The notes beneath the pieces were generated by a model, which worked only from the letters and a program-made list of their open reading frames with translations, ran no database searches and was not told the origin of the DNA. A stretch of DNA of 64,000 nucleotides from positions 64,001 through 128,000 of IMG/VR virus record IMGVR_UViG_3300030117_007612; one strand, written 5' to 3'. The DNA is from a virus. Its lineage: Duplodnaviria > Caudoviricetes. Each line of letters starts with the position of its first letter. The stretch's first letter is position 1. The position numbers and the translations under genes are program-made. Below, one piece after another: positions 1 to 64,000 of the stretch.

Positions 1-3000
1 ACAGGTGCGCGCTTCAACTTAGATCCGTACGGAGATAAGACGGGCAAGCTTAGGAGAATCTTGCCTGAGCTTTTAAAATTTTATTGGTCCAAGGGTTGGG
101 TATTGAACGGTTCTTTACTCCCCGGCTTCGGCAAGAAAGACGCCGAAAAAATTGCAATTGGCTTTAATGAAAATTACACTATAAAATACATGTCTGTGTG
201 GCAATATGGATGTGAGCACGCAGCCTACACACTTAAAGAAGGACAACTATCTTCGCTTAAAAATAAGACTCCCTTTAATGATCCGACCGCCATGGCATAT
301 CTTTCTAAAGTTTTCGAAATGGAAAATGATTTAATTTCGAGAGTTCCCAAAGATTGGCTAGAGTTCCTAGAAGAATATACTTACCCAGCATTGCTTGTAA
401 GACATGCGAATCCGGGAGAATATGATCCATTTGCTCCCGGCGGCCCAATCCAACAGCAGACCATGGGCGCCATTAATGATGCGTTAGCTGGTGCCGGCGG
501 CAGTACTAACATGACCGCTGGTGACTGTATTGCTGATGATTTTGCGCAAGATTTTAAAGAAATAAAAGATTTTGTCCACGATCAGGTAATGGGCTTGGGC
601 GATGTGATTGCCTATAAATTTAGAGATAAAATATGCGGCACTGAAGATTCGGCAAGACAAGACGCTGAGGATGTTGGATGGTTTAGTGTTTATGATCCAA
701 AAACAAGAAAGAATAAAAATGTATACCTTATGGCCCAAGAACAGGCTTTTGCTCAATTGGAGGCCAATGATCAGGTCTTTGTTGAATTGTGCGCAAGGCT
801 TTTTAGTCTTCTTAATGTTAGTGGCGGCTATCAAAAGATGGACGAATTGTGGGCACAAGTATTCAGCCCGCTAAAGGAGTGCGGCCTATCAGAATTGCTA
901 TCTGACGTCATTAAGTGTCTTTTGGGCGGCTTAAGTTTAGAAGAGGCCATGGCCAAAGCAATCCTTTCTGCTTTAAACGCTATGGGCATTGAGTCCTTTG
1001 GAAAGCTTTTTGTAGGGTTGCCGCCTGATAAGCAGAGAGAAATTGAAGCGATTGTATGGAGAAGATTAGAAAGTGGAGACGTTCCCGGCTTTGAACCAGA
1101 GAGAATGCGAGCTACTCCTCCATGGGAATCTGATGTAGCAAAGGCCGGAGCTTCGCAAAGAGTGGCAACTGGGGTGGAAGATAGCCCAGTGCCGGTCGAT
1201 CGCGGCCCACCATACAGCGCGCCATCCACTAGGAGAACTCTCGGACAACAATTTGACACAGCTATAAACGACCCATATCAAGGAGTCGATCCAAACAACA
1301 TATTGCAGGTTTACATTGCTGCCTTGATAGATGTTTATGGCGACAATTTATTAGACTTGGTCGACGAGATAAACAAAATTCCGGGCGTCCCGGTTATCAC
1401 TGCCATCATCGCCACTTTGGATTGTCCTCGTCCTCCTATTTTTGATCCGGGCCTGTTCGACTGGCTTAAAGATATTCAGCTTCCATGGTGTAGAAACCAA
1501 AAAGATATTGGCTGGCCAAGAATAAATATGGCACCACCCATGTCGCTAGCTGATATTTTTAAGGCACTTCTAGAGGCCGCCAAGGAAGCGCTCTTGGAAA
1601 TGATTATGAACATCTTGACTCAAATAATCATTAAAATATGTGAGATACTTGGTGACATGATATGTAAGGCGCTAGAGGCTGTTGGTGCTTTGGCAGCTGC
1701 TTTACCGAGCTTAATCAGCGGCGAAAACTCCGTATCGAATGTACTGAGAGATGTTTTCTGTGGCCCAGACGCGTCACAAGAACAAATTGAGCAAGTTACG
1801 GCGCGATTAATAGGCACTCTTGGGGGTGGCGGCGCCGCAATGGCAGATCGTGGATTGGTAAACAACTGGACTGCCGGCGTATCTTCGATGATAACACAAA
1901 GAGAGCTAGCAGAATTGTTCACCGGCCGAGCCGATGATTCAACTATAAACATAATACATGAATTTACACAACTGGAGGTTCCAGAATTTGCTGACGCCTT
2001 AGCTTCACCCACTGACATTAGAAATCTTTTTAAGAATATTGGCGACTTATTCCCACCTGAATTTACAGGTGAGCTTTTGGACATTGTTGATGCCGATGAT
2101 TTACTTGCTGATAAGCCGATAAATCCGTCTTTATGTGCCACTCCGGAGAAGCTAGATGATTTTAAAGCCGCTCGTTGTGCGCTATTAGAAGGCCGAGCCA
2201 CCAAAGAACAGTGTGATAAACTTTATGATGACCTAAAAGATCAATTATTGGATGATCTAGAAGATATCAGCACAGTTTTCCAAAAAGGTGTGAAAGCGCA
2301 CATTGCAGATCAGTTGCCGCCACTTGTTAGCGCACCCGGCTGTCAAGATGGGCTGTTGCCTTTTGAGCCAGAAGAACATAGAGTTGCAAGAGAAAAAGTA
2401 CAAGAAAGCTTATACAAAGAAATCAAAGTTGCATACACACAAGATTTAGTCGGTGACGGACCTTGGGCATTTCAGTGGGGCGCCCTCAATCTAATACTTT
2501 CTGATGTTAATGGGGTAGCCTATACAGCCCACCAGAAAAAAGCACAAAACATGTTTAATTATGTTGACTTTATCAACGAATCCGGACCCGATCCCGGCGG
2601 ATTTCCCGAGATGCCGCCTTTGGTGGGTGAATTGATGGGCGGCCATAATGGCGCGTTCCCTGTTGATGTTGCCGGCTGGCTGCAAGATTACGTGACCTCT
2701 GGCAGCTATAGAGATCCGACAGTGCCAACTGGCATTTTTAAACCAATTGAGGGATGGCACGAATCTCAAAAAAGAAAAATAATCATAGAACCAAGCCCCA
2801 CAATCTATTCAATTTTTGGCGAAACCCAACAAGAGGTTGCATATGTGATGTTACCCGGATATAAGATGGGAGATTTAAGAGCTAAATTCAGAGACAACGC
2901 AAAAGGCATGCCAAATAAATTCAAGATCGCCGGCGTTACAGATTCAACAAAAGGTCTTGATGGAGAAAACGAGGCATATGGATATGGTTTTGACATGTGG

Positions 3001-5940
3001 ATGTCGACTTCAGACTTGGAAGTTAATGGCGGCGATATTGTATATAGAGATGGCGACTGGACATCTTTAAGAATATATGAAAGAAGAAACAACGCATACT
3101 CTGATATAATTGTAGCAAACGATAGTTCAATTAGTGCCATGTTCCCCATGGGCGCCCAAGTTGAAGCATCTCTCGGTGGCAGCGAACTAGGTGTTGGTAT
3201 TAGCCGAGTGAGACCCCCCAATTCTAAACTTCCTCATACTGCGATTATTAGAGAGCACATGGCTGCTGAAGTTAATGAAATTTTAAATAGCCTACCCCCA
3301 GTTGAATACGGTCTTCGCGATGGAAAACCTCCAGATACACCCCCATCAAACAAGTACTTACCGCAAGTTCAAAGGCTGGCTAGTTTTCTTGAGGAAAGAA
3401 AGGTATTGCCGGCCGTGGTTCCAGACGCCACCGGCTGGGGGTCTGGGACCGTTCCTTCGTCAACCTCCATTGATTTGCAATCTCTTGAAGATCTTCATGG
3501 AAATGTAATGAATCTGTTCTCCGATTTAGTTTTCCAGAAGATAGCAGAGGGAGGTATCACAAACCCTGCATTTAATTTTGGCGCCGCACCTGACGGCCTT
3601 TCACCTTCCGACATCATGTATGTCAATCCCGACAATTATACAGACGATAACGGAGACTTCCACGCCGCCGGCCAGCCTTACAGTATACCGTCTAGCGAAG
3701 CTGTTATGGGTATCAGTGCTGCTCAGTATAGTAGTTCGCCGATAGCCAATCGAATTCATTATCTAAATCCGGCAACTTTTGGTGGAACGTATGCCTCTCC
3801 GGGTATTTACATAGAACCACCAAAAAATGACGGATGGCTTGGTCTTTTTGATGCGATAATGCCAGAAGAAGATGGGTGTAAGCCTCGAAGATCAGACCTG
3901 ATTGATTTTGCTGATGTTGGTCAAAGAGTCAACGACTTGTATACCAAAATTCCTGATGATCCAAGATTAAGAATGGGTCCCGAATGTCGATTAGAAGTGC
4001 CATACGCAAGAATTCTCGATAGGGCTTCAGCCGCCGGCATCGAAGGAGTTGTAATGATAGCTATCAGAGCGTTTGCCAGCATGCATTTCATTAAAGCAAT
4101 TGCAACTTATTCAAAATTTAAACCCGTCTTTCCCGATAATTTTAGTAGCATTGTGTCTTCATTTATAATTCAAGAGATGGAAACTAGATTTAAAGAAAAC
4201 GAAAATGTTCTAGGTGATACTTTATTTAAAGATGAAAGATTTTGGTACGCCTTTTTGGAACAATGTGTTCAGATTTATGATCGCAAAGTAACTCTTGGCG
4301 AGGTTGAACCACCCGCAGCCGCCATTCAGGCTTTCAGAGCCTTAAATGATCTGCAAGAAACCTATGATTATCCGGACATGAGGGAACTACGAAAAGCCAA
4401 AAGTCAAGGTTTGCAATATTTAGATAAAACAATACACGATGTTCATTCGCTGAGATATATGAGAAATGTAAAAAACCTCCACTATGTCAGGGATACAGAG
4501 ATGCATGCAAAAAATATTATGAAATATCTCGTTGAAGAAGAGTTAAACAAACTTGGAGAGATTTTTACTCAAAACTTGAAAGATATTGGTTTTGGACCAA
4601 GAATAAAACATCTCGGAAAATATTTTATTAGCAGAGATAACGGCGCCGTAATTGCAGGAACATCGCTGCGACTAGATCAGGAGTTCTATATATCGGCCAC
4701 AGGGTTGCCACTCGTAGAGGGAAACTCTTTCTATACCTCTGGGGGGGAGTTTGCGAAACAGGATGGTAGCGAATATATTGGACAATATCATGTGCACGTC
4801 TCCGAAGGCCGCGGCCCGATTGCCATGGAAGGCCCGTTTCATAAATCGACACCCCATGAAGAATTGATACCCATTTCTAAAGACATGAGAGTTATTGGCG
4901 AAAGTGGCGATAGCCTAGGAGACGTCACAGAACTGGGAGACTCTCCAATGACCTTCGCTGCTGACGGCATGCCCGGTGGCTCTGGAGAGATCCGGCCATT
5001 TAAGCTTGAAAAATTAATGAGAATTACCCCTAAAGCCTCCGCAGAAATGGCGGCCGGCCTTCCAGCTTTGACATCCAGCCCTTCTGGATATGTGCAGCCT
5101 AGGGTGTGGACAAACTATATAAACAATCTTCCATCAACGGTTAAGAGTAGAAATATTTCTGATTACTACGGTAATTTGGAATTTGTATATGATCCGCAGA
5201 GCAACTCAGAAGAACCAATTGGCCTCAAGGCAGGTACAAGCATTGGTGTTGAATACGGCTTAAGATTGTCAATTGTGTTTGAAGACGGAACATCACATTC
5301 GGTTGCTGAAACTTTTGTCGACGCTCTCGATAAGCCGATAGCTCAATTTGAAGAATTCAATGCAGACTCTCGAATACTATACTGTTTGGTGAACAACCTA
5401 GTAGATTCTCCAGAATTTAAATTTATCACGGAATATGTTTTCCCATTACGTAAAATAACCGCTTTCGCAGCAATCTACAATTCTTATGCGTTCTTGCCTT
5501 CTGTTGGAGAATTGGTTACAAAATATGATAGCACTGATGATCTTACGGCCAAAAAGCCCGGCCGTCGAGTTGATGGAAGTGGTGCCTATGACGAGGAAAA
5601 TTCAATTAGAGGTTGGGAGCCGTATGGTAAAAGAATGAGATATCAACAAAACAACAATCCTGCCACGTGGTTTGAAAAGGGTTTTGATGAATGGGATCGC
5701 GAAGTATTAAAAAGCACCGTACCAAAGATCAGAAGCTTGTTTAAATCTTATTATAATGCCAGAGATTTTGACTGGGGAGAAGACGCCGCAGATGGTGTTG
5801 GTCATTTATTAGAACAAATGAGAGAATCAATACGACCCCCAGCCGGCGCAAAGTATTTGCCATGGTGGAAAAAACGCAAACTTAGAAAACGCCCTCTAAA
5901 TAAAAATGGAGGAATGTGCTCTTCATCAGACGAAGATTAA
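1..5940 (+). CDS. Giant hypothetical virion/baseplate-associated protein, 5'-truncated
   Basis: The frame is open from base 1 (TGARFNLDPYGDK... runs into the track's TTG at 61), so the real start is upstream of the window. At least 1979 aa; lies directly upstream of the gp25-like gene; no catalytic motif recognised. Confidence 0.6.
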   Translation, partial: TGARFNLDPYGDKTGKLRRILPELLKFYWSKGWVLNGSLLPGFGKKDAEKIAIGFNENYTIKYMSVWQYGCEHAAYTLKEGQLSSLKNKTPFNDPTAMAYLSKVFEMENDLISRVPKDWLEFLEEYTYPALLVRHANPGEYDPFAPGGPIQQQTMGAINDALAGAGGSTNMTAGDCIADDFAQDFKEIKDFVHDQVMGLGDVIAYKFRDKICGTEDSARQDAEDVGWFSVYDPKTRKNKNVYLMAQEQAFAQLEANDQVFVELCARLFSLLNVSGGYQKMDELWAQVFSPLKECGLSELLSDVIKCLLGGLSLEEAMAKAILSALNAMGIESFGKLFVGLPPDKQREIEAIVWRRLESGDVPGFEPERMRATPPWESDVAKAGASQRVATGVEDSPVPVDRGPPYSAPSTRRTLGQQFDTAINDPYQGVDPNNILQVYIAALIDVYGDNLLDLVDEINKIPGVPVITAIIATLDCPRPPIFDPGLFDWLKDIQLPWCRNQKDIGWPRINMAPPMSLADIFKALLEAAKEALLEMIMNILTQIIIKICEILGDMICKALEAVGALAAALPSLISGENSVSNVLRDVFCGPDASQEQIEQVTARLIGTLGGGGAAMADRGLVNNWTAGVSSMITQRELAELFTGRADDSTINIIHEFTQLEVPEFADALASPTDIRNLFKNIGDLFPPEFTGELLDIVDADDLLADKPINPSLCATPEKLDDFKAARCALLEGRATKEQCDKLYDDLKDQLLDDLEDISTVFQKGVKAHIADQLPPLVSAPGCQDGLLPFEPEEHRVAREKVQESLYKEIKVAYTQDLVGDGPWAFQWGALNLILSDVNGVAYTAHQKKAQNMFNYVDFINESGPDPGGFPEMPPLVGELMGGHNGAFPVDVAGWLQDYVTSGSYRDPTVPTGIFKPIEGWHESQKRKIIIEPSPTIYSIFGETQQEVAYVMLPGYKMGDLRAKFRDNAKGMPNKFKIAGVTDSTKGLDGENEAYGYGFDMWMSTSDLEVNGGDIVYRDGDWTSLRIYERRNNAYSDIIVANDSSISAMFPMGAQVEASLGGSELGVGISRVRPPNSKLPHTAIIREHMAAEVNEILNSLPPVEYGLRDGKPPDTPPSNKYLPQVQRLASFLEERKVLPAVVPDATGWGSGTVPSSTSIDLQSLEDLHGNVMNLFSDLVFQKIAEGGITNPAFNFGAAPDGLSPSDIMYVNPDNYTDDNGDFHAAGQPYSIPSSEAVMGISAAQYSSSPIANRIHYLNPATFGGTYASPGIYIEPPKNDGWLGLFDAIMPEEDGCKPRRSDLIDFADVGQRVNDLYTKIPDDPRLRMGPECRLEVPYARILDRASAAGIEGVVMIAIRAFASMHFIKAIATYSKFKPVFPDNFSSIVSSFIIQEMETRFKENENVLGDTLFKDERFWYAFLEQCVQIYDRKVTLGEVEPPAAAIQAFRALNDLQETYDYPDMRELRKAKSQGLQYLDKTIHDVHSLRYMRNVKNLHYVRDTEMHAKNIMKYLVEEELNKLGEIFTQNLKDIGFGPRIKHLGKYFISRDNGAVIAGTSLRLDQEFYISATGLPLVEGNSFYTSGGEFAKQDGSEYIGQYHVHVSEGRGPIAMEGPFHKSTPHEELIPISKDMRVIGESGDSLGDVTELGDSPMTFAADGMPGGSGEIRPFKLEKLMRITPKASAEMAAGLPALTSSPSGYVQPRVWTNYINNLPSTVKSRNISDYYGNLEFVYDPQSNSEEPIGLKAGTSIGVEYGLRLSIVFEDGTSHSVAETFVDALDKPIAQFEEFNADSRILYCLVNNLVDSPEFKFITEYVFPLRKITAFAAIYNSYAFLPSVGELVTKYDSTDDLTAKKPGRRVDGSGAYDEENSIRGWEPYGKRMRYQQNNNPATWFEKGFDEWDREVLKSTVPKIRSLFKSYYNARDFDWGEDAADGVGHLLEQMRESIRPPAGAKYLPWWKKRKLRKRPLNKNGGMCSSSDED

Positions 5941-5949
5941 AATTAGTGC

Positions 5950-5957
5950 CTAATTAC
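5950..5957 (+). promoter_or_regulatory. CTANTTA box (putative late promoter)
   Basis: CTAATTAC in the intergenic gap before the gp25-like gene. Confidence 0.4.
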
Positions 5958-5972
5958 AGTTAGGGTTTTATA

Positions 5973-6365
5973 ATGGCTGGATTATCACCAAGATTACCAT
6001 TGATGAAAAGTAGTATTGATGGTTTTGAAACAATCAAGACCATCAATGGGTTAGTTTCTCAAAATTTAAAGATGCTAATCTTAACTGCTCCCGGAGAAAG
6101 AGTTATGGAGCCAGACTTTGGCGTTGGCATCCAGTCTTACTTTTTTGAGCCAATGAGGGAAGATACCTATATAAGAATCCAACAAAGAATCAACAGTCAA
6201 GTAAGTATGTATATGCCTTTTGTAACGATAATAAATATTAGCTTTAATTCAATAGCTGATTCACCGGGAAATATTTTTGATTACGATGAGCATTATTTAG
6301 GACTGACAATAGAATACAGCATTGACTCCATAGGGGTCGTTGATGTGTTGGAGATTTTGATTTAA
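5973..6365 (+). CDS. Baseplate wedge subunit, T4 gp25/P2 gpW-like
   Basis: 130 aa with NLKMLILTAPGERVMEPDFGVGI (typical gp25-family L.T.PGER.M.PDFG motif); followed by a gp6-like gene. Confidence 0.9.
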   Translation: MAGLSPRLPLMKSSIDGFETIKTINGLVSQNLKMLILTAPGERVMEPDFGVGIQSYFFEPMREDTYIRIQQRINSQVSMYMPFVTIINISFNSIADSPGNIFDYDEHYLGLTIEYSIDSIGVVDVLEILI

Positions 6366-6380
6366 TTAATTAATATGAAT

Positions 6381-6388
6381 CTAATTAT
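6381..6388 (+). promoter_or_regulatory. CTANTTA box (putative late promoter)
   Basis: CTAATTAT before the gp6-like gene. Confidence 0.45.
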
Positions 6389-6409
6389 ACTGAGAAAGGA
6401 ACATTATTA

Positions 6410-8212
6410 ATGGGAAAGTACGATGATAGAATAATTCCAATTAATTACACCAATAGAGAATTTGCAACCATTCGCGAAGATCTGATACAGCTTGCGGAAA
6501 GGTTTTATCCCGACACATTTAAAGATTTTAGCGAAGCCTCTTTCGGCTCACTTATGATAGACACTGTTGCTTATGTTGGCGATCAGTTGTCATTTTATTT
6601 GGATTACCAAGCCAACGAGGGTTTTCTAAACTCAGCCGTTGAGTACAACAACATTGTCAGACACGCCTTGCAGCTGGGCTACAGATTCGAAGGGCGCCCA
6701 AGCACCTTTGGCAGGGTTGCCCTCTATATTATTGTACCTGCCACCGCAACTGGTATTGGTCCCGATCGGTCTTATATCCCAATCTTAAAAAGAGGAACCT
6801 CGTTTCAATCAATTAACGGGCTGATGTATATGTTGACTGAAAATATAGATTTTTCTGATCCAAAAAACAAAGTCGTGGTAGCCGAAGTGGATACTGATAC
6901 TGGCGCGCCATCTCAATATGCAATTAAGACTTATGGAAATGTTGTTTCTGGTCGTTTTGGTCAAGAAAGGTTTTCAGTCGGCCCATATGAAAAATTCAAG
7001 TCTCTCCTGCTTGAAAATCCTAACATTTCTGAAATAACAAGCGTTTACGACTCAAAGGGCAATGAATATTATGAAGTACCCTATCTTTCGCAAGATGTAA
7101 TCTATAGAGAAGTATCAAACCCAAATTATAGAAACGACAATGTTCCATCAATATTAAAGCCACTTACGGTGCCTAGAAGATTTACAACCCTTTTTGAGCG
7201 CGGCGGCGTAAGGTTGCAGTTTGGAACAGGTAACGAAGACTTGATATCAGAAGACAAGGTACCAGAACCTCAAAAATTAGCGTTAGATCTTTTCGGTAAA
7301 AATTATGTTACCAGCACGTCTTTCGATCCGTCCAATTTAGTTAGTAGCGATTACATGGGAATAGTCCCGTCAGATACTACCTTAACAGTCTCTTATCGTG
7401 CGACAAATCCAACCAATTCAAATGCTGCAGTGGGCGCTTTAAGAAGCGTTGCGGAGCCGATAGCTGAATTTGAAGATCGGACTGTTTTGGATAGTACAAA
7501 AATAGACAACGTTATTAGATCGATTGAAGTCTTTAATGAAGAGCCAATTGTGGGAGATGTCTCACTGCCTTCGTCAAATGAAATCAAAAGACGAGTTATC
7601 GATAATTTTGCAACTCAAAATAGAGCCGTAACAAGATTAGATTATGAGGCGCTGGCGCAAAGAATGCCCATTAAATTTGGCGCTATAAAAAGAGTTGCTG
7701 CACTTAAGGATCCAGATTCTCAAAAAAGAAACGTAAATTTGTATGTTTTATCTGAAGATACTGGCGGCAAACTAGCAACAGCTAATGATACTATAAAATT
7801 AAATTTAAAAACTTGGCTAAATAATTATAAAATGATTAACGACACTGTTGACATATTGGATGCAAAAATTGTCAATATAGGAATTAATTTCACAATGAAG
7901 ATTAGCAAAGATGTCGATAAGTATGTGACTATGGCCGCAGCCCTACAGGCGCTAAAAGACAAATACAGACAAGCAAGTTATATCGGGGAGCCCTTTTATC
8001 TTTCTGATGTCTACACAACCGTAAACAGATTAAAGGGGGTTGTAGATGTCGTCAATGTGCAAATAGTCAGAAAGCAGGGCAACAACTATTCATCGCATTC
8101 TTTCAACATTCACAGGAACTTATCATCCGATGGAAGATTTGTGCAGGTGCCAAAAAATGTCGCCTTAGAAGTTAAATTTCCCGACGAAGACATTAGAGGT
8201 ACTATAGTATAA
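6410..8212 (+). CDS. Baseplate wedge subunit, T4 gp6/baseplate J-like
   Basis: YTNREFATIREDL...LMIDTVAYVGDQLSFYLD N-terminus and QNRAVTRLDYE motif; follows gp25. Confidence 0.88.
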   Translation: MGKYDDRIIPINYTNREFATIREDLIQLAERFYPDTFKDFSEASFGSLMIDTVAYVGDQLSFYLDYQANEGFLNSAVEYNNIVRHALQLGYRFEGRPSTFGRVALYIIVPATATGIGPDRSYIPILKRGTSFQSINGLMYMLTENIDFSDPKNKVVVAEVDTDTGAPSQYAIKTYGNVVSGRFGQERFSVGPYEKFKSLLLENPNISEITSVYDSKGNEYYEVPYLSQDVIYREVSNPNYRNDNVPSILKPLTVPRRFTTLFERGGVRLQFGTGNEDLISEDKVPEPQKLALDLFGKNYVTSTSFDPSNLVSSDYMGIVPSDTTLTVSYRATNPTNSNAAVGALRSVAEPIAEFEDRTVLDSTKIDNVIRSIEVFNEEPIVGDVSLPSSNEIKRRVIDNFATQNRAVTRLDYEALAQRMPIKFGAIKRVAALKDPDSQKRNVNLYVLSEDTGGKLATANDTIKLNLKTWLNNYKMINDTVDILDAKIVNIGINFTMKISKDVDKYVTMAAALQALKDKYRQASYIGEPFYLSDVYTTVNRLKGVVDVVNVQIVRKQGNNYSSHSFNIHRNLSSDGRFVQVPKNVALEVKFPDEDIRGTIV

Positions 8213-8213
8213 A

Positions 8214-9851
8214 ATGGCAATTAAAAGATATTTTGCATTAAATGATAATACAATTACAAATGCCTATATGTCAGATCTTAGCACTTTGGCTACTGGATCT
8301 AATATGGGCGCCGCCGATATTCTAGAGGTCTTCTCTATTTACGGGCAAACAATATCCGCTTCTGCCACATCATCAGCGGAATTGTCAAGAGTTTTGATCA
8401 AATTCGATGTAACTGGATCTGGATTTGATAGCATAAAGTCAGAACGTACGGCTGGAAGGATTCCAAGCAGCGGTAGTGTTAACTTTTACTTAAGACTATT
8501 CAATGCACAACACGCAAGAACCGTGCCAGTAGATTATACCCTTGATATCGCCCCGGTTCAACACCACTGGCAGGAGGGCTCAGGTCTGGATATGGATACA
8601 TATAAGGATCTTACGAAAGATAGGAATGGCTCAAATTGGATGAGCGCCTCAAATTCTCCAGACAGAGCGTGGACTACTCCGGGCGGCGACTATTTGGCTA
8701 CCTACAATTATAGTCAAGACTTCTCCACCGGGCTGGAACACTTGGAGGTTGATATAACTCCGCTAGTGGAAGGCTGGATTGCCGGCACATTGGCAAACTA
8801 TGGTGTTGGGATCAAGCTTAGCGCCAGCCATGAAGCTTATTATTCAAGTTCGGTTTGGGGCTTTAGTGGCGTAAAATATGTAGACGGTATTTTATTAAAC
8901 ACGACGGGCGCCCAGAAGTCCTACTATACTAAAAGATTTTTTGGCCGCAACTCTCAATACTTTTTTAAACGGCCGGCCATAGAGGCCCGATGGGATTCTT
9001 CCAGAAAAGATAATCGCGGAAGTTTTTATTATAGCAGCTCTCTTGCGCCATCAGAGCTTAACTTAAACACACTATTTTTATATAACAGAATTCGCGGCCG
9101 CTTAACAAATATTCCGGGAATTGGCACTGGTAATATATACGTAAGTATCTATTCTGGCTCAGCTTTAAATACCGAACCATCTGGATCAAGAATTAAACTC
9201 GCAGCAGACGGAACGCACGTTGGCTCAACATATCCCTATGTTGTGACAGGTAGCCATGTTTCTACTGGTATTTATTCTTGCAAATTTGCAATTACTGGAC
9301 ACTCTGGGCCCCGAAGCACCGTCGGAGCAGCATACGATCCGGGCACCGGCTCTCTCACAAAGCTGTTTGATGTTTGGCATGATAACGCAGGAACACAGTT
9401 CTTTACCGGCACCATTGTGCCCAAGAAGCTAGACGCACAAGATTATAACGATTCAGAGCGTTATGTTACAAAGGTGGTTAACCTGAAGTCAGAATATCGC
9501 TCAAATGAGAACGCAAGATTCAGAGTATTCGCAAGACAAAAGGGGTGGAGTCCTACAATTTATACAGTAGCCAGTAGAGCAACCGAGGCCCTCCCAATTG
9601 AAAGCGGATCATACAGAGTTGTTAGATTGATTGATAATTATGAAGTTTTCCCACATGCAACTGGTGCAAACGTTGTATCGCACTCAATGATGTCGTGTGA
9701 CACGTCTGGTAACTATTTTGATCTGGACATGTCTTTGCTTGAGCCGGGCTATGCGTACGGTTTAAAATTTGCGTACTATAATGAGCTATTGCAGGACTGG
9801 GTAGAGCAACCAGAAATATTTAAATTCATGGTAGATGAGTATGAGCGTTAA
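8214..9851 (+). CDS. Virion structural protein with DNRLRE-like domain
   Basis: SRVLIKFD, W..GSG, WTTPGGD and VDITPLVEGW...NYG resemble the DNRLRE-type beta-sandwich; located between gp6-like and gp7-like genes. Confidence 0.5.
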   Translation: MAIKRYFALNDNTITNAYMSDLSTLATGSNMGAADILEVFSIYGQTISASATSSAELSRVLIKFDVTGSGFDSIKSERTAGRIPSSGSVNFYLRLFNAQHARTVPVDYTLDIAPVQHHWQEGSGLDMDTYKDLTKDRNGSNWMSASNSPDRAWTTPGGDYLATYNYSQDFSTGLEHLEVDITPLVEGWIAGTLANYGVGIKLSASHEAYYSSSVWGFSGVKYVDGILLNTTGAQKSYYTKRFFGRNSQYFFKRPAIEARWDSSRKDNRGSFYYSSSLAPSELNLNTLFLYNRIRGRLTNIPGIGTGNIYVSIYSGSALNTEPSGSRIKLAADGTHVGSTYPYVVTGSHVSTGIYSCKFAITGHSGPRSTVGAAYDPGTGSLTKLFDVWHDNAGTQFFTGTIVPKKLDAQDYNDSERYVTKVVNLKSEYRSNENARFRVFARQKGWSPTIYTVASRATEALPIESGSYRVVRLIDNYEVFPHATGANVVSHSMMSCDTSGNYFDLDMSLLEPGYAYGLKFAYYNELLQDWVEQPEIFKFMVDEYER

Positions 9852-12800
9852 GGATTTATTTGAACACGGGACATCAATTGTAAGCTTAAAAAGTGGTTCG
9901 TTAACGGACTCATTCAAAGCTGTTGAGTCCTATAGTAACATTCAACAAATCATAGAAAAACAAAATAGGTTTATACCTCCGATTGATTTTTCTACGACAT
10001 CAAATTTTGCAAAGTTTGGATCTGCAGAGCTTTATTACGACACCGCTATAAAAAGAATATATGGAAACTATCCATATGATGGTACGGCACAAGAAAAGAA
10101 TAAGTTTGACAATCAATCACTTTATATAGATAAATATATATTTGACTACCTTTACCCAAGGAGTACTGGCTATGCCATATTCTCAGCAGAGGGCTGGGGA
10201 TCTCGTACTGGAATATCAACAGACGGTTATGCGACACCCACCACATTAGAATATGTTCAGTTTAGGGGTGGTCCACATACTTCATCTTACGGTATGGACG
10301 GATTGCGAACTTCGTTTTCTGGCTCGAATGTTTATGACGAAAATATTTACGACAATATTGGCCTGCCATCTAATTTTGGCAAAGGATCTCGCACATCCAA
10401 TCTAAAATTCACAGGCAGCGATGGTGCTACAGTTGAGTTTTGGCTGAAAAAGCCATCATTTGATACCACCACAACTACACGTAGGGAGGTTATTTTTGAC
10501 CTCTGGAACAGTCAAACGGCATCTGGCCATTCGGGATCAACTTGCTATGGACGCATGATGATCGAATTAGACGGGGAGTATTCGACCGGATCTTCGTTTT
10601 TGGTCACACTCATGTCCGGTACCAGCGGATTCCAGCATAGGCGAATTGGTAGCTTGGCCGGCACCTCGTCTCTAGCTGACTGGAACCATTATGCCTTCAC
10701 CTTCTTACAGAGCGGTAGCTATCTAAAAACTAAGTTTTATGTCAACGGAGGCTTAAACGAAGAAGTAGATAGTGAATTTGTGATCGGAGGGTTTGAGCAT
10801 GGACAGCTTCAGGCCCGAATAGGAGCCCTCTTGACAGCACCAACGGGTTCTGCTGCGCCGGCAGCGTCTGGAAAGCTTTCTGCTTCTCTTGATGATTTTA
10901 GATATTGGAAAGCTGCGAGAACTTCTAGAGAGATTTCCGAATTTTATTTTGTTCCTGTTCATGGAGGAACAAATACTGATGTTGCCAACGCCACTTTAGG
11001 CGTCTACTATAAATTTAATGAAGGAATTACGGGCACATCAAGCACCGACTCGATTGTTTTAGATTATTCCGGAAGGGTGTCAAACGGCTATTGGGTTGGA
11101 CTCAACACGTCAAGTCGACATACAGGCTCAGCAATAGTTCAAGCCAGCGCAAGTAATTCAGAATTTCTTGATCCGATTATTCACCCAAACCACACCGAGG
11201 TTAAGGTTCTTAGTGAAAATCTTTCCAAATCTGGCTCGCTTCATGATCATTTGAATAATGCAATGTTGTATAATACGATGCCGACATGGATTACTGATCA
11301 GGCAGATAGAGAAGGATCGGAAGACTTAAGATATCTTTGTCATATATTGGGGGCCTATTTTGATAAGATGTATCTGCAAATTGAAAGCCTATCTGCTTTT
11401 AACAATACTCAATATCTGAGCGCTTCGTATAAAGCATTCCCTTTTTATAAGAGTGCCCTAGAAGGCAAAGGGCTGGAAGCGCCTGAAATGTTTATTGAAT
11501 CAGATATTTTAGAAAAATTTGCCCAAAGGACAGACTCGTATAATTTAAATATCGATTTAACTGAGATTAAGAATCTTATATATCAAAACATCCATTCAAA
11601 CTTAATAAACATATACAAAGCCAAGGGCACCGAAAAGGCCATCAGAAATGTAATGAGATCCTTTGGTATTGGCGATGATTTGATTAAGATGAACTTATAC
11701 GCCAATAATGCAACGTTTGAGTTATCGGATAATATACATAATCAATTTATAAAGAAAAAATATGTTAACTTTTCCAAAAAAGGACAAAGTGGTGGCGTTG
11801 TTTATCAAACTGCAGAAGCAGGCAATACAGATAGTTTTGAATTTATTTCCGGAAGTAAAGGAAATCAATATGAAAAAACACTGGGATTCACCTTGGAAGC
11901 AAATGTTATGTTTCCAAAGTATCTTAGAGATCAAACAGATGATTTTTATGATAGAAATTGGCTAACATCGTCGTTATTTGGAATGCACCGCGCAGATCAC
12001 ACGGCCAGTAGCGATGTGACTACATGGTCACCGAGCGGAAGTGATTATGCAAACTTCCAGATTCAGTTTATTAGAGATTACCCGCGCTCTAGAAGCGGCT
12101 ACTTTAGAATTTCATCCTCTAATTCTCCATATCCAATTCCTGAAATGACATCGAGTATGTTCCATGAAGTGTATGATGATGACAATTGGTTGATATCATT
12201 CACCATGCAGCCAAAACGATATAGAGAATTATCTACTGTGTCAGGCGCTAGTCATCTAGATGTGCAAGGATATGATGCAATATTTGCCGGCTATCACAAG
12301 GTGCTGGGAACGACCATTGATTCTTTCTATCTAACACAGTCCATGGAAACAACTGCGTCCCGGGATTTCTTAAAATCAGACAAAAGAGTTTATGCTGGTG
12401 CATATAGAGACAACATGACAGGAACAATGTTGTATCAAAGTGATATAAAGTTGACAGAGATGAGATATTGGGCATACTCTCTTGAGCCCGAAGAAGTCGA
12501 AAGACATGCTGTTGACATTGAAAATGCCGGAATTTTAAATCCATTTAGAATCATTGGTAACTTGGATCCTAATTTCAAAAACATGGAAGTTAGGAGAAAT
12601 GACACGTTGGCCATGCACTGGAACTTTAACAGCGTAACAACATCAGATGCTAGTGGGGAGTTTATCGTACAAGACGCCTCATCTGGCTCTTCGAATAAAA
12701 GAGATAGGTTGGGAATATTTGGAAAATATAGCGGATATCAACACACGGGTAAGGGAAAATTCTTCATAACATCCAGCAAGGAAGCAATATCATATGAATT

Positions 12801-15800
12801 TGTGAACAATGCAAAATTCAGGCACTATGAGCAGATCGCAAGCTCTGATATGATTAATATCATGAACACAGACGATCATATATTTGGCGCTAACCAAAGA
12901 CCTACAGAGTATCACTTTACAATTGAAAAGAGCATGTACGATGTTATTTCACAAGAGATAATCAATATATTTGCCGGCATCGTCGATTTTAACAACTTAA
13001 TTGGAGAGCCCGTCAATCGATACAGAGATGAATACAAAGATTTAAGTAAATTACGTACAATTTTCTTTGACAAAGTTGGAACAACTCCTGATATAAACAG
13101 GTATTTAGATTTCTATAAGTGGTTTGATGATGCTTTGTCTTTGGTTATTAGACAGTTAGTGCCTGCAACTGCTGAGATCTCAGATGATTTATACAACGTT
13201 GTAGAAGAGCACGCGCTTGAAAGAAACAAATATAAAACACCATTTCCAACTATGGAATTCAAAGATCAAATTCCCGAGACCTTCATAAGAGGTATCGAAG
13301 AACTTGAGTATAGTTGGAAATTTGGGCACTCACCACTGCCCGGATCTAATAGGCCACAATATCAAAAAGGGTTGTATTGGAAATCAAGAGCCGAAAAAGG
13401 CAGCGGCCCATCAGCAACTGTTGCGGAGCTTAGTATTAGATCTGCATCTTTGGGCCCATTCATCACCTCTGCCGCCGGCTCTAAGTATACAAATTCATTT
13501 GCAATTGATATAGGTAGAGAAGAATTAAGAGATATAATCCACTCAAATCCACATTTTAGCCAAAGCCTGCCTACCTTATCTAAAGTTGATGGCACTACGT
13601 ATTCGGGCAACGCCCACGCCATAAGGACATTTGCAAAAACGTACAAGTTTAGAGTTTCTAGTCCAGTTGAATCAGTTTTTAAAGGCGGAGTAAACTTCTC
13701 GCCCGGCAAGAGTATGGAAAAAGCCTACAATGCCGTTGCTCCTCATGGGCCTATAGAGGCACATGGATCAATAGGGGGTGTTGGGTGCGAAAATTGTAAA
13801 CTACCGGTCAACATCCTGTTTGCAAGATCTGAAGACTTTGTGCCGTACAATGATTTGTATGATCCTCTTTCTCCGCATGCAAAAATTAAAATGAAGATGA
13901 AGGTTGCACACGGCCGTGATTCTAACAAAGAGATGTTAGGATATGCTACTGCAAAATCTGCCTTCTTCTTCCCGATGAATATTATAAGCGGTACAGTTAA
14001 CCCTGACATGTTGATAAATACTGATGGCGTCGAGGTCGACCGAAAGACCGGCCGTCGACACTTGGAGACGCCCAACAATGCGTATGAGAAGAGGATCTCA
14101 GGCAGCATAACCAACATTCATAACGATGTCTATGGGCCCCACATGGAGAAGCCGATGCAAGGGCCTTTCACCGAGCATTACGTAGGTGGCCACCAGTCAC
14201 GCCATGTTTCATTAAATACAGGTTCTTGGACCAGTGGGTATAGCCACCAATTAAATCGCCCAGAAGCTTGGAGAATCTACATTGGAAGATGTGGTACTCC
14301 GGGATCCATGCCTGACGGTGCAACTGCTGTTGGAATTGTGGGTCCGGACTATCCGCCCCCTGATTTGAAATTATCACTAACTGGCGACCATCAGGTGTCA
14401 GATGTTTATCCATACATAAAATTCCCTAGGGCAGAATATTATCGCGACGGAACTGCAAAGCGCCCAGTCAATATTGGGAACATCCATCATACTACCGGTT
14501 CGCCTACAATTTTAGGTAACTTTAACCATCGGTATGATTATGTACAAACAGCCGGAAGAGCTAGTCAGAAAAGATATCTCAAAGATACATTTGAGCACAA
14601 TTATGGAGATCGTCCGCCGGGAGTATTCGGCAGCAGCAGCATAGAAACAGTTCACCACCATACATCGTCACTCTTGCCACTTAGGTTCTTGCGAGAAAAC
14701 CCAAAATCAGGATATACTTCTGCACCAACTACAGCTAGTGCGCACTTCTTCGATGTAACGAATATCCACACGCTGATATCTGTAAGCACAGGTTCGAAGG
14801 ATCACAGCATTGGCCCGGGCGGATTCGGAAACGTATTCGGCGGCATGGAGCAATCAAGAGCTGGTGGCCCCATTGAGAATACTAGCAATCGGTATGCCGG
14901 CCAGACGTCCGATTACGACGGCACCATCTTTATAGTTCCCAAGCGCCGCCGCCGAGATGGCATCTTTACAACACGCTTCTCCGCCCCGGGCGGTCCTGAA
15001 ATTATGAGTCCCGGATATTTAGATATCCATACAGGAGAATTCTCGGTATACAACAGCCTTAACTTTAGAAACTACACTGTAAGATCAAGTGGCAGCGGCG
15101 AAACAATAGGTCAAGGAATAGTCTTTAGCGATAATGTTGCCGATAAAACAACAGGCTTTAAGTCAATTAGAATGCACAACCAGATGAATACTGGTTCTGA
15201 AGATGAGAGATTGCAGATTCGTCAAGGCTTGAGAACCTTACTTACTAGACACGCTGGCCATGGATATGCAGACTCTCAGTATGGTTACGTTCCGGAATCG
15301 AGATATATTGACGAGGATGATAAAGCCCCGGCCAGTTACCACAAGATTTATCGAAACCGACGCAAACATTTGCGAGAAAGAAACACAGACATAGAGTTTA
15401 TAGCAAACACTCACCGAGGTACGGAATATACCCATGGAGACGATCGTGGTGCACCCGGCGGCGGCAGAACCATAATTACGGCCTCGAATTACGACAATTA
15501 TTGGGTTCAACATGTTATTCCGCGATCAGATCTTAACTACTCGTGGATTACTGCTTCTATATTACATGATGTCGGATCCGGCCTCGATCATATCCTCCAT
15601 CCATCGGTAGATGATCATTATGGATATCTGCCGCATTACACAGTCGGCGAGTGGCAATGGCTAGGATACCATTATAGCGGCTTTCTTTCTTCATCAACAT
15701 ATGAAATCTTATCGTCAGATCCAAAGCCCGGCAAACACAACGCCGAGGGTCCATGGGGATCGGGCAGTGCATGGAAGATACCTTACAACTTTATAAGCGC

Positions 15801-18800
15801 TAGCGACTATGTGGTTTATCATGAAACCGGAAGTACGAATCCTTTAGTGCTCGGCGCCGACAAATCAACAATTCCAGCAAATACATTGAATCACATCCCA
15901 ATTGATTTTGTTGGTTTAAATACTGTCATTTACGAAAACATCACATCCAGCACGGCACAACTGGGTTTCCATCTCGATCATCTCACAAGTTCTGACGGCC
16001 GCGGCCCATCGGCCGCGTACCTAGGCCTTCCCCAACACCCGGCATATATTAATGATTCGATGATTGATATAGCCACGTTCTCCACGCCCCACGGCCGTTA
16101 TAATGCGAGGCCACTTCTAAACATGCTAACATTGCATCGTCAAGGTCCATATGGATGGCCATCTTGGAAACAAACTAGGGGTACATCTCACCCAATAATG
16201 CGCTATGAGCGAGAAAGAAACATATTAAGGGCACCATGGGATGCCATTGAAGCACATTTTGGACTTGATCCTCAAAACAGATATTATATTCAACCGGTCA
16301 CATCAAAGTACAAACCAATTCAAGCTGACATTGCACATCCCGGCGCCCCGGGCATCGAGCGCACTCCTGATGAATACTGGAAAAGAAGCAAAGAGCCATA
16401 CGCGAGATTCTACAGCACAAACTACAATCAAATAGTCGCATTACAATCGGACAGGAGGGATATGTTATTTTTCATGGCACCTCCTCGCTTTGTCCACAAT
16501 ACTTGGTGGGACTCGCTGGCATCCACCTTGGCCGAAGACTGGGCCTCCCGCAACCCAGCCACACGTCCACCGGGCCACCCGGCACAAGGCGCCTTCTTAT
16601 ATAAAACGTTTTATAGGGAGACTGTTTGGCCAAGCAGCTTAATGACATATATGTCAAGCTCTAGAGGTCGAGTTGGACCAGTGGGCGACGATGGCGTACA
16701 TTCGACGTACGAAGAGCGTAGATGGCGAAGTACTCATGCTGATAGAGTAACGCTTGGCGAAAGCTTGAATAATTACAAAGATAACAACATCCACGTGCCA
16801 TATCACAACAGGCGATACTCGTACACTTCAGGCAGCCGACTGACACAGAGCAGTTGGCCATTGGACGCTCAGCAGGACTTTTTGACTCGCCAAGGTGATG
16901 CGACTGGGTGGGGTACTACTGGTTCTACCTCACTTAGTGGTAGCACCATTGCCGGCGACCGTGGAGTTATTCGAGGAAGCCCGGGCACTGTCAACGGGCC
17001 TCCTCGCGTGATTTTCCAAAGGCATTTGGTTGCTGTTAGTGGTTCCGGAAACACGGGATCGTTTGGTGGTCCCGGCGCCGGCCCGGGCTTGACCGGATAC
17101 AACGAAGCCATGGGTATAAGCGCCACTGGCGTGCCACTAGGCCACTTGGACCACATGAATGGTTATGGGTTTATTAGTGGCGGATATCACAGGGGCGAGG
17201 GAGAGCTGCAGAATGGATACACAATGTTCCACGGTGGCCCAACCGCGCTGTCAGGCACTGCAGTTGCCGGCGGATATTGGTCCAACCACCTAGGATATCC
17301 CATGATATTACAAATATCGCCCACAGCTCTTTATGCTAGAAAACAAACGCTGTCATCTTATCGTTCAGTGGTTGGTCCGCATGGAATTGAAGTTCCAGAA
17401 ACAGCATCAAACAAATTAGTTGCAGATGCGTTCTCTTCCTCTGCCGGATGGACCGGCAGCATGCAACCAACTACAGGATCCCCATACGCATTGTACACCG
17501 GTAGTGTCGGTAGAACTTGTTGGGGTAACATTGATCTCTTTGGAGGGGAGGCAAAATGGCAGGCCCCAGAATTAGCAGGATATGTATCAAGAAGCTTTAC
17601 TGTTACCGATGAGGGTTACTTTGACCCGATCACAATGACAACCGTTGGATTTGAATTCTCTATAGATAAAACTTGGATAAGCGCATCGTCTGAGCCTTGG
17701 TATACTTCATATGAAGATTACATTTTAGATGGGAGAGCGGTTGCCAAAGAATACTCAATTGTGCCAGAATATAACTCTTCTAGATGGATTCCCGCATCCG
17801 CTTCTGAAGCTGTGCCGGCTCCCTTTATTAGACCATTTTATGGAGGTCAGCCATATTACAACTTTATAGAAATCAATCTTGGTCATACTAGCTCGTGGAG
17901 TGAGGCAATTAAACGACATGATGAGGAAGTAGTGTTCAAGGTTTCACGTGGAGATAATCTTAAAGATTTACTTGGGGTACAAGAGAGCCTTAACAGTACC
18001 AACTGGGGAGAAGCCGCTTGGTCTTGGCCGTCCAGATTGAAATTAAAACTTGACGCTTTTGTAAAGTTTATACCATATGAAGGTTTCTACCCCGCACAAA
18101 GAACCTTGCAATTAGCTGATCAATTTTGGAAATCTCACGGCCAACAAGTTCAAGTCCATCCGGGCCGCGGCTTTCCACCGGGCCCGGGCTTTCCCGGTTC
18201 TGTTCCAGAAACGTTTGCAATGGGAGGTGCTGGATATGCAAACAGACTTACTTTTGGCACTGGTGACCCAACCATATCCCCATTTGGGGCGACTTGCAAC
18301 CCAATAGGGGGTCAAATTATACGCCATCCTTACGTCGTCGATTTCAATGGCGGCATTTCACCTTCATATAAGGATTTGTCAAGCGCGTGGCAGGCTCATT
18401 TTACTCCCTCCGGCCGCAGCATTCAATCAGGGTCACAAGGCTGGACCTATCACACGGGCTCAGAATCAATGCTACAAGGCAAGCAACTAGCTCGCCCTCT
18501 TGCCCAGACGCTATTTGCGCCCGGGATTTTATACAACTCAATCAAATCAGGGCTTGCTGTTGATTATCCAATATGTGTGTCAGAGTCTTTCGAAAGGGTT
18601 TGTGTCGCATCACACGAATATGCAGGCACATTTAACCCCACTGACACTACTACAGTTGGCGGTTTTCCTCGCCATGGCGCCGATGGAGACAAGATAGGCA
18701 TAGTGCCAACAGATTATTGGGTTATTTCGGGATCCAGAAAGGCCAACACCGACCCAACACACGGCAGATTCGACTACAGAGTACCATTTGAAGCTATAAT

Positions 18801-21543
18801 TAATCCAGCATTCGCCGGCGGAGCCTTTGATGCCCGGCCGGTGATTGATATGGAGCCACACCCCTCAGCCGCCTTGCCGCACACATATGCAGAATTGATA
18901 CCAGCATTTGACGGCAAACCATCGATCTACTCTCAAAAAGCATCAAACTTCTTCGCCGGCGTTGCTGATTTTTACTTAAAAGACAAAAAGTATACAGTAC
19001 TGCAGAGCGATGTTATTACAACTGTTCCAGTGACATCTGGAAACATATATGCAATGAGGCTTAAGCTTTACCGTTCAATGAACTTACCCAGAAAATATAA
19101 TGGAAATCCGAAAGCGAGAAATGTTATATGGGATCGCGAGGGAGATGGCACATATAACCCTCATGTGCACAATGGAATTCATTGGGGTGGTCTTGGTGTT
19201 ACCAGTTCGGTTACAAAGCTGGAGTATCCAATACCACAGGATCCAGCACCATCAGGTACGTTCCCGGGGTATATACACTGGAATCCAGCGGTTGAAAATA
19301 CTAAATTTGAGTGTGGTTGGCCCGGGGCTTCAGAGTTAAAAGAAACATTTACGATGTATTCTCGACCCACCGCCTTTGGGCCTCCGCTTGTTGGAAGATT
19401 TTTAGGTCCGTTATCTCGCTCTTGCGATCATCCAAACGCCGGCGGCGGTACCGCGGATGCAATGACCATAATGAGTCGCGCGACTAGTTCGTTTAGTAAA
19501 GGCACCCAATGGCATTGGCAATCCGAAGGGAGTGGCACTATGGATTCCATTAATGGCTACAATTGGGCTTACACACCGCCCTATTACCATGGTGAAGCGT
19601 GGATGGACATTGTATATAAGCCAACCGCTAGTGAAGAAGTGAACATAGAACAAATCTTCAATTCACCAAGAACGTACGTTAAACACTGGCGTGTCGATCC
19701 CGGACCAACTGGTTCTATTGCACATCGTGGCGGCGCCAACCAAGACACGCACATGATTGTATATGATCCTCTGCCTCCTTCAGCCAGTATAAATGATTCA
19801 GGTCAATTCTATGCCGGAAACAACATTAACTTTAACGCAATGCAGATATCTGCTTCGATCAACGTTTTCAATATTGAAAGACCACACGAAAATCGAATAT
19901 GGGATGTATCGGATCTTGGCGTATTGTATGCCACAGACCCTAGCCCTATGGGTACCGGCCTAGGCGGATTACAATCATGGGTAATTCAGCCAAAATTTGA
20001 AACACCAATGTTGAACTTCAACGACCAGTATAATATTCGAGCGCTACATGCTCCTAGAAACAATACTGAACGCCTCGCCGACAGTGGGTATATAGACATA
20101 CCAATCTACGCATCTGAATCTGTGCCCCGCGGAATGTGGCATCAATTTGGTACAATACCGCAAGAAGAAGATCAGGGGATCTTCATGTCCGTTGAAAGTA
20201 TCCCGGAAAGTTGGTTAAAAAGCCATCCTGATGTCATTCAACACGAGCCCACGATTTACAACAGTCATTATCCCGGAGACGATCGACCTCAATTGGGCGC
20301 GGCGAGGTATCGTTCTTTAGCTGAATTGATTAAGATGCCTGAGACCCCAGTGCGATTAGGAGAGATGCCATGGAGCAAAGAAGTTTCTGAATGTATTGTT
20401 GCGATACCCTACTATATTGACGAAGTGGGCAACAAACGTCACTTCAAGCTCAAGATTAGTCAACAACAATTAAATGAATATAGAATAAAACGACACTACG
20501 CCGGCTGGAAGAATATTTCAGATACAGCGTTTACTGTGGTTAACCCAGAGTCCGGACACACCATTACAAACACCGGACTAACATATCTTTTTGATAAAAT
20601 GGAAAGATTTGTTTTCCCGCCGCATCTAGACTTTTTGAGATATCCCGAAAATGTTTATAAAGCAACAGAGGAGTTAATACCGACGGGCCCGGATCCGGAG
20701 GACGCAGTTTTCTCTGTTTATGGTCCGAGAGTTATGTATGCGTTTGAAATTAAACACACTTTCGATCAGGACGACTTATCCTACATGTGGCAAAACTTAG
20801 CACCAAGAAATTTCAAATCGTATAGAAAAGTAACAGAAGAAATTAGCCACGATCTACTTTCAAGAGTTAGCATGCCGGGCGGCGGAACCAACAACACGTT
20901 CTTGAGCCGGCAAGATTTCATTGAATTTGGTGATAAGATGCGCTGGATGGTGTTTAAGGTGAAACAAAGAGGCACTCAATCCTATATGGATGTGCTACAA
21001 GGAAACAAAAACTTCAGAGAACTTGCCGACCCGGCCGTTCAGGGGGCCAACACGGAGATAGTGTTTGGTCCAGCGACTGCGGATGGCACAGAATTCCCAC
21101 CCATTCCACCTGATTGGACCGATACCGGCGCCGGCAATCTTTTGCCAGATCATGCCTACATTGTTGAACACAATTGGCCGTATGACTATTTTTCCTTGGT
21201 AGAGTCCGCCAAACTTACAGTTGATATTGAGTTTAGACCACTCCGAACTTTTGAAGATGGAAGCTCCTCGGAGGTCTACAGGCATCACGCCCCATACGGT
21301 AACACAAGTATCGAGATTAAATACCCAGAAATGTGGGAACCTAGAATTTCGTATTCCCCATCTCCCGGAGAGTTTACGGGCCCTGATGAATATATGGGCC
21401 CTGACGACGGTGGAGCGCCCACGGTGACAGATTCGGGAGCTGGCTTTACTAGTCCGACTGGCATGACATGGGCCATGCTAGATGGCTCCCCGGGCATTAT
21501 TGAAGCTTCTATGCTAGTTCTAGGAGATGATGATGATGATTAG
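9835..21543 (+). CDS. Giant (3902 aa) baseplate wedge protein, gp7/P2 gpI-like, with LamG/ConA domain(s)
   Basis: LamG-like motifs TVEFW, WNHYAFT, FYVNG, LDDFRYW (~10426-10950); IYKAKGTEKAIRNVMRSFG (~11614) resembles the gpI/gp7 K-G-T motif; gene order W-J-(x)-I. Confidence 0.6.
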   Translation: MSMSVKDLFEHGTSIVSLKSGSLTDSFKAVESYSNIQQIIEKQNRFIPPIDFSTTSNFAKFGSAELYYDTAIKRIYGNYPYDGTAQEKNKFDNQSLYIDKYIFDYLYPRSTGYAIFSAEGWGSRTGISTDGYATPTTLEYVQFRGGPHTSSYGMDGLRTSFSGSNVYDENIYDNIGLPSNFGKGSRTSNLKFTGSDGATVEFWLKKPSFDTTTTTRREVIFDLWNSQTASGHSGSTCYGRMMIELDGEYSTGSSFLVTLMSGTSGFQHRRIGSLAGTSSLADWNHYAFTFLQSGSYLKTKFYVNGGLNEEVDSEFVIGGFEHGQLQARIGALLTAPTGSAAPAASGKLSASLDDFRYWKAARTSREISEFYFVPVHGGTNTDVANATLGVYYKFNEGITGTSSTDSIVLDYSGRVSNGYWVGLNTSSRHTGSAIVQASASNSEFLDPIIHPNHTEVKVLSENLSKSGSLHDHLNNAMLYNTMPTWITDQADREGSEDLRYLCHILGAYFDKMYLQIESLSAFNNTQYLSASYKAFPFYKSALEGKGLEAPEMFIESDILEKFAQRTDSYNLNIDLTEIKNLIYQNIHSNLINIYKAKGTEKAIRNVMRSFGIGDDLIKMNLYANNATFELSDNIHNQFIKKKYVNFSKKGQSGGVVYQTAEAGNTDSFEFISGSKGNQYEKTLGFTLEANVMFPKYLRDQTDDFYDRNWLTSSLFGMHRADHTASSDVTTWSPSGSDYANFQIQFIRDYPRSRSGYFRISSSNSPYPIPEMTSSMFHEVYDDDNWLISFTMQPKRYRELSTVSGASHLDVQGYDAIFAGYHKVLGTTIDSFYLTQSMETTASRDFLKSDKRVYAGAYRDNMTGTMLYQSDIKLTEMRYWAYSLEPEEVERHAVDIENAGILNPFRIIGNLDPNFKNMEVRRNDTLAMHWNFNSVTTSDASGEFIVQDASSGSSNKRDRLGIFGKYSGYQHTGKGKFFITSSKEAISYEFVNNAKFRHYEQIASSDMINIMNTDDHIFGANQRPTEYHFTIEKSMYDVISQEIINIFAGIVDFNNLIGEPVNRYRDEYKDLSKLRTIFFDKVGTTPDINRYLDFYKWFDDALSLVIRQLVPATAEISDDLYNVVEEHALERNKYKTPFPTMEFKDQIPETFIRGIEELEYSWKFGHSPLPGSNRPQYQKGLYWKSRAEKGSGPSATVAELSIRSASLGPFITSAAGSKYTNSFAIDIGREELRDIIHSNPHFSQSLPTLSKVDGTTYSGNAHAIRTFAKTYKFRVSSPVESVFKGGVNFSPGKSMEKAYNAVAPHGPIEAHGSIGGVGCENCKLPVNILFARSEDFVPYNDLYDPLSPHAKIKMKMKVAHGRDSNKEMLGYATAKSAFFFPMNIISGTVNPDMLINTDGVEVDRKTGRRHLETPNNAYEKRISGSITNIHNDVYGPHMEKPMQGPFTEHYVGGHQSRHVSLNTGSWTSGYSHQLNRPEAWRIYIGRCGTPGSMPDGATAVGIVGPDYPPPDLKLSLTGDHQVSDVYPYIKFPRAEYYRDGTAKRPVNIGNIHHTTGSPTILGNFNHRYDYVQTAGRASQKRYLKDTFEHNYGDRPPGVFGSSSIETVHHHTSSLLPLRFLRENPKSGYTSAPTTASAHFFDVTNIHTLISVSTGSKDHSIGPGGFGNVFGGMEQSRAGGPIENTSNRYAGQTSDYDGTIFIVPKRRRRDGIFTTRFSAPGGPEIMSPGYLDIHTGEFSVYNSLNFRNYTVRSSGSGETIGQGIVFSDNVADKTTGFKSIRMHNQMNTGSEDERLQIRQGLRTLLTRHAGHGYADSQYGYVPESRYIDEDDKAPASYHKIYRNRRKHLRERNTDIEFIANTHRGTEYTHGDDRGAPGGGRTIITASNYDNYWVQHVIPRSDLNYSWITASILHDVGSGLDHILHPSVDDHYGYLPHYTVGEWQWLGYHYSGFLSSSTYEILSSDPKPGKHNAEGPWGSGSAWKIPYNFISASDYVVYHETGSTNPLVLGADKSTIPANTLNHIPIDFVGLNTVIYENITSSTAQLGFHLDHLTSSDGRGPSAAYLGLPQHPAYINDSMIDIATFSTPHGRYNARPLLNMLTLHRQGPYGWPSWKQTRGTSHPIMRYERERNILRAPWDAIEAHFGLDPQNRYYIQPVTSKYKPIQADIAHPGAPGIERTPDEYWKRSKEPYARFYSTNYNQIVALQSDRRDMLFFMAPPRFVHNTWWDSLASTLAEDWASRNPATRPPGHPAQGAFLYKTFYRETVWPSSLMTYMSSSRGRVGPVGDDGVHSTYEERRWRSTHADRVTLGESLNNYKDNNIHVPYHNRRYSYTSGSRLTQSSWPLDAQQDFLTRQGDATGWGTTGSTSLSGSTIAGDRGVIRGSPGTVNGPPRVIFQRHLVAVSGSGNTGSFGGPGAGPGLTGYNEAMGISATGVPLGHLDHMNGYGFISGGYHRGEGELQNGYTMFHGGPTALSGTAVAGGYWSNHLGYPMILQISPTALYARKQTLSSYRSVVGPHGIEVPETASNKLVADAFSSSAGWTGSMQPTTGSPYALYTGSVGRTCWGNIDLFGGEAKWQAPELAGYVSRSFTVTDEGYFDPITMTTVGFEFSIDKTWISASSEPWYTSYEDYILDGRAVAKEYSIVPEYNSSRWIPASASEAVPAPFIRPFYGGQPYYNFIEINLGHTSSWSEAIKRHDEEVVFKVSRGDNLKDLLGVQESLNSTNWGEAAWSWPSRLKLKLDAFVKFIPYEGFYPAQRTLQLADQFWKSHGQQVQVHPGRGFPPGPGFPGSVPETFAMGGAGYANRLTFGTGDPTISPFGATCNPIGGQIIRHPYVVDFNGGISPSYKDLSSAWQAHFTPSGRSIQSGSQGWTYHTGSESMLQGKQLARPLAQTLFAPGILYNSIKSGLAVDYPICVSESFERVCVASHEYAGTFNPTDTTTVGGFPRHGADGDKIGIVPTDYWVISGSRKANTDPTHGRFDYRVPFEAIINPAFAGGAFDARPVIDMEPHPSAALPHTYAELIPAFDGKPSIYSQKASNFFAGVADFYLKDKKYTVLQSDVITTVPVTSGNIYAMRLKLYRSMNLPRKYNGNPKARNVIWDREGDGTYNPHVHNGIHWGGLGVTSSVTKLEYPIPQDPAPSGTFPGYIHWNPAVENTKFECGWPGASELKETFTMYSRPTAFGPPLVGRFLGPLSRSCDHPNAGGGTADAMTIMSRATSSFSKGTQWHWQSEGSGTMDSINGYNWAYTPPYYHGEAWMDIVYKPTASEEVNIEQIFNSPRTYVKHWRVDPGPTGSIAHRGGANQDTHMIVYDPLPPSASINDSGQFYAGNNINFNAMQISASINVFNIERPHENRIWDVSDLGVLYATDPSPMGTGLGGLQSWVIQPKFETPMLNFNDQYNIRALHAPRNNTERLADSGYIDIPIYASESVPRGMWHQFGTIPQEEDQGIFMSVESIPESWLKSHPDVIQHEPTIYNSHYPGDDRPQLGAARYRSLAELIKMPETPVRLGEMPWSKEVSECIVAIPYYIDEVGNKRHFKLKISQQQLNEYRIKRHYAGWKNISDTAFTVVNPESGHTITNTGLTYLFDKMERFVFPPHLDFLRYPENVYKATEELIPTGPDPEDAVFSVYGPRVMYAFEIKHTFDQDDLSYMWQNLAPRNFKSYRKVTEEISHDLLSRVSMPGGGTNNTFLSRQDFIEFGDKMRWMVFKVKQRGTQSYMDVLQGNKNFRELADPAVQGANTEIVFGPATADGTEFPPIPPDWTDTGAGNLLPDHAYIVEHNWPYDYFSLVESAKLTVDIEFRPLRTFEDGSSSEVYRHHAPYGNTSIEIKYPEMWEPRISYSPSPGEFTGPDEYMGPDDGGAPTVTDSGAGFTSPTGMTWAMLDGSPGIIEASMLVLGDDDDD

Positions 21544-21599
21544 TGAAGATTAATTGAATACTAAAACAAAATGGATATAATTATTTGTAGGAACACAAA

Positions 21600-22661
21600 A
21601 TGGCAACGTTTTTAGATAAAAAAGAACAAGTACTAGACATTCAGCTAACATCGCATGGCAAGTATCTGCTTTCTGCCGGCAAGTTTAAGCCCGTGTTTTA
21701 TACATTTTTAGATGATAATATCATATATGATTATAATCATGCCGGCGTCGGCGAAAATCAGAAAGAGATACACAACAGAATTACGCAAAACACTCAATAT
21801 CTCCAAACTCAAACACAGTTTGATAGTCCGGAGGAACATGTAAAAGAAAAAATAGAAAAAATTAGATCTAAGGTGCCGTTATTTTTTAGTGAAGAAAACG
21901 ATATGGGCATAGAAAAGGAAATGAGCCATACAAACTTCAATAGAAAAACATATGTGTTCAACAGCACAATAGGTACAGCACCGCCAACAGGCCGTTTTGC
22001 ACCAGCATGGGAAGTTAGAATGATAAAAGGGCAAATATCCGGCTCGTCACCTTTCTTGAGTGAACCTTATGAATTAATTGATATACCTCAAATAGATATC
22101 GAAGTAACGTACAATATAAGAGAACTTTCATTACATAGCCAAGATGACATGTATGTTTCGGAAGAATTTAAAGAGTTTTATGATGAAGAATTTTACATGT
22201 ATGATATGCACAAAAGCGACACATTTAGCGACGACACCTTTCTTCAGGTCTTTGGAGAGGATCCAATTATTGATATTAAGGAATTGAATTCTTTTAGTGA
22301 GATTGAAAATTTTGAAATTGATGTTTATAGAGTCGAACAGAACTACAATAGAAAAATCGGAGGCAATGAAAAATTGGTACGACTGCATTTCGTGAAAGAC
22401 AAACAAGAAATAGTAGATGGAATACTAGTTGACGATGACGGGTACGATCCAGCAGCAGTACCAATTACGACTGATAATGTAGAATATTATTTTAATTTAC
22501 AAGTCGATTCAGATATCGATAAAAGACAATTATGCAAGGCAGTTGATAAATTGAAATCTGATAATTATTTTGTAGATATTCCAATTAATTGTGAAGATTT
22601 AGAACCTAGGCAAAGAATGGATATATATGCTTCGTCCATCGAGCCAGAGGATTGTGATTAA
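21600..22661 (+). CDS. Tail-associated protein, paralogue of the 32036/33316 N-terminal family
   Basis: FLDKKEQVLDIQLTSHGKYLLSAGKFKPVFYTFLDDNIIYD aligns with FLDNSGDIILDAVLTDLGRMRMADGDFSVNKFALGDDEVDY. Confidence 0.55.
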   Translation: MATFLDKKEQVLDIQLTSHGKYLLSAGKFKPVFYTFLDDNIIYDYNHAGVGENQKEIHNRITQNTQYLQTQTQFDSPEEHVKEKIEKIRSKVPLFFSEENDMGIEKEMSHTNFNRKTYVFNSTIGTAPPTGRFAPAWEVRMIKGQISGSSPFLSEPYELIDIPQIDIEVTYNIRELSLHSQDDMYVSEEFKEFYDEEFYMYDMHKSDTFSDDTFLQVFGEDPIIDIKELNSFSEIENFEIDVYRVEQNYNRKIGGNEKLVRLHFVKDKQEIVDGILVDDDGYDPAAVPITTDNVEYYFNLQVDSDIDKRQLCKAVDKLKSDNYFVDIPINCEDLEPRQRMDIYASSIEPEDCD

Positions 22662-25600
22662 TGAGCAAAAGTTCAGAATACACTAGCGGCAAGGAGATGT
22701 TTGGTGATTTTTTACCAAAAGTTTATATTGACAAAATAACTTTGTCTGGCAGAGAGGATCTGGGAGAGAACATGATGAAGGTTGAGGTGGAAGTGTCATT
22801 AAAAGACAGCTCCAATGCTACTGGAAACTTTTTGCTATTCGATAACCACGAACTTTGGGACCTAATCAATATAGACGTCGCAGTGACATCAGACCCAAAA
22901 GCCCAAGAGTTTATAGAAGGCCAGCGCAGCATACAAAAGCTTGCATATGCACCCGAGTGGCCACTCGGAATTATTGCGGATGACACCGGCGGGCTTGACA
23001 TGGATCCGCAATATGTGTCGCTTTTTGATGGAGAACCGGCCAATAGTTACTGGAAAGTCACTCATTCAGATCGCAGTGCGGGCGCGTGGATCCGACCAGA
23101 ATTATTTAAGGCAAACTACTCTACACAGAACCTTACAGACATTGTGCACGGCCGCTTAGGAGAGAGACCAGAAAGAGGGTTTGTTGGTGAACAAGATGCC
23201 GGCGTAGAATTACTCAAGTTGTTACCTGAAGTCGCCGAAACTCATGATAGTTCTGCTAAAGTTATCAAAACTCTCACATCAACATTTACTTTTTTTATTC
23301 ATAAGAATATGCTTACCAATTTGCAAGATGCAACTGCCCCGGTTGCCGATGATGCCATGAGTGCACTTATGGAGGTGCTCTATGGCTCCGATACCACCAG
23401 CGCCGTACCGGGCGCCCACATTTTTCCAAATGATTTGTATATATTTGCGTACGCGAGAGTAAACACAGATTCCGACTTCTGGGAAGGTGCAAGCACATCT
23501 GCCGGCGGAATAGACAACATAAACGAGATGCCAGAGCTGCAAAATGAATTTATTGGGGAAGTGGCATACGAACACATGATTGACGGTGGTGAGATCAACT
23601 TTAGAGAGTACAAATATTTTACAGAAGATGATCGTCTTTTTCAGGGCCCATTGGTATTGAATACGAATGGGGATTACGTAAAAGCTTTAAATTATGACAA
23701 CGAGAGAATTGCTAATGAAATAGCTGATAGGGTATTGTCTTTGATAGATACGGAAACCGAAAAAGAAAACGCAGCATTGATATATTATTCATACATTGTT
23801 AGCAATTTGGTTGGCTATGCTGAATACCCTGAAATGTTTTTTCAATTATATCAACAACTTAGGCTTATGTCTGATCGTCGGACTACCACATCTGCCGGCA
23901 AAATAGCAAATGCATTTTCCAATGTGATGGAACAACTCAAAGGAATATTTTTGTCGACAGAAAAAGTCTATAAAAAAATGGTTAGAAATTCTAAATATTT
24001 TGATAGGCGCGTACCCGGATCTGCATCTTCGTCTGGAATAAAATTTTGTGCCCCTTCCGAAATAGATGGCGGGTACGGCATGGGCTCGGCGGATATTTCC
24101 ACTCAGCGCAAGCTGCACTCTTGCGTATTGCCAATGTACGATCACGGACATACCGCTTTTAAGTTTGGCCCATCCCCCCACAGTAAAATATGGTTAACTT
24201 CTGACATTCCGGGAGAAAGGTTTGATCCCTCTGGTACTGACTTGAATACCGGACTTGTTACCGCCGGCGATATATCGGACCCGAGAAATCGTTTAAGCTT
24301 TGATAGAGTTAATGCCGATTTTTTGAAAAAAAGAATTAATGGCTGGTTTATGTTAAACTTGGAAAACATGATGTATAAGGCTATATATCACCCGACTGCC
24401 AAACATTTTGTGCTTACTAAGAAATTAGTGCATCATTTTGGTTTTGGTGTTATTTCAAAATACTTTTTTGTCGACCAAGTCACCCTACAAAGAGCGGCGG
24501 TAGATTATAACGATGCGTCCGAAGTTTGGGGCGTCGGCGCTGCCGGCACAGATAGTGTTTCTATGCCTGTTCTTAGTCGCACCCAAGAACACGTATTCAC
24601 ATCAACATTGACTCGTCAAGCTACTGATGATCCGGGCGATGGAACTGATATATCAAAGACTGCGACAAATCTGAGTATGCGCATAGTAAAGCCGTATTTA
24701 GAGCCTTCTATAGCTACAGGCGGTGGTGATGCAACCTTTGGTGATTCTGATATTACAACTGGTGAGGGTTATTATCCTATTGATTGGTTTGGTACCAACA
24801 ATTCCACCGAAAAATTAGGCTTACAGCGCCGGCGAGATACCTTTTCACCTTTTGAGACGGGAGCCACTGCCGATGATGATCTGTACGGCTATCCAGAGGG
24901 CCCCGGGCATTATGGCACTGGATTACATGCTCAAGTAACTCATCCGGCTTTATTAAAAAATCCCGATAAAATGGAAAAAATATTATTTTTCTATTTTTCT
25001 GAGCCTGTGATGGGAATGTTTGGTGTAGAAGATTGTTCAGCAAAAGCATCATTTACCCATAATGGCGCGCCAATAAAAAAGATTCATTTAAAATACGTGG
25101 CAGACTACAATGTAATTAATAATATTGGTGGCATGTGTTATGTTATATGGAACGAATTGAGAAGGCAGAGAAGCATAATCGAAGATTATTTGGCGTTTGC
25201 TGAAAGGGTGTGCTCTTTTGATAACCGCACTGGGAAATTTAATGAATTTTTCGGAGATCAATTTCACCAAATGTTCTATAATAACCTAGGCTATGCTTGG
25301 TGGACAAGGCCCGTAGCATATTATGTATTAGTTCAAGACTTATTGAACAACAGCTACGGCGGCAACAGCGCAGTTATGCGCGAGAAGACACTTAACATAA
25401 TCCAATCGATCGATCCAACATCTGGTACAATATATGCATTGCGTGAATTTATTGAAGACTTTAACGGTTTAGTTAATGGTTGGCATACCAATTTCCGAGG
25501 CATGCACTTGGGTGACAAGTTTGAAGAGTTAGCCGGCGTATATTCATGGCATAAGAACTTTGAACCTCGTGAAAACACGTTCTCATTCAAAAACCCCATT

Positions 25601-26848
25601 TGCGACCCATTGTTTGATTTCCCATATGGTTACGGCGCCGGCTATCATGGTGCCGGCGACTTTGGCCCTTCTACTGGTGCCGGCATGCCCCTGCCTACCG
25701 GAACATACCCAATTACAGATGCGTTTTCAACATATCATACGATTATGGAAAGCGTAGAGTACGAACAATATGCCCGGGCTATTTCACAATTTAATATGGA
25801 GACCATACGGAAATGCTCGGATGAAGGAATTGTCGACAAACAAGTGACTAGTCTCCAGCTGCTCGTAAAAAGAGCGCTCTTCTCGGCGACGTTTGAAACC
25901 CCCGGCGACGAGGTGCTGCACATACACATGACACCAATCACAACTACGGATAATAATTCGGTTAGTTCTGAAAATGTGGATCCCTATCCGCCATCCGGCA
26001 AAGGCATTCGGGCCCCCACCGCTAAACAATTTGAAATATTTGATAAATTCCTTGACGACTATTCTGACGGGTATACATCCGGCACCAACCGTACGGTCGC
26101 GTTCATCGGCGCCGGCGCCACAACTCAGACATACGATGTGCTGAGGAAAATCGAACTGGGTTTGGTCGATGAAGGAACTGCCCCCGGGGGAATGAGAAAA
26201 GGCGCGTGGGAATTATTTATGGAAGCCACATTGGCTTCTGACGGCAAGTCAGGGAATGGCACCGAAAAAGCCCTAGCCGCCGGCGTATCACGTGCAGGAG
26301 GCGGGAACTTTTACCTTCCGGAGAACACTCCCGGCAGCGAATCAGTAGTAAACAAAGCGTACGACTTTCAAGTACTTCGCGAAAGAATTAGAAAAGGTCT
26401 CCGACGCTATGTAGATCTGTATCTGCAACATTTAAAAGAATGTTCTGGCTTAACTGCAAACCAAATTAATAATCGCTATTTTGCCGGCAACTGGCCCTTT
26501 AACGCCTTGGGATATATTCAGAACGGCCCAGATTCTCAAAATCCATTTCGAGGCGCCGAAAATATGTCGAAAACCCGCGGCTGGGGCCAAATCGATCTTC
26601 CAATGCGCGAATTGATAGAAGATTTGCTTGAGGGCGTTAGAAGATTAAGGGTGATGGGCTTTTGGCCATATTTTGACATAAATGATATCCGTAGCTACAT
26701 GGATTTGGGTGCAGAAGGAGAAGGACTCGGCATCGACATCGCCCTAGGCGCCGCCGACGATGAGGGTGGATATTTCTCCCCACCGGGCGACATGATGATT
26801 TCACCCTATTTGGTTCCCGTGGAGTTCGACTTTGGATCTGGCGATTAA
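22661..26848 (+). CDS. Large hypothetical virion protein (1395 aa)
   Basis: Long ORF coupled by TAATG overlap to the previous gene; tail module context only. Confidence 0.6.
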   Translation: MSKSSEYTSGKEMFGDFLPKVYIDKITLSGREDLGENMMKVEVEVSLKDSSNATGNFLLFDNHELWDLINIDVAVTSDPKAQEFIEGQRSIQKLAYAPEWPLGIIADDTGGLDMDPQYVSLFDGEPANSYWKVTHSDRSAGAWIRPELFKANYSTQNLTDIVHGRLGERPERGFVGEQDAGVELLKLLPEVAETHDSSAKVIKTLTSTFTFFIHKNMLTNLQDATAPVADDAMSALMEVLYGSDTTSAVPGAHIFPNDLYIFAYARVNTDSDFWEGASTSAGGIDNINEMPELQNEFIGEVAYEHMIDGGEINFREYKYFTEDDRLFQGPLVLNTNGDYVKALNYDNERIANEIADRVLSLIDTETEKENAALIYYSYIVSNLVGYAEYPEMFFQLYQQLRLMSDRRTTTSAGKIANAFSNVMEQLKGIFLSTEKVYKKMVRNSKYFDRRVPGSASSSGIKFCAPSEIDGGYGMGSADISTQRKLHSCVLPMYDHGHTAFKFGPSPHSKIWLTSDIPGERFDPSGTDLNTGLVTAGDISDPRNRLSFDRVNADFLKKRINGWFMLNLENMMYKAIYHPTAKHFVLTKKLVHHFGFGVISKYFFVDQVTLQRAAVDYNDASEVWGVGAAGTDSVSMPVLSRTQEHVFTSTLTRQATDDPGDGTDISKTATNLSMRIVKPYLEPSIATGGGDATFGDSDITTGEGYYPIDWFGTNNSTEKLGLQRRRDTFSPFETGATADDDLYGYPEGPGHYGTGLHAQVTHPALLKNPDKMEKILFFYFSEPVMGMFGVEDCSAKASFTHNGAPIKKIHLKYVADYNVINNIGGMCYVIWNELRRQRSIIEDYLAFAERVCSFDNRTGKFNEFFGDQFHQMFYNNLGYAWWTRPVAYYVLVQDLLNNSYGGNSAVMREKTLNIIQSIDPTSGTIYALREFIEDFNGLVNGWHTNFRGMHLGDKFEELAGVYSWHKNFEPRENTFSFKNPICDPLFDFPYGYGAGYHGAGDFGPSTGAGMPLPTGTYPITDAFSTYHTIMESVEYEQYARAISQFNMETIRKCSDEGIVDKQVTSLQLLVKRALFSATFETPGDEVLHIHMTPITTTDNNSVSSENVDPYPPSGKGIRAPTAKQFEIFDKFLDDYSDGYTSGTNRTVAFIGAGATTQTYDVLRKIELGLVDEGTAPGGMRKGAWELFMEATLASDGKSGNGTEKALAAGVSRAGGGNFYLPENTPGSESVVNKAYDFQVLRERIRKGLRRYVDLYLQHLKECSGLTANQINNRYFAGNWPFNALGYIQNGPDSQNPFRGAENMSKTRGWGQIDLPMRELIEDLLEGVRRLRVMGFWPYFDINDIRSYMDLGAEGEGLGIDIALGAADDEGGYFSPPGDMMISPYLVPVEFDFGSGD

Positions 26849-26898
26849 TCCTCTTATAGATTAATTTGGTACAACTAAAGAATAAAGTCTAAAAAATA

Positions 26899-26906
26899 CT
26901 AATTAA
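26899..26906 (+). promoter_or_regulatory. CTANTTA box (putative late promoter)
   Basis: CTAATTAA before 26927. Confidence 0.4.
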
Positions 26907-26926
26907 TAACACGGAGGCGACACACA

Positions 26927-27832
26927 GTGCCAAAATCAAGAAGTATTCAATCACTGCAATATTCCTTTAATGAGGATATTGAACATACTAGAAAGGTTGC
27001 CAAATTTCTTTCAAAAAAATTCAGAACAAAAGGCGATCTATCTGTCAGTGAAAGCCAGATGAATAAAAAAGCACCGATTCAAATCAGGCCGAACAAAACA
27101 ATGATTAATGGTAGATCAGTTAGTCTAAAGAATAAAACACCAGATCAGTTGAATCAAATTAATAGAAATGCCGAAATTGAAACTGCATTGGGAGAAATGC
27201 AAAATTTGAGCCTAGAAGGGCTGAGAGACGATCAAAAAGCTATAGCAATGCTTTCATCGATTGGAATTTCTACGCCGGTTAACAGTATTCAATCTATTAA
27301 ACCTATCCGGAATGTATCAACATTCCCCGATGGTCAAGTAAACCCGCTGAAGAAGATTGAGCTTGACGAAACAGTTGGAGATCAAGAGTTCACAAAACTA
27401 TCAAAGAAAAAGCGAAGTCAAGTCAAACAGAACTCTAGACTGACTTCAATGAATCAATCCCAAAGAGATTATCTAATGAGAATCGCCGGCCGAATGTCTG
27501 AGCTACACAACGTTGGCCAAACTGGTTACCCAAACGTCTATAGCGCATATAGGCCGTCTATGGGCGTAACGCCCGAAGCAGTGAAACAGATCACGACAGG
27601 TCGCGGCAGAGTTATTGGATCCGGCGCAACGAGATTTATCGCTAGTCGAGCCGCCGGAATAAACCAAAAGGTGGGAATTCTTTCCTCTGCAGGGACTAGT
27701 GAACTAGATGAAATGTCGACCACAAGACCGGATCGTATTTTGTCTTCCGCCGGCACCACTTCTCCAGATGAGCTTACGGTTGACTCTGGCCCCTTTAAGC
27801 CGGCCATTACTTCCGGGAATACAACATATTAA
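26927..27832 (+). CDS. Hypothetical protein
   Basis: 301 aa, GTG start with GGAGG upstream; short internal repeat ILSSAGT x2 near the C-terminus. Confidence 0.6.
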   Translation: MPKSRSIQSLQYSFNEDIEHTRKVAKFLSKKFRTKGDLSVSESQMNKKAPIQIRPNKTMINGRSVSLKNKTPDQLNQINRNAEIETALGEMQNLSLEGLRDDQKAIAMLSSIGISTPVNSIQSIKPIRNVSTFPDGQVNPLKKIELDETVGDQEFTKLSKKKRSQVKQNSRLTSMNQSQRDYLMRIAGRMSELHNVGQTGYPNVYSAYRPSMGVTPEAVKQITTGRGRVIGSGATRFIASRAAGINQKVGILSSAGTSELDEMSTTRPDRILSSAGTTSPDELTVDSGPFKPAITSGNTTY

Positions 27833-27848
27833 CAGGAGCACCTAATCA

Positions 27849-28781
27849 ATGCCAGATTTAGAAGGTTTAGAAGAATTCAGTGAATATTGGGACTCTATTA
27901 CGGGTAAGAGATGGTCTCAATTTTTTTTGCTGTCACATTTTCAAAAATATGGCCCGAAACTCCCAGCGCCTGCAGGTACCATAACACGGGTATTTCCACC
28001 CGGCTGGAGGCACGCTCCCGGCTATAACCTAATTCACATGAGCGAGCCTCAATTTACTGGGATGTCAATAAATATGCTCGATAATATAGCCAATAACATT
28101 GAAATGAGCCACTATCCTGTTTTGGTTGAGGATAGGCTAGCCGAACCGGTTTTTTATGAGGATGTTAAATGGGTTCCGCCTCCCCCGGAGGAGGCGCTGA
28201 TCCACGGGACCCCGGGAGAGCTTGTCGACATCGGCCGATACGAAATTGACGAATATGTTAATAGTATGTTCATGCTCACATCAGCACAGCTTGAGGATGT
28301 GTCCCGCATCGGTGGTGACCCGGCCTTGGCAGCCTTTGTTGAGAAAGGTAGAAAAACGATACACACCCTTAATACTGCCGCATGGCCGGGCCAGATTGCC
28401 GGCGATGCCGACCAAGCTCTTAGAATGCTAGTAGGTGTTATGCTTGAGGGAATTGAGCCACCCATTGCAGGCAGAGAAATATATTCAAAAATTAAAGAAA
28501 AGGAACTCAATATTGACAATTTTATTTCCACCAATTTAAATAATATAAACATTGGAGCAATTCCGGAATATGAACAAATCCCTCTGGGTCCCGGCACCCC
28601 CGGCGCCACAATGTCTTCCGCTACCGATTGGTTTTCGCCGCCAACGGTTATATCGGACTCCGTGATATCAGTGCCCGCGTCCTCCGTATCCGACCCCGGG
28701 ACTGCCGATGGAATCCCTGATGCCGGCTCAGTTGGCGGTGTATTTGGCGGCGGCGGCCCCGTGGGCGGAATGTATGAATAA
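27849..28781 (+). CDS. Hypothetical protein
   Basis: 310 aa, AGGAG upstream; Pro/Gly-rich acidic C-terminus. Confidence 0.6.
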   Translation: MPDLEGLEEFSEYWDSITGKRWSQFFLLSHFQKYGPKLPAPAGTITRVFPPGWRHAPGYNLIHMSEPQFTGMSINMLDNIANNIEMSHYPVLVEDRLAEPVFYEDVKWVPPPPEEALIHGTPGELVDIGRYEIDEYVNSMFMLTSAQLEDVSRIGGDPALAAFVEKGRKTIHTLNTAAWPGQIAGDADQALRMLVGVMLEGIEPPIAGREIYSKIKEKELNIDNFISTNLNNINIGAIPEYEQIPLGPGTPGATMSSATDWFSPPTVISDSVISVPASSVSDPGTADGIPDAGSVGGVFGGGGPVGGMYE

Positions 28782-28792
28782 GGGAGAATCAT

Positions 28793-31700
28793 ATGTCTGA
28801 TATACTTTGGGCCCCGACAACTATAGTCGCTCCAGCCGACAGTGCCGATCCGGCTAGTCGACATGACCTTACCGAAGCAGAGAGAGAATTACGATTCTTT
28901 ACAAAAGCAGATCGGCGCCATGGCTTATCGCCTAGGTATTCTGATCATGCTCTGGCCGGCAAGCAATGCACATACGCCGATTCACAAATATATCAGACTC
29001 CAGAGGCAGATAATTTTAGACGTGAATTGAGAAATTTATGGAAGATAAACGAACACAATAGGTTATCAATAGAACCGCTTCCAAAATTGGATGAACTCCT
29101 AGGAGTACCGGGGGCCCCTCCTCGCTATGCTCACACCCCGTATAATTATCGACCGTCAAGTAAGGTTTCTAAAATCATATTTGGCGTTAGCAACGCAATA
29201 GTAACAAATAACACATTTTACAATAAAAGGTCGATGCCAATAAGAGTAGTGGGAGACCCACAATTTTTCCAAACAGATGAACAATGGAGAACTTATGTGG
29301 CCGGCGGAACATACAATGATGTCGAACATAAAGGTATCATACCCAGCACTCAAGTGGCGGATCACCTACACTCATCAATTGTGCCAATGACCGAAGAACA
29401 GCTAGAAAAATATAATTTAGGTGACACAAAGATAAAATATTTTGCTGATTTTAACATGTCATATAATCTTTATAATCCAAAATTTGAATCTAAGAGCAAG
29501 CAAATTTTGGAAATTGCATTGCCAAATTACTATGCTCTTTGGGCTTCTTCAAAAGTTGATCTGACAAAAACAACAAGAGCAGATCTTATTGGAAAAAGGC
29601 TGGATTATGTTATAGATGAAGAGACTGGTGAGGAGGTTTTGGCGCCCGGTCCAGCCGTACCGGTTGGCTCAGATAAGGACGGATTATATCCCTATGCGCT
29701 GTACCGCGATGCTACGTGGTATAGGCATGCAATTTTAAATAATCATATTTCTCCCGGCCGCGTTGCCGACATGTTTAGGGAAAAGAAGACCGTAGTTCCG
29801 GCAGAGACAATATACAGAACAACAAGACAAGAACAACAAATGGCCAAATATTTGGAGGGATACTCAAATAAAATACAACAAGCGGTTACAGATAATCCTG
29901 AAATATACAATTACATGAAAAATATCTTTTTCGACATTGATGCCGCAGACGAATATTTGAAGGAGCGAACTTCCGCGCAAAAAGTTGCAAAATTATTCCC
30001 AGCGAATATAAATCTCAGAATGAGAACTGAAACACCGGGCTTATTTATCGACATGCTGGAAAAAAGCAATTTAGACGGTAAGTTTATGTTGGGGCTTCAT
30101 CACGGATTTGCACAACAGTCCGACATTTATAAAACTAGAAGAAGAGGTTTTGTTAAGACAGTAGAAGAGCCGATTGAAAAAGTTGACGAAGAGGGGTTTT
30201 CATACAATCTTTTTGTGCATGAAAGTGAAGCAGTGGATTTAAATTGTATGAATTTGTTTAGCTGGTGGGACGCGGGATATAGAAATCCCGGCTCGTTTCA
30301 AAATATTAATTTTGTTGGAAGGTCAACTGAAAGCGTAAAACTCGCAACAGATGCGCAAAATCGATATCGATTTGAAAACACAACAAAGCATTTAAAATTT
30401 GCATCGCAATTGAGAAAGTTTTTTGAAGATAAGTTTGATGCGACCAATAGAAATTATGTTGATGTGCTAAAAGCCACTCCAAGCTATGTTGAAACCGTAG
30501 CATATAGAATTGTTAAACGCGGCGGCGCCGCCGAAGGCCCCAACAAGCTTACACCAATAATTCAAAATTTTTGGATTATGAATTCAAAAAGAATGGATGT
30601 GATGAGCTTTTTTGATACGCAAGTAAAATATGGAGCAAATTATAGGTACGATGTCTACGCATACAAAGTAGTTATTGGCACAAAATATAAATATAAAAAG
30701 TTAAAAATTAGCAAAAGAATATCCGGCGAAGTTAGCGCCGGCCGTGTTGATATCGACGGCGAACCGATAGAGGAGACATGTTTGTCATTCTATGATGCAG
30801 AGACGGGAGAAGACGCCGCACCACTGGCAAAGTTTGACCTAATATCCCCAGCGGATACTTCGTATACAGAAACAGTAAAGTTATTCGATTATGAAGTGCC
30901 AAGAGAACTCGGATACGAATCCGGCCGAACAGAGGGTGTGACCATGGCCACGCTAAGTGAATGGGGCGGGGGTGAAGGAAGGTTGGTACCCGATCATATA
31001 CAAGTATCACCAGACCCCTTTCTTGCTGATTTTGAAATTGAATATGAGCCATCTGCTGAGATTATTGAAGTTCCTTTGTTCGCCTATAATGGCACAGTGC
31101 TTGAAAGCCCGACGTCAAAGCCGGGAATTGAGGTTTTCAAAGTTGAAAACAGAGAAGACACGGCAGGATTTAGGATTAGATTTGATGATGTCCCCACATC
31201 AGAAATGCCGCGAATAGTCACAGCAGGCGACGAAGAATACAGAAGGCGATACCTGCTATCAAATGGTTTTCCAACTAATGCAGAAATTAGATATGACTCA
31301 GTTAGTCCTATTGTGGGCTTAGAGGTTTATAGAACTGAAAGAACCCCATACTTATGGTCGGATTTTAATGGCGAAATGCACAATTTCATTCGCACCCAGC
31401 CCGGAACATCAAATTATGTTTTTATGGAAAAAATAAAAACCAACATAAAGTATTATTACATGTTTAGGTCTGTCGATAGCCACGACACACCCGGGCAATG
31501 TTCTGAGATTTATGAAGTGGAATTAGTCAAAAAAGGAGACATTACATATCCAGTTGTCAAGGTTCATGAAATTCCAACAAGAGATGAACTATCAAAACGC
31601 ATGCAGCAGTTATCGAAACCAATTCGAAGACTTATTAGGATATCTCCCTCCATCTCACAAAGAGTTTTAAACCATAAAAAATTAGCAGAATATGGCACAG

Positions 31701-32017
31701 GATACGAAGCTATGCGACATGTCAGAATGGGAGATGAAAATAAATTTACAATCTGGGATGAACAAAAATTTAAAATCCGCTTAACATCTAAGAAAACTGG
31801 TCGTAAAATTGATTTAAATATAAAATTTAAAACAAACAATATAGAAAAAGCAAGAGAGCCGGATTCTCCACTTGAGCCGGAGTCGCCTTCATCGATACTC
31901 GGGTCTTCGACCACGGTATCGTCGGCGGAATTGGGTGCCGACTTGGCTCCGGCCGGGATCGGGTCGGTCGGACCAACCGGGATCGGGTCGGCCGGATCTG
32001 TGACAATTGGGGACTAG
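28793..32017 (+). CDS. Large hypothetical virion protein (1074 aa)
   Basis: GGGAG upstream; beta-rich FN3-like-looking segments (YRYDVYAYKVV, YYYMFRSVD). Confidence 0.55.
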   Translation: MSDILWAPTTIVAPADSADPASRHDLTEAERELRFFTKADRRHGLSPRYSDHALAGKQCTYADSQIYQTPEADNFRRELRNLWKINEHNRLSIEPLPKLDELLGVPGAPPRYAHTPYNYRPSSKVSKIIFGVSNAIVTNNTFYNKRSMPIRVVGDPQFFQTDEQWRTYVAGGTYNDVEHKGIIPSTQVADHLHSSIVPMTEEQLEKYNLGDTKIKYFADFNMSYNLYNPKFESKSKQILEIALPNYYALWASSKVDLTKTTRADLIGKRLDYVIDEETGEEVLAPGPAVPVGSDKDGLYPYALYRDATWYRHAILNNHISPGRVADMFREKKTVVPAETIYRTTRQEQQMAKYLEGYSNKIQQAVTDNPEIYNYMKNIFFDIDAADEYLKERTSAQKVAKLFPANINLRMRTETPGLFIDMLEKSNLDGKFMLGLHHGFAQQSDIYKTRRRGFVKTVEEPIEKVDEEGFSYNLFVHESEAVDLNCMNLFSWWDAGYRNPGSFQNINFVGRSTESVKLATDAQNRYRFENTTKHLKFASQLRKFFEDKFDATNRNYVDVLKATPSYVETVAYRIVKRGGAAEGPNKLTPIIQNFWIMNSKRMDVMSFFDTQVKYGANYRYDVYAYKVVIGTKYKYKKLKISKRISGEVSAGRVDIDGEPIEETCLSFYDAETGEDAAPLAKFDLISPADTSYTETVKLFDYEVPRELGYESGRTEGVTMATLSEWGGGEGRLVPDHIQVSPDPFLADFEIEYEPSAEIIEVPLFAYNGTVLESPTSKPGIEVFKVENREDTAGFRIRFDDVPTSEMPRIVTAGDEEYRRRYLLSNGFPTNAEIRYDSVSPIVGLEVYRTERTPYLWSDFNGEMHNFIRTQPGTSNYVFMEKIKTNIKYYYMFRSVDSHDTPGQCSEIYEVELVKKGDITYPVVKVHEIPTRDELSKRMQQLSKPIRRLIRISPSISQRVLNHKKLAEYGTGYEAMRHVRMGDENKFTIWDEQKFKIRLTSKKTGRKIDLNIKFKTNNIEKAREPDSPLEPESPSSILGSSTTVSSAELGADLAPAGIGSVGPTGIGSAGSVTIGD

Positions 32018-32021
32018 TTAA
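32014..32021 (+). promoter_or_regulatory. CTANTTA box (putative late promoter)
   Basis: CTAGTTAA before 32036. Confidence 0.35.
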
Positions 32022-32035
32022 TAAAAGGAATTAAT

Positions 32036-33241
32036 ATGGCATCATTTTTAAAAAATTCACACGATATTATAGTCGACGCCGTGTTGACAACCCAAGGGCG
32101 TTATTATATCGCAGAAGGAAAAGAATCACAAAAAATTACACAATTCGCGCTTTTTGATGATGAAATAGATTATTCGTTGTATAGAAGCAAGTATGGCTGC
32201 TTCGGTGAAGAGCACGCTAGTGGGAGTGCTTATTTTGATTTAGATATTTTACAACGACCTGTGCTTGAAGCATTTACTAGGGGATCTGCAATTGGTAAAA
32301 GCAAGCTGGTTACATTAGATGGTAATCCCGATTATTTACCAATCATAAGACCAAACTACAATAGAAAAGACTATTTTCCACAAGTTGATTCTTCTCCGAC
32401 TTGGGGCGCCGAGTCCACGCGTGGCGAAGCACCGGAAGCCGGCCGAGGAATTGAAGAGGGCTTTGTGGTTATTTTTGATGAAGATACACTGCACAAGTTG
32501 AACGGCCACGACTTCGATGAGGGCATAGCTAACTCATACAGCGTGCTGGGGGAAAGATCTGCAAGAGGGATTAATTTTCTAAATGCATTTCAACCAACGG
32601 CGACGGACTGTGGCGGTTGTATTTCGGTTGAACACGGGATTGATTCAAAGGGTACCGCAATGGATGTGATATCACCATATGATACCGATGAATATTTAAA
32701 TTCTGATTATGGATTGTGGGAAACTGATTTTTACATACAATTTAATCCAATGTTTGGTTTTCCTTGTGATATCGCCGGCTCTCAAAGACAAGGTGGATAT
32801 AACACTTTGGGAGAATTTGATCTTGCAACACCAAAATTTGAAACCAGATTTAGGACAGAGGGGTACACTAGTCTTGCTCCGGGCACAATACAGATGATAG
32901 CTCCCCAAGAAACAACGCCCTTAGAGACCGTAATTCATGGGCCCAGAAGCTATAGATTGAATTTTAAATTAACTTTAGGCAATGGGACATACGTAGATTA
33001 TCCACTATCTCATTATCCATTATCAATCTTACACAATCCGGATGAATTTGATAGAATTGGGGCACTACTAACAACAGAGGTGTCATTAAAGATATTCGGA
33101 GAGGATGTGACGTACGCCACGGCTATAGCCAATTCCAATTATTATGGATACAAGTATGTGGATACAGAAGTAAAAATTATTTCAGGAACAACAGGATACG
33201 GAGTCACGATACCGCTTAGGTATATAAGACTATTTACATGA
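32036..33241 (+). CDS. Tail-collar/fibre-attachment-like protein (N-half family, paralogue 1)
   Basis: DAVLTTQGRYYIAEG..ITQFALFDDEIDYSLY; shares GSAY.DL.I.Q.PVLEAFT and C-terminal YKYVDT.V....TTGY...IP with the next gene. Confidence 0.55.
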   Translation: MASFLKNSHDIIVDAVLTTQGRYYIAEGKESQKITQFALFDDEIDYSLYRSKYGCFGEEHASGSAYFDLDILQRPVLEAFTRGSAIGKSKLVTLDGNPDYLPIIRPNYNRKDYFPQVDSSPTWGAESTRGEAPEAGRGIEEGFVVIFDEDTLHKLNGHDFDEGIANSYSVLGERSARGINFLNAFQPTATDCGGCISVEHGIDSKGTAMDVISPYDTDEYLNSDYGLWETDFYIQFNPMFGFPCDIAGSQRQGGYNTLGEFDLATPKFETRFRTEGYTSLAPGTIQMIAPQETTPLETVIHGPRSYRLNFKLTLGNGTYVDYPLSHYPLSILHNPDEFDRIGALLTTEVSLKIFGEDVTYATAIANSNYYGYKYVDTEVKIISGTTGYGVTIPLRYIRLFT

Positions 33242-33289
33242 GACATAAAATCATAATGCAATATAAGTGGAAGAAAACACTCTTAAATA

Positions 33290-33297
33290 CTAATTAT
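33290..33297 (+). promoter_or_regulatory. CTANTTA box (putative late promoter)
   Basis: CTAATTAT before 33316. Confidence 0.45.
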
Positions 33298-33315
33298 ATT
33301 CAGCGAGGAAAATAA

Positions 33316-34344
33316 ATGGCTTTTTTAGATAACTCAGGCGACATCATACTGGACGCTGTGTTGACTGATTTGGGACGAATGAGAATGGCAGACGGAGACT
33401 TTTCAGTTAATAAGTTTGCACTCGGTGACGATGAGGTTGACTACGGCCTTTACGATATAAATCATGTTAGCGGAAGCGCGTACCATGATTTAAAAATTAT
33501 GCAGACACCGGTACTGGAGGCCTTCACAAATAATACCTCTGTCATCAAAAGTAATCTAATGACAATAGACGGCAGTGCTTTGTATCTCCCGGTGTTAAAG
33601 ATAAACACTGCCGGCGATGGCCACAAGGGCGATCCTGTCAATCCCGGCACTGCCGGCGGCGATGTCTTCTTGGTTATTTATGATGAAAATACGCGAACAA
33701 TGATGGACGGCACAGATTCAGAATCCGCTTCCCCGACCGCCACATCTGTCAAGGTTATCGGAGGCTCTTCTCCCCAGAAAAATTATTTAAATGGATACAG
33801 CCCATCCAGCACCGACGGTCGAATTGTTGTTGATCAGGGGCTCGACAGTCCGGATATATCTAAGTTTAGAACGTCTTATTTAACAGCCGGCTCTATGAAC
33901 TTGGTAGAATCGGACTATCTGATTGAGATCGATAGCCGTTTGGGGAAAATTACCGATGTGAACGGAAGCACACTTCCAACCGGCCCCTCAGATGATGACA
34001 ACATGGCTGCGTACATAATGAATGCAACCACAGCAATGGGAACCAGTTTTGTTAGTATCGATCCGAGCGATGTATACCCAACCGCAACTCCAATACAAGG
34101 CCCTTGCGGAACACGAATTAGATTTAAAATTGATGTCAATGGTACTGAATTAGGCGGAAATGATAATTTGCTAGATAAATTGGGAAAAGACCTCACAACC
34201 GGCGTATCCACCACTATGTTCGATAGCAACATCCTTAGTTCAGGCGGTAGCTACAAGTATGTTGATACGATGGTGAGAGTTCGCGGCATGACAACCGGGT
34301 ACGCCCTTGACATACCAGTGAGATTTTTGAAGAAGTTAACATAA
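33316..34344 (+). CDS. Tail-collar/fibre-attachment-like protein (N-half family, paralogue 2)
   Basis: DAVLTDLGRMRMADGDFSVNKFALGDDEVDYGLY; clear paralogue of 32036. Confidence 0.55.
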   Translation: MAFLDNSGDIILDAVLTDLGRMRMADGDFSVNKFALGDDEVDYGLYDINHVSGSAYHDLKIMQTPVLEAFTNNTSVIKSNLMTIDGSALYLPVLKINTAGDGHKGDPVNPGTAGGDVFLVIYDENTRTMMDGTDSESASPTATSVKVIGGSSPQKNYLNGYSPSSTDGRIVVDQGLDSPDISKFRTSYLTAGSMNLVESDYLIEIDSRLGKITDVNGSTLPTGPSDDDNMAAYIMNATTAMGTSFVSIDPSDVYPTATPIQGPCGTRIRFKIDVNGTELGGNDNLLDKLGKDLTTGVSTTMFDSNILSSGGSYKYVDTMVRVRGMTTGYALDIPVRFLKKLT

Positions 34345-34368
34345 TTTATATAACATAAAGAGAATAAG

Positions 34369-35487
34369 ATGGCAAGAATATTTAAAAACTTAGCAGCTGC
34401 AGATAGCACAACAACAAAAACATTATTACATGAAGCAATCCCTATCACTGGGGCGATAATAAATTCCGGAACTTATGCAAATAATAATATTAAAAATTAT
34501 ACTCACGGCATGTTCCAATCAGTTTATGATTATCCTTATTTAAGTTCTTCAGCGAACCATATATTTGATATAACAATGGGTTATTCTGAAACGTCATGCT
34601 TGTCAGCATCGACTAACGTTCAACACGAAAAGAAGACAAATATTTATTATCAAATGGCAAAAATGCTAGTGGGTCATAGCTCATCGGGTGAAATTCAAAA
34701 ATTCGATCCTGACGGCGACTTTAGCACAACCAGCACCAAGATGACTGATGTGTTCTTCCTCAACTTTTCTCGTCTTTTGACAAAAGACGAAATCAAAAAA
34801 GGTTCATTTACTTTAGAGCTTGGCATGGAGCCATCCACTGGCGCCGACCTCCATGAATTAAGAGCAAAAATAATTGATTACAATGCCGCATCGGACTACC
34901 GAGTCAATTCTCCCGCCGGCGAATACGGTTTTTTGTATATCACGAACTCATCCGGTGCACCGGTTTCAGGAACGCACGACCCTACATCTATTAAAGCTGG
35001 TTTAATTTACTATCAAGCCGGCATCGTTGTATTAACTTCCTCAATATTTTCACCAACTGGCTCTAGCCAGATTATTCCTAGTGGCTACTTAAGCAAATCA
35101 ATTGACCTGAACCCCTCGTTTGTTTCAGTTACAGGCTCTCCGCATGCATTGGTTCAGGCAATTACAGGCGGCGCCATTACGGCATCAGCAGACGCGCTCA
35201 GACAGAGAATCTACAACATCTCCTTCAATAACACAACGGAGATTCATTCAAAGATTTACTTCTGCAGATTAGCTCACAATGAATTCAATTACAGCACTAA
35301 TCCAACTTACCTAACCTCGTCCAAGATTGTAGTTAAAAACTCGGCGACGGATACGGCCGTTTCCTATGTTACTGGAATTGGACTCTACAATGCATCCAAC
35401 GAATTGTTAGCTGTAGCCAAGTTGTCCGAGCCATTGAGAAAGGACGAATCAACAGAATTGACGTTAAGAGTGAGATTGGACTACTAA
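34369..35487 (+). CDS. Tail/baseplate structural protein (C-half family, paralogue 1)
   Basis: C-terminal FNYSTNPTY...YVTGIGLYNASNELLAVAKLSEPLRK, shared with the next gene. Confidence 0.55.
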   Translation: MARIFKNLAAADSTTTKTLLHEAIPITGAIINSGTYANNNIKNYTHGMFQSVYDYPYLSSSANHIFDITMGYSETSCLSASTNVQHEKKTNIYYQMAKMLVGHSSSGEIQKFDPDGDFSTTSTKMTDVFFLNFSRLLTKDEIKKGSFTLELGMEPSTGADLHELRAKIIDYNAASDYRVNSPAGEYGFLYITNSSGAPVSGTHDPTSIKAGLIYYQAGIVVLTSSIFSPTGSSQIIPSGYLSKSIDLNPSFVSVTGSPHALVQAITGGAITASADALRQRIYNISFNNTTEIHSKIYFCRLAHNEFNYSTNPTYLTSSKIVVKNSATDTAVSYVTGIGLYNASNELLAVAKLSEPLRKDESTELTLRVRLDY

Positions 35488-35491
35488 TGAA

Positions 35492-36706
35492 ATGGCATTT
35501 AAGAAATTCAATCCAGAAGAAGTCTTAATAAATACAATTCAAGCTTATCCGAAGTGTGAATTTTTCATATACAACGGGCGCATATTTTACAACAAAACAC
35601 CAGAATTATCTGGCGCTTTTAATGCTAACGCTAATAGCGTTCCGACCGGCCACATAAGCTTGTATGAAATGAATGTCGATAAACTAAGTGGTTCGAATAA
35701 TTATTCATACCCTTTTATCACAAAAGACAGCACGCTGTCATCATTCAAAACTGTGTCTACAACCGCTTTTCATACCGGATTTGGATTTGGAGACACGCTA
35801 ACTAGTTCGTATCCGCTTTCCGCTAGTATTACGCGAGAATATATCGTATCAGCCGTTGACACATCAAACAGGAAAAGAATACTAGCATTGCAGAGCACGC
35901 TAGATCATTATAAAAAAATAAGTCGCCATTATGCTTTCACTGAGAATGGTCGACCCGATGCGGTCCCTTTGTATGGAGATAAGGCAACCCAAAAAATTAA
36001 TTTGATTTCCATACCTTCTATTTTTTATGGTACAGAAATCAAAAAAGGCACAATTGACCTGAAGTATTATATAAGTGGTACACTTATTGGTCAAATAAAA
36101 GACGAGAAAAGAAATGGTGAGCTTATACAAATAGGCCCCGAAGGCTCTAACGGATCTGGTTCAGTAGCGGGCGTTGCATTATATAAAGAGGGCTTTCTTC
36201 TTTTAACCGGAAGCTGGGCCTTGGACACAAATAGTTTCAATTACGTTTCCGATTTAACAGTTAAAAATAATCCAGCATGGCTATTCTGGGGTGTTGGTGC
36301 GAATGATGGGTTCGCCCCCTCGGACTCCGGAAGGACAAGTTTAATATCCAGTAGTTATAATTTAGCATTTTCTGGTTCGCAACAAATTCAAACCGTGACA
36401 ATGTTGGCACACGCGAAGATAGGGCAAGCAAATTATTCTACAAATCCCACATATATTAGGAGCGGCTCAGTAGATTTGCGAAACACAGGAAGTTTTGGGT
36501 ACGTTGAAAATGAACACAGAGTCTTAAAAAATATAGCCAGTTCTAGTTTTGCAGATGTTCCGGGCGTTTATGAAAAACAAGTATACATTTCCAGAGTTGC
36601 AATTTACGACAAAGACAAAAACTTAATTGGCGTTGCTACAGTTGCTAATCCGGTTAGAAAGCCAAGTGGTCGAAGTTTAACGTTTAAACTTAAGGTTGAT
36701 TTATAG
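35492..36706 (+). CDS. Tail/baseplate structural protein (C-half family, paralogue 2)
   Basis: C-terminal ANYSTNPTY...YISRVAIYDKDKNLIGVATVANPVRK; internal EIKKG motif shared with 34369. Confidence 0.55.
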   Translation: MAFKKFNPEEVLINTIQAYPKCEFFIYNGRIFYNKTPELSGAFNANANSVPTGHISLYEMNVDKLSGSNNYSYPFITKDSTLSSFKTVSTTAFHTGFGFGDTLTSSYPLSASITREYIVSAVDTSNRKRILALQSTLDHYKKISRHYAFTENGRPDAVPLYGDKATQKINLISIPSIFYGTEIKKGTIDLKYYISGTLIGQIKDEKRNGELIQIGPEGSNGSGSVAGVALYKEGFLLLTGSWALDTNSFNYVSDLTVKNNPAWLFWGVGANDGFAPSDSGRTSLISSSYNLAFSGSQQIQTVTMLAHAKIGQANYSTNPTYIRSGSVDLRNTGSFGYVENEHRVLKNIASSSFADVPGVYEKQVYISRVAIYDKDKNLIGVATVANPVRKPSGRSLTFKLKVDL

Positions 36707-36717
36707 TATAGTGAGTT

Positions 36718-37287
36718 ATGATTCTAGGAATTGATATATCAACAAGTATCACGGGCTTCTCCATTGTCGGCGATCAAAAACTGCTGCATTATGGCTCAGT
36801 CGATCTTAGAAAGCATGACGATCTTTTTGACAAAGCGAATTTTCTCAAAGAACACCTAGAAGATTATTTTGAGGCTTACCAGCTTGATAATGATTCAGGT
36901 TGGGGTGGATCAAGATTTCCAATAACAAATATTTACATTGAACAGCCGCTCCATATGTTTATGAAGGGCAAGTCTTCCGCCAGCACCCTGTCTAAATTAA
37001 TGAGATTTAACGGAATAGTATCTTATATTGTATATGAACTCTTTGAAATTAAGCCACAATACATCGCAGCAACCACGGCACGAAAACAATGTGGCATTAA
37101 AGTGAAGCGCGGCGAAAAAGCAAAAGAAGTAGTTTTAGAGCACCTATTGACAAACGAGTCTGCCTTTAAAATAGAATATACAAGATTTGGAAACCCAAAA
37201 CCTGAATCTTATGATAGAGCAGATGCAATTGTTATCGCGAAAGCTGGCGCTATTATAGAGGAAAAAAATACCTTAAATAAACGTTGA
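36718..37287 (+). CDS. RuvC-like Holliday junction resolvase
   Basis: ILGIDISTSITG (catalytic D), YIEQP (E) and YDRADA (D..D) give the RNase H-fold RuvC acidic residues. Confidence 0.85.
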   Translation: MILGIDISTSITGFSIVGDQKLLHYGSVDLRKHDDLFDKANFLKEHLEDYFEAYQLDNDSGWGGSRFPITNIYIEQPLHMFMKGKSSASTLSKLMRFNGIVSYIVYELFEIKPQYIAATTARKQCGIKVKRGEKAKEVVLEHLLTNESAFKIEYTRFGNPKPESYDRADAIVIAKAGAIIEEKNTLNKR

Positions 37288-37312
37288 CACATTTAATTTT
37301 GTGTGTTATAGT
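37284..37312 (+). promoter_or_regulatory. Sigma70-type promoter upstream of the PPIase
   Basis: TTGACA (37284-89), 17-nt spacer, TATAGT (37307-12), with extended -10 TG. Confidence 0.8.
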
Positions 37313-37343
37313 TGTTAAGCAATTTCATTAAAAAGGAGAAATA

Positions 37344-37787
37344 ATGAAAGTAAAAACTGGAAGCAATGTGAGTGTACACTATCGTGGCACTCTCTTAAAA
37401 GATGGAACCGAATTTGATAATTCGCGCACCCGTGGTCAGACCTTGGATTTTCAAGTGGGCGTTACTGCGATGATTAGTGGATTCACTGACGCTCTAATTG
37501 GAATGACTGAGGGTCAAACAAAGACTGTCACACTAACACCAAGCCAAGCATATGGAGATCGAGATCCCGCGGCACTTCAGCCGGTACCCAAGGATGCCTT
37601 TGGAGAAAACTTTACACAGCTTGAAGTTGGGGAAACCGTTCAAGGTCAACGACCCGATGGCGGCTCTTTTTTGGCCAAGGTGCACGAATTGAATGAAGAG
37701 GTCGCAGTCCTTGATTTGAATCACCCTCTTGCCGGCGAAGATCTCAATTTTGAGATTGAGCTTGTTTCTGTTCAAGAACCTGAATAA
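37344..37787 (+). CDS. FKBP-type peptidyl-prolyl cis-trans isomerase, SlyD/FkpB-like with insert-in-flap domain
   Basis: VSVHYRGTL.DGTEFDNS, G....ISGF..AL.GM, AYG and DLNHPLAGEDLNFEIELV; AGGAG SD; no His-rich SlyD tail. Confidence 0.92.
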   Translation: MKVKTGSNVSVHYRGTLLKDGTEFDNSRTRGQTLDFQVGVTAMISGFTDALIGMTEGQTKTVTLTPSQAYGDRDPAALQPVPKDAFGENFTQLEVGETVQGQRPDGGSFLAKVHELNEEVAVLDLNHPLAGEDLNFEIELVSVQEPE

Positions 37788-37792
37788 ATTTC

Positions 37793-37821
37793 TTGACTTA
37801 TTTGGCCTAGCATACTAATAT
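37793..37821 (+). promoter_or_regulatory. Probable sigma70-type promoter upstream of primase
   Basis: TTGACT (37793-98), 17-nt spacer, TAATAT (37816-21). Confidence 0.55.
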
Positions 37822-37835
37822 ATAGTTGAGGGCAC

Positions 37836-38774
37836 ATGCATACCAAAGACGCAATAAATACCCTAAGTGCGGTGTTGGGCACTTGTAGAAAACTAAGCAA
37901 TGATGAGTATTATTTCAAATGCCCTGCATGCGATCATCGAAAGCATAAGCTCGCTATTAATTTGGATAAAAATGCTTTTCATTGTTGGATTTGTGATTAT
38001 CGCGGCCGTAATATTCGCCGGCTTGTTAGGCGTTTTGGTACGTTTGCACAATTACAAGCATGGGACAGATTATCAGGCCAAGTTGATCTTACAGTATTTG
38101 ATTCTTTGTTCGATTCGAGCGTCACTGAGCCGGAAGAAATATTACAACTACCGGTAGAATTCAAAAGCTTAGCAAACAATAGGGCGCCCGCCACTGGCAT
38201 TGCTGCCTTATCGTATTTAAAGAACAGAGACATCACTAAAGAAGATATACTTAAATGGAAAATAGGGTACTGCTTTTCAGGCGAATATGAAAACAGAATT
38301 ATAATTCCTTCTTTTAATAAAGATGGAGATTTGAATTATTTTATTGCGAGAAATTATTCCAATGATTATAAAAAATATAAAAATCCCAAAGCCTCTAAGA
38401 ATATCATTTTTAACGAGCTATATATTGACTGGAATACTGACCTTGTTTTAGTTGAAGGAGTTTTTGATGCTATTCGGGCCGGAAACGCTGCTCCTATATT
38501 GGGTTCAACCCTACGGGCAGAATCAAAATTATTACGAAAGATTGTACAAAACGACACCCCAATCTATGTCGCCTTGGATCCCGACGCTGCCGCAAAAGAG
38601 CGTAAAATTATTCAAATGCTCTTGCGATATGATATCGAGGTTTATAAAGTCGATGTATCTGGCTACGAAGACGTAGGTTCCATGCCAAAAGGTGTTTTTG
38701 AAGAAAGAAAAAGCAACGCCAATTTAATAGATAGAGACGATTATTTGCTATTGGATTTGCTGTCCGCAGTATAA
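37836..38774 (+). CDS. DNA primase (Zn-binding domain + TOPRIM)
   Basis: CPACDH...CWIC zinc finger; RIIIP; VEGVFDA and LDPD TOPRIM acidic motifs. Confidence 0.9.
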   Translation: MHTKDAINTLSAVLGTCRKLSNDEYYFKCPACDHRKHKLAINLDKNAFHCWICDYRGRNIRRLVRRFGTFAQLQAWDRLSGQVDLTVFDSLFDSSVTEPEEILQLPVEFKSLANNRAPATGIAALSYLKNRDITKEDILKWKIGYCFSGEYENRIIIPSFNKDGDLNYFIARNYSNDYKKYKNPKASKNIIFNELYIDWNTDLVLVEGVFDAIRAGNAAPILGSTLRAESKLLRKIVQNDTPIYVALDPDAAAKERKIIQMLLRYDIEVYKVDVSGYEDVGSMPKGVFEERKSNANLIDRDDYLLLDLLSAV

Positions 38775-38779
38775 AACGC

Positions 38780-38808
38780 TTGACAGGTCTAAATCAATAA
38801 GATATAAT
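38780..38808 (+). promoter_or_regulatory. Consensus sigma70 promoter upstream of the SbcD-SbcC fusion
   Basis: Perfect TTGACA (38780-85), 17-nt spacer, TATAAT (38803-08); GGGAGG SD before the GTG at 38828. Confidence 0.9.
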
Positions 38809-38827
38809 CTATGTATAGGGAGGCAGT

Positions 38828-41800
38828 GTGAAATTTGCACATATCAGTGATACTCACATTAAAAATCTAAAGTACCACTACGAATATCGAGTCGTTTTTG
38901 AGCAGCTTTATGAAAAGTTGCGAGAAGAAAAGGTTGACTACATTATTCATTGTGGCGATGTTGCGCATACGAAAACTCAGATATCACCTGAGTATGTTGA
39001 GATGTGTTCATTGTTTTTTGAGAATCTTGCTAATATTGCGCCAACTTACGCAATTTTGGGCAACCACGACGGCAACTTGAAGAACAGTAGTCGTCAAGAT
39101 GCTTTGACGCCGATATTTAACGCGCTTAATCATCCGAACCTTTTCTTGCTAAAAGATTCAGGCGAAACCATTTTGGATGATAAATTTTGCCTTAATGTGT
39201 TGTCTGTTTTTGATCGTGACAATTGGATCAAGCCGTCCGATTCTGACAAGATAAATATTGCACTTTATCATGGTTCTATATCTAATTGCAAGACTGATAT
39301 AAACTGGACGATGACCAATGGCGAGGATGAAATTGGCATCTTTGATGGCTTCGACTTTGCAATGTTGGGAGATATTCATCGGCGCCAATTCTTAGATGAA
39401 GCCGGCCGAGTATGGTATGCAGGTTCCACAGTACAACAGAACCATGGCGAAACAAATGACAAGGGAATATTGATTTGGAATATTGAATCTAAGGACGATT
39501 GGGACATCGACCCTGTTGTTTTCAAGAATCCCAAACCCTTTGTAACGTTGGAGTTAACACAGAAAGGCAGAATGCCTAAAGGTGCAGATGTTCCGGAAGG
39601 CGCGCGCCTTAGACTGGTAAGCAATAACAACTTGCCGTTAAGTGTTATGAAGCGCGCCATTGACATCGCGAAGCATCGTTTTAAACCAGAAAGTGTTACG
39701 TTTCTTAATCGTGCCGCCGGCGAGCGCGGTGATGTGAGTGAAATCACAGACACACTTAAGACTGAGAATCTTCGTGATATAAATATTCAAGAAGAATTGA
39801 TGGATGAGTATCTAAAGGAGTACCAAGTTGACTCTTCCACAATGGAAAAGATTTACGAATTGAATCGAAAATATAAAAAGCTGGTAGAAAATAGCGATGA
39901 TATATCGAGAAACGTGAATTGGAGACTGACAAATTTTGAATTTGATAACTTGTTTAATTACGGAGAAGGCAACAATGTAAGCTTTGAGGATCTCAATGGG
40001 ATTACAGGGATCTTCGGCAAGAACTATTCTGGCAAGAGTAGCATTATTGATGCTGTACTTTGGACACTCTTTAATACAACCTCGAAAAACGAACGTAAGA
40101 ACCTCAATGTCATTAATCAGAACAAAGAGTTCTGCCGCGGCAAACTGACAATCGATGTAGGCCACCTAAGATATACAGTCGAAAGAACAGCTGAAAAATA
40201 TATTAAGCGCCTAAAGGGTGAGGAAACTCTAGAAGCCAAGACCGATTTAAATTTTGAGGTGCATGATCAGGCGACTGGGGAAACTGTATCTTTAAATGGC
40301 CTGAGTCGCAACAACACTGATGCCAACATACGCCGTCATTTTGGTGAGTGCGAAGATTTTCTAATCTCTTCAATGGCCTCACAGCACGGTGCTCTATCAT
40401 TCATTGACGAAGGCTCAACACGCCGTAAAGAAATAATTGCAAAGTTTCTTGATTTAGAGATATTTGAAAAGAAATTTAAATTAGCTAAAGAGGATTCGAC
40501 TGATCTTAAGGGCGCCCTCCGTCGCTTAGAGAGCAGAAATTACGACGAAGAGATAGTCGAGGCCTCCGCCACCTTAGAAGAGAAGAGGGTGGAACTGAAG
40601 CGCCACGAAACTCAATGCGAAATTTTAAAAACAAAAATCGACGATATTACAGAAACGTGTGAATCACTAAAGAATAGTATTGAGGCGATTCCAGAAGAAG
40701 TTATAAATGTAATAGACACAAAGCGGGAAATCAAAAAGAGAAACATGCAGATCGCCTCCTTAGAATTGGAAGGCGCAGAGAACAAAAACATATTAATATC
40801 CAAAAAGGCTACATCTGAAAAGATCATAGAATACCTTGCGAAAATTGATATTGATGCACTGAATCGACAAAACAGCATAATTACAAACCTATCAACACAA
40901 AGACAAGAACAGGAAAACATTTTAAATGATCTGCTCTCCCAAATAGAACAGATTGAGAAAAAGTCAAAATTGCTAGATGGGATTCCTTGCGGCTCTGATT
41001 ATCCTCAGTGTAAGTTTATTAGAGACGCTAATGTCGCTGTTGCAAACTTGCCACACGTGCAACAAGAAAGAGAAAACTCACAAACTCAGTTTAAAATTTT
41101 AGATAAAAAACTATCAAGCATGCGACCGAAAACAGTCGAAGAGCAGCTTGAAAAATACAATCTAGTTTTGCAAAAACAAAACACCGTTACTCATGAGATT
41201 GCGGATTTAAATTTATCAATCGAAAAAGGTCAAGCTTCAATTGAAAGATTAACCTATGAATTGAAAGAGTTTGAGCAGAAAAAACAAAAATATGAAGAAA
41301 ATAAAGAAGTCATCGAAAACTTTGAAGAGTTCTCATCAGAATTAGCAACTTGTCATGCCAACTTAGAGAAGGCAGAGAAACAATACAACAAATGTGAAAA
41401 TCAAAAACTTGAACTTTACAAAGAAATAGGATCATCCGAAGAACGCGTACAAAGCATAAAAGAACAAAAACAGGAATACTTATCTTTACGGGAGGAGTAT
41501 TCAGCCTATGATCTTTATATGCGTTGCATGCATACATCTGGCATTGCTTACGATATTATTAAACGCAAACTTCCAGTTATCAACCAAGAGATCGCGAAAG
41601 TCCTAGCAAACATCGTTGACTTTGAAATATTCTTTGAAGATTCTGGAAAGAAATTTGATATTTTTATCAAGCACCCTCGACACGAACCGAGACCGATTGA
41701 AATGGCATCCGGCGCCGAAAAAACCATGGGGGCCATGGCAATTCGTTTGGCGCTCTTGAGTGTTTCGTCGTTGCCCAAGAGTGATTTATTTATTCTTGAT

Positions 41801-41977
41801 GAACCCGGCACAGCATTAGATGAAGAAAATATGGAAGGTTTTATTCGTATTTTGGAACTAATTAAAGTGTATTTCAAGAACGTCTTGTTGATCTCGCACC
41901 TTGACTCTCTCAAGGACTGTGTTGATATGCAAATTGTGATTGAAAAGAAATCAGGATATGCAAAAGTAAATCAATAG
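38828..41977 (+). CDS. Fused SbcD/Mre11 nuclease - SbcC/Rad50 ATPase (T4 gp47+gp46 equivalent)
   Basis: Phosphoesterase motifs DTH, GD, GNHD, HG, GDIH, YAGS; Walker A GKNYSGKS; coiled coil with CGSDYPQC; signature ASGAEK; Walker B FILDEP; H-loop ISH. Confidence 0.93.
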   Translation: MKFAHISDTHIKNLKYHYEYRVVFEQLYEKLREEKVDYIIHCGDVAHTKTQISPEYVEMCSLFFENLANIAPTYAILGNHDGNLKNSSRQDALTPIFNALNHPNLFLLKDSGETILDDKFCLNVLSVFDRDNWIKPSDSDKINIALYHGSISNCKTDINWTMTNGEDEIGIFDGFDFAMLGDIHRRQFLDEAGRVWYAGSTVQQNHGETNDKGILIWNIESKDDWDIDPVVFKNPKPFVTLELTQKGRMPKGADVPEGARLRLVSNNNLPLSVMKRAIDIAKHRFKPESVTFLNRAAGERGDVSEITDTLKTENLRDINIQEELMDEYLKEYQVDSSTMEKIYELNRKYKKLVENSDDISRNVNWRLTNFEFDNLFNYGEGNNVSFEDLNGITGIFGKNYSGKSSIIDAVLWTLFNTTSKNERKNLNVINQNKEFCRGKLTIDVGHLRYTVERTAEKYIKRLKGEETLEAKTDLNFEVHDQATGETVSLNGLSRNNTDANIRRHFGECEDFLISSMASQHGALSFIDEGSTRRKEIIAKFLDLEIFEKKFKLAKEDSTDLKGALRRLESRNYDEEIVEASATLEEKRVELKRHETQCEILKTKIDDITETCESLKNSIEAIPEEVINVIDTKREIKKRNMQIASLELEGAENKNILISKKATSEKIIEYLAKIDIDALNRQNSIITNLSTQRQEQENILNDLLSQIEQIEKKSKLLDGIPCGSDYPQCKFIRDANVAVANLPHVQQERENSQTQFKILDKKLSSMRPKTVEEQLEKYNLVLQKQNTVTHEIADLNLSIEKGQASIERLTYELKEFEQKKQKYEENKEVIENFEEFSSELATCHANLEKAEKQYNKCENQKLELYKEIGSSEERVQSIKEQKQEYLSLREEYSAYDLYMRCMHTSGIAYDIIKRKLPVINQEIAKVLANIVDFEIFFEDSGKKFDIFIKHPRHEPRPIEMASGAEKTMGAMAIRLALLSVSSLPKSDLFILDEPGTALDEENMEGFIRILELIKVYFKNVLLISHLDSLKDCVDMQIVIEKKSGYAKVNQ

Positions 41978-41989
41978 GAGGTGCACGTG

Positions 41990-42187
41990 ATGGCACAAAC
42001 AAAAGCATTTTTAGACACATGGTTGTCAAAGTTGACCTCTCGGAAACTTATGGTCTGGATAACAGCCACTGCCCTTACTTACGTGGGTCATGTGAGCAGC
42101 GAAGATTGGGTTATAATTTCTGCAATTTATATTGGCGGCCAAACAATAATCGATGGCATTGCTCGCCTCCGGGGTCATAATGATTAA
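41990..42187 (+). CDS. Putative holin-like small membrane protein
   Basis: 65 aa from the ATG at 41990 (AGGAGG SD), two hydrophobic segments; SRK before the first TM segment is typical of small holins. Confidence 0.55.
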   Translation: MAQTKAFLDTWLSKLTSRKLMVWITATALTYVGHVSSEDWVIISAIYIGGQTIIDGIARLRGHND

Positions 42188-42563
42188 AAAACAAATTGTT
42201 GAATTTGTAATAAAATATTGGAAGGAAATAGCAGTAGCGGCATTGGTGGTGGTGGTGATTTTAAAAATGAAGCATGATTACAAACTGATGCAAACCGCTT
42301 ACGAAACTAGAATAGAATCCACACAAGCCCAAATCGAAGGACTAAAGGAGATTCACAAAAAAGAATTGGAAGAGAAGCGACTCCTGATGGAAAGTTTCCT
42401 AGAATCAATGGCAGCAATTGAAAGCGATTACGAGGAGGCAAGAGCAGAACTTGAAGACCTCCGACGAGATAAGAAAGAAGATTATACAAAAAAGTTCAGA
42501 CAAGACAAGGAACAACTAATTAAAGATATAGAAACAACATTCGGGATTGAGTATGTTCCTTAA
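42180..42563 (+). CDS. Putative i-spanin-like protein (N-terminal TM + coiled coil)
   Basis: Start corrected to the ATG at 42180, overlapping the holin stop; WKEIAVAALVVVVILKM TM followed by a charged helical region. Confidence 0.5.
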   Translation: MIKKQIVEFVIKYWKEIAVAALVVVVILKMKHDYKLMQTAYETRIESTQAQIEGLKEIHKKELEEKRLLMESFLESMAAIESDYEEARAELEDLRRDKKEDYTKKFRQDKEQLIKDIETTFGIEYVP

Positions 42564-42975
42564 ATTACTACTAATGTTGTCACTGGCGGCAAATGCAACC
42601 GAGCCCGCTAAGTTCACTATGTTAGAGTACAAACAGCCAGCACCCTTTGAGGGTGTTTTGTTTAATGAATTTGCAATATCAACAGTGCTATCTGATTATG
42701 AAATAGCCGCCTATTCATGCGATATAAGAACTGATTATGAATTAAAAAAGTTGCAAGAAAAATATAATTTTGAATTTGAAAATCTAAAAATAGAACACAA
42801 CTCGCTGATCAATGAGTACGATTTATTCATAATGCAGAAGGATAGAGAAATAAATTCTTTAACCACTGCTCTAAAAAAAACTTCGCCCCGCTACAAATGG
42901 CTGTGGTTTGCTGGTGGGATCCTCATTGGTGGTGCAAGTTCATATGGCGTATATAAATTGTACAATGAAAAATGA
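42553..42975 (+). CDS. Secreted coiled-coil protein with C-terminal TM (spanin-like partner?)
   Basis: MFLKLLLMLSLAANA signal-peptide-like N-terminus without lipobox Cys; coiled coil; C-terminal WLWFAGGILIGGASSYGVY. Confidence 0.45.
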   Translation: MFLKLLLMLSLAANATEPAKFTMLEYKQPAPFEGVLFNEFAISTVLSDYEIAAYSCDIRTDYELKKLQEKYNFEFENLKIEHNSLINEYDLFIMQKDREINSLTTALKKTSPRYKWLWFAGGILIGGASSYGVYKLYNEK

Positions 42976-43351
42976 AAAAGATCTAAATTACATCGCCGCC
43001 GTCGAAAAAGCAATTGCAAAGAAATATGGACAAGAGACGGTACAAAATCCGAAAGGAAATTGGGACGATGAAAAGGAAAAAGAGTACCTTCAACAGATCA
43101 AGGAATTTGCGCAAAAACAACGCAAAATCGAAGAAGGCTCAGAGAAGGTAGATGTTAATGGCATTTTGGTGTCAAAAAAACTACTTAATAAAGAACCCGC
43201 AGGTTCTTGTCCTGTTTGCGGAAAGTATCTTTCTATTGCAAAAGATGACATATGCATCGCAAAATTTAATTGCTGCTTTCAGTGTTACGTAAAATGGGTC
43301 GAGGATCGAGAGGAAAGATGGGCATCTGGATGGCGACCAAATGAAGATTGA
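42965..43351 (+). CDS. Hypothetical protein with C-terminal Cys cluster (putative zinc finger)
   Basis: Start at ATG 42965; CPVC...C....CCFQC. Confidence 0.6.
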   Translation: MKNEKDLNYIAAVEKAIAKKYGQETVQNPKGNWDDEKEKEYLQQIKEFAQKQRKIEEGSEKVDVNGILVSKKLLNKEPAGSCPVCGKYLSIAKDDICIAKFNCCFQCYVKWVEDREERWASGWRPNED

Positions 43352-43649
43352 CGACATTAGAGATTTGATAAGACAAGAGCTTCTTAGTAGAACAAATCAT
43401 GACGTACGTGAAATTAAAAACGAAGTAAATGAGCCACAGCCACCCGACAATGAAGGTCGCATGGCGAAGTCGGAATTATATAAGCTTAAGAATTATGCAG
43501 AAAAGGTAAGCGACATGATAAGCGACACAGAACAACTAGAAGGGTGGGTCCAGTCAAAAATAACTAAGGCTGCTGACTACTTAAGCTCAGTTGCGCACTA
43601 TTTAGAGTATGAGAAATCAAGAGAGTTTTCTCAAGAAGGAGAAGAATAA
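43341..43649 (+). CDS. Small head-module protein with leader-helix variant
   Basis: MKIDDIRDLIRQEL N-terminus; EGRMAKSEL...EGWVQSKITKAADYLSSVAHYLEYE helical domain. Confidence 0.65.
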   Translation: MKIDDIRDLIRQELLSRTNHDVREIKNEVNEPQPPDNEGRMAKSELYKLKNYAEKVSDMISDTEQLEGWVQSKITKAADYLSSVAHYLEYEKSREFSQEGEE

Positions 43650-44206
43650 TGGCTTCAGTGATGGACGTAATCAAAGGATTATCGCAAGCCGCAGCCAATG
43701 TTTACGACGGAGCATTGGATGAAAATGGTAATTATTTAGACGTTGGACTTAGAAGAGAGGAAGGCAACCCCCTAATTGATGAGAGAGTCATTGATGGTTT
43801 TAATGTGAAATTTCATGGCAATAGAATGATACTTTGTTATCATACCGCCGTCAAATTAAAAGAAATCCACAACGGCGGCTTTGAATCAGAAATAGAAAGT
43901 CAAATAAACCAAATCGCCAAATTTTTAAAAACTGAATATCGCAAAGTTACAGGCGACAATGTTTCGCTCACTGCGGAAGGTGAAGTTGACATTTTGGTGC
44001 AAAGCGCTGGCTATCATCGCTCTTGGATTCAGGCTTACATGACTTATAACATTGGCGGCATTGAAGAAGTTCAAACTGTTGGCCAAGCTAGTGAAGATTC
44101 TATGGAGGCTTCTTATCGAAAATTTCTCGATCAAGGAGGCTTTAAAGAGAAGGAAACAAAATCTCGCAAAGCCAATGTTAAAGCAAAGGATAATAAGGAT
44201 AAATAA
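43649..44206 (+). CDS. Hypothetical protein
   Basis: 185 aa, TAATG-coupled, AGGAG SD. Confidence 0.7.
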   Translation: MASVMDVIKGLSQAAANVYDGALDENGNYLDVGLRREEGNPLIDERVIDGFNVKFHGNRMILCYHTAVKLKEIHNGGFESEIESQINQIAKFLKTEYRKVTGDNVSLTAEGEVDILVQSAGYHRSWIQAYMTYNIGGIEEVQTVGQASEDSMEASYRKFLDQGGFKEKETKSRKANVKAKDNKDK

Positions 44207-44209
44207 ATT

Positions 44210-44659
44210 ATGAAACTTACAAAAGAAATACTTAGAGAGATCATTAAGGAAGAAATAGAGAATGCCCGCGATGTGTCAGAGGGCCCTATTGGCTCCGTTG
44301 CCCCTATGTCCACTACAGGCCAACGACGCCCACGTGGCACTGCTCCAAGTCGACCAGTAGAGGAGCCGGATGCTGCAGTGGGTGGGGAAACGACCATGGA
44401 AATTGGAGCTGTCGAAAACATTAAATCGAGACTGGATCAATATATCGCCCAGCCCGGAAACCAAATGAAAGGAAGATTCAACGGTTTGCTCAATTTTCTT
44501 GATGCATATTTGGCCTCTCAAGGTTTGGGCGTTAAAGGCGATTATAGAAAAGAGCGCGGTACCGATACACAACGTAGAACTAAATCAAGACAGGTTGTGC
44601 AAAGAGGCAAAGGCTCTGCTGCTGGCATTGGATTAAAAGAAGGAGAATCCGAAGAATGA
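44210..44659 (+). CDS. IIxEE-leader family protein
   Basis: MKLTKEILREIIKEEI N-terminus. Confidence 0.7.
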   Translation: MKLTKEILREIIKEEIENARDVSEGPIGSVAPMSTTGQRRPRGTAPSRPVEEPDAAVGGETTMEIGAVENIKSRLDQYIAQPGNQMKGRFNGLLNFLDAYLASQGLGVKGDYRKERGTDTQRRTKSRQVVQRGKGSAAGIGLKEGESEE

Positions 44660-44754
44660 AAAACGTACTACACAGATTAGCAAACTTATTTAATAGCGAA
44701 CACTGCTGCTGCTGCTGCGGCTGCTGTAGTTGCGCCGGAGCATGTTGCAAATGA
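44656..44754 (+). CDS. Cys-rich microprotein (32 aa, 10 Cys), metallothionein-like
   Basis: MKNVLHRLANLFNSEHCCCCCGCCSCAGACCK*; ATGA overlaps with both neighbours; AGGAG at 44641; absent from the ORF track because of its size. Confidence 0.7.
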   Translation: MKNVLHRLANLFNSEHCCCCCGCCSCAGACCK

Positions 44755-44981
44755 AAATCACAAAAGAACAATTGCGTAAGATTATTATGGAGGAGATATC
44801 CTCTGAAGGTGTTGTTGACATGGGCGGCGAGCCAGTTGTCACTGGCCCAGAAGGTGATGCATCCGGAGAGGCCCAAGCCGGCGCTCGCCTTAAAGATGTT
44901 ATTTTATATCTCGAAGGTAATGAAAGAGACGACTTGGCCGAACCACTTCGCAAGATTCAAGAAATGCTAGAGATGCTATAA
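44751..44981 (+). CDS. IIxEE-leader family protein
   Basis: Start corrected to ATG 44751: MKITKEQLRKIIMEEI. Confidence 0.7.
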   Translation: MKITKEQLRKIIMEEISSEGVVDMGGEPVVTGPEGDASGEAQAGARLKDVILYLEGNERDDLAEPLRKIQEMLEML

Positions 44982-45009
44982 TTATCGGCAGCAGGATAGG
45001 AGACTCACA

Positions 45010-45438
45010 ATGAAGATTACTGAATCGGAAATCATAAAATATATTAAAGAAGAGATGGAGTCTGATTCGGCTTTAGCTGATGCAATTGTAAAACTGTCCA
45101 ATAAGATAGACAACCTAGACGTGAGCATTGACTATCTGGCATCGGCTCTTACTGGCGAAGATGTTTTAGATATTGGCCTCGCGCAAAAAGCTTTTGGCAG
45201 ATTCAGAGCCGCCCCAACTGTAAGTGTTGGCCGTTCTGACATGTCAGAGGGCCTCGTTACAGAAGATGTCTACGACGAGGCGAAGCAAATTGCTAAAGAT
45301 CCCAAACAGATAGATCATCTCTTCCAGCTTCTACAGGCCGTCGTTAGCGTAGCTGCTGATATGAATATGATGGGTATGCGGCTAATGAAATTAGGAGATC
45401 TTCACAAACATGCGACAGAAAAATTCAAAAACAATTAG
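45010..45438 (+). CDS. IIxEE-leader family protein
   Basis: MKITESEIIKYIKEEM; AGGAG SD. Confidence 0.7.
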   Translation: MKITESEIIKYIKEEMESDSALADAIVKLSNKIDNLDVSIDYLASALTGEDVLDIGLAQKAFGRFRAAPTVSVGRSDMSEGLVTEDVYDEAKQIAKDPKQIDHLFQLLQAVVSVAADMNMMGMRLMKLGDLHKHATEKFKNN

Positions 45439-45685
45439 TAAGTTACAACTTAGGCAGATTGTCAAAGAAGAACTTAGGGCCGTTTTGAACGAAGGGCATT
45501 ATCATGACATGGGCGGCGAAGACGAAATGTACGATGCTTTGGATCCACATGGCATTGCAAAGATGTCAGATGCACAATTAGTAGATGCTGCCTACCGTGA
45601 TGGAATTGAAGAAATTCTAGTTTTAGACAACGAAGGCGATCTTGTAAATCGTGAAGAAGTCATAATGGCACTGAAAAATGTATGA
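45410..45685 (+). CDS. IIxEE-leader family protein
   Basis: ISKLQLRQIVKEELRAVLNE near the N-terminus; stop overlaps the terminase start. Confidence 0.65.
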   Translation: MRQKNSKTISKLQLRQIVKEELRAVLNEGHYHDMGGEDEMYDALDPHGIAKMSDAQLVDAAYRDGIEEILVLDNEGDLVNREEVIMALKNV

Positions 45686-47265
45686 GCTTTCAATTAACCA
45701 AAAAAGATATGATGAAAGAGATCCTAAAGTGCGGCAAGGATCCGACATACTTTCTTAATACATATGCAAGAATTTCACACCCCCTGCACGGCACTATACC
45801 TTTCAGAACATACGATTTTCAACAAGAATTACTAGACGATTTTAATGATTATCGTTTTAATGTGATATTAAAAGCCCGCCAGTTAGGTATTTCGACCATA
45901 ACTGCGGGCTATGTTGTTTGGCTGATGTTGTTTCATCGCGATAAAAACGTTTTGGTTATGGCAACCAAGTTTGGTACCGCCGCAAACCTCGTTAAAAAAG
46001 TCAAAAGCATAATGAAAAACCTGCCTGACTTTATAAAAATTGCAGAAATTTCTGTTGACAACCGTACATCATTCGAATTATCAAATGGATCTTTTATTAA
46101 AGCTTCCTCAACTTCTGGTGATGCTGGTCGTTCTGAATCACTCTCCCTGCTTGTGCTTGATGAGGCTGCTCACATTGAGGGACTAGAAGAGTTGTGGACC
46201 GGTCTATATCCCACGCTGTCAACGGGTGGTAGGTGTATTGCACTATCAACCCCAAATGGTGTTGGAAATTGGTTTCACAAAACATACATGGAAGCTGACT
46301 CTGGGGCAAACAATTTTCACCCCACGAACTTACCATGGGATGTGCATCCAGATCGCGATCAGCAATGGTTTGAAAAAGAGACAGCAAATATGTCTAGACG
46401 ACAAATTGCTCAAGAGCTAGAGTGTAATTTTAATACTTCTGGCGAAACTGTAATTGATCCGGAAGATTTGGAAAAGCTAGCAAAAAACGTGAGAGAGCCA
46501 AAATACAAAACAGCATTTGATAGAAATTTTTGGATTTGGGAAGAGCACGATCCATCGTGCAATTATCTCATGGTTGCTGATGTTGCAAGAGGCGATGGGA
46601 CCGACTATTCTGTATTTCACATTATCAAGCTTGAAACTTTAGAGATCATAGGGGAATACCAAGGGAAACCCACACCAGACTTATTTGGCAATATGATTAA
46701 TCAAATAGGTAGAGAGTTTGGAGATTGTTTGGTTGTTGTTGAAAACAACAGTATCGGATACGCTGTATTGGAAAAATTGGTTGAGTTTGGATATCCGAAT
46801 GTTTACTATTCAGTTAAGTCAACACATGAATATATCGATCAATATCAAGCCGAAAGCCAAACAAATGCGGTGATGGGCTTTTCAACTACTTCAAAGACGC
46901 GTCCTTTAATAGTTGCCAAACTTGAAGAATTCATAAGAAATGAACTAATTACTGTGAATTCTGGTCGTTTAATAAACGAAATGAGGACTTTTATTTGGCA
47001 GTACGGAAAACCACAGGCCATGAGAGGGTACAACGATGACTTGGTTATGTCGTTGGCAATTGCATGTTGGATTAGGGACACCGCACTCCAAGTTAACCAA
47101 AGAAGCATGGATTATCAAAGGGCTTTTTTAAGCTCTATAGTCTACACAAAAACGAGTTTTGATACTACAATTAAGGGAATGGACAAAAACAAAAGCACAA
47201 AAATGACCGATAGAATAGCTGAACAAAAAGAAAGCTATGATCATTTAATGTGGCTAATAAAGTGA
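45682..47265 (+). CDS. terL: Terminase large subunit (T4 gp17-like)
   Basis: KARQLGIST Walker A, LLVLDEAAHI Walker B, STPNG motif III, nuclease VADVARG...DYS and NDDLVMSLAIA. Confidence 0.97.
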   Translation: MSFQLTKKDMMKEILKCGKDPTYFLNTYARISHPLHGTIPFRTYDFQQELLDDFNDYRFNVILKARQLGISTITAGYVVWLMLFHRDKNVLVMATKFGTAANLVKKVKSIMKNLPDFIKIAEISVDNRTSFELSNGSFIKASSTSGDAGRSESLSLLVLDEAAHIEGLEELWTGLYPTLSTGGRCIALSTPNGVGNWFHKTYMEADSGANNFHPTNLPWDVHPDRDQQWFEKETANMSRRQIAQELECNFNTSGETVIDPEDLEKLAKNVREPKYKTAFDRNFWIWEEHDPSCNYLMVADVARGDGTDYSVFHIIKLETLEIIGEYQGKPTPDLFGNMINQIGREFGDCLVVVENNSIGYAVLEKLVEFGYPNVYYSVKSTHEYIDQYQAESQTNAVMGFSTTSKTRPLIVAKLEEFIRNELITVNSGRLINEMRTFIWQYGKPQAMRGYNDDLVMSLAIACWIRDTALQVNQRSMDYQRAFLSSIVYTKTSFDTTIKGMDKNKSTKMTDRIAEQKESYDHLMWLIK

Positions 47266-47274
47266 GTTTAAAAT

Positions 47275-49236
47275 ATGGCAATTAATCCTAAAAATCCAAG
47301 AAATCCGCAATCTCAATTATTCAAGAGTTTGACAAGATTGTTTTCCGGACCAATCATTAACTATCGTAGTCAGACCGGTCGAAAGATCAGAAGACAACAC
47401 TTGGATAAATATTCGTCAAGGTTCCGTTCAGCCAGTGGGCAACAGTTTAAACGGAGTACCTACAATCCACTAGACGTCGTTGCTGTTAATGCAATTGCAA
47501 ATCAAAGAAGAAGCGAAAGATATATTGACTTCGATCAAATGGAATACATGCCAGAGATTGCCTCGTCCTTAGACATATACGCAGATGAGATGACAACACA
47601 TTCAAGTCTCCAGCCAATGTTAAAAATACACTGCACCAACGAAGAAATCAAAGCAGTGCTTGATGTTCTGTATCACAACATAATGAACATTAATTACAAT
47701 TTATTTGGATGGTGCCGAACGATGTCTAAATACGGCGACTTCTTTTTGTATTTAGATATCGACGAAAAATATGGAGTTAAGTCAACCATAGCCCTGCCCT
47801 CTCAGGAGGTCGAAAGGCTTGAGGGATTAGACGCAACAAACCCAAATTATATTCAATATCAGTGGAATAATGCCGGAATGACGTTTGAGAATTGGCAGAT
47901 ATCTCACTTTAGAATCTTAGGAAACGATAAGTATGCGCCATACGGTACATCAATTTTAGAGCCGGCCCGAAGGATTTGGCGCCAACTTACTTTAATGGAA
48001 GACGCAATGATGGCATATCGTGTCATTCGCTCACCAGAGAGAAGGGTCTTCAAGATCGATGTTGGTTCAATTCCACCACAAGATGTCGAACAGTATATGC
48101 AAAAAATTGTAACACAGATGAAGCGCCACCAAGTTGTTGATCCTGACACCGGGCGCGTTGACCTTAGATATAATCCATTAAGTATTGAGGAGGATTACTT
48201 TATTCCTGTTCGTGCAAATTCCTCATCTGATATAACAACGCTCCCGGGCGGCTCGAACGCAACAGAGATTGACGATATTAAATATTTAAGAGATAAGCTG
48301 TTTTCTGCATTAAAGGTGCCACAATCTTATTTGTCACGCGGCGAAGGCGCCGATGAAGACAAAACGACATTAGCACAAAAAGATATCAGATTCGCAAGAA
48401 CCATTCAAAGATTACAGCGCGTTGTAGTATCTGAGTTAGAAAAGATTGGAATCATTCACTTATACACATTAGGTTTTAGAGGAGACGATCTTCTCAGTTT
48501 CAAGTTGGCATTAAACAATCCATCAAAAATCGCAGAACTGCAGGAACTTGAACACTGGAGATCTAAATTTGATACGGCCGCTGCAGCAAATGAGGGTTAT
48601 TTTTCGAGACGATGGGTTGCTGAAAAACTATTCAATATGTCCGAAGAAGAATTCCTTCGCAATCAAAGAGAGTTGTTTTATGATCGCAAGCAGGATTCTG
48701 CGTTGCAAGCGATTGCCGAAGCAGGCGCCCTCGGCGCCGAAGGCGGCGGATTGGGTGGCGATTTGGGTGGTGACCTAGGAGGCCTCGAAGCCGCCGAGGG
48801 ACCCGAAGCAGATCTAGAAACCGCACCGCCCCCCGCCGATGAGGTACCCCCGGGTGACGAATCAATGCTTCTCACTTCCCCAGAGGGCCCACCCCCGGGC
48901 CATAGAGATTCGCCTACAATTTATAAATCACCAGACGGCCATGGCACCAGCAAATATCATAGAGTAAAAGTCGACCAACGTCGTCTTGGGGCTTTAAGAA
49001 GAAACATGGCTAGGGCTGCCTCTCCGGAGGTAAATACCTATAGAAAGAACAATCTAGGCGCGCCAGAATTAAGAACCCATGCTCGCGGAAGTATTTACGA
49101 GCAACAAGGCCCTATTTATAATGACAATGAAAATCGTCTGTTCGAAATCAATCACGAAGTTAGGGGCTTAATTAAGTCGCTTGAAGAAAAAGAAAACATA
49201 GTGGAGTTAAAAAAGGATGAAACCAAAGCACAATAA
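47275..49236 (+). CDS. Portal vertex protein (T4 gp20-like)
   Basis: ARRIWRQLTLMEDAMMAYRVIRSPERRVFKIDVG, EDYFIPVR, DDIKYLRDKLFSALKVPQS; directly after terL. Confidence 0.96.
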   Translation: MAINPKNPRNPQSQLFKSLTRLFSGPIINYRSQTGRKIRRQHLDKYSSRFRSASGQQFKRSTYNPLDVVAVNAIANQRRSERYIDFDQMEYMPEIASSLDIYADEMTTHSSLQPMLKIHCTNEEIKAVLDVLYHNIMNINYNLFGWCRTMSKYGDFFLYLDIDEKYGVKSTIALPSQEVERLEGLDATNPNYIQYQWNNAGMTFENWQISHFRILGNDKYAPYGTSILEPARRIWRQLTLMEDAMMAYRVIRSPERRVFKIDVGSIPPQDVEQYMQKIVTQMKRHQVVDPDTGRVDLRYNPLSIEEDYFIPVRANSSSDITTLPGGSNATEIDDIKYLRDKLFSALKVPQSYLSRGEGADEDKTTLAQKDIRFARTIQRLQRVVVSELEKIGIIHLYTLGFRGDDLLSFKLALNNPSKIAELQELEHWRSKFDTAAAANEGYFSRRWVAEKLFNMSEEEFLRNQRELFYDRKQDSALQAIAEAGALGAEGGGLGGDLGGDLGGLEAAEGPEADLETAPPPADEVPPGDESMLLTSPEGPPPGHRDSPTIYKSPDGHGTSKYHRVKVDQRRLGALRRNMARAASPEVNTYRKNNLGAPELRTHARGSIYEQQGPIYNDNENRLFEINHEVRGLIKSLEEKENIVELKKDETKAQ

Positions 49237-50038
49237 AAAAAGAAATACTGCTTTTATATACGAATCTTTAATTAAAGAAATTACTAAAAGTATTATTGAA
49301 AAAAATGATAAAAAGAAAATCAAAACACTGAAGATAGTGAAGAAATATTTTTCAACTGGGTGTATTTTGAGAGAGGAGCTGGAACTTTACAAGAGTCTTT
49401 ATGAAAACTGTGCTTTGGAGAAAGACGAATGCGAAAAAGTTCTCAAAGAAGCTAAACTGCAACATAGATTCCTAAACCCACAGGTAGTGTTTAAGCAGCA
49501 GACAAAACTAATCAACGAGATTAACAAAGAATTAAGCTCGGATGTTTATAACAATTTTATTCCAAACTACAAAACCTTGGCATCCATATCTCAGATATTT
49601 AGTGGAAAACTAAACCCCAAGTCATCGATATTGTTGGAAAAAGAAATAGTTCAATATATGTGTGATACTTCCACTATTGATGAAAAAAATCTCAAACCAA
49701 TTGACAACCTTGTATTAAAGTCGTTTATTGGCAAATTCAATGAAAAGTATTCAAATGATTTATTAAGCGAGCAAAAATTGCTTTTAAGTCATTATATATC
49801 TTCTTTCTCGGATAACGGTGTTCAATTAAAAATGTTTTTGAATGAGGAATTGAGCAGATTAAAAACTGAATTAAAGAAATCACTATCTTTGGATGAGATT
49901 TCAAGCGATTCCATAATGTGTGAAAAAATAAACACCCTAATGGAAAAACTCAATTCTTATTCTAAAGTTGCAATAGATGAGAAAATGCTACGACAGATTT
50001 TAAAAACCCAAAATTTAGTTAAGGGAATTTATGAATAA
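49217..50038 (+). CDS. Hypothetical head-module protein
   Basis: 273-aa helical protein beginning KHNKKRNTAFIYESL, overlapping the portal end. Confidence 0.7.
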   Translation: MKPKHNKKRNTAFIYESLIKEITKSIIEKNDKKKIKTLKIVKKYFSTGCILREELELYKSLYENCALEKDECEKVLKEAKLQHRFLNPQVVFKQQTKLINEINKELSSDVYNNFIPNYKTLASISQIFSGKLNPKSSILLEKEIVQYMCDTSTIDEKNLKPIDNLVLKSFIGKFNEKYSNDLLSEQKLLLSHYISSFSDNGVQLKMFLNEELSRLKTELKKSLSLDEISSDSIMCEKINTLMEKLNSYSKVAIDEKMLRQILKTQNLVKGIYE

Positions 50039-50586
50039 TGTCTGTTAGCGTATCCATTGGAAAAGAACTTAATAAGCCAAAACAAAATCTCATAAGGCTT
50101 GAATTAAATATTCGTAAAGCCCTCAATGGCGATCTTATGATTTTCGATCATGGTGATATTGATATTGTTTTAAGTCCTGATGGCAATAAAATTGTAACGT
50201 TCGCGAAGGAGAACATGTCCGATACGGTATACGGCGCCCAAAATAGATTGTTTACTTTCCTTAGAAAAAAAGGAGTGATTGTTCCTGAGTCAGTTCAAGC
50301 AGGCAATGTGTATGGCTCAATGGAAGCAGTCATATTAGAATCAGTTGATGAAAACTTAAGCTCATCAAAGATTGCATTGTTAAATATTTCAAAATTTATT
50401 GATGATGAGCGGCCTTACTTTGAATTCGTCGATAGTATTGTTGATGAGTTTGAAGATGACATGACGGATCCGGAAAATATCGATAGCACTGATTTGGGAG
50501 ATGTTGAGCACTCTGTTGAAAAGGGCTCTATTAGGAAGGGATATGTGAGAGATCCATATTCTTTAAGTTATTTATACACAATTTAA
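50038..50586 (+). CDS. Hypothetical protein
   Basis: 182 aa, TAATG-coupled. Confidence 0.7.
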   Translation: MSVSVSIGKELNKPKQNLIRLELNIRKALNGDLMIFDHGDIDIVLSPDGNKIVTFAKENMSDTVYGAQNRLFTFLRKKGVIVPESVQAGNVYGSMEAVILESVDENLSSSKIALLNISKFIDDERPYFEFVDSIVDEFEDDMTDPENIDSTDLGDVEHSVEKGSIRKGYVRDPYSLSYLYTI

Positions 50587-50587
50587 A

Positions 50588-50595
50588 CTATTTAT
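50588..50595 (+). promoter_or_regulatory. CTANTTA box (putative late promoter)
   Basis: CTATTTAT before 50623. Confidence 0.5.
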
Positions 50596-50622
50596 AAGAG
50601 AAAGGTTTTAGGAGATTAAAAA

Positions 50623-51024
50623 ATGCCAGCAAATTCATGGAGATATCCACCCGGCTTAAACAACGTTGGATCATACCAAGTATCGGGTATGCCATATATC
50701 ACAGGCTCGGCTTCATTGACTTCGGGTAGTGAACACAAGATATCGTTCCCGAAAGTAACACGTGCTGTGACGGTGATGAACCACTCAAGTAACACTCTAA
50801 GGTTTTCGTTTGCCCCTACGGGGTCTAACGGAGATAGGGTTCAAACAGGGTTTCATTATATTGAACTAGATAGTGATGAAGATTCATTTAAATTGAATGT
50901 TAAATGTAAGGAGATTTATGTATCTTCTACAGCGGGCACAGTTGAGTATCGTGTTATTGCGGAATTGACCAATATTGATACCAATTCCATGGGTCCAATA
51001 TCCGGCTCTGGACTCACTGATTAA
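50623..51024 (+). CDS. Small beta-rich virion-like protein
   Basis: GLNNVGSYQVSGMPYITGS N-terminus; AGGAG SD; upstream CTATTTAT box. Confidence 0.65.
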   Translation: MPANSWRYPPGLNNVGSYQVSGMPYITGSASLTSGSEHKISFPKVTRAVTVMNHSSNTLRFSFAPTGSNGDRVQTGFHYIELDSDEDSFKLNVKCKEIYVSSTAGTVEYRVIAELTNIDTNSMGPISGSGLTD

Positions 51025-51038
51025 GAAGGGCAATAACA

Positions 51039-52976
51039 ATGGGGTTCAAACCGGGAAAGGGCGAAATTGCTGAAACTTTTAAAATCAGCGATGGAAGCAT
51101 AAAAGTAAAAGAGCAAGCAAATGCTGAAGCAGATGAAGCTGCTTACGGACAACTTTGGGTTAAATCAAATACTCCGTGCGATTTGTTTTTCACTGACGAC
51201 AGTGGCCAAGATATTCGATTAACTAACGACGGTGCTTTAGCTAGCTCTGGTGGCACGCTATCTGGCCTAGGCAGTACTGACAATGCCGTGCTGCGTGCAA
51301 ATGGCACCGGTGGCGAAACAGCCCAAGGGTCTGCAGCAACGATTACCGATGCCGGCGTTGTGTCTGGCAGCTCATATACGGGCTTTGCAACCCGCACAGA
51401 AAAAGTTGAGGTTACATCAGTCTCTGCATCCAGTGCTCAAGCAGCAACACTTTCTGGATCAGCAGCAACACTTGATAATTTAACCCTTGGAAACACCGCT
51501 GTTACATCAGATGCCGGCGAATTAAACCTACTTGACGGCAGCAGTGCCGGCTCGATTGCAAACAGTAAAGCTGTTGTTTATAGCTCAGTTGGAATTGTAA
51601 CAGGAAGCTCTCACAAAGCTTTCTCTGCAATTGCTACAGAAGGGGAATTTGCAACATCAGTTTCCTCCTCTCTGCATTTAGGCTCTATGATTTCCGCAAG
51701 CTTAACTGTTAGCGGCGGCCAACATCAAGGGTTTAGAGGTGACTTCGCGTTACTGTCTGGGTCTTCTGTCACAGTCGATAACGTCACGATTAAGAACACC
51801 GGCAGAGTAACCGGCAGCTTTATTGATTATAATTACGCTTTCGAACCCGACGCAGTAATCACTGCGCTTGAAATTGACGTTGACAAGGTAACCGCCACTA
51901 CGTCAAGTAATTTAATAACAGGGATTAAGGTTGATCTCGACAACACAACGGCCACTAACGGTACGAACACGATGATTGGCGGAAGCTTTACTCCAACATT
52001 AACGCACGCAGCGGATGCCGGAATATCGATTGTAAAAGGTGTTGAGATTGTGGCAACTGCCGGCGGCAATGGCCAAGGCACAGCCAGAGGCATCGAGATT
52101 AAATCTTCTGGTGGAGACTATAATCAAGGAATTTATATGAACGTTGCTAACGGTGGCGTAGACCTGAAGTGTGTAAGCTCTGCGGACGCTGGTGACTTCT
52201 TTACAATCTCTTGCGGTACCAATGGTGAAACAACACTTAAAACTAATGACGACGATGATGGAAATGCCAATTTTATTTGTGAAGCCGATGGCAATTTTAA
52301 AATTGACGCTAAAAATATCATTAAACTTGATTCTGAAATTGGCGACATACACTTTTTAGATAATGGCACTACTATGCTCGCCATTGATCTTGACAGCACC
52401 TCTGGATCAATCGGCGCCGACTTAATTTTCAAAGTCGAAGATGATGCCAAGAACTTAGTATTCCAGCAGAACAATGGTTCTGAGGTCGCAAGAATTCAAC
52501 ACACTGGTTCACTGGGATCAAACTGGAGAAGTGTAGAGCCGGGCCTCAACCACAAAAGGCAGGTGTTGGAAGTTTTGGCCGACGGCGCATCAGTAACGGC
52601 CACTCTCGCAGCATCGAATAGCGGGTGCATTGTGCTAGCAATACCCGTTAATGATGATATTGTAATTGTTTTACCCGCGGGTACCCCGGGCCTGTTCTAT
52701 GATATTTGGCTGGGTGAAGACGTTCCAAGTGGCAAAACTGTTAAAATTCGAACAAACGGAACAGACAACAATGATAGCATATATGGCTACTTTACTGTGC
52801 CCGCCGGCGGCAGTGGTGACGAAGTGACTTTTGACTTTACTGGCGACGTCTTAACCCTACAGGCAAACACAGCCAAGGGTGCGTGGGTTAAAGTAACCAA
52901 CGTTGTCGGCGGATCAAATGAAATTTGGCATGCTGAAGTCATCTCACAAACTGTTGCTCTGGTTGACAACTCATAG
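51039..52976 (+). CDS. Fibre/spike-like structural protein (mosaic)
   Basis: G/S/T/A-rich; TSDAGELNLLDG motif; shares modules with 56414 and 58699. Confidence 0.6.
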   Translation: MGFKPGKGEIAETFKISDGSIKVKEQANAEADEAAYGQLWVKSNTPCDLFFTDDSGQDIRLTNDGALASSGGTLSGLGSTDNAVLRANGTGGETAQGSAATITDAGVVSGSSYTGFATRTEKVEVTSVSASSAQAATLSGSAATLDNLTLGNTAVTSDAGELNLLDGSSAGSIANSKAVVYSSVGIVTGSSHKAFSAIATEGEFATSVSSSLHLGSMISASLTVSGGQHQGFRGDFALLSGSSVTVDNVTIKNTGRVTGSFIDYNYAFEPDAVITALEIDVDKVTATTSSNLITGIKVDLDNTTATNGTNTMIGGSFTPTLTHAADAGISIVKGVEIVATAGGNGQGTARGIEIKSSGGDYNQGIYMNVANGGVDLKCVSSADAGDFFTISCGTNGETTLKTNDDDDGNANFICEADGNFKIDAKNIIKLDSEIGDIHFLDNGTTMLAIDLDSTSGSIGADLIFKVEDDAKNLVFQQNNGSEVARIQHTGSLGSNWRSVEPGLNHKRQVLEVLADGASVTATLAASNSGCIVLAIPVNDDIVIVLPAGTPGLFYDIWLGEDVPSGKTVKIRTNGTDNNDSIYGYFTVPAGGSGDEVTFDFTGDVLTLQANTAKGAWVKVTNVVGGSNEIWHAEVISQTVALVDNS

Positions 52977-52992
52977 AGGATATAAGTAGGCG

Positions 52993-53217
52993 ATGCCATA
53001 CACATCATCAGGCAAGTGCGTTTATAAAAAAAACAAAGATGGCTCTCGTGGTAAAAAAGTGGGATGTACAAAGGGTCCCGTAAAGCAGTACCTTAAGGCT
53101 TTGTATGCTAATACCGATGAGGGCTTGGATAAAACTGTAACAGAAGAAACAATGAGACTAATTATTAGAGAAGAATTACAAGAATATCTAAAGGAGATTA
53201 CAAATGACAATGGATGA
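52993..53217 (+). CDS. Small basic protein with C-terminal IIREE helix
   Basis: MPYTSSGKCVYKK...GC...; C-terminal TEETMRLIIREELQEYLKE. Confidence 0.65.
   Translation: MPYTSSGKCVYKKNKDGSRGKKVGCTKGPVKQYLKALYANTDEGLDKTVTEETMRLIIREELQEYLKEITNDNG
53158..53165 (+). promoter_or_regulatory. CTANTTA box (putative late promoter) upstream of the tubulin gene
   Basis: CTAATTAT embedded in the upstream ORF, starting 46 nt before ATG 53204. Confidence 0.35.
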
Positions 53218-54253
53218 TTTTGATTTTATAGATCACTATGGCGAAGCCGAAGAGGTAGCCAACGAAGATCAGCTACCAGATAACGAAGTTGGCTCATCGC
53301 TAAACTGTGCTATTATTGGCGTTGGTGGAGGGGGCGGCAAAATGGCAAAAGCCTTTTTAGATATCGGCTACAATAAAACATTGTTGATTAATACTACTCC
53401 AAAAGATATCCCAAGCGACGTCGATGAATCACATGTAGTGCTGATTCCGGATGCTGATGGGATCGGAAAAGATGTCAGCTTGGGTAAATCCGTACTTGAC
53501 GCCAATAGCGCCGTTGTTGAAGATGCCTTGCGGACAAAACTTGGCAAGGTTGATTGGCTTATCGTATTATCAGGCGGTGGCGGAGGTACTGGTAGTGCCA
53601 CTGCTTCATTGCATTCTGTTTTCGAAAGATACTTAAAATCTGTTCAGGCCGATGGTGACATACTTTATGTCGCATCGTGGCCAACAGCACAAGAGTGCTT
53701 GAATCCCACAATTAGCAAAAATGCACTGTCACTTATTAATGACGTATCAAAGCACTCGCACATTGTGATCGACAATGAAAGGCAGGTTAAGTTACTCAGA
53801 GGCAAGGTTGGCATGCTTGGAATGTTTCCGTTTGCCAATACGGCGTTTGCCAAGCTTTTAACGCAGGTGCTCAGATTGTCTGCAGAACAGTCACCAATCC
53901 AGTCTTTTGATTCAAAAGATCTTGCTAGGTGCTTAAGCACAGATGGTAGAATGTTTATTGGGTCTACGATGATTGCTGACCCGGCCAGTCCCAACCTTGG
54001 ATCGATGATTTTACAAAATTGCCTGAAGCGCTCTCCCTGCCCGCAGCCCTCTGGGCGCCCAAAAACAGGCACACTACTATTGGTGGTGAGCCCTGAGATG
54101 GCGTCTGATCCAGAGATCAGCAAGCACCTAGATAATGCAATTTCGTACGTCGGAGGAAGAACAGAGACACTTTTTTCCGGAGTCTATGTTAAAGAGAACG
54201 TACCGGGCTTGGTTGCTATCTTGTGCATGAATGGTTTACCCAAAGGAAATTAG
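53204..54253 (+). CDS. Tubulin/FtsZ-family GTPase (PhuZ/TubZ/CetZ-like)
   Basis: GVGGGGGK, INTT, GIGKD, signature SGGGGGTGS, IVIDNE, FPFANT and T7-loop-like SFDSKDL. Confidence 0.92.
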   Translation: MTMDDFDFIDHYGEAEEVANEDQLPDNEVGSSLNCAIIGVGGGGGKMAKAFLDIGYNKTLLINTTPKDIPSDVDESHVVLIPDADGIGKDVSLGKSVLDANSAVVEDALRTKLGKVDWLIVLSGGGGGTGSATASLHSVFERYLKSVQADGDILYVASWPTAQECLNPTISKNALSLINDVSKHSHIVIDNERQVKLLRGKVGMLGMFPFANTAFAKLLTQVLRLSAEQSPIQSFDSKDLARCLSTDGRMFIGSTMIADPASPNLGSMILQNCLKRSPCPQPSGRPKTGTLLLVVSPEMASDPEISKHLDNAISYVGGRTETLFSGVYVKENVPGLVAILCMNGLPKGN

Positions 54254-54267
54254 CGGGAGATGTTAAA

Positions 54268-54735
54268 ATGAAAATAAGCAGACACCGCCTCATGCAGATT
54301 ATTCAAGAAGAGTATGATATAATGTTGCGTTCTGAAAAAAAAGAACGACTTGACGAAAGTGTTGTTTTAGAAGCTTCCATGTCTCAAAGCGAGGTGGCTC
54401 TCGCTTCAATTGAATCGGCGATTAACGGCACCTTGCACAATTTGTTAAAAGACTTTGTAGCTGAAACGGAAATTAAAAGCATTGTCGATAGTGCAGCTGA
54501 CGCCGTTGCAGGCAGGATTGGCATTGAGCTAGAAAGCATATATAATGAAAAGCAGGCACCTCTTGAGGAGGTGGTGATGACTCAAGAGCCAATGGATATT
54601 CTAGAAGAATTAAGAAGCTTGACAAATAAGTTATCATCGATATCCGGCAACGCACAGCCGTTTGAAAATATAGCATCGGATATGATAATACAGATTAATG
54701 ATTTAGAGGAAATTTTAACAACGGAGAAGGAATGA
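54268..54735 (+). CDS. IIxEE-leader family protein
   Basis: Start corrected to ATG 54268 (GGGAG SD): MKISRHRLMQIIQEEY. Confidence 0.7.
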   Translation: MKISRHRLMQIIQEEYDIMLRSEKKERLDESVVLEASMSQSEVALASIESAINGTLHNLLKDFVAETEIKSIVDSAADAVAGRIGIELESIYNEKQAPLEEVVMTQEPMDILEELRSLTNKLSSISGNAQPFENIASDMIIQINDLEEILTTEKE

Positions 54736-55067
54736 TAGAGTTGCTTAATTTATTGTGGTTTGTACTGGCGGCGTATGGTTTAACTCAAATTCTTATTTAC
54801 GGAACAATTTTCAACAAGATAAGGCCGACTAAACAGTGGCTTAATGGATTTGGAGAATTATTCCACTGCCCCATGTGTATGGGTTTTTGGGTTGGCGTAT
54901 TTTTATGCGGCGTTAGTACGTATACGCAACTATTTACGTTTGAGACATCTTTAATAAATTATTTTATTTTAGGTTGTGTTAGTTCAGGTACATCATATAT
55001 CCTGAACGTTTTATTTTGCGATAACGGAATACAAATAGGAGTTAGAAATGGGAAAGACATGGACTAG
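54732..55067 (+). CDS. Small membrane protein with CxxC (DUF1360-like)
   Basis: Three hydrophobic segments and LFHCPMCMGFW, resembling the DUF1360 C-P-x-C-x-x-x-W motif. Confidence 0.55.
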   Translation: MIELLNLLWFVLAAYGLTQILIYGTIFNKIRPTKQWLNGFGELFHCPMCMGFWVGVFLCGVSTYTQLFTFETSLINYFILGCVSSGTSYILNVLFCDNGIQIGVRNGKDMD

Positions 55068-55113
55068 TAAATGGATGTTGCAGCCAGTTCGCCATTGCTG
55101 CAAGGGGAGTTAG
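55048..55113 (+). CDS. Putative 21-aa microprotein
   Basis: MGKTWTSKWMLQPVRHCCKGS*; AGGAG SD upstream; stop 2 nt before the protease ATG. Confidence 0.45.
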   Translation: MGKTWTSKWMLQPVRHCCKGS

Positions 55114-55115
55114 CT

Positions 55116-55721
55116 ATGGGTAAGGTACTTTTACGAGAATTTTATGAATTATGTGAAGGGGGCGTCTGTCAGGATCTTTTAACCGAGGAAGAGAAGAGGT
55201 TTGTGGCCGGCGGCGGTATGATTTTGTCTGGAATTATGCAAAAATCAGACACTGTTAATGGAAATGGAAGAATTTATCCACACAAAGTTCTTGTTCGTGA
55301 GGTTGAAAACTACTCTAAGCTTGTAAAAGAGCGACGAGCGCTCGGAGAATTAGACCACCCAGACGACTCAGTGATCAATCTTAAGAATGCATCACACCTT
55401 TGCACCAGCATATGGTGGGAGGGGCAAGATGTCATGGGCAAGGTTAGAATTTTGGACACACCATCTGGAAAAGTACTGCAAGAGCTTGTAAAATCAGGTG
55501 TTAGCCTCGGAATTTCTTCAAGAGGAATGGGTTCTGTTAAAGAAAGCCAAAATGGCACAATTGTTGAAGATGATTTTCAGTTAATTTGTTTTGATTTTGT
55601 ATCAGAACCCTCAACACCCGGCGCCTACATGATGAAAGAGTCTAAAAGCTTAAAAGAATCAAACATCTTCACAAAAGCAGATAAAATCAACAGATTAATC
55701 AACGAGGCTCTAGATGAATAA
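55116..55721 (+). CDS. Prohead core protein protease (T4 gp21-like)
   Basis: NGNGRIYP, GELDHP (catalytic His), GISSRGMGS (catalytic Ser), DFVSEPS; start corrected to ATG 55116 (GGGGAG SD). Confidence 0.96.
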   Translation: MGKVLLREFYELCEGGVCQDLLTEEEKRFVAGGGMILSGIMQKSDTVNGNGRIYPHKVLVREVENYSKLVKERRALGELDHPDDSVINLKNASHLCTSIWWEGQDVMGKVRILDTPSGKVLQELVKSGVSLGISSRGMGSVKESQNGTIVEDDFQLICFDFVSEPSTPGAYMMKESKSLKESNIFTKADKINRLINEALDE

Positions 55722-56130
55722 GGCAGATTTAAAGAAGCTTATAAAACCACTAGTGAAAGAGTGCGTACAAGAAACCCTTCTAGAAGAAGGGTTGCTTTCT
55801 GGAATTGTAAGTGAGGTGGTAAAAGGAGTTTCCTCGGCACCACCAATCGTCGAGAAGGCAAAAACAGCAAAAACAGCACCGAAACAAGAACTTGATTACA
55901 AAAGAATAGCAGAGACCAAAAAGAAGATAAATCAACACCAAAAAAGACTATTAGACGCCATCGGCTCAGACGCCTACAATGGCGTTGATTTATTTGAGGG
56001 TACAAAACCGATTTCTGATAGCGGTGCCCCCAAGCCGGGCTCAACTGATTTGGGAGAACATGACGATCCGGGTGTTCCTTTCGCCGGACCATTGGCTGAA
56101 GCTTCCAAAATGTGGGGTAAATTAGTTTAA
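55714..56130 (+). CDS. Head-module protein with leader-helix variant
   Basis: MNKADLKKLIKPLVKECVQETLLEE. Confidence 0.65.
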   Translation: MNKADLKKLIKPLVKECVQETLLEEGLLSGIVSEVVKGVSSAPPIVEKAKTAKTAPKQELDYKRIAETKKKINQHQKRLLDAIGSDAYNGVDLFEGTKPISDSGAPKPGSTDLGEHDDPGVPFAGPLAEASKMWGKLV

Positions 56131-56361
56131 ATGAGAAAAAAATGTAATGTACATTTAAAATCCAGAAGAAACGAGCCGGCAGATCGGCTTATTAGAAGGT
56201 TTATAAAAAAAGTAAAAAAAGAGAAGATTGTTGAAGAAGTTAGAGATCGAAAGCATTATAAAAAGCCATCGGTCAAAAAGAAGCAAAAGAGGATTAAAGC
56301 CCAACGCGAAAGGAAAAGACAAGAAGCCCGACGGTTAAGACGTCGGCAAAGGCGCAAATAG
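56131..56361 (+). CDS. rpsU: Phage-encoded 30S ribosomal protein bS21
   Basis: NEPADRLIRRFIKK...EEVRDRKHYKKPS matches the bS21 pattern NE..D..LRRF.....EVR.R..Y.KP; highly basic. Confidence 0.9.
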   Translation: MRKKCNVHLKSRRNEPADRLIRRFIKKVKKEKIVEEVRDRKHYKKPSVKKKQKRIKAQRERKRQEARRLRRRQRRK

Positions 56362-56372
56362 TTTTATTTTAA

Positions 56373-56380
56373 CTATTTAT
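56373..56380 (+). promoter_or_regulatory. CTANTTA box (putative late promoter)
   Basis: CTATTTAT before 56414. Confidence 0.5.
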
Positions 56381-56413
56381 GTTTAAGTATCAGTATGTGG
56401 AGTATGTGAGTAG

Positions 56414-58699
56414 ATGGGAATAGGATGGGCATATATCGATTGTGATCCCGAGATTGTAACGGGATCGACCGGGCCAACTGGCTCAGTTATGTTTAAAGAT
56501 GGCCATAGATCTATTCGTGGTCAAGAAGAGCTTATGTGGATCCGCCCGGCCGCAGCTATCTCTGAGGGATTTACAATTGCATCGGGCAGTGCGTACACAA
56601 GCACACTCGACGTCGGCGCCACCTTCCACCCGCCATTCCTCCAAGTATCAGGAAACATAAGAGTTAGCGGCACAATTTTTGCAAACAGTTTCGATGTTAT
56701 AACAACAACTTTAACTGAGATACATCAGTCTGGATCAACCAGCTTTGGTCAGGGTGTTAACCGCGATAAACACAGCTTTTCAGGTTCCTTACAGGTAACA
56801 GGCGCCAGCACGCTGAATGCAATAAATTCATATGTTTTAGATAGATTTGGAATTGGCGAAAAAGAACCGAAATCTACACCTCACAGCGCAGGGTCTTCGA
56901 ATGATGCGAAGGCAGAAATATCAGTTGCTGATGGCGAGGCTTTAACGGCACTTGTAATCGATGCGAATGATGTCGATGAAGTAGCAATGCACATCGAAGC
57001 AGCACAAACAACCGCTAATGTTTTAGAAATTACAGCAGATGCAGTGACAACAGCAAATGTAATTGATGTTTCAGCAGACGCTCTAACTTCAGGCGCCGCG
57101 ATGAAAATTCAAGACAACTCAGCAAACAACACTTCCAGAGATTTAGTGCTTATTCATCAACAACACGCTAGCGCTACCTCAGCTACTGCATTGAAAGTTA
57201 TATCTGCAGGCGCCCAGACTGGAATGCTCTTGGACAAGAACTATTCGAGCGTTAATGCATCGACCGTCACTGGCTTCACTATTGACTTAGATAAAACTGG
57301 CACTTCGACTACTGCGAACACGATCTATGGGGCTACCATCGACGTGGATAACACAACAGCAACAGCCGGCGTCAATAACATGACTGGTATTCAGGTGACC
57401 CCGACCTTGACACATGCTGCAAACGCCGGCACGCCAACTGTAAAAGGCGCAGTCATTACTGCAACCGGCGGTGGCAACGGCACATCAGCCGCCACCGGCA
57501 TGGAGTTGACTGCTACTGGCGCCGATACCAACAAGGGTCTCATAATCAACTGTGCTGATGGAGGTCAGGATTTGCTAATTGTTAGCTCTGCCGACACCGC
57601 GGACTATTTTGCAATTGAAGTAACAGCCGCCGGCGCAACCACCCTTAAAACGTATGAGGATGGCTCCGATCACGGCGCAGATCTTACAATGGATATTGAT
57701 GGCGCAATTAAGATTGACGGCGACGGGGTTGAGATAGAAAATGATTCAGACTCGGGAGCAACGGCCCTTCTTATTGATAATGATGATACAGACGCGATTG
57801 CCCTTAGTATCGCCGCTGAGAATATTGATGCGAATGTTGTTGATATTGCAGCAGATGCGGTTACAACTGCTAAGGCGCTTAATATTTCAGCGGATGCGCT
57901 CACGACTGGTACTGCGTTTTATGTCGAAAGCGAATCAACGAACAACAGCACTAGAAATGTAGCAGCAGTTGTGCAAAACGCCGGCGCTGCCATTAACGCC
58001 ACTGCGCTACTTGTACAATCTGATAGTAACGGCGGCGTTGCTGGCATTAAAATTGATAGAAATGCAAACGGTACTGCAGCTGTTGATGCTGTAACCGGTC
58101 TTCAAATCGATCTAGATCAGACTGGAGAGATCACAAGCGCCACCGGTGTTGTGGTTGGAATCCAAACAGATATCGAAACCAACGTCGCCGGCGACGGCAC
58201 GTTAAATTCCTATGGTCACAGAATTGTGATGACCGGCGATGCTGATGGAACACATACAAACACTGGCCTTTCAATTAATTTAGGTCAGGCCGACATCAAC
58301 ACTCATATTGAGTTACTTTCTTCCGCCGATACCGGCGATAAATGCACGATTTCAACAGGTCTCGCCGGCGCAACAACAATTTTAACGGTTGATGATGATG
58401 GTGCGGACGCCCATCTTACAATAAATCCCGATGGCAATTTACTTCTTAATGCTGCTGGTGACATTATAGTCGATCCAACTGGCAATGATATTCTTCCTCT
58501 TAACGATAATGACATTAGCTTGGGTTCTGCTTCGAATCGATGGGCGCACATTTATACAACACTTATTACAACTGGTGACCTTCGTTTAAATAATGATAGA
58601 GGCGATTGGTTGATTGTCGAGGAAGCAGACTATTTGAGTATAAGGAATCAAAAAACAGGAAAGCTGTACAAATTCGTATTAGAGGAGATTAAAGAGTAA
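56414..58699 (+). CDS. Fibre-like structural protein
   Basis: A/T/G/D-rich beta repeats; C-terminal RWAHIYT..ITTGDLRLNN.RGDW...TGKLYKFVLEEI resembles the C-terminal domain of T4-like cyanophage fibres. Confidence 0.7.
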   Translation: MGIGWAYIDCDPEIVTGSTGPTGSVMFKDGHRSIRGQEELMWIRPAAAISEGFTIASGSAYTSTLDVGATFHPPFLQVSGNIRVSGTIFANSFDVITTTLTEIHQSGSTSFGQGVNRDKHSFSGSLQVTGASTLNAINSYVLDRFGIGEKEPKSTPHSAGSSNDAKAEISVADGEALTALVIDANDVDEVAMHIEAAQTTANVLEITADAVTTANVIDVSADALTSGAAMKIQDNSANNTSRDLVLIHQQHASATSATALKVISAGAQTGMLLDKNYSSVNASTVTGFTIDLDKTGTSTTANTIYGATIDVDNTTATAGVNNMTGIQVTPTLTHAANAGTPTVKGAVITATGGGNGTSAATGMELTATGADTNKGLIINCADGGQDLLIVSSADTADYFAIEVTAAGATTLKTYEDGSDHGADLTMDIDGAIKIDGDGVEIENDSDSGATALLIDNDDTDAIALSIAAENIDANVVDIAADAVTTAKALNISADALTTGTAFYVESESTNNSTRNVAAVVQNAGAAINATALLVQSDSNGGVAGIKIDRNANGTAAVDAVTGLQIDLDQTGEITSATGVVVGIQTDIETNVAGDGTLNSYGHRIVMTGDADGTHTNTGLSINLGQADINTHIELLSSADTGDKCTISTGLAGATTILTVDDDGADAHLTINPDGNLLLNAAGDIIVDPTGNDILPLNDNDISLGSASNRWAHIYTTLITTGDLRLNNDRGDWLIVEEADYLSIRNQKTGKLYKFVLEEIKE

Positions 58700-61600
58700 T
58701 GGCCAAAATAGTAATAACCTCAGCAGGTATATCCGGTTCAGCAGGATCGGTAGCCATTACAGGCTCATTTGTTGTTACCGGATCCGAAGGCGAAATTACA
58801 GTTTCCGGAAGCGGAACCGAGCTTAGTGGCGCCCATGGATCCTCGACCACCACATCGGGCTCATCTACATTCTACGACGCCGCCGGCAGCAGCACGTCAA
58901 CCTCTGCGACTGGCTCAGTATCTACCGGCTCAGCAGGCTCCGCAACGCACGGCTCTGGTTCCTCAACATACACCGATGCTGATGGCACACACTCAACTTC
59001 TGCAACTGGTTCATACACTACGGGTTCCGGCGGATCAACATCGACAACATCAGGCTCTACATCCCACACAAGTGCTGATGGTAGCACCACTTCGACATCT
59101 GCGACTGGTTCTTATATTAGTGGCTCCGGAGGCGGAGCCGGAACTGGCTCTGGCGGCTCAGCAACCCACAGTTCGGGTTCATCAATTTACACAAGCGCTG
59201 ACGGTAGCACACACTCAACTTCTGCAACTGGCTCATTAACCACAGGCTCAGGAGGTTCCACCGAAACAACATCAGGATCTACATCGTATACAGACGCTGG
59301 TGGAAGCACCACTACTGTTTCTGCAACTGGTTCATATACCACAGGTTCTGGAGGTTCCACCGAAACAACAACGGGATCATCTACATACACAGGCGCTGAT
59401 GGTGGCACAGCCATAGTCTCTTCAGTTGGATACGTAGCTAGTGGTTCCGGTGGAGAGTCATCTACAACATCTGGCTCAACCAGCTACACAGACGCTGGTG
59501 GAAGCAGTACTTCGACATCTGCGACCGGCTCATCTATGACTGGTTCGGGCGGATCTGCAACCCATGGATCGGGTTCATCCACATATACAGACGCCGGCGG
59601 ATGTACTGGGTCGATGTCCGCAACTGGTTCATACACTACGGGTTCCGGCGGATCAACATCGACAACATCAGGCTCGACCACACACACAGACGCTGGTGGA
59701 AGCAGTACTTCGACATCTGCGACCGGCTCATCTATGACTGGTTCGGGCGGATCTGCAACCCATGGATCGGGTTCATCCACATATACAGACGCCGGCGGAA
59801 GTACCACTTCGACATCTGCGACTGGCTCTTATATGAGCGGGTCGACCCCGGGAACCACTACCACAACGCCGGGCGGGACTACATACGAAGACACAGACAG
59901 CACAACTATGCACTCAACCAGTGGTTCGCACTATAGTGGCTCAACGCCGGAAAGCGGCTCTGCCGGCAGCACAACGATTACAGATGGCACAGTTGAGGTA
60001 ACTGGATCCGTCACAATTTCTGGCTCAAGCCCCGCCTTAACAATTATGGCCGGCGAACTAATAGTTAGTGGCTCATCGATACTTGGCTCAACCATCGACC
60101 ACACAACCACTATAGGCAGCCACCTTACAGCATCCTATGGATTGGTTGCGCCAACACACGGAATTAGCGGAGCATATGTTACAGCCTATGATGGTCGTTT
60201 CCCGGGTCACGTGTCATCATCTCTTTATAAAGGCTCGATGGTCTCTGCTAGCTTGTTAGTGACAGGTGGAGAAGTTAAAGCACACCGCGGTACATTCGGC
60301 TTGATGGTTACTGAGTTTCTTACGATGTCAAAGGGCGCCCTTGTTGAGGATGATGACAAAGTCCACTTTGGCACAGATCAAGAATCACACATCAGGTACG
60401 ATGAGGCCGGCCAAGATTTCCTAACAATTTCAGGCTCAGATGCAGGTGGCCTTGTTCTAAGCGGTTCTAGCTTGGTAATCGACACTGACACCGTGGAAAG
60501 CGGTTCCCGCGCCGGCGGCGGAAGCTACTTGGCTATGACAACAACTGGTAAAATTGTGTTGTCGACTCCAGATGGCGGCGGCGGCGGTTCCGCTAGAAGC
60601 GTTTCGGGTGATGACGACGATGGCGTTATAACTTGGAAAACATCTGATAACACTTTTACTGTTGAGGGCAATCTTACTTTTGACGGTAACACACTTACCG
60701 TCGGCGGTCTGGGCGTTGTAACCGGTAGTCAGTTAATGGCGTATGGCATAACCGGATCGCTAGCGACAATTCAAGAGATTACTGGTGGCTGGGCTGATAT
60801 GCATAAGTTTGCCGGCGACAAGGTCGAAGTTGGCACTCACGTTTCATCTTCGCTTCTGTATGGTACAACATTGTCTGCGTCAACTCTTGTAAGTGGCGGT
60901 TTGCATATGGGCCATACCGGCAAATTTGATATTCTGTCAGCATCGACGGTGTATGCTCACGCCTTCTCCCCATCGACCGTATCAGCATCTACAGAAATAA
61001 CCGGCGGCGCCGTCTCGGCATTTGGAATTACTGGAACACTCGGAACATTCAGTGGCGTCGTCAGTGCATCTTCTTACGAAGGTTTTGCTGTGCGAACCAC
61101 ACACGGAGAACACGCTGGTACAGTCTCTGCATCAGTATTCATAGGATCGAATGTATCAGCCTCAACAGAAATCACCGGTGGTTGGCACAGAGGACACACT
61201 GGCAAATTTGATATTCTGTCAGCATCGACGATACATGCTCATGTCTTCTCTCCATCGACTATCTCCGCCTCGCTATATTTAACTGGTGGTCATGTTTATG
61301 CATACGGTATAACCGGCTCAAAAGCGACAATTACAAGCATCAGTGCTACGGAAGTCACATCATCTGTATTGTTGGGATATTCGCATACTGGCGACGAATT
61401 AATTGCACACAGCCATGTATCAGCGGCTCTATTCTTAACCGGTGGGCACGTCTATGCTTACGGCGTTACCGCTTCATTGGGAACATTCAGCGGCGTCGTC
61501 AGTGCGTCTTCTTATGAGGGTTTTGCCGTACGAACTACTCATGGCGAACATGCTGGCACAGTTTCTGCATCAGTATTCATAGGATCGAATGTATCAGCTT

Positions 61601-63054
61601 CTACGGAAATCACCGGTGGTTGGCATAGGGGACACACCGGCAAATTTGACATTCTGTCAGCATCGACGGTGCATGCTCACGTCTTCTCCCCATCGACCGT
61701 ATCAGCATCTATAGAAATAACTGGTGGCGCAGTCTCCGCTTACGGAATTACTGGTACGCTGGGCACATTCAGTGGCGTTGTCAGTGCATCTTCTTATGAA
61801 GGTTTTGCTGTACGAACCACACACGGAGAACATGCCGGCACAGTCTCCGCATCAGTATTCATAGGATCGAACGTGTCAGCTTCTACGGAAATCACCGGTG
61901 GTTGGCATAGAGGATTCAAATTTGAAGGACCCAAGGGTGAATTTGCAACACATGTTTCGTCTTCACTGTTGTTTGGTACAACATTGTCTGCCTCCACTAT
62001 TGTAAGCGGTGGTTTGCACATGGGACACACTGGCAAATTTGATATTCTGTCAGCATCAACCATGTACGCTCATGTTTGGGCGCCTACGACCGTATCAGCA
62101 TCTACAGAAATAACTGGTGGCGCAGTCTCCGCTTACGGAGTCACTGGTACACTTGGAACATTCTTTGGACTGCTCTCGGCATCCTCTGTGCACGGCTTCT
62201 CTCATGTTGGAGGTGAGGCTACATATACCGGATTCGTCGAAGCCGGCACTTATATGAGCGCATCTACTCACTTTACAGGTGGTCACGTATATGCTTACGG
62301 AGTCACTGGTACACTTGGAACGTTCTTCGGTCTTCTTTCAGCATCCTCTGTGCATGCCTTCTCTCACATTGGAGGCGAAGCGGTATACACAGGTTTCGTT
62401 GAAGCTGGAACCCACATGAGCGCATCTACTCACTTTACAGGTGGTCACGTATACGGATACGGCTTAACAGGTTCACAGGCAACTTTGACACATGCAGCAA
62501 CATCGCCGCCAACATATGCGTCATCGCAATTAAGACTAAACTATGATGATGCTAATTTTGCTTTTGTCGGAGTTGACTCAATTGGAAGCCTTTCAATTGA
62601 ATCCACAGCGATGTCGTCTCGCCAAAAGGGTGTTGACGCACTCCCTGCAAACAAATCGCATGGAGAAATAGTGTTCTTCGGAACAGAGGACTCCAACGAT
62701 ACTCTGGCCATAGGAAAGCTTATGTATCTTGCAACGGGTGGGATCTGGAAGCACGCTGACGCTGACGCGGTAGCATCATGTGGTGGTGTCATGCTTGGCA
62801 TTGCACTGGGCACTGGGATATCAGATGGATTATTGGTCAATGGTTACGCAAACATATCGGGCACACTGACGGCATCGCCGGTGTATAAATTAACCCACGG
62901 ATCAGCACTTTATGTATCTACGACGCCGGGAGAGATGACCCAAACACAGCCCACAGCAAGCGGGGATGTATCGCGAGTGATCGGTTATGCAGTAAGCTCT
63001 TCTACTGGTAAGACGATATATTTTAATCCAAGTGGTGATTGGGTTGAGCAGTGA
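58699..63054 (+). CDS. Long repetitive fibre (possible head fibre)
   Basis: 33-aa S/T/G repeats, His-containing SAS...G repeats, and a C-terminal LMYL..GGIWKHADA...LYVSTTPG...VIGYA...IYFNP domain resembling capsid-cement/DUF2190-type domains. Confidence 0.65.
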   Translation: MAKIVITSAGISGSAGSVAITGSFVVTGSEGEITVSGSGTELSGAHGSSTTTSGSSTFYDAAGSSTSTSATGSVSTGSAGSATHGSGSSTYTDADGTHSTSATGSYTTGSGGSTSTTSGSTSHTSADGSTTSTSATGSYISGSGGGAGTGSGGSATHSSGSSIYTSADGSTHSTSATGSLTTGSGGSTETTSGSTSYTDAGGSTTTVSATGSYTTGSGGSTETTTGSSTYTGADGGTAIVSSVGYVASGSGGESSTTSGSTSYTDAGGSSTSTSATGSSMTGSGGSATHGSGSSTYTDAGGCTGSMSATGSYTTGSGGSTSTTSGSTTHTDAGGSSTSTSATGSSMTGSGGSATHGSGSSTYTDAGGSTTSTSATGSYMSGSTPGTTTTTPGGTTYEDTDSTTMHSTSGSHYSGSTPESGSAGSTTITDGTVEVTGSVTISGSSPALTIMAGELIVSGSSILGSTIDHTTTIGSHLTASYGLVAPTHGISGAYVTAYDGRFPGHVSSSLYKGSMVSASLLVTGGEVKAHRGTFGLMVTEFLTMSKGALVEDDDKVHFGTDQESHIRYDEAGQDFLTISGSDAGGLVLSGSSLVIDTDTVESGSRAGGGSYLAMTTTGKIVLSTPDGGGGGSARSVSGDDDDGVITWKTSDNTFTVEGNLTFDGNTLTVGGLGVVTGSQLMAYGITGSLATIQEITGGWADMHKFAGDKVEVGTHVSSSLLYGTTLSASTLVSGGLHMGHTGKFDILSASTVYAHAFSPSTVSASTEITGGAVSAFGITGTLGTFSGVVSASSYEGFAVRTTHGEHAGTVSASVFIGSNVSASTEITGGWHRGHTGKFDILSASTIHAHVFSPSTISASLYLTGGHVYAYGITGSKATITSISATEVTSSVLLGYSHTGDELIAHSHVSAALFLTGGHVYAYGVTASLGTFSGVVSASSYEGFAVRTTHGEHAGTVSASVFIGSNVSASTEITGGWHRGHTGKFDILSASTVHAHVFSPSTVSASIEITGGAVSAYGITGTLGTFSGVVSASSYEGFAVRTTHGEHAGTVSASVFIGSNVSASTEITGGWHRGFKFEGPKGEFATHVSSSLLFGTTLSASTIVSGGLHMGHTGKFDILSASTMYAHVWAPTTVSASTEITGGAVSAYGVTGTLGTFFGLLSASSVHGFSHVGGEATYTGFVEAGTYMSASTHFTGGHVYAYGVTGTLGTFFGLLSASSVHAFSHIGGEAVYTGFVEAGTHMSASTHFTGGHVYGYGLTGSQATLTHAATSPPTYASSQLRLNYDDANFAFVGVDSIGSLSIESTAMSSRQKGVDALPANKSHGEIVFFGTEDSNDTLAIGKLMYLATGGIWKHADADAVASCGGVMLGIALGTGISDGLLVNGYANISGTLTASPVYKLTHGSALYVSTTPGEMTQTQPTASGDVSRVIGYAVSSSTGKTIYFNPSGDWVEQ
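58825..59850 (+). repeat. Tandem ~99-nt (33-aa) coding repeats, about 10 units
   Basis: Unit SATGSYTT-GSGGSTET-TSGSTSYT-DAGGSTTTV; 59488-59601 is identical to 59686-59799 (offset 198 nt). Confidence 0.9.
60780..62470 (+). repeat. Dispersed and tandem coding repeats within the fibre
   Basis: FSGVVSASSYEGFAVRTTHGEHAG block at 61048, 61486 and 61768; GHTGKFDILSAST x4; 162-nt tandem duplication at 62134/62296. Confidence 0.9.
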
Positions 63055-63119
63055 TAATTGCTAAACAAATGCTCATCCCCATGCGTCGAATTAAAAACGT
63101 CTTTTATGTCAATTAGTTA

Positions 63120-63127
63120 CTATTTAT
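63120..63127 (+). promoter_or_regulatory. CTANTTA box (putative late promoter)
   Basis: CTATTTAT before the scaffold gene. Confidence 0.5.
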
Positions 63128-63161
63128 TTTTGAAATATAATTAAATTTTGGAGAATTTTAT

Positions 63162-64000
63162 ATGTCATCGATGCTCGACCAAGCAATTATAGACGCCACT
63201 GCCCTAAAAGAGGCGGCTCTTAAAAACGCAGAAAACGCAATTGTTGAAAAATATTCCAGCGAGGTTAAGCAAACGCTTGACAAACTGCTTGAACAAGACG
63301 CACCTCTTGCAATGGATCCTTTGGGAATGGATGCGGGCCCGGAGCCCATGGACGATCCTGCACCAGACACTCCGCTTGCTGCACTTGATGGAGACAAAGC
63401 ATGTCCATGCCCCGATGAAGATGAACAAATTGAATTGGATATTGATCTTTCGGCGCTTTCCAAGGCTGCAGCAGACCTAACAACATCCGACATGGGATCT
63501 GCAGAGGACCAAGAAGCCGTTTTACAACAAGTTGCCGAGTCCGAAGATTTTGAAATTTCAGACGATGTTATCGTCGAATTATTATCCGAGGATGAGTCCG
63601 AAGAACAAGAGATTGATGATTCAGAAGTTATTGAAGAAGAAGAGGAAGAATTGCTCGATGAAGATGAGGAATTAGAATACTCTTTTGAAGATGAATTAGT
63701 AGATAAGATTTATGAAAAATTGACGGTTGATTTAAAACCGGCATTATCTGGCTGGGCTGGACGCCCGGCTGAGCACATTGAAGCTGAAATGGAAAGAGAG
63801 TTAGCACGCCGACGCGACGATGAAGTCGAAGAAGACGTAAAGGCTCTCAAAAAGGCTGTAGAAGAATTGATGGAAGAGAACAACTCTCTTAAAGATCAAA
63901 ATGAAAAGTTTTCATCCGCAGTGGTTGCGCTGAAAGATAAACTCGACGAAGTTAATCTTTCAAATGCAAGATTGCTGTATACGAACCGAATACTCAGTAG
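63162..64000 (+). CDS. Prohead scaffold/core protein (T4 gp22-like), 3'-truncated
   Basis: MSSMLDQAIIDATALKEAALKNAENAIVEKYSSEVK..., very acidic middle and coiled coil ending LDEVNLSNARLLYTNRILS; GGAG SD; open to the window end, so not in the track. Confidence 0.75.
   Translation, partial: MSSMLDQAIIDATALKEAALKNAENAIVEKYSSEVKQTLDKLLEQDAPLAMDPLGMDAGPEPMDDPAPDTPLAALDGDKACPCPDEDEQIELDIDLSALSKAAADLTTSDMGSAEDQEAVLQQVAESEDFEISDDVIVELLSEDESEEQEIDDSEVIEEEEEELLDEDEELEYSFEDELVDKIYEKLTVDLKPALSGWAGRPAEHIEAEMERELARRRDDEVEEDVKALKKAVEELMEENNSLKDQNEKFSSAVVALKDKLDEVNLSNARLLYTNRILS

Follow-up and report, generated by a model that had tools for sequence, protein, structure and literature searches.

Between the T4-type portal gene and the S77 prohead protease gene of an approximately 203-kb uncultured marine T4-like phage lies an open reading frame for a tubulin-like protein, which raises the question of what a tubulin does among the virion genes of such a phage. 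PhuZ filaments centre DNA and move capsids in nucleus-forming phages, and TubZ partitions DNA together with TubR. An earlier note on this DNA proposed that the protein is an intact GTPase and forms a late cytoskeletal module, possibly with its neighbours, or alternatively inhibits host division. The window analyzed here is a 64,000-nucleotide stretch of the phage genome, and the genes and motifs given below with window coordinates are on its + strand.

The tubulin-superfamily GTPase and its structural relatives

The tubulin gene (53204..54253) encodes 349 residues and is preceded by an AAGGAG ribosome-binding site 8 nt 5' of the ATG. The match to PF00091 scores 33.0 bits, exactly on the cut-off, and is therefore borderline when taken alone. 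The predicted structure is confident (AF2 pLDDT 89, pTM 0.87), retrieves known structures in Foldseek with E values of approximately 1e-20, and superimposes on TubZ, CetZ and FtsZ with Z scores of 27-32 over approximately 290-310 residues. The protein is a genuine two-domain member of the superfamily, in which a GTPase domain is followed by helix H7 (residues 204-226), the T7 loop (227-236 in the model), H8 (237-244) and the activation domain, with an acidic T7 loop. The chain ends four residues past the last core strand (S10), with no C-terminal tail.

The T1 loop GVGGGGGK (residues 39-46; 53318..53341), the tubulin signature SGGGGGTGS of T4 (residues 123-131; 53570..53596) and the T7 synergy loop FDSKD (residues 235-239; 53906..53920) are clearly recognizable, and a HMMER alignment to S. 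aureus FtsZ and 3zid equates D236 and D239 of T7 with D209 and D212 of FtsZ. An alignment of 20 homologues has a mean column identity of 69%, with all nucleotide-loop motifs invariant; the invariant positions include G39, G41, G42, G44, G45 and K46 of T1, G126-G130 of the T4 signature, and D236, K238 and D239 of T7. The protein has the full set GVGGGGGK, NTT..D, ADGIGKD, GGGGGTGS, SWPTAQE and DNER, each motif being invariant or almost invariant. Judged by these motifs, the GTPase is catalytically intact, and the motifs, protein family and gene position given in the earlier note are confirmed. Co-folding of two copies with GTP, run without controls, returned a score of 0.00, which carries no weight either way on self-assembly.

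The N-terminus carries an acidic-aromatic arm, DDFDFIDHYGE ... QLPDN (residues 1-33; 53204..53302), which is a candidate docking peptide. The acidic extension and the missing C-terminal peptide had both been remarked on from the sequence, and both hold: residues 1-33 contain 11 Asp/Glu and not a single Lys/Arg, and the chain stops at the core. Residues 1-20 have a pLDDT of approximately 51 in the AF2 model. D5, F6, F8, H11, L24 and N27 are invariant in the 20 homologues, and the 68 unique family members share the pattern [DE][DE]F[DG][FML] x1-3 followed by LP[ED]N.

A comparison with characterized relatives places TubZ and CetZ nearest in structure (Z 32), followed by FtsZ (27.3) and PhuZ (approximately 20). 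The best structural match is a TubZ, RepX of Bacillus pXO1 (4ei7, Z 32.2), and the TubZ proteins of pBtoxis (3m8k, Z 28.8) and Clostridium phage c-st (4xcq, Z 28.4) also superimpose well, with an rmsd of 2.4-2.7 A; c-st TubZ is additionally the second-best PDB sequence match. TubZ and the present protein alike are encoded by phages or mobile elements and retain an intact GTPase and T7 loop. However, the identity is only 17-21%, the present protein lacks the C-terminal H11 helix and tail, its candidate docking peptide is N-terminal, and its carriers are T4-like phages of lytic type. No Pfam match to TubZ_C or TubZ-like_C is found in the open reading frame at E <= 0.1.

Haloferax CetZ2 (4b45, Z 32.0) is an equal-best structural match, and Methanosaeta CetZ (3zid) follows with a Z score of 30.1. 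CetZ is also the best PDB sequence match, aligned over its full length (E 4e-9), and the T3 and T5 loops are alike, whereas CetZ is an archaeal, cellular protein with a role in cell shape, and the identity is 19-21%. CetZ_C (PF21011) gives no match, and PF00091 is the only Pfam domain in the open reading frame. With FtsZ the protein shares a minimal core of two domains that stops at the last strand, and near-identical T1, T4 and T7 motifs (GGGGG, GGGTGS, xxDxxD), whereas the C-terminal linker and anchor-binding peptide of FtsZ are absent and the acidic N-arm is present instead.

PhuZ (201phi2-1, phiKZ and Goslar) is likewise a phage-encoded tubulin that is dispensable yet beneficial, and it provides the functional precedent for the positioning of DNA and capsids. 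It is, however, the most distant prokaryotic relative (BFVD TM approximately 0.53), has an acidic C-terminal tail for filament contacts where the present protein is tail-less, and is accompanied by chimallin and phage multisubunit RNA polymerases. The PDB profile search retrieves no PhuZ chain at E <= 10, and the PhuZ family profile phrog_4733 reaches only E 5e-4, over residues 35-134. A search with phiKZ gp54 (tblastn and phmmer) finds no chimallin match in the 203-kb genome, although a search of this kind has little sensitivity for a protein that diverges so strongly. That the virion genes are of T4 type speaks against a chimallivirus.

A virus-restricted family and an accessory gene

The tubulin gene founds a separate, strongly conserved and virus-restricted family. 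Over 1000 marine metagenome clusters and at least 252 IMG/VR stretches contain homologues, near-identical DNA is present in marine metagenomes from six studies, and the ESM Atlas clusters closest to the family come from viruses. The sequencing runs listed with such DNA include no RNA data set, which says nothing about expression. A survey of 185,579 species genomes finds the family in only three short MAG contigs. As hints to the host, two of the short contigs carrying the family are binned in one Flavobacteriales MAG and one is in a Hyphomonadaceae MAG. A tblastn search of 50,697 phage records gives no match, and cultured phages lack the family; the wider tubulin-like radiation among these records reaches only gp138 of Bacillus phage G, at 25% identity. 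The family was not found described in the literature searched.

The distance to solved or named relatives is large. The identity is at most 21% to any PDB, BFVD or AFDB entry, the NCBIfam FtsZ model TIGR00065 gives 31.4 bits where its cut-off demands 295.2, and the E value of the profile search falls from E-105 inside the family to E-34 outside. A maximum-likelihood analysis that took E. coli FtsZ, two TubZ proteins and phiKZ PhuZ as references, and no CetZ sequence, groups the family in one clade (99% support) at the end of a long stem. Every reference sits on a very long branch and the joining of c-st TubZ is flagged as possible long-branch attraction, so that the phylogeny, which had been suggested as a way to place the protein, separates the family and gives no sister group among the references. 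Within the family, dN is 0.07-0.30 with dS saturated, which indicates purifying selection.

The phage itself is a T4-like myovirus. The window contains a T4-type, gp20-like portal (47275..49236; PF07230, E 1e-78) and a gp21-like prohead core serine protease of the S77 type (55071..55721; PF03420, E 6e-33; phrog_207, E 5e-57), and Terminase_6N, Gp23 and sheath are detected in relatives. The portal is 38-39% identical to its best cultured relatives, with 38% identity to Flavobacterium phages as a further hint to the host. A bS21 gene on the phage genome points to bacterial hosts.

In every related locus with identifiable neighbours, the tubulin gene is co-oriented within the virion-morphogenesis block, but a synteny check across 80 related loci, approximately 14 of which have a context that could not be named, reveals at least five different slots and no constant neighbour. 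The variable slots lie in the late virion block, mostly within islands of leader-tagged small genes. A divergent member (P0122) is surrounded by small genes and nucleotide-metabolism genes rather than virion genes. The gene is also optional: a complete, syntenic 204-kb relative with terminal repeats (G001) is without it, whereas the complete genomes G006-G008 carry it. The family is thus an accessory gene of an abundant uncultured clade of marine T4-like myoviruses with genomes of approximately 150-205 kb. Because it is optional and mobile within the virion block, the tubulin is probably a filament-forming helper and not a fixed part of head assembly.

A comparison of four complete genomes with the tubulin to the one without it, which carries no statistical weight because only a single tubulin-less genome is available, reveals that only a few small unknown genes co-vary, including those for a SWIM-like protein, a cupin and a 127-aa protein with a TM segment and helices (positions 173364-173747 of the genome). 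Where the tubulin sits in other gene orders, the genes just 5' of it give no informative partner in Pfam or PHROG scans.

Neighbouring genes and the promoter-like box

In the window, the tubulin gene is flanked as previously described, by the portal, the protease, leader-helix proteins and a membrane protein. The gene at 52993..53217 encodes a small basic protein of 74 aa with a C-terminal ...RLIIREEL helix, and that at 54268..54735 encodes a leader-tagged protein of 155 aa (MKISRHRLMQIIQEEY...); both products bear a ...L..II.EE helix. The membrane protein (54732..55067) contains a CPMC motif and belongs to DUF1360 (PF07098, 23.8 bits with the cut-off at 21; phrog_781).

The proposal that the two small proteins serve as adaptors and the DUF1360 protein as membrane anchor is not supported by the comparison of loci. 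The 52993 gene lies beside the tubulin only in a near-identical locus (L003) and is absent from G001, and its product clusters with a 51-member leader family. For 54268, the similarity to other loci is mostly in the N-terminal leader, and an HMM built from it matches more than 100 unrelated small ORFs. By their sequences, both proteins are part of a large leader-tagged set of small proteins and are not conserved partners. The DUF1360 gene is found between g50038 and the protease irrespective of where the tubulin gene lies, and is therefore part of the portal-protease block and not of a tubulin unit. Since unconserved neighbours were the observation that the earlier note had itself named as refuting, the adaptor and anchor part of its model fails.

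The location of the gene in the late virion block, downstream of a promoter-like box common to structural genes, is upheld. The ACTAWTTA box ACTAATTA (53157..53164; also listed as CTAATTAT at 53158) lies within the 52993 gene, 47 nt upstream of the tubulin ATG. ACTAWTTA occurs 29 times in the genome, and 18 of these copies are 23-73 nt upstream of a gene start; the genes behind it include fibre, sheath-like and capsid-adjacent genes. Relatives whose genes are ordered differently also have the motif 5' of the tubulin. However, the copy in the present locus may be coding-driven, as the same letters encode RLII of the 52993 helix. The classical T4 late promoter TATAAATA is found only three times in the genome, and a scan for sigma-70 promoters and terminators yields nothing above shuffled expectation.

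Possible roles in the infected cell

The reading that we favour, and to which we give roughly an even chance, is that the protein is an accessory, probably late-expressed, filament-forming GTPase in which the conserved N-arm replaces the usual C-terminal docking tail. The gene would be transcribed late from its own ACTAWTTA-type promoter, alongside the structural genes. The product would bind and hydrolyse GTP and assemble head-to-tail into filaments, in which each subunit would use its T7 loop to complete the GTP site of its neighbour. The conserved acidic-aromatic arm may substitute for the C-terminal tails of FtsZ, TubZ and PhuZ and may dock a partner or an adjacent subunit. Such filaments would give order to the inside of the cell late in infection, for instance by placing phage DNA or proheads, and, like PhuZ in nucleus-forming phages, would increase the yield while remaining dispensable for virion assembly. 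Whether the cellular role is such positioning or interference with the host is a matter that we can only infer; positioning is suggested by analogy with PhuZ, even though PhuZ is structurally the least alike and chimallin was not found. A more far-reaching form of this reading, which we put forward tentatively and consider rather doubtful, is that the family represents a third kind of phage cytoskeleton, in T4-like ocean phages that form no nucleus, with the docking peptide moved from the C- to the N-terminus and hence to the opposite filament face, and with late filaments that would take hold of proheads, DNA or a membrane site and coordinate virion production in the host cell.

It is also conceivable, though unlikely, that the tubulin serves host take-over by perturbing or replacing the division or shape machinery of the host. 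The N-arm, which loosely resembles the FtsZ C-terminal peptide, could compete for FtsZ-binding anchors, or ectopic polymers could block septation and enlarge the cell. The arm DDFDFIDHY may be compared with the ends of E. coli FtsZ (DYLDIPAFL) and c-st TubZ (IDINDFF); the gene is optional, as is often the case with host-manipulation genes; and a CetZ-like fold is among the top structural matches, CetZ proteins being known to govern cell shape. However, with 17-20% identity to FtsZ, co-polymerisation is unlikely, the gene is among late virion genes rather than early genes in most lineages, and the phage division inhibitors known to us are small peptides and not full GTPases.

A loading of the tubulin into the prohead with leader-tagged internal proteins, followed by injection and early action in the next infection, is very improbable. 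Several gene orders do place the gene in islands with MK[IL][TS]..L.QIIKEE or MKLLMENW leaders, which resemble the T4 capsid-targeting sequences with L/I-x-E protease sites, and its slot in the window is the T4 prohead-core gene position. The tubulin itself, however, is without the leader in all 68 unique family members, and to our knowledge there is no precedent for a polymerising GTPase within a packed head.

Segregation of the phage genome in a carrier or plasmid-prophage state, by a TubZ-type partition system, is very improbable despite the top structural rank of TubZ (Z 28-32), the second-best sequence rank of c-st TubZ and the TubZ-like_C domains borne by nearby ESM Atlas clusters. Searches with c-st and pBtoxis TubR (tblastn and phmmer) detect no homologue in the genome, and no small winged-helix gene is conserved beside the tubulin. 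No tubC-like iterons or tandem repeats are found at 49000-57000, and ParB_N gives no match above cut-off in the present genome or four relatives. The lack of the tail and of H11, together with a genome that resembles a lytic T4-type phage, also speaks against partition.

We regard it as equally improbable that the protein is a non-polymerising regulatory switch or chaperone that merely keeps the tubulin fold. Assembly is a prediction from sequence and fold, but every nucleotide loop is intact and the T7 aspartates, which are needed only for hydrolysis across the polymer interface, are invariant, whereas the monomeric superfamily members known to us have lost T7 or nucleotide-loop residues. The least probable reading is the module for prohead trafficking composed of the tubulin, the 52993 and 54268 adaptors and the DUF1360 anchor: all four genes are adjacent in the window and DUF1360 is immediately upstream of the tubulin in 14 related loci, but the small genes are kept beside it only in the near-identical locus, and DUF1360 does not move with the tubulin: its position is unchanged where the tubulin lies at a distance of 5-15 kb and in G001, the complete genome that has no tubulin.

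Phage tubulins are known in two settings, as PhuZ in nucleus-forming jumbo phages and as TubZ in plasmid-like prophages. With the present family, abundant marine T4-like phages would become a third setting, one in which no phage nucleus or partition adaptor was found. Its bare FtsZ-like core carries a short, repeated acidic-aromatic arm at the terminus opposite to that of all characterized relatives, and this placement would offer a clean test of how tail peptides control filament contacts and polarity. Additionally, complete natural genomes with and without the tubulin would permit a direct comparison of its contribution to infection once a host is known.

Fold and family of the phage tubulin

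The ORF at positions 53204-54253 (+) starts 8 nt downstream of a strong AAGGAG motif and encodes a product of 349 residues. Its match to Pfam PF00091 (33.0 bits, E 9e-8) equals the gathering score exactly and, taken alone, is borderline; membership of the tubulin/FtsZ superfamily is settled by an AlphaFold2 model, Foldseek and structural alignment. The predicted structure, computed with 20 homologues as input (pLDDT 89, pTM 0.87), displays the full two-domain tubulin/FtsZ architecture, which comprises the GTPase domain, helix H7 (204-226), the T7 loop and an activation domain with its final strand at 336-345. With this model, Foldseek returns FtsZ, CetZ and TubZ at E values of about 1e-20, and an exhaustive structural aligner gives Z scores of 32.2 for B. 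cereus TubZ, 32.0 for Haloferax CetZ2, 30.1 for a Methanosaeta CetZ-like protein, 28-29 for two further TubZ, 27.3 for FtsZ, 22-24 for eukaryotic, Asgard and bacterial tubulins, and about 20 for three PhuZ structures. The motifs that an earlier note had read from the sequence are all present and do not vary among 20 aligned homologues (mean column identity 69%): GVGGGGGK (residues 39-46, including the noted GVGGGGG), SGGGGGTGS (123-131) and FDSKD (235-239), in which D236 and D239 occupy the positions of FtsZ D209 and D212 in HMMER alignments. The noted acidic N-terminal extension is likewise confirmed (11 Asp/Glu and no Lys/Arg in residues 1-33), as is the lack of an FtsZ-type C-terminal linker and peptide, since the chain ends four residues past the last core strand.

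TubZ and CetZ are closest in fold, but they possess C-terminal helix and tail domains that Pfam and the model do not show here, and in its minimal domain content the protein resembles FtsZ. Assignment to FtsZ is rejected by the TIGR00065 score (31 bits; cut-off 295), and assignment to PhuZ by sequence is rejected because phrog_4733 aligns over just 100 residues (E 5e-4) and a PDB profile search returns no PhuZ chain. When 1.84 billion representative proteins are searched with a profile, the members of the family proper (P0121, P0122, P0124 and fragments) reach down to E-105; scores then fall to E-34, at a bush of unnamed tubulin-like proteins. Of three bush members whose contigs were inspected, two come from phage-like contigs, one adjoining SNF2 and DnaB genes and the other 3.7 kb upstream of a T4-type portal with inteins; the third, P0146, lies on a cellular-looking contig. 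Two inteins split the T4-type portal gene (L085/L086, 12873-16268) of a distant phage that encodes a related tubulin-like protein, and inteins are also found in neighboring genes. A maximum-likelihood tree of the kind suggested in the earlier note separates the family as a clade with 99% support and a long stem, but the very long branches of all four reference proteins preclude naming a sister group. The closest entries of PDB, BFVD and the AlphaFold-DB clusters are 12-21% identical to the protein, and every one of the nearest ESM Atlas clusters is viral, some with TubZ-like C-terminal domains. On the basis of these mismatches, the drop in profile score, the tree and the low identity, the protein is placed in a new, separate family within the superfamily.

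Surroundings and putative promoter of the gene

Mapping the head-module genes of the window onto 80 related loci and clustering all of their ORFs reveals that the tubulin gene is co-oriented with its surroundings and that its identifiable neighbors are always virion genes, but the gene occupies at least five different slots without a constant neighbor. In the window and its near-copy it lies between two leader-tagged proteins, followed by DUF1360 and the protease (order A). In 14 loci it lies between portal, g49217, g50038 and DUF1360 on one side and the protease on the other (B); in three, between protease, g55714 and S21 and the capsid genes (C); in about 30, directly after SbcCD and before a run of small leader proteins leading to terminase (D); and in about 16, with a single gene separating it from the major capsid protein, before the head-tail adaptor and tail sheath (E). 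About 14 further loci have contexts that could not be named, and nucleotide-metabolism genes surround one divergent member. No other gene accompanies the tubulin gene from slot to slot.

The flanking genes 52993 and 54268, previously suggested to encode adaptors, adjoin it only in the near-identical locus, and their relatives have little in common beyond the N-terminal MK[IL][TS]..L.QIIKEE helix; an HMM of one such member matches more than 100 otherwise unrelated small ORFs in the 80 loci. Other immediate neighbors carry a second leader, MKLLMENWRKF. The leader-tagged proteins form a very large, diverse set (43341-45685, 52993-53217, 54268-54735 and 55714-56130; related loci L005-L082), and their genes fill variable islands before terminase and around the tubulin gene. 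The leaders resemble T4 capsid-targeting sequences with their L/I-x-E protease sites, and by this analogy the leader-tagged proteins are more likely to be packaged internal proteins than adaptors.

Portal-anchored retrieval identified a complete syntenic genome, G001 (IMGVR_UViG_3300008740_000001, loci L174-L184; 203,859 bp, direct terminal repeats, rated 100% complete), with identities of 70% for terminase, 69% for portal, 79% for protease and 65% for capsid protein. No tubulin is detected in it by the family profile, PF00091 (with the present genome as positive control) or tblastn, and g50038, DUF1360 and protease are contiguous. G001, a natural minus-tubulin comparator, also lacks 52993, 54268, the large fibre genes 22661 and 58699 and most of 51039. 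Three other complete genomes carry the tubulin gene, some with portals more distant than that of G001, which indicates repeated loss or movement. Given G001, tubulin cannot be obligatory for head assembly, and DUF1360, which keeps its place between g50038 and protease in all gene orders, cannot be its dedicated membrane anchor; the specific cytoskeletal module proposed earlier is thus not supported. Only a few small unknown genes co-vary between four tubulin-bearing genomes and the single tubulin-less one, too little to interpret. A 127-residue protein (genome positions 173364-173747, outside the window), with a membrane segment at its N-terminus and a helical tail, occurs in each of the five tubulin-bearing genomes of the comparison and is absent from the single tubulin-less genome; as a candidate anchor it is only a lead.

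The previously noted upstream box, CTAATTAT, is part of the 8-mer ACTAWTTA, a copy of which (53157) precedes the tubulin ATG by 47 nt and doubles as coding sequence for part of the neighbor's helix. The genome holds 29 copies (in the window, for example, 33289, 50587, 53157, 56372 and 63119), often preceded by AAAT, and for 18 of these a gene starts 23-73 nt downstream, versus about 6% expected by chance; the classical T4 late box TATAAATA has only three. ACTAWTTA is a candidate phage-specific promoter. Its presence before tubulin in relatives with orders A, D and E, and before fibre, sheath-like and capsid-adjacent genes, suggests that tubulin is served by a promoter of its own, of the same class as those of structural genes, although the coding role of the copy in the window calls for caution.

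The phage and the distribution of the family

The window spans bases 64001-128000 of an IMG/VR virus record (203,368 bp, complete by CheckV), and nearly all genes lie on the + strand. The window contains a T4-type portal, an S77 protease, a primase and an SbcCD fusion, a single 1049-residue ORF (38828-41977) whose SbcD-like phosphoesterase and SbcC/Rad50-like ATPase parts correspond to T4 gp47 and gp46; related loci add terminase, gp23-type capsid protein, head-tail adaptor and tail sheath. Large Gly/Ser/Thr-rich fibre-like genes (51039-52976, 56414-58699 and 58699-63054) are scattered through the head module and are absent or much reduced in relatives L002 and G001. The bS21 ribosomal protein gene (56131-56361; PF01165, E 2e-12), whose position in the head module is kept in most relatives, suggests a bacterial host. 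Among cultured phages, the portals of Microcystis phage Mel-JY01 and Flavobacterium phage immuto come closest, at only 38-39% identity, and the clade is an uncultured one.

Tubulin matches form more than 1000 clusters at 90% identity in Tara, JGI and ENA marine data (68-99% identity for the best 120), 252 IMG/VR stretches encode the family, and near-identical DNA occurs in marine metagenomes from six studies. No match exists among 50,697 GenBank phage records. Among 185,579 prokaryote species (one genome each), only three MAG contigs of 2.7-4.7 kb match, two in Flavobacteriales MAG SZUA-1004 and one in a Hyphomonadaceae MAG; these are probably mis-binned phage DNA, and their placement is a weak host hint. 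With dN of 0.07-0.30 and saturated synonymous sites, purifying selection on the family is strong. Overall, this is a real and intact gene, conserved and specific to viruses, and the family it represents is new.

Proposed role and the N-terminal arm

Most likely, the protein would assemble late in infection into GTP-driven filaments, with the N-terminal arm (residues 1-33) as docking peptide, and such filaments, though dispensable, would make for a better spatial arrangement of DNA or of particle production. A protein that disturbs the division or shape of the host cell has lower odds. TubZ-like partition is also less probable, as no ParB is found in the genome, no iterons or tandem repeats near the gene, and no TubR by tblastn and phmmer with c-st and pBtoxis proteins, searches of limited sensitivity. 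Similar searches with a phiKZ protein detect no chimallin, the other partner named in the earlier note. That tubulin is itself packaged is disfavored because none of 68 unique members carries the leader of the putative internal proteins, and a non-polymerising GTPase is likewise the less likely reading.

For the preferred role as filaments docked through the arm, residues D5, F6, F8, H11, L24 and N27 are as conserved as the catalytic loops (invariant in 20 homologues). In the 68 unique members, the acidic-aromatic unit [DE][DE]F[DG][FML] occurs one to three times in the arm, with LP[ED]N after it, and 0-60 variable acidic residues come before the arm. FtsZ, c-st TubZ and phiKZ PhuZ have a short acidic-aromatic peptide at the C-terminal end, where it binds anchors, adaptors or the next subunit, whereas here it is at the N-terminus; the simplest reading, by analogy, places the tail function at the opposite terminus. 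Because the termini of FtsZ project from opposite filament faces, an N-terminal tail function would invert the orientation of the filament relative to its partner.
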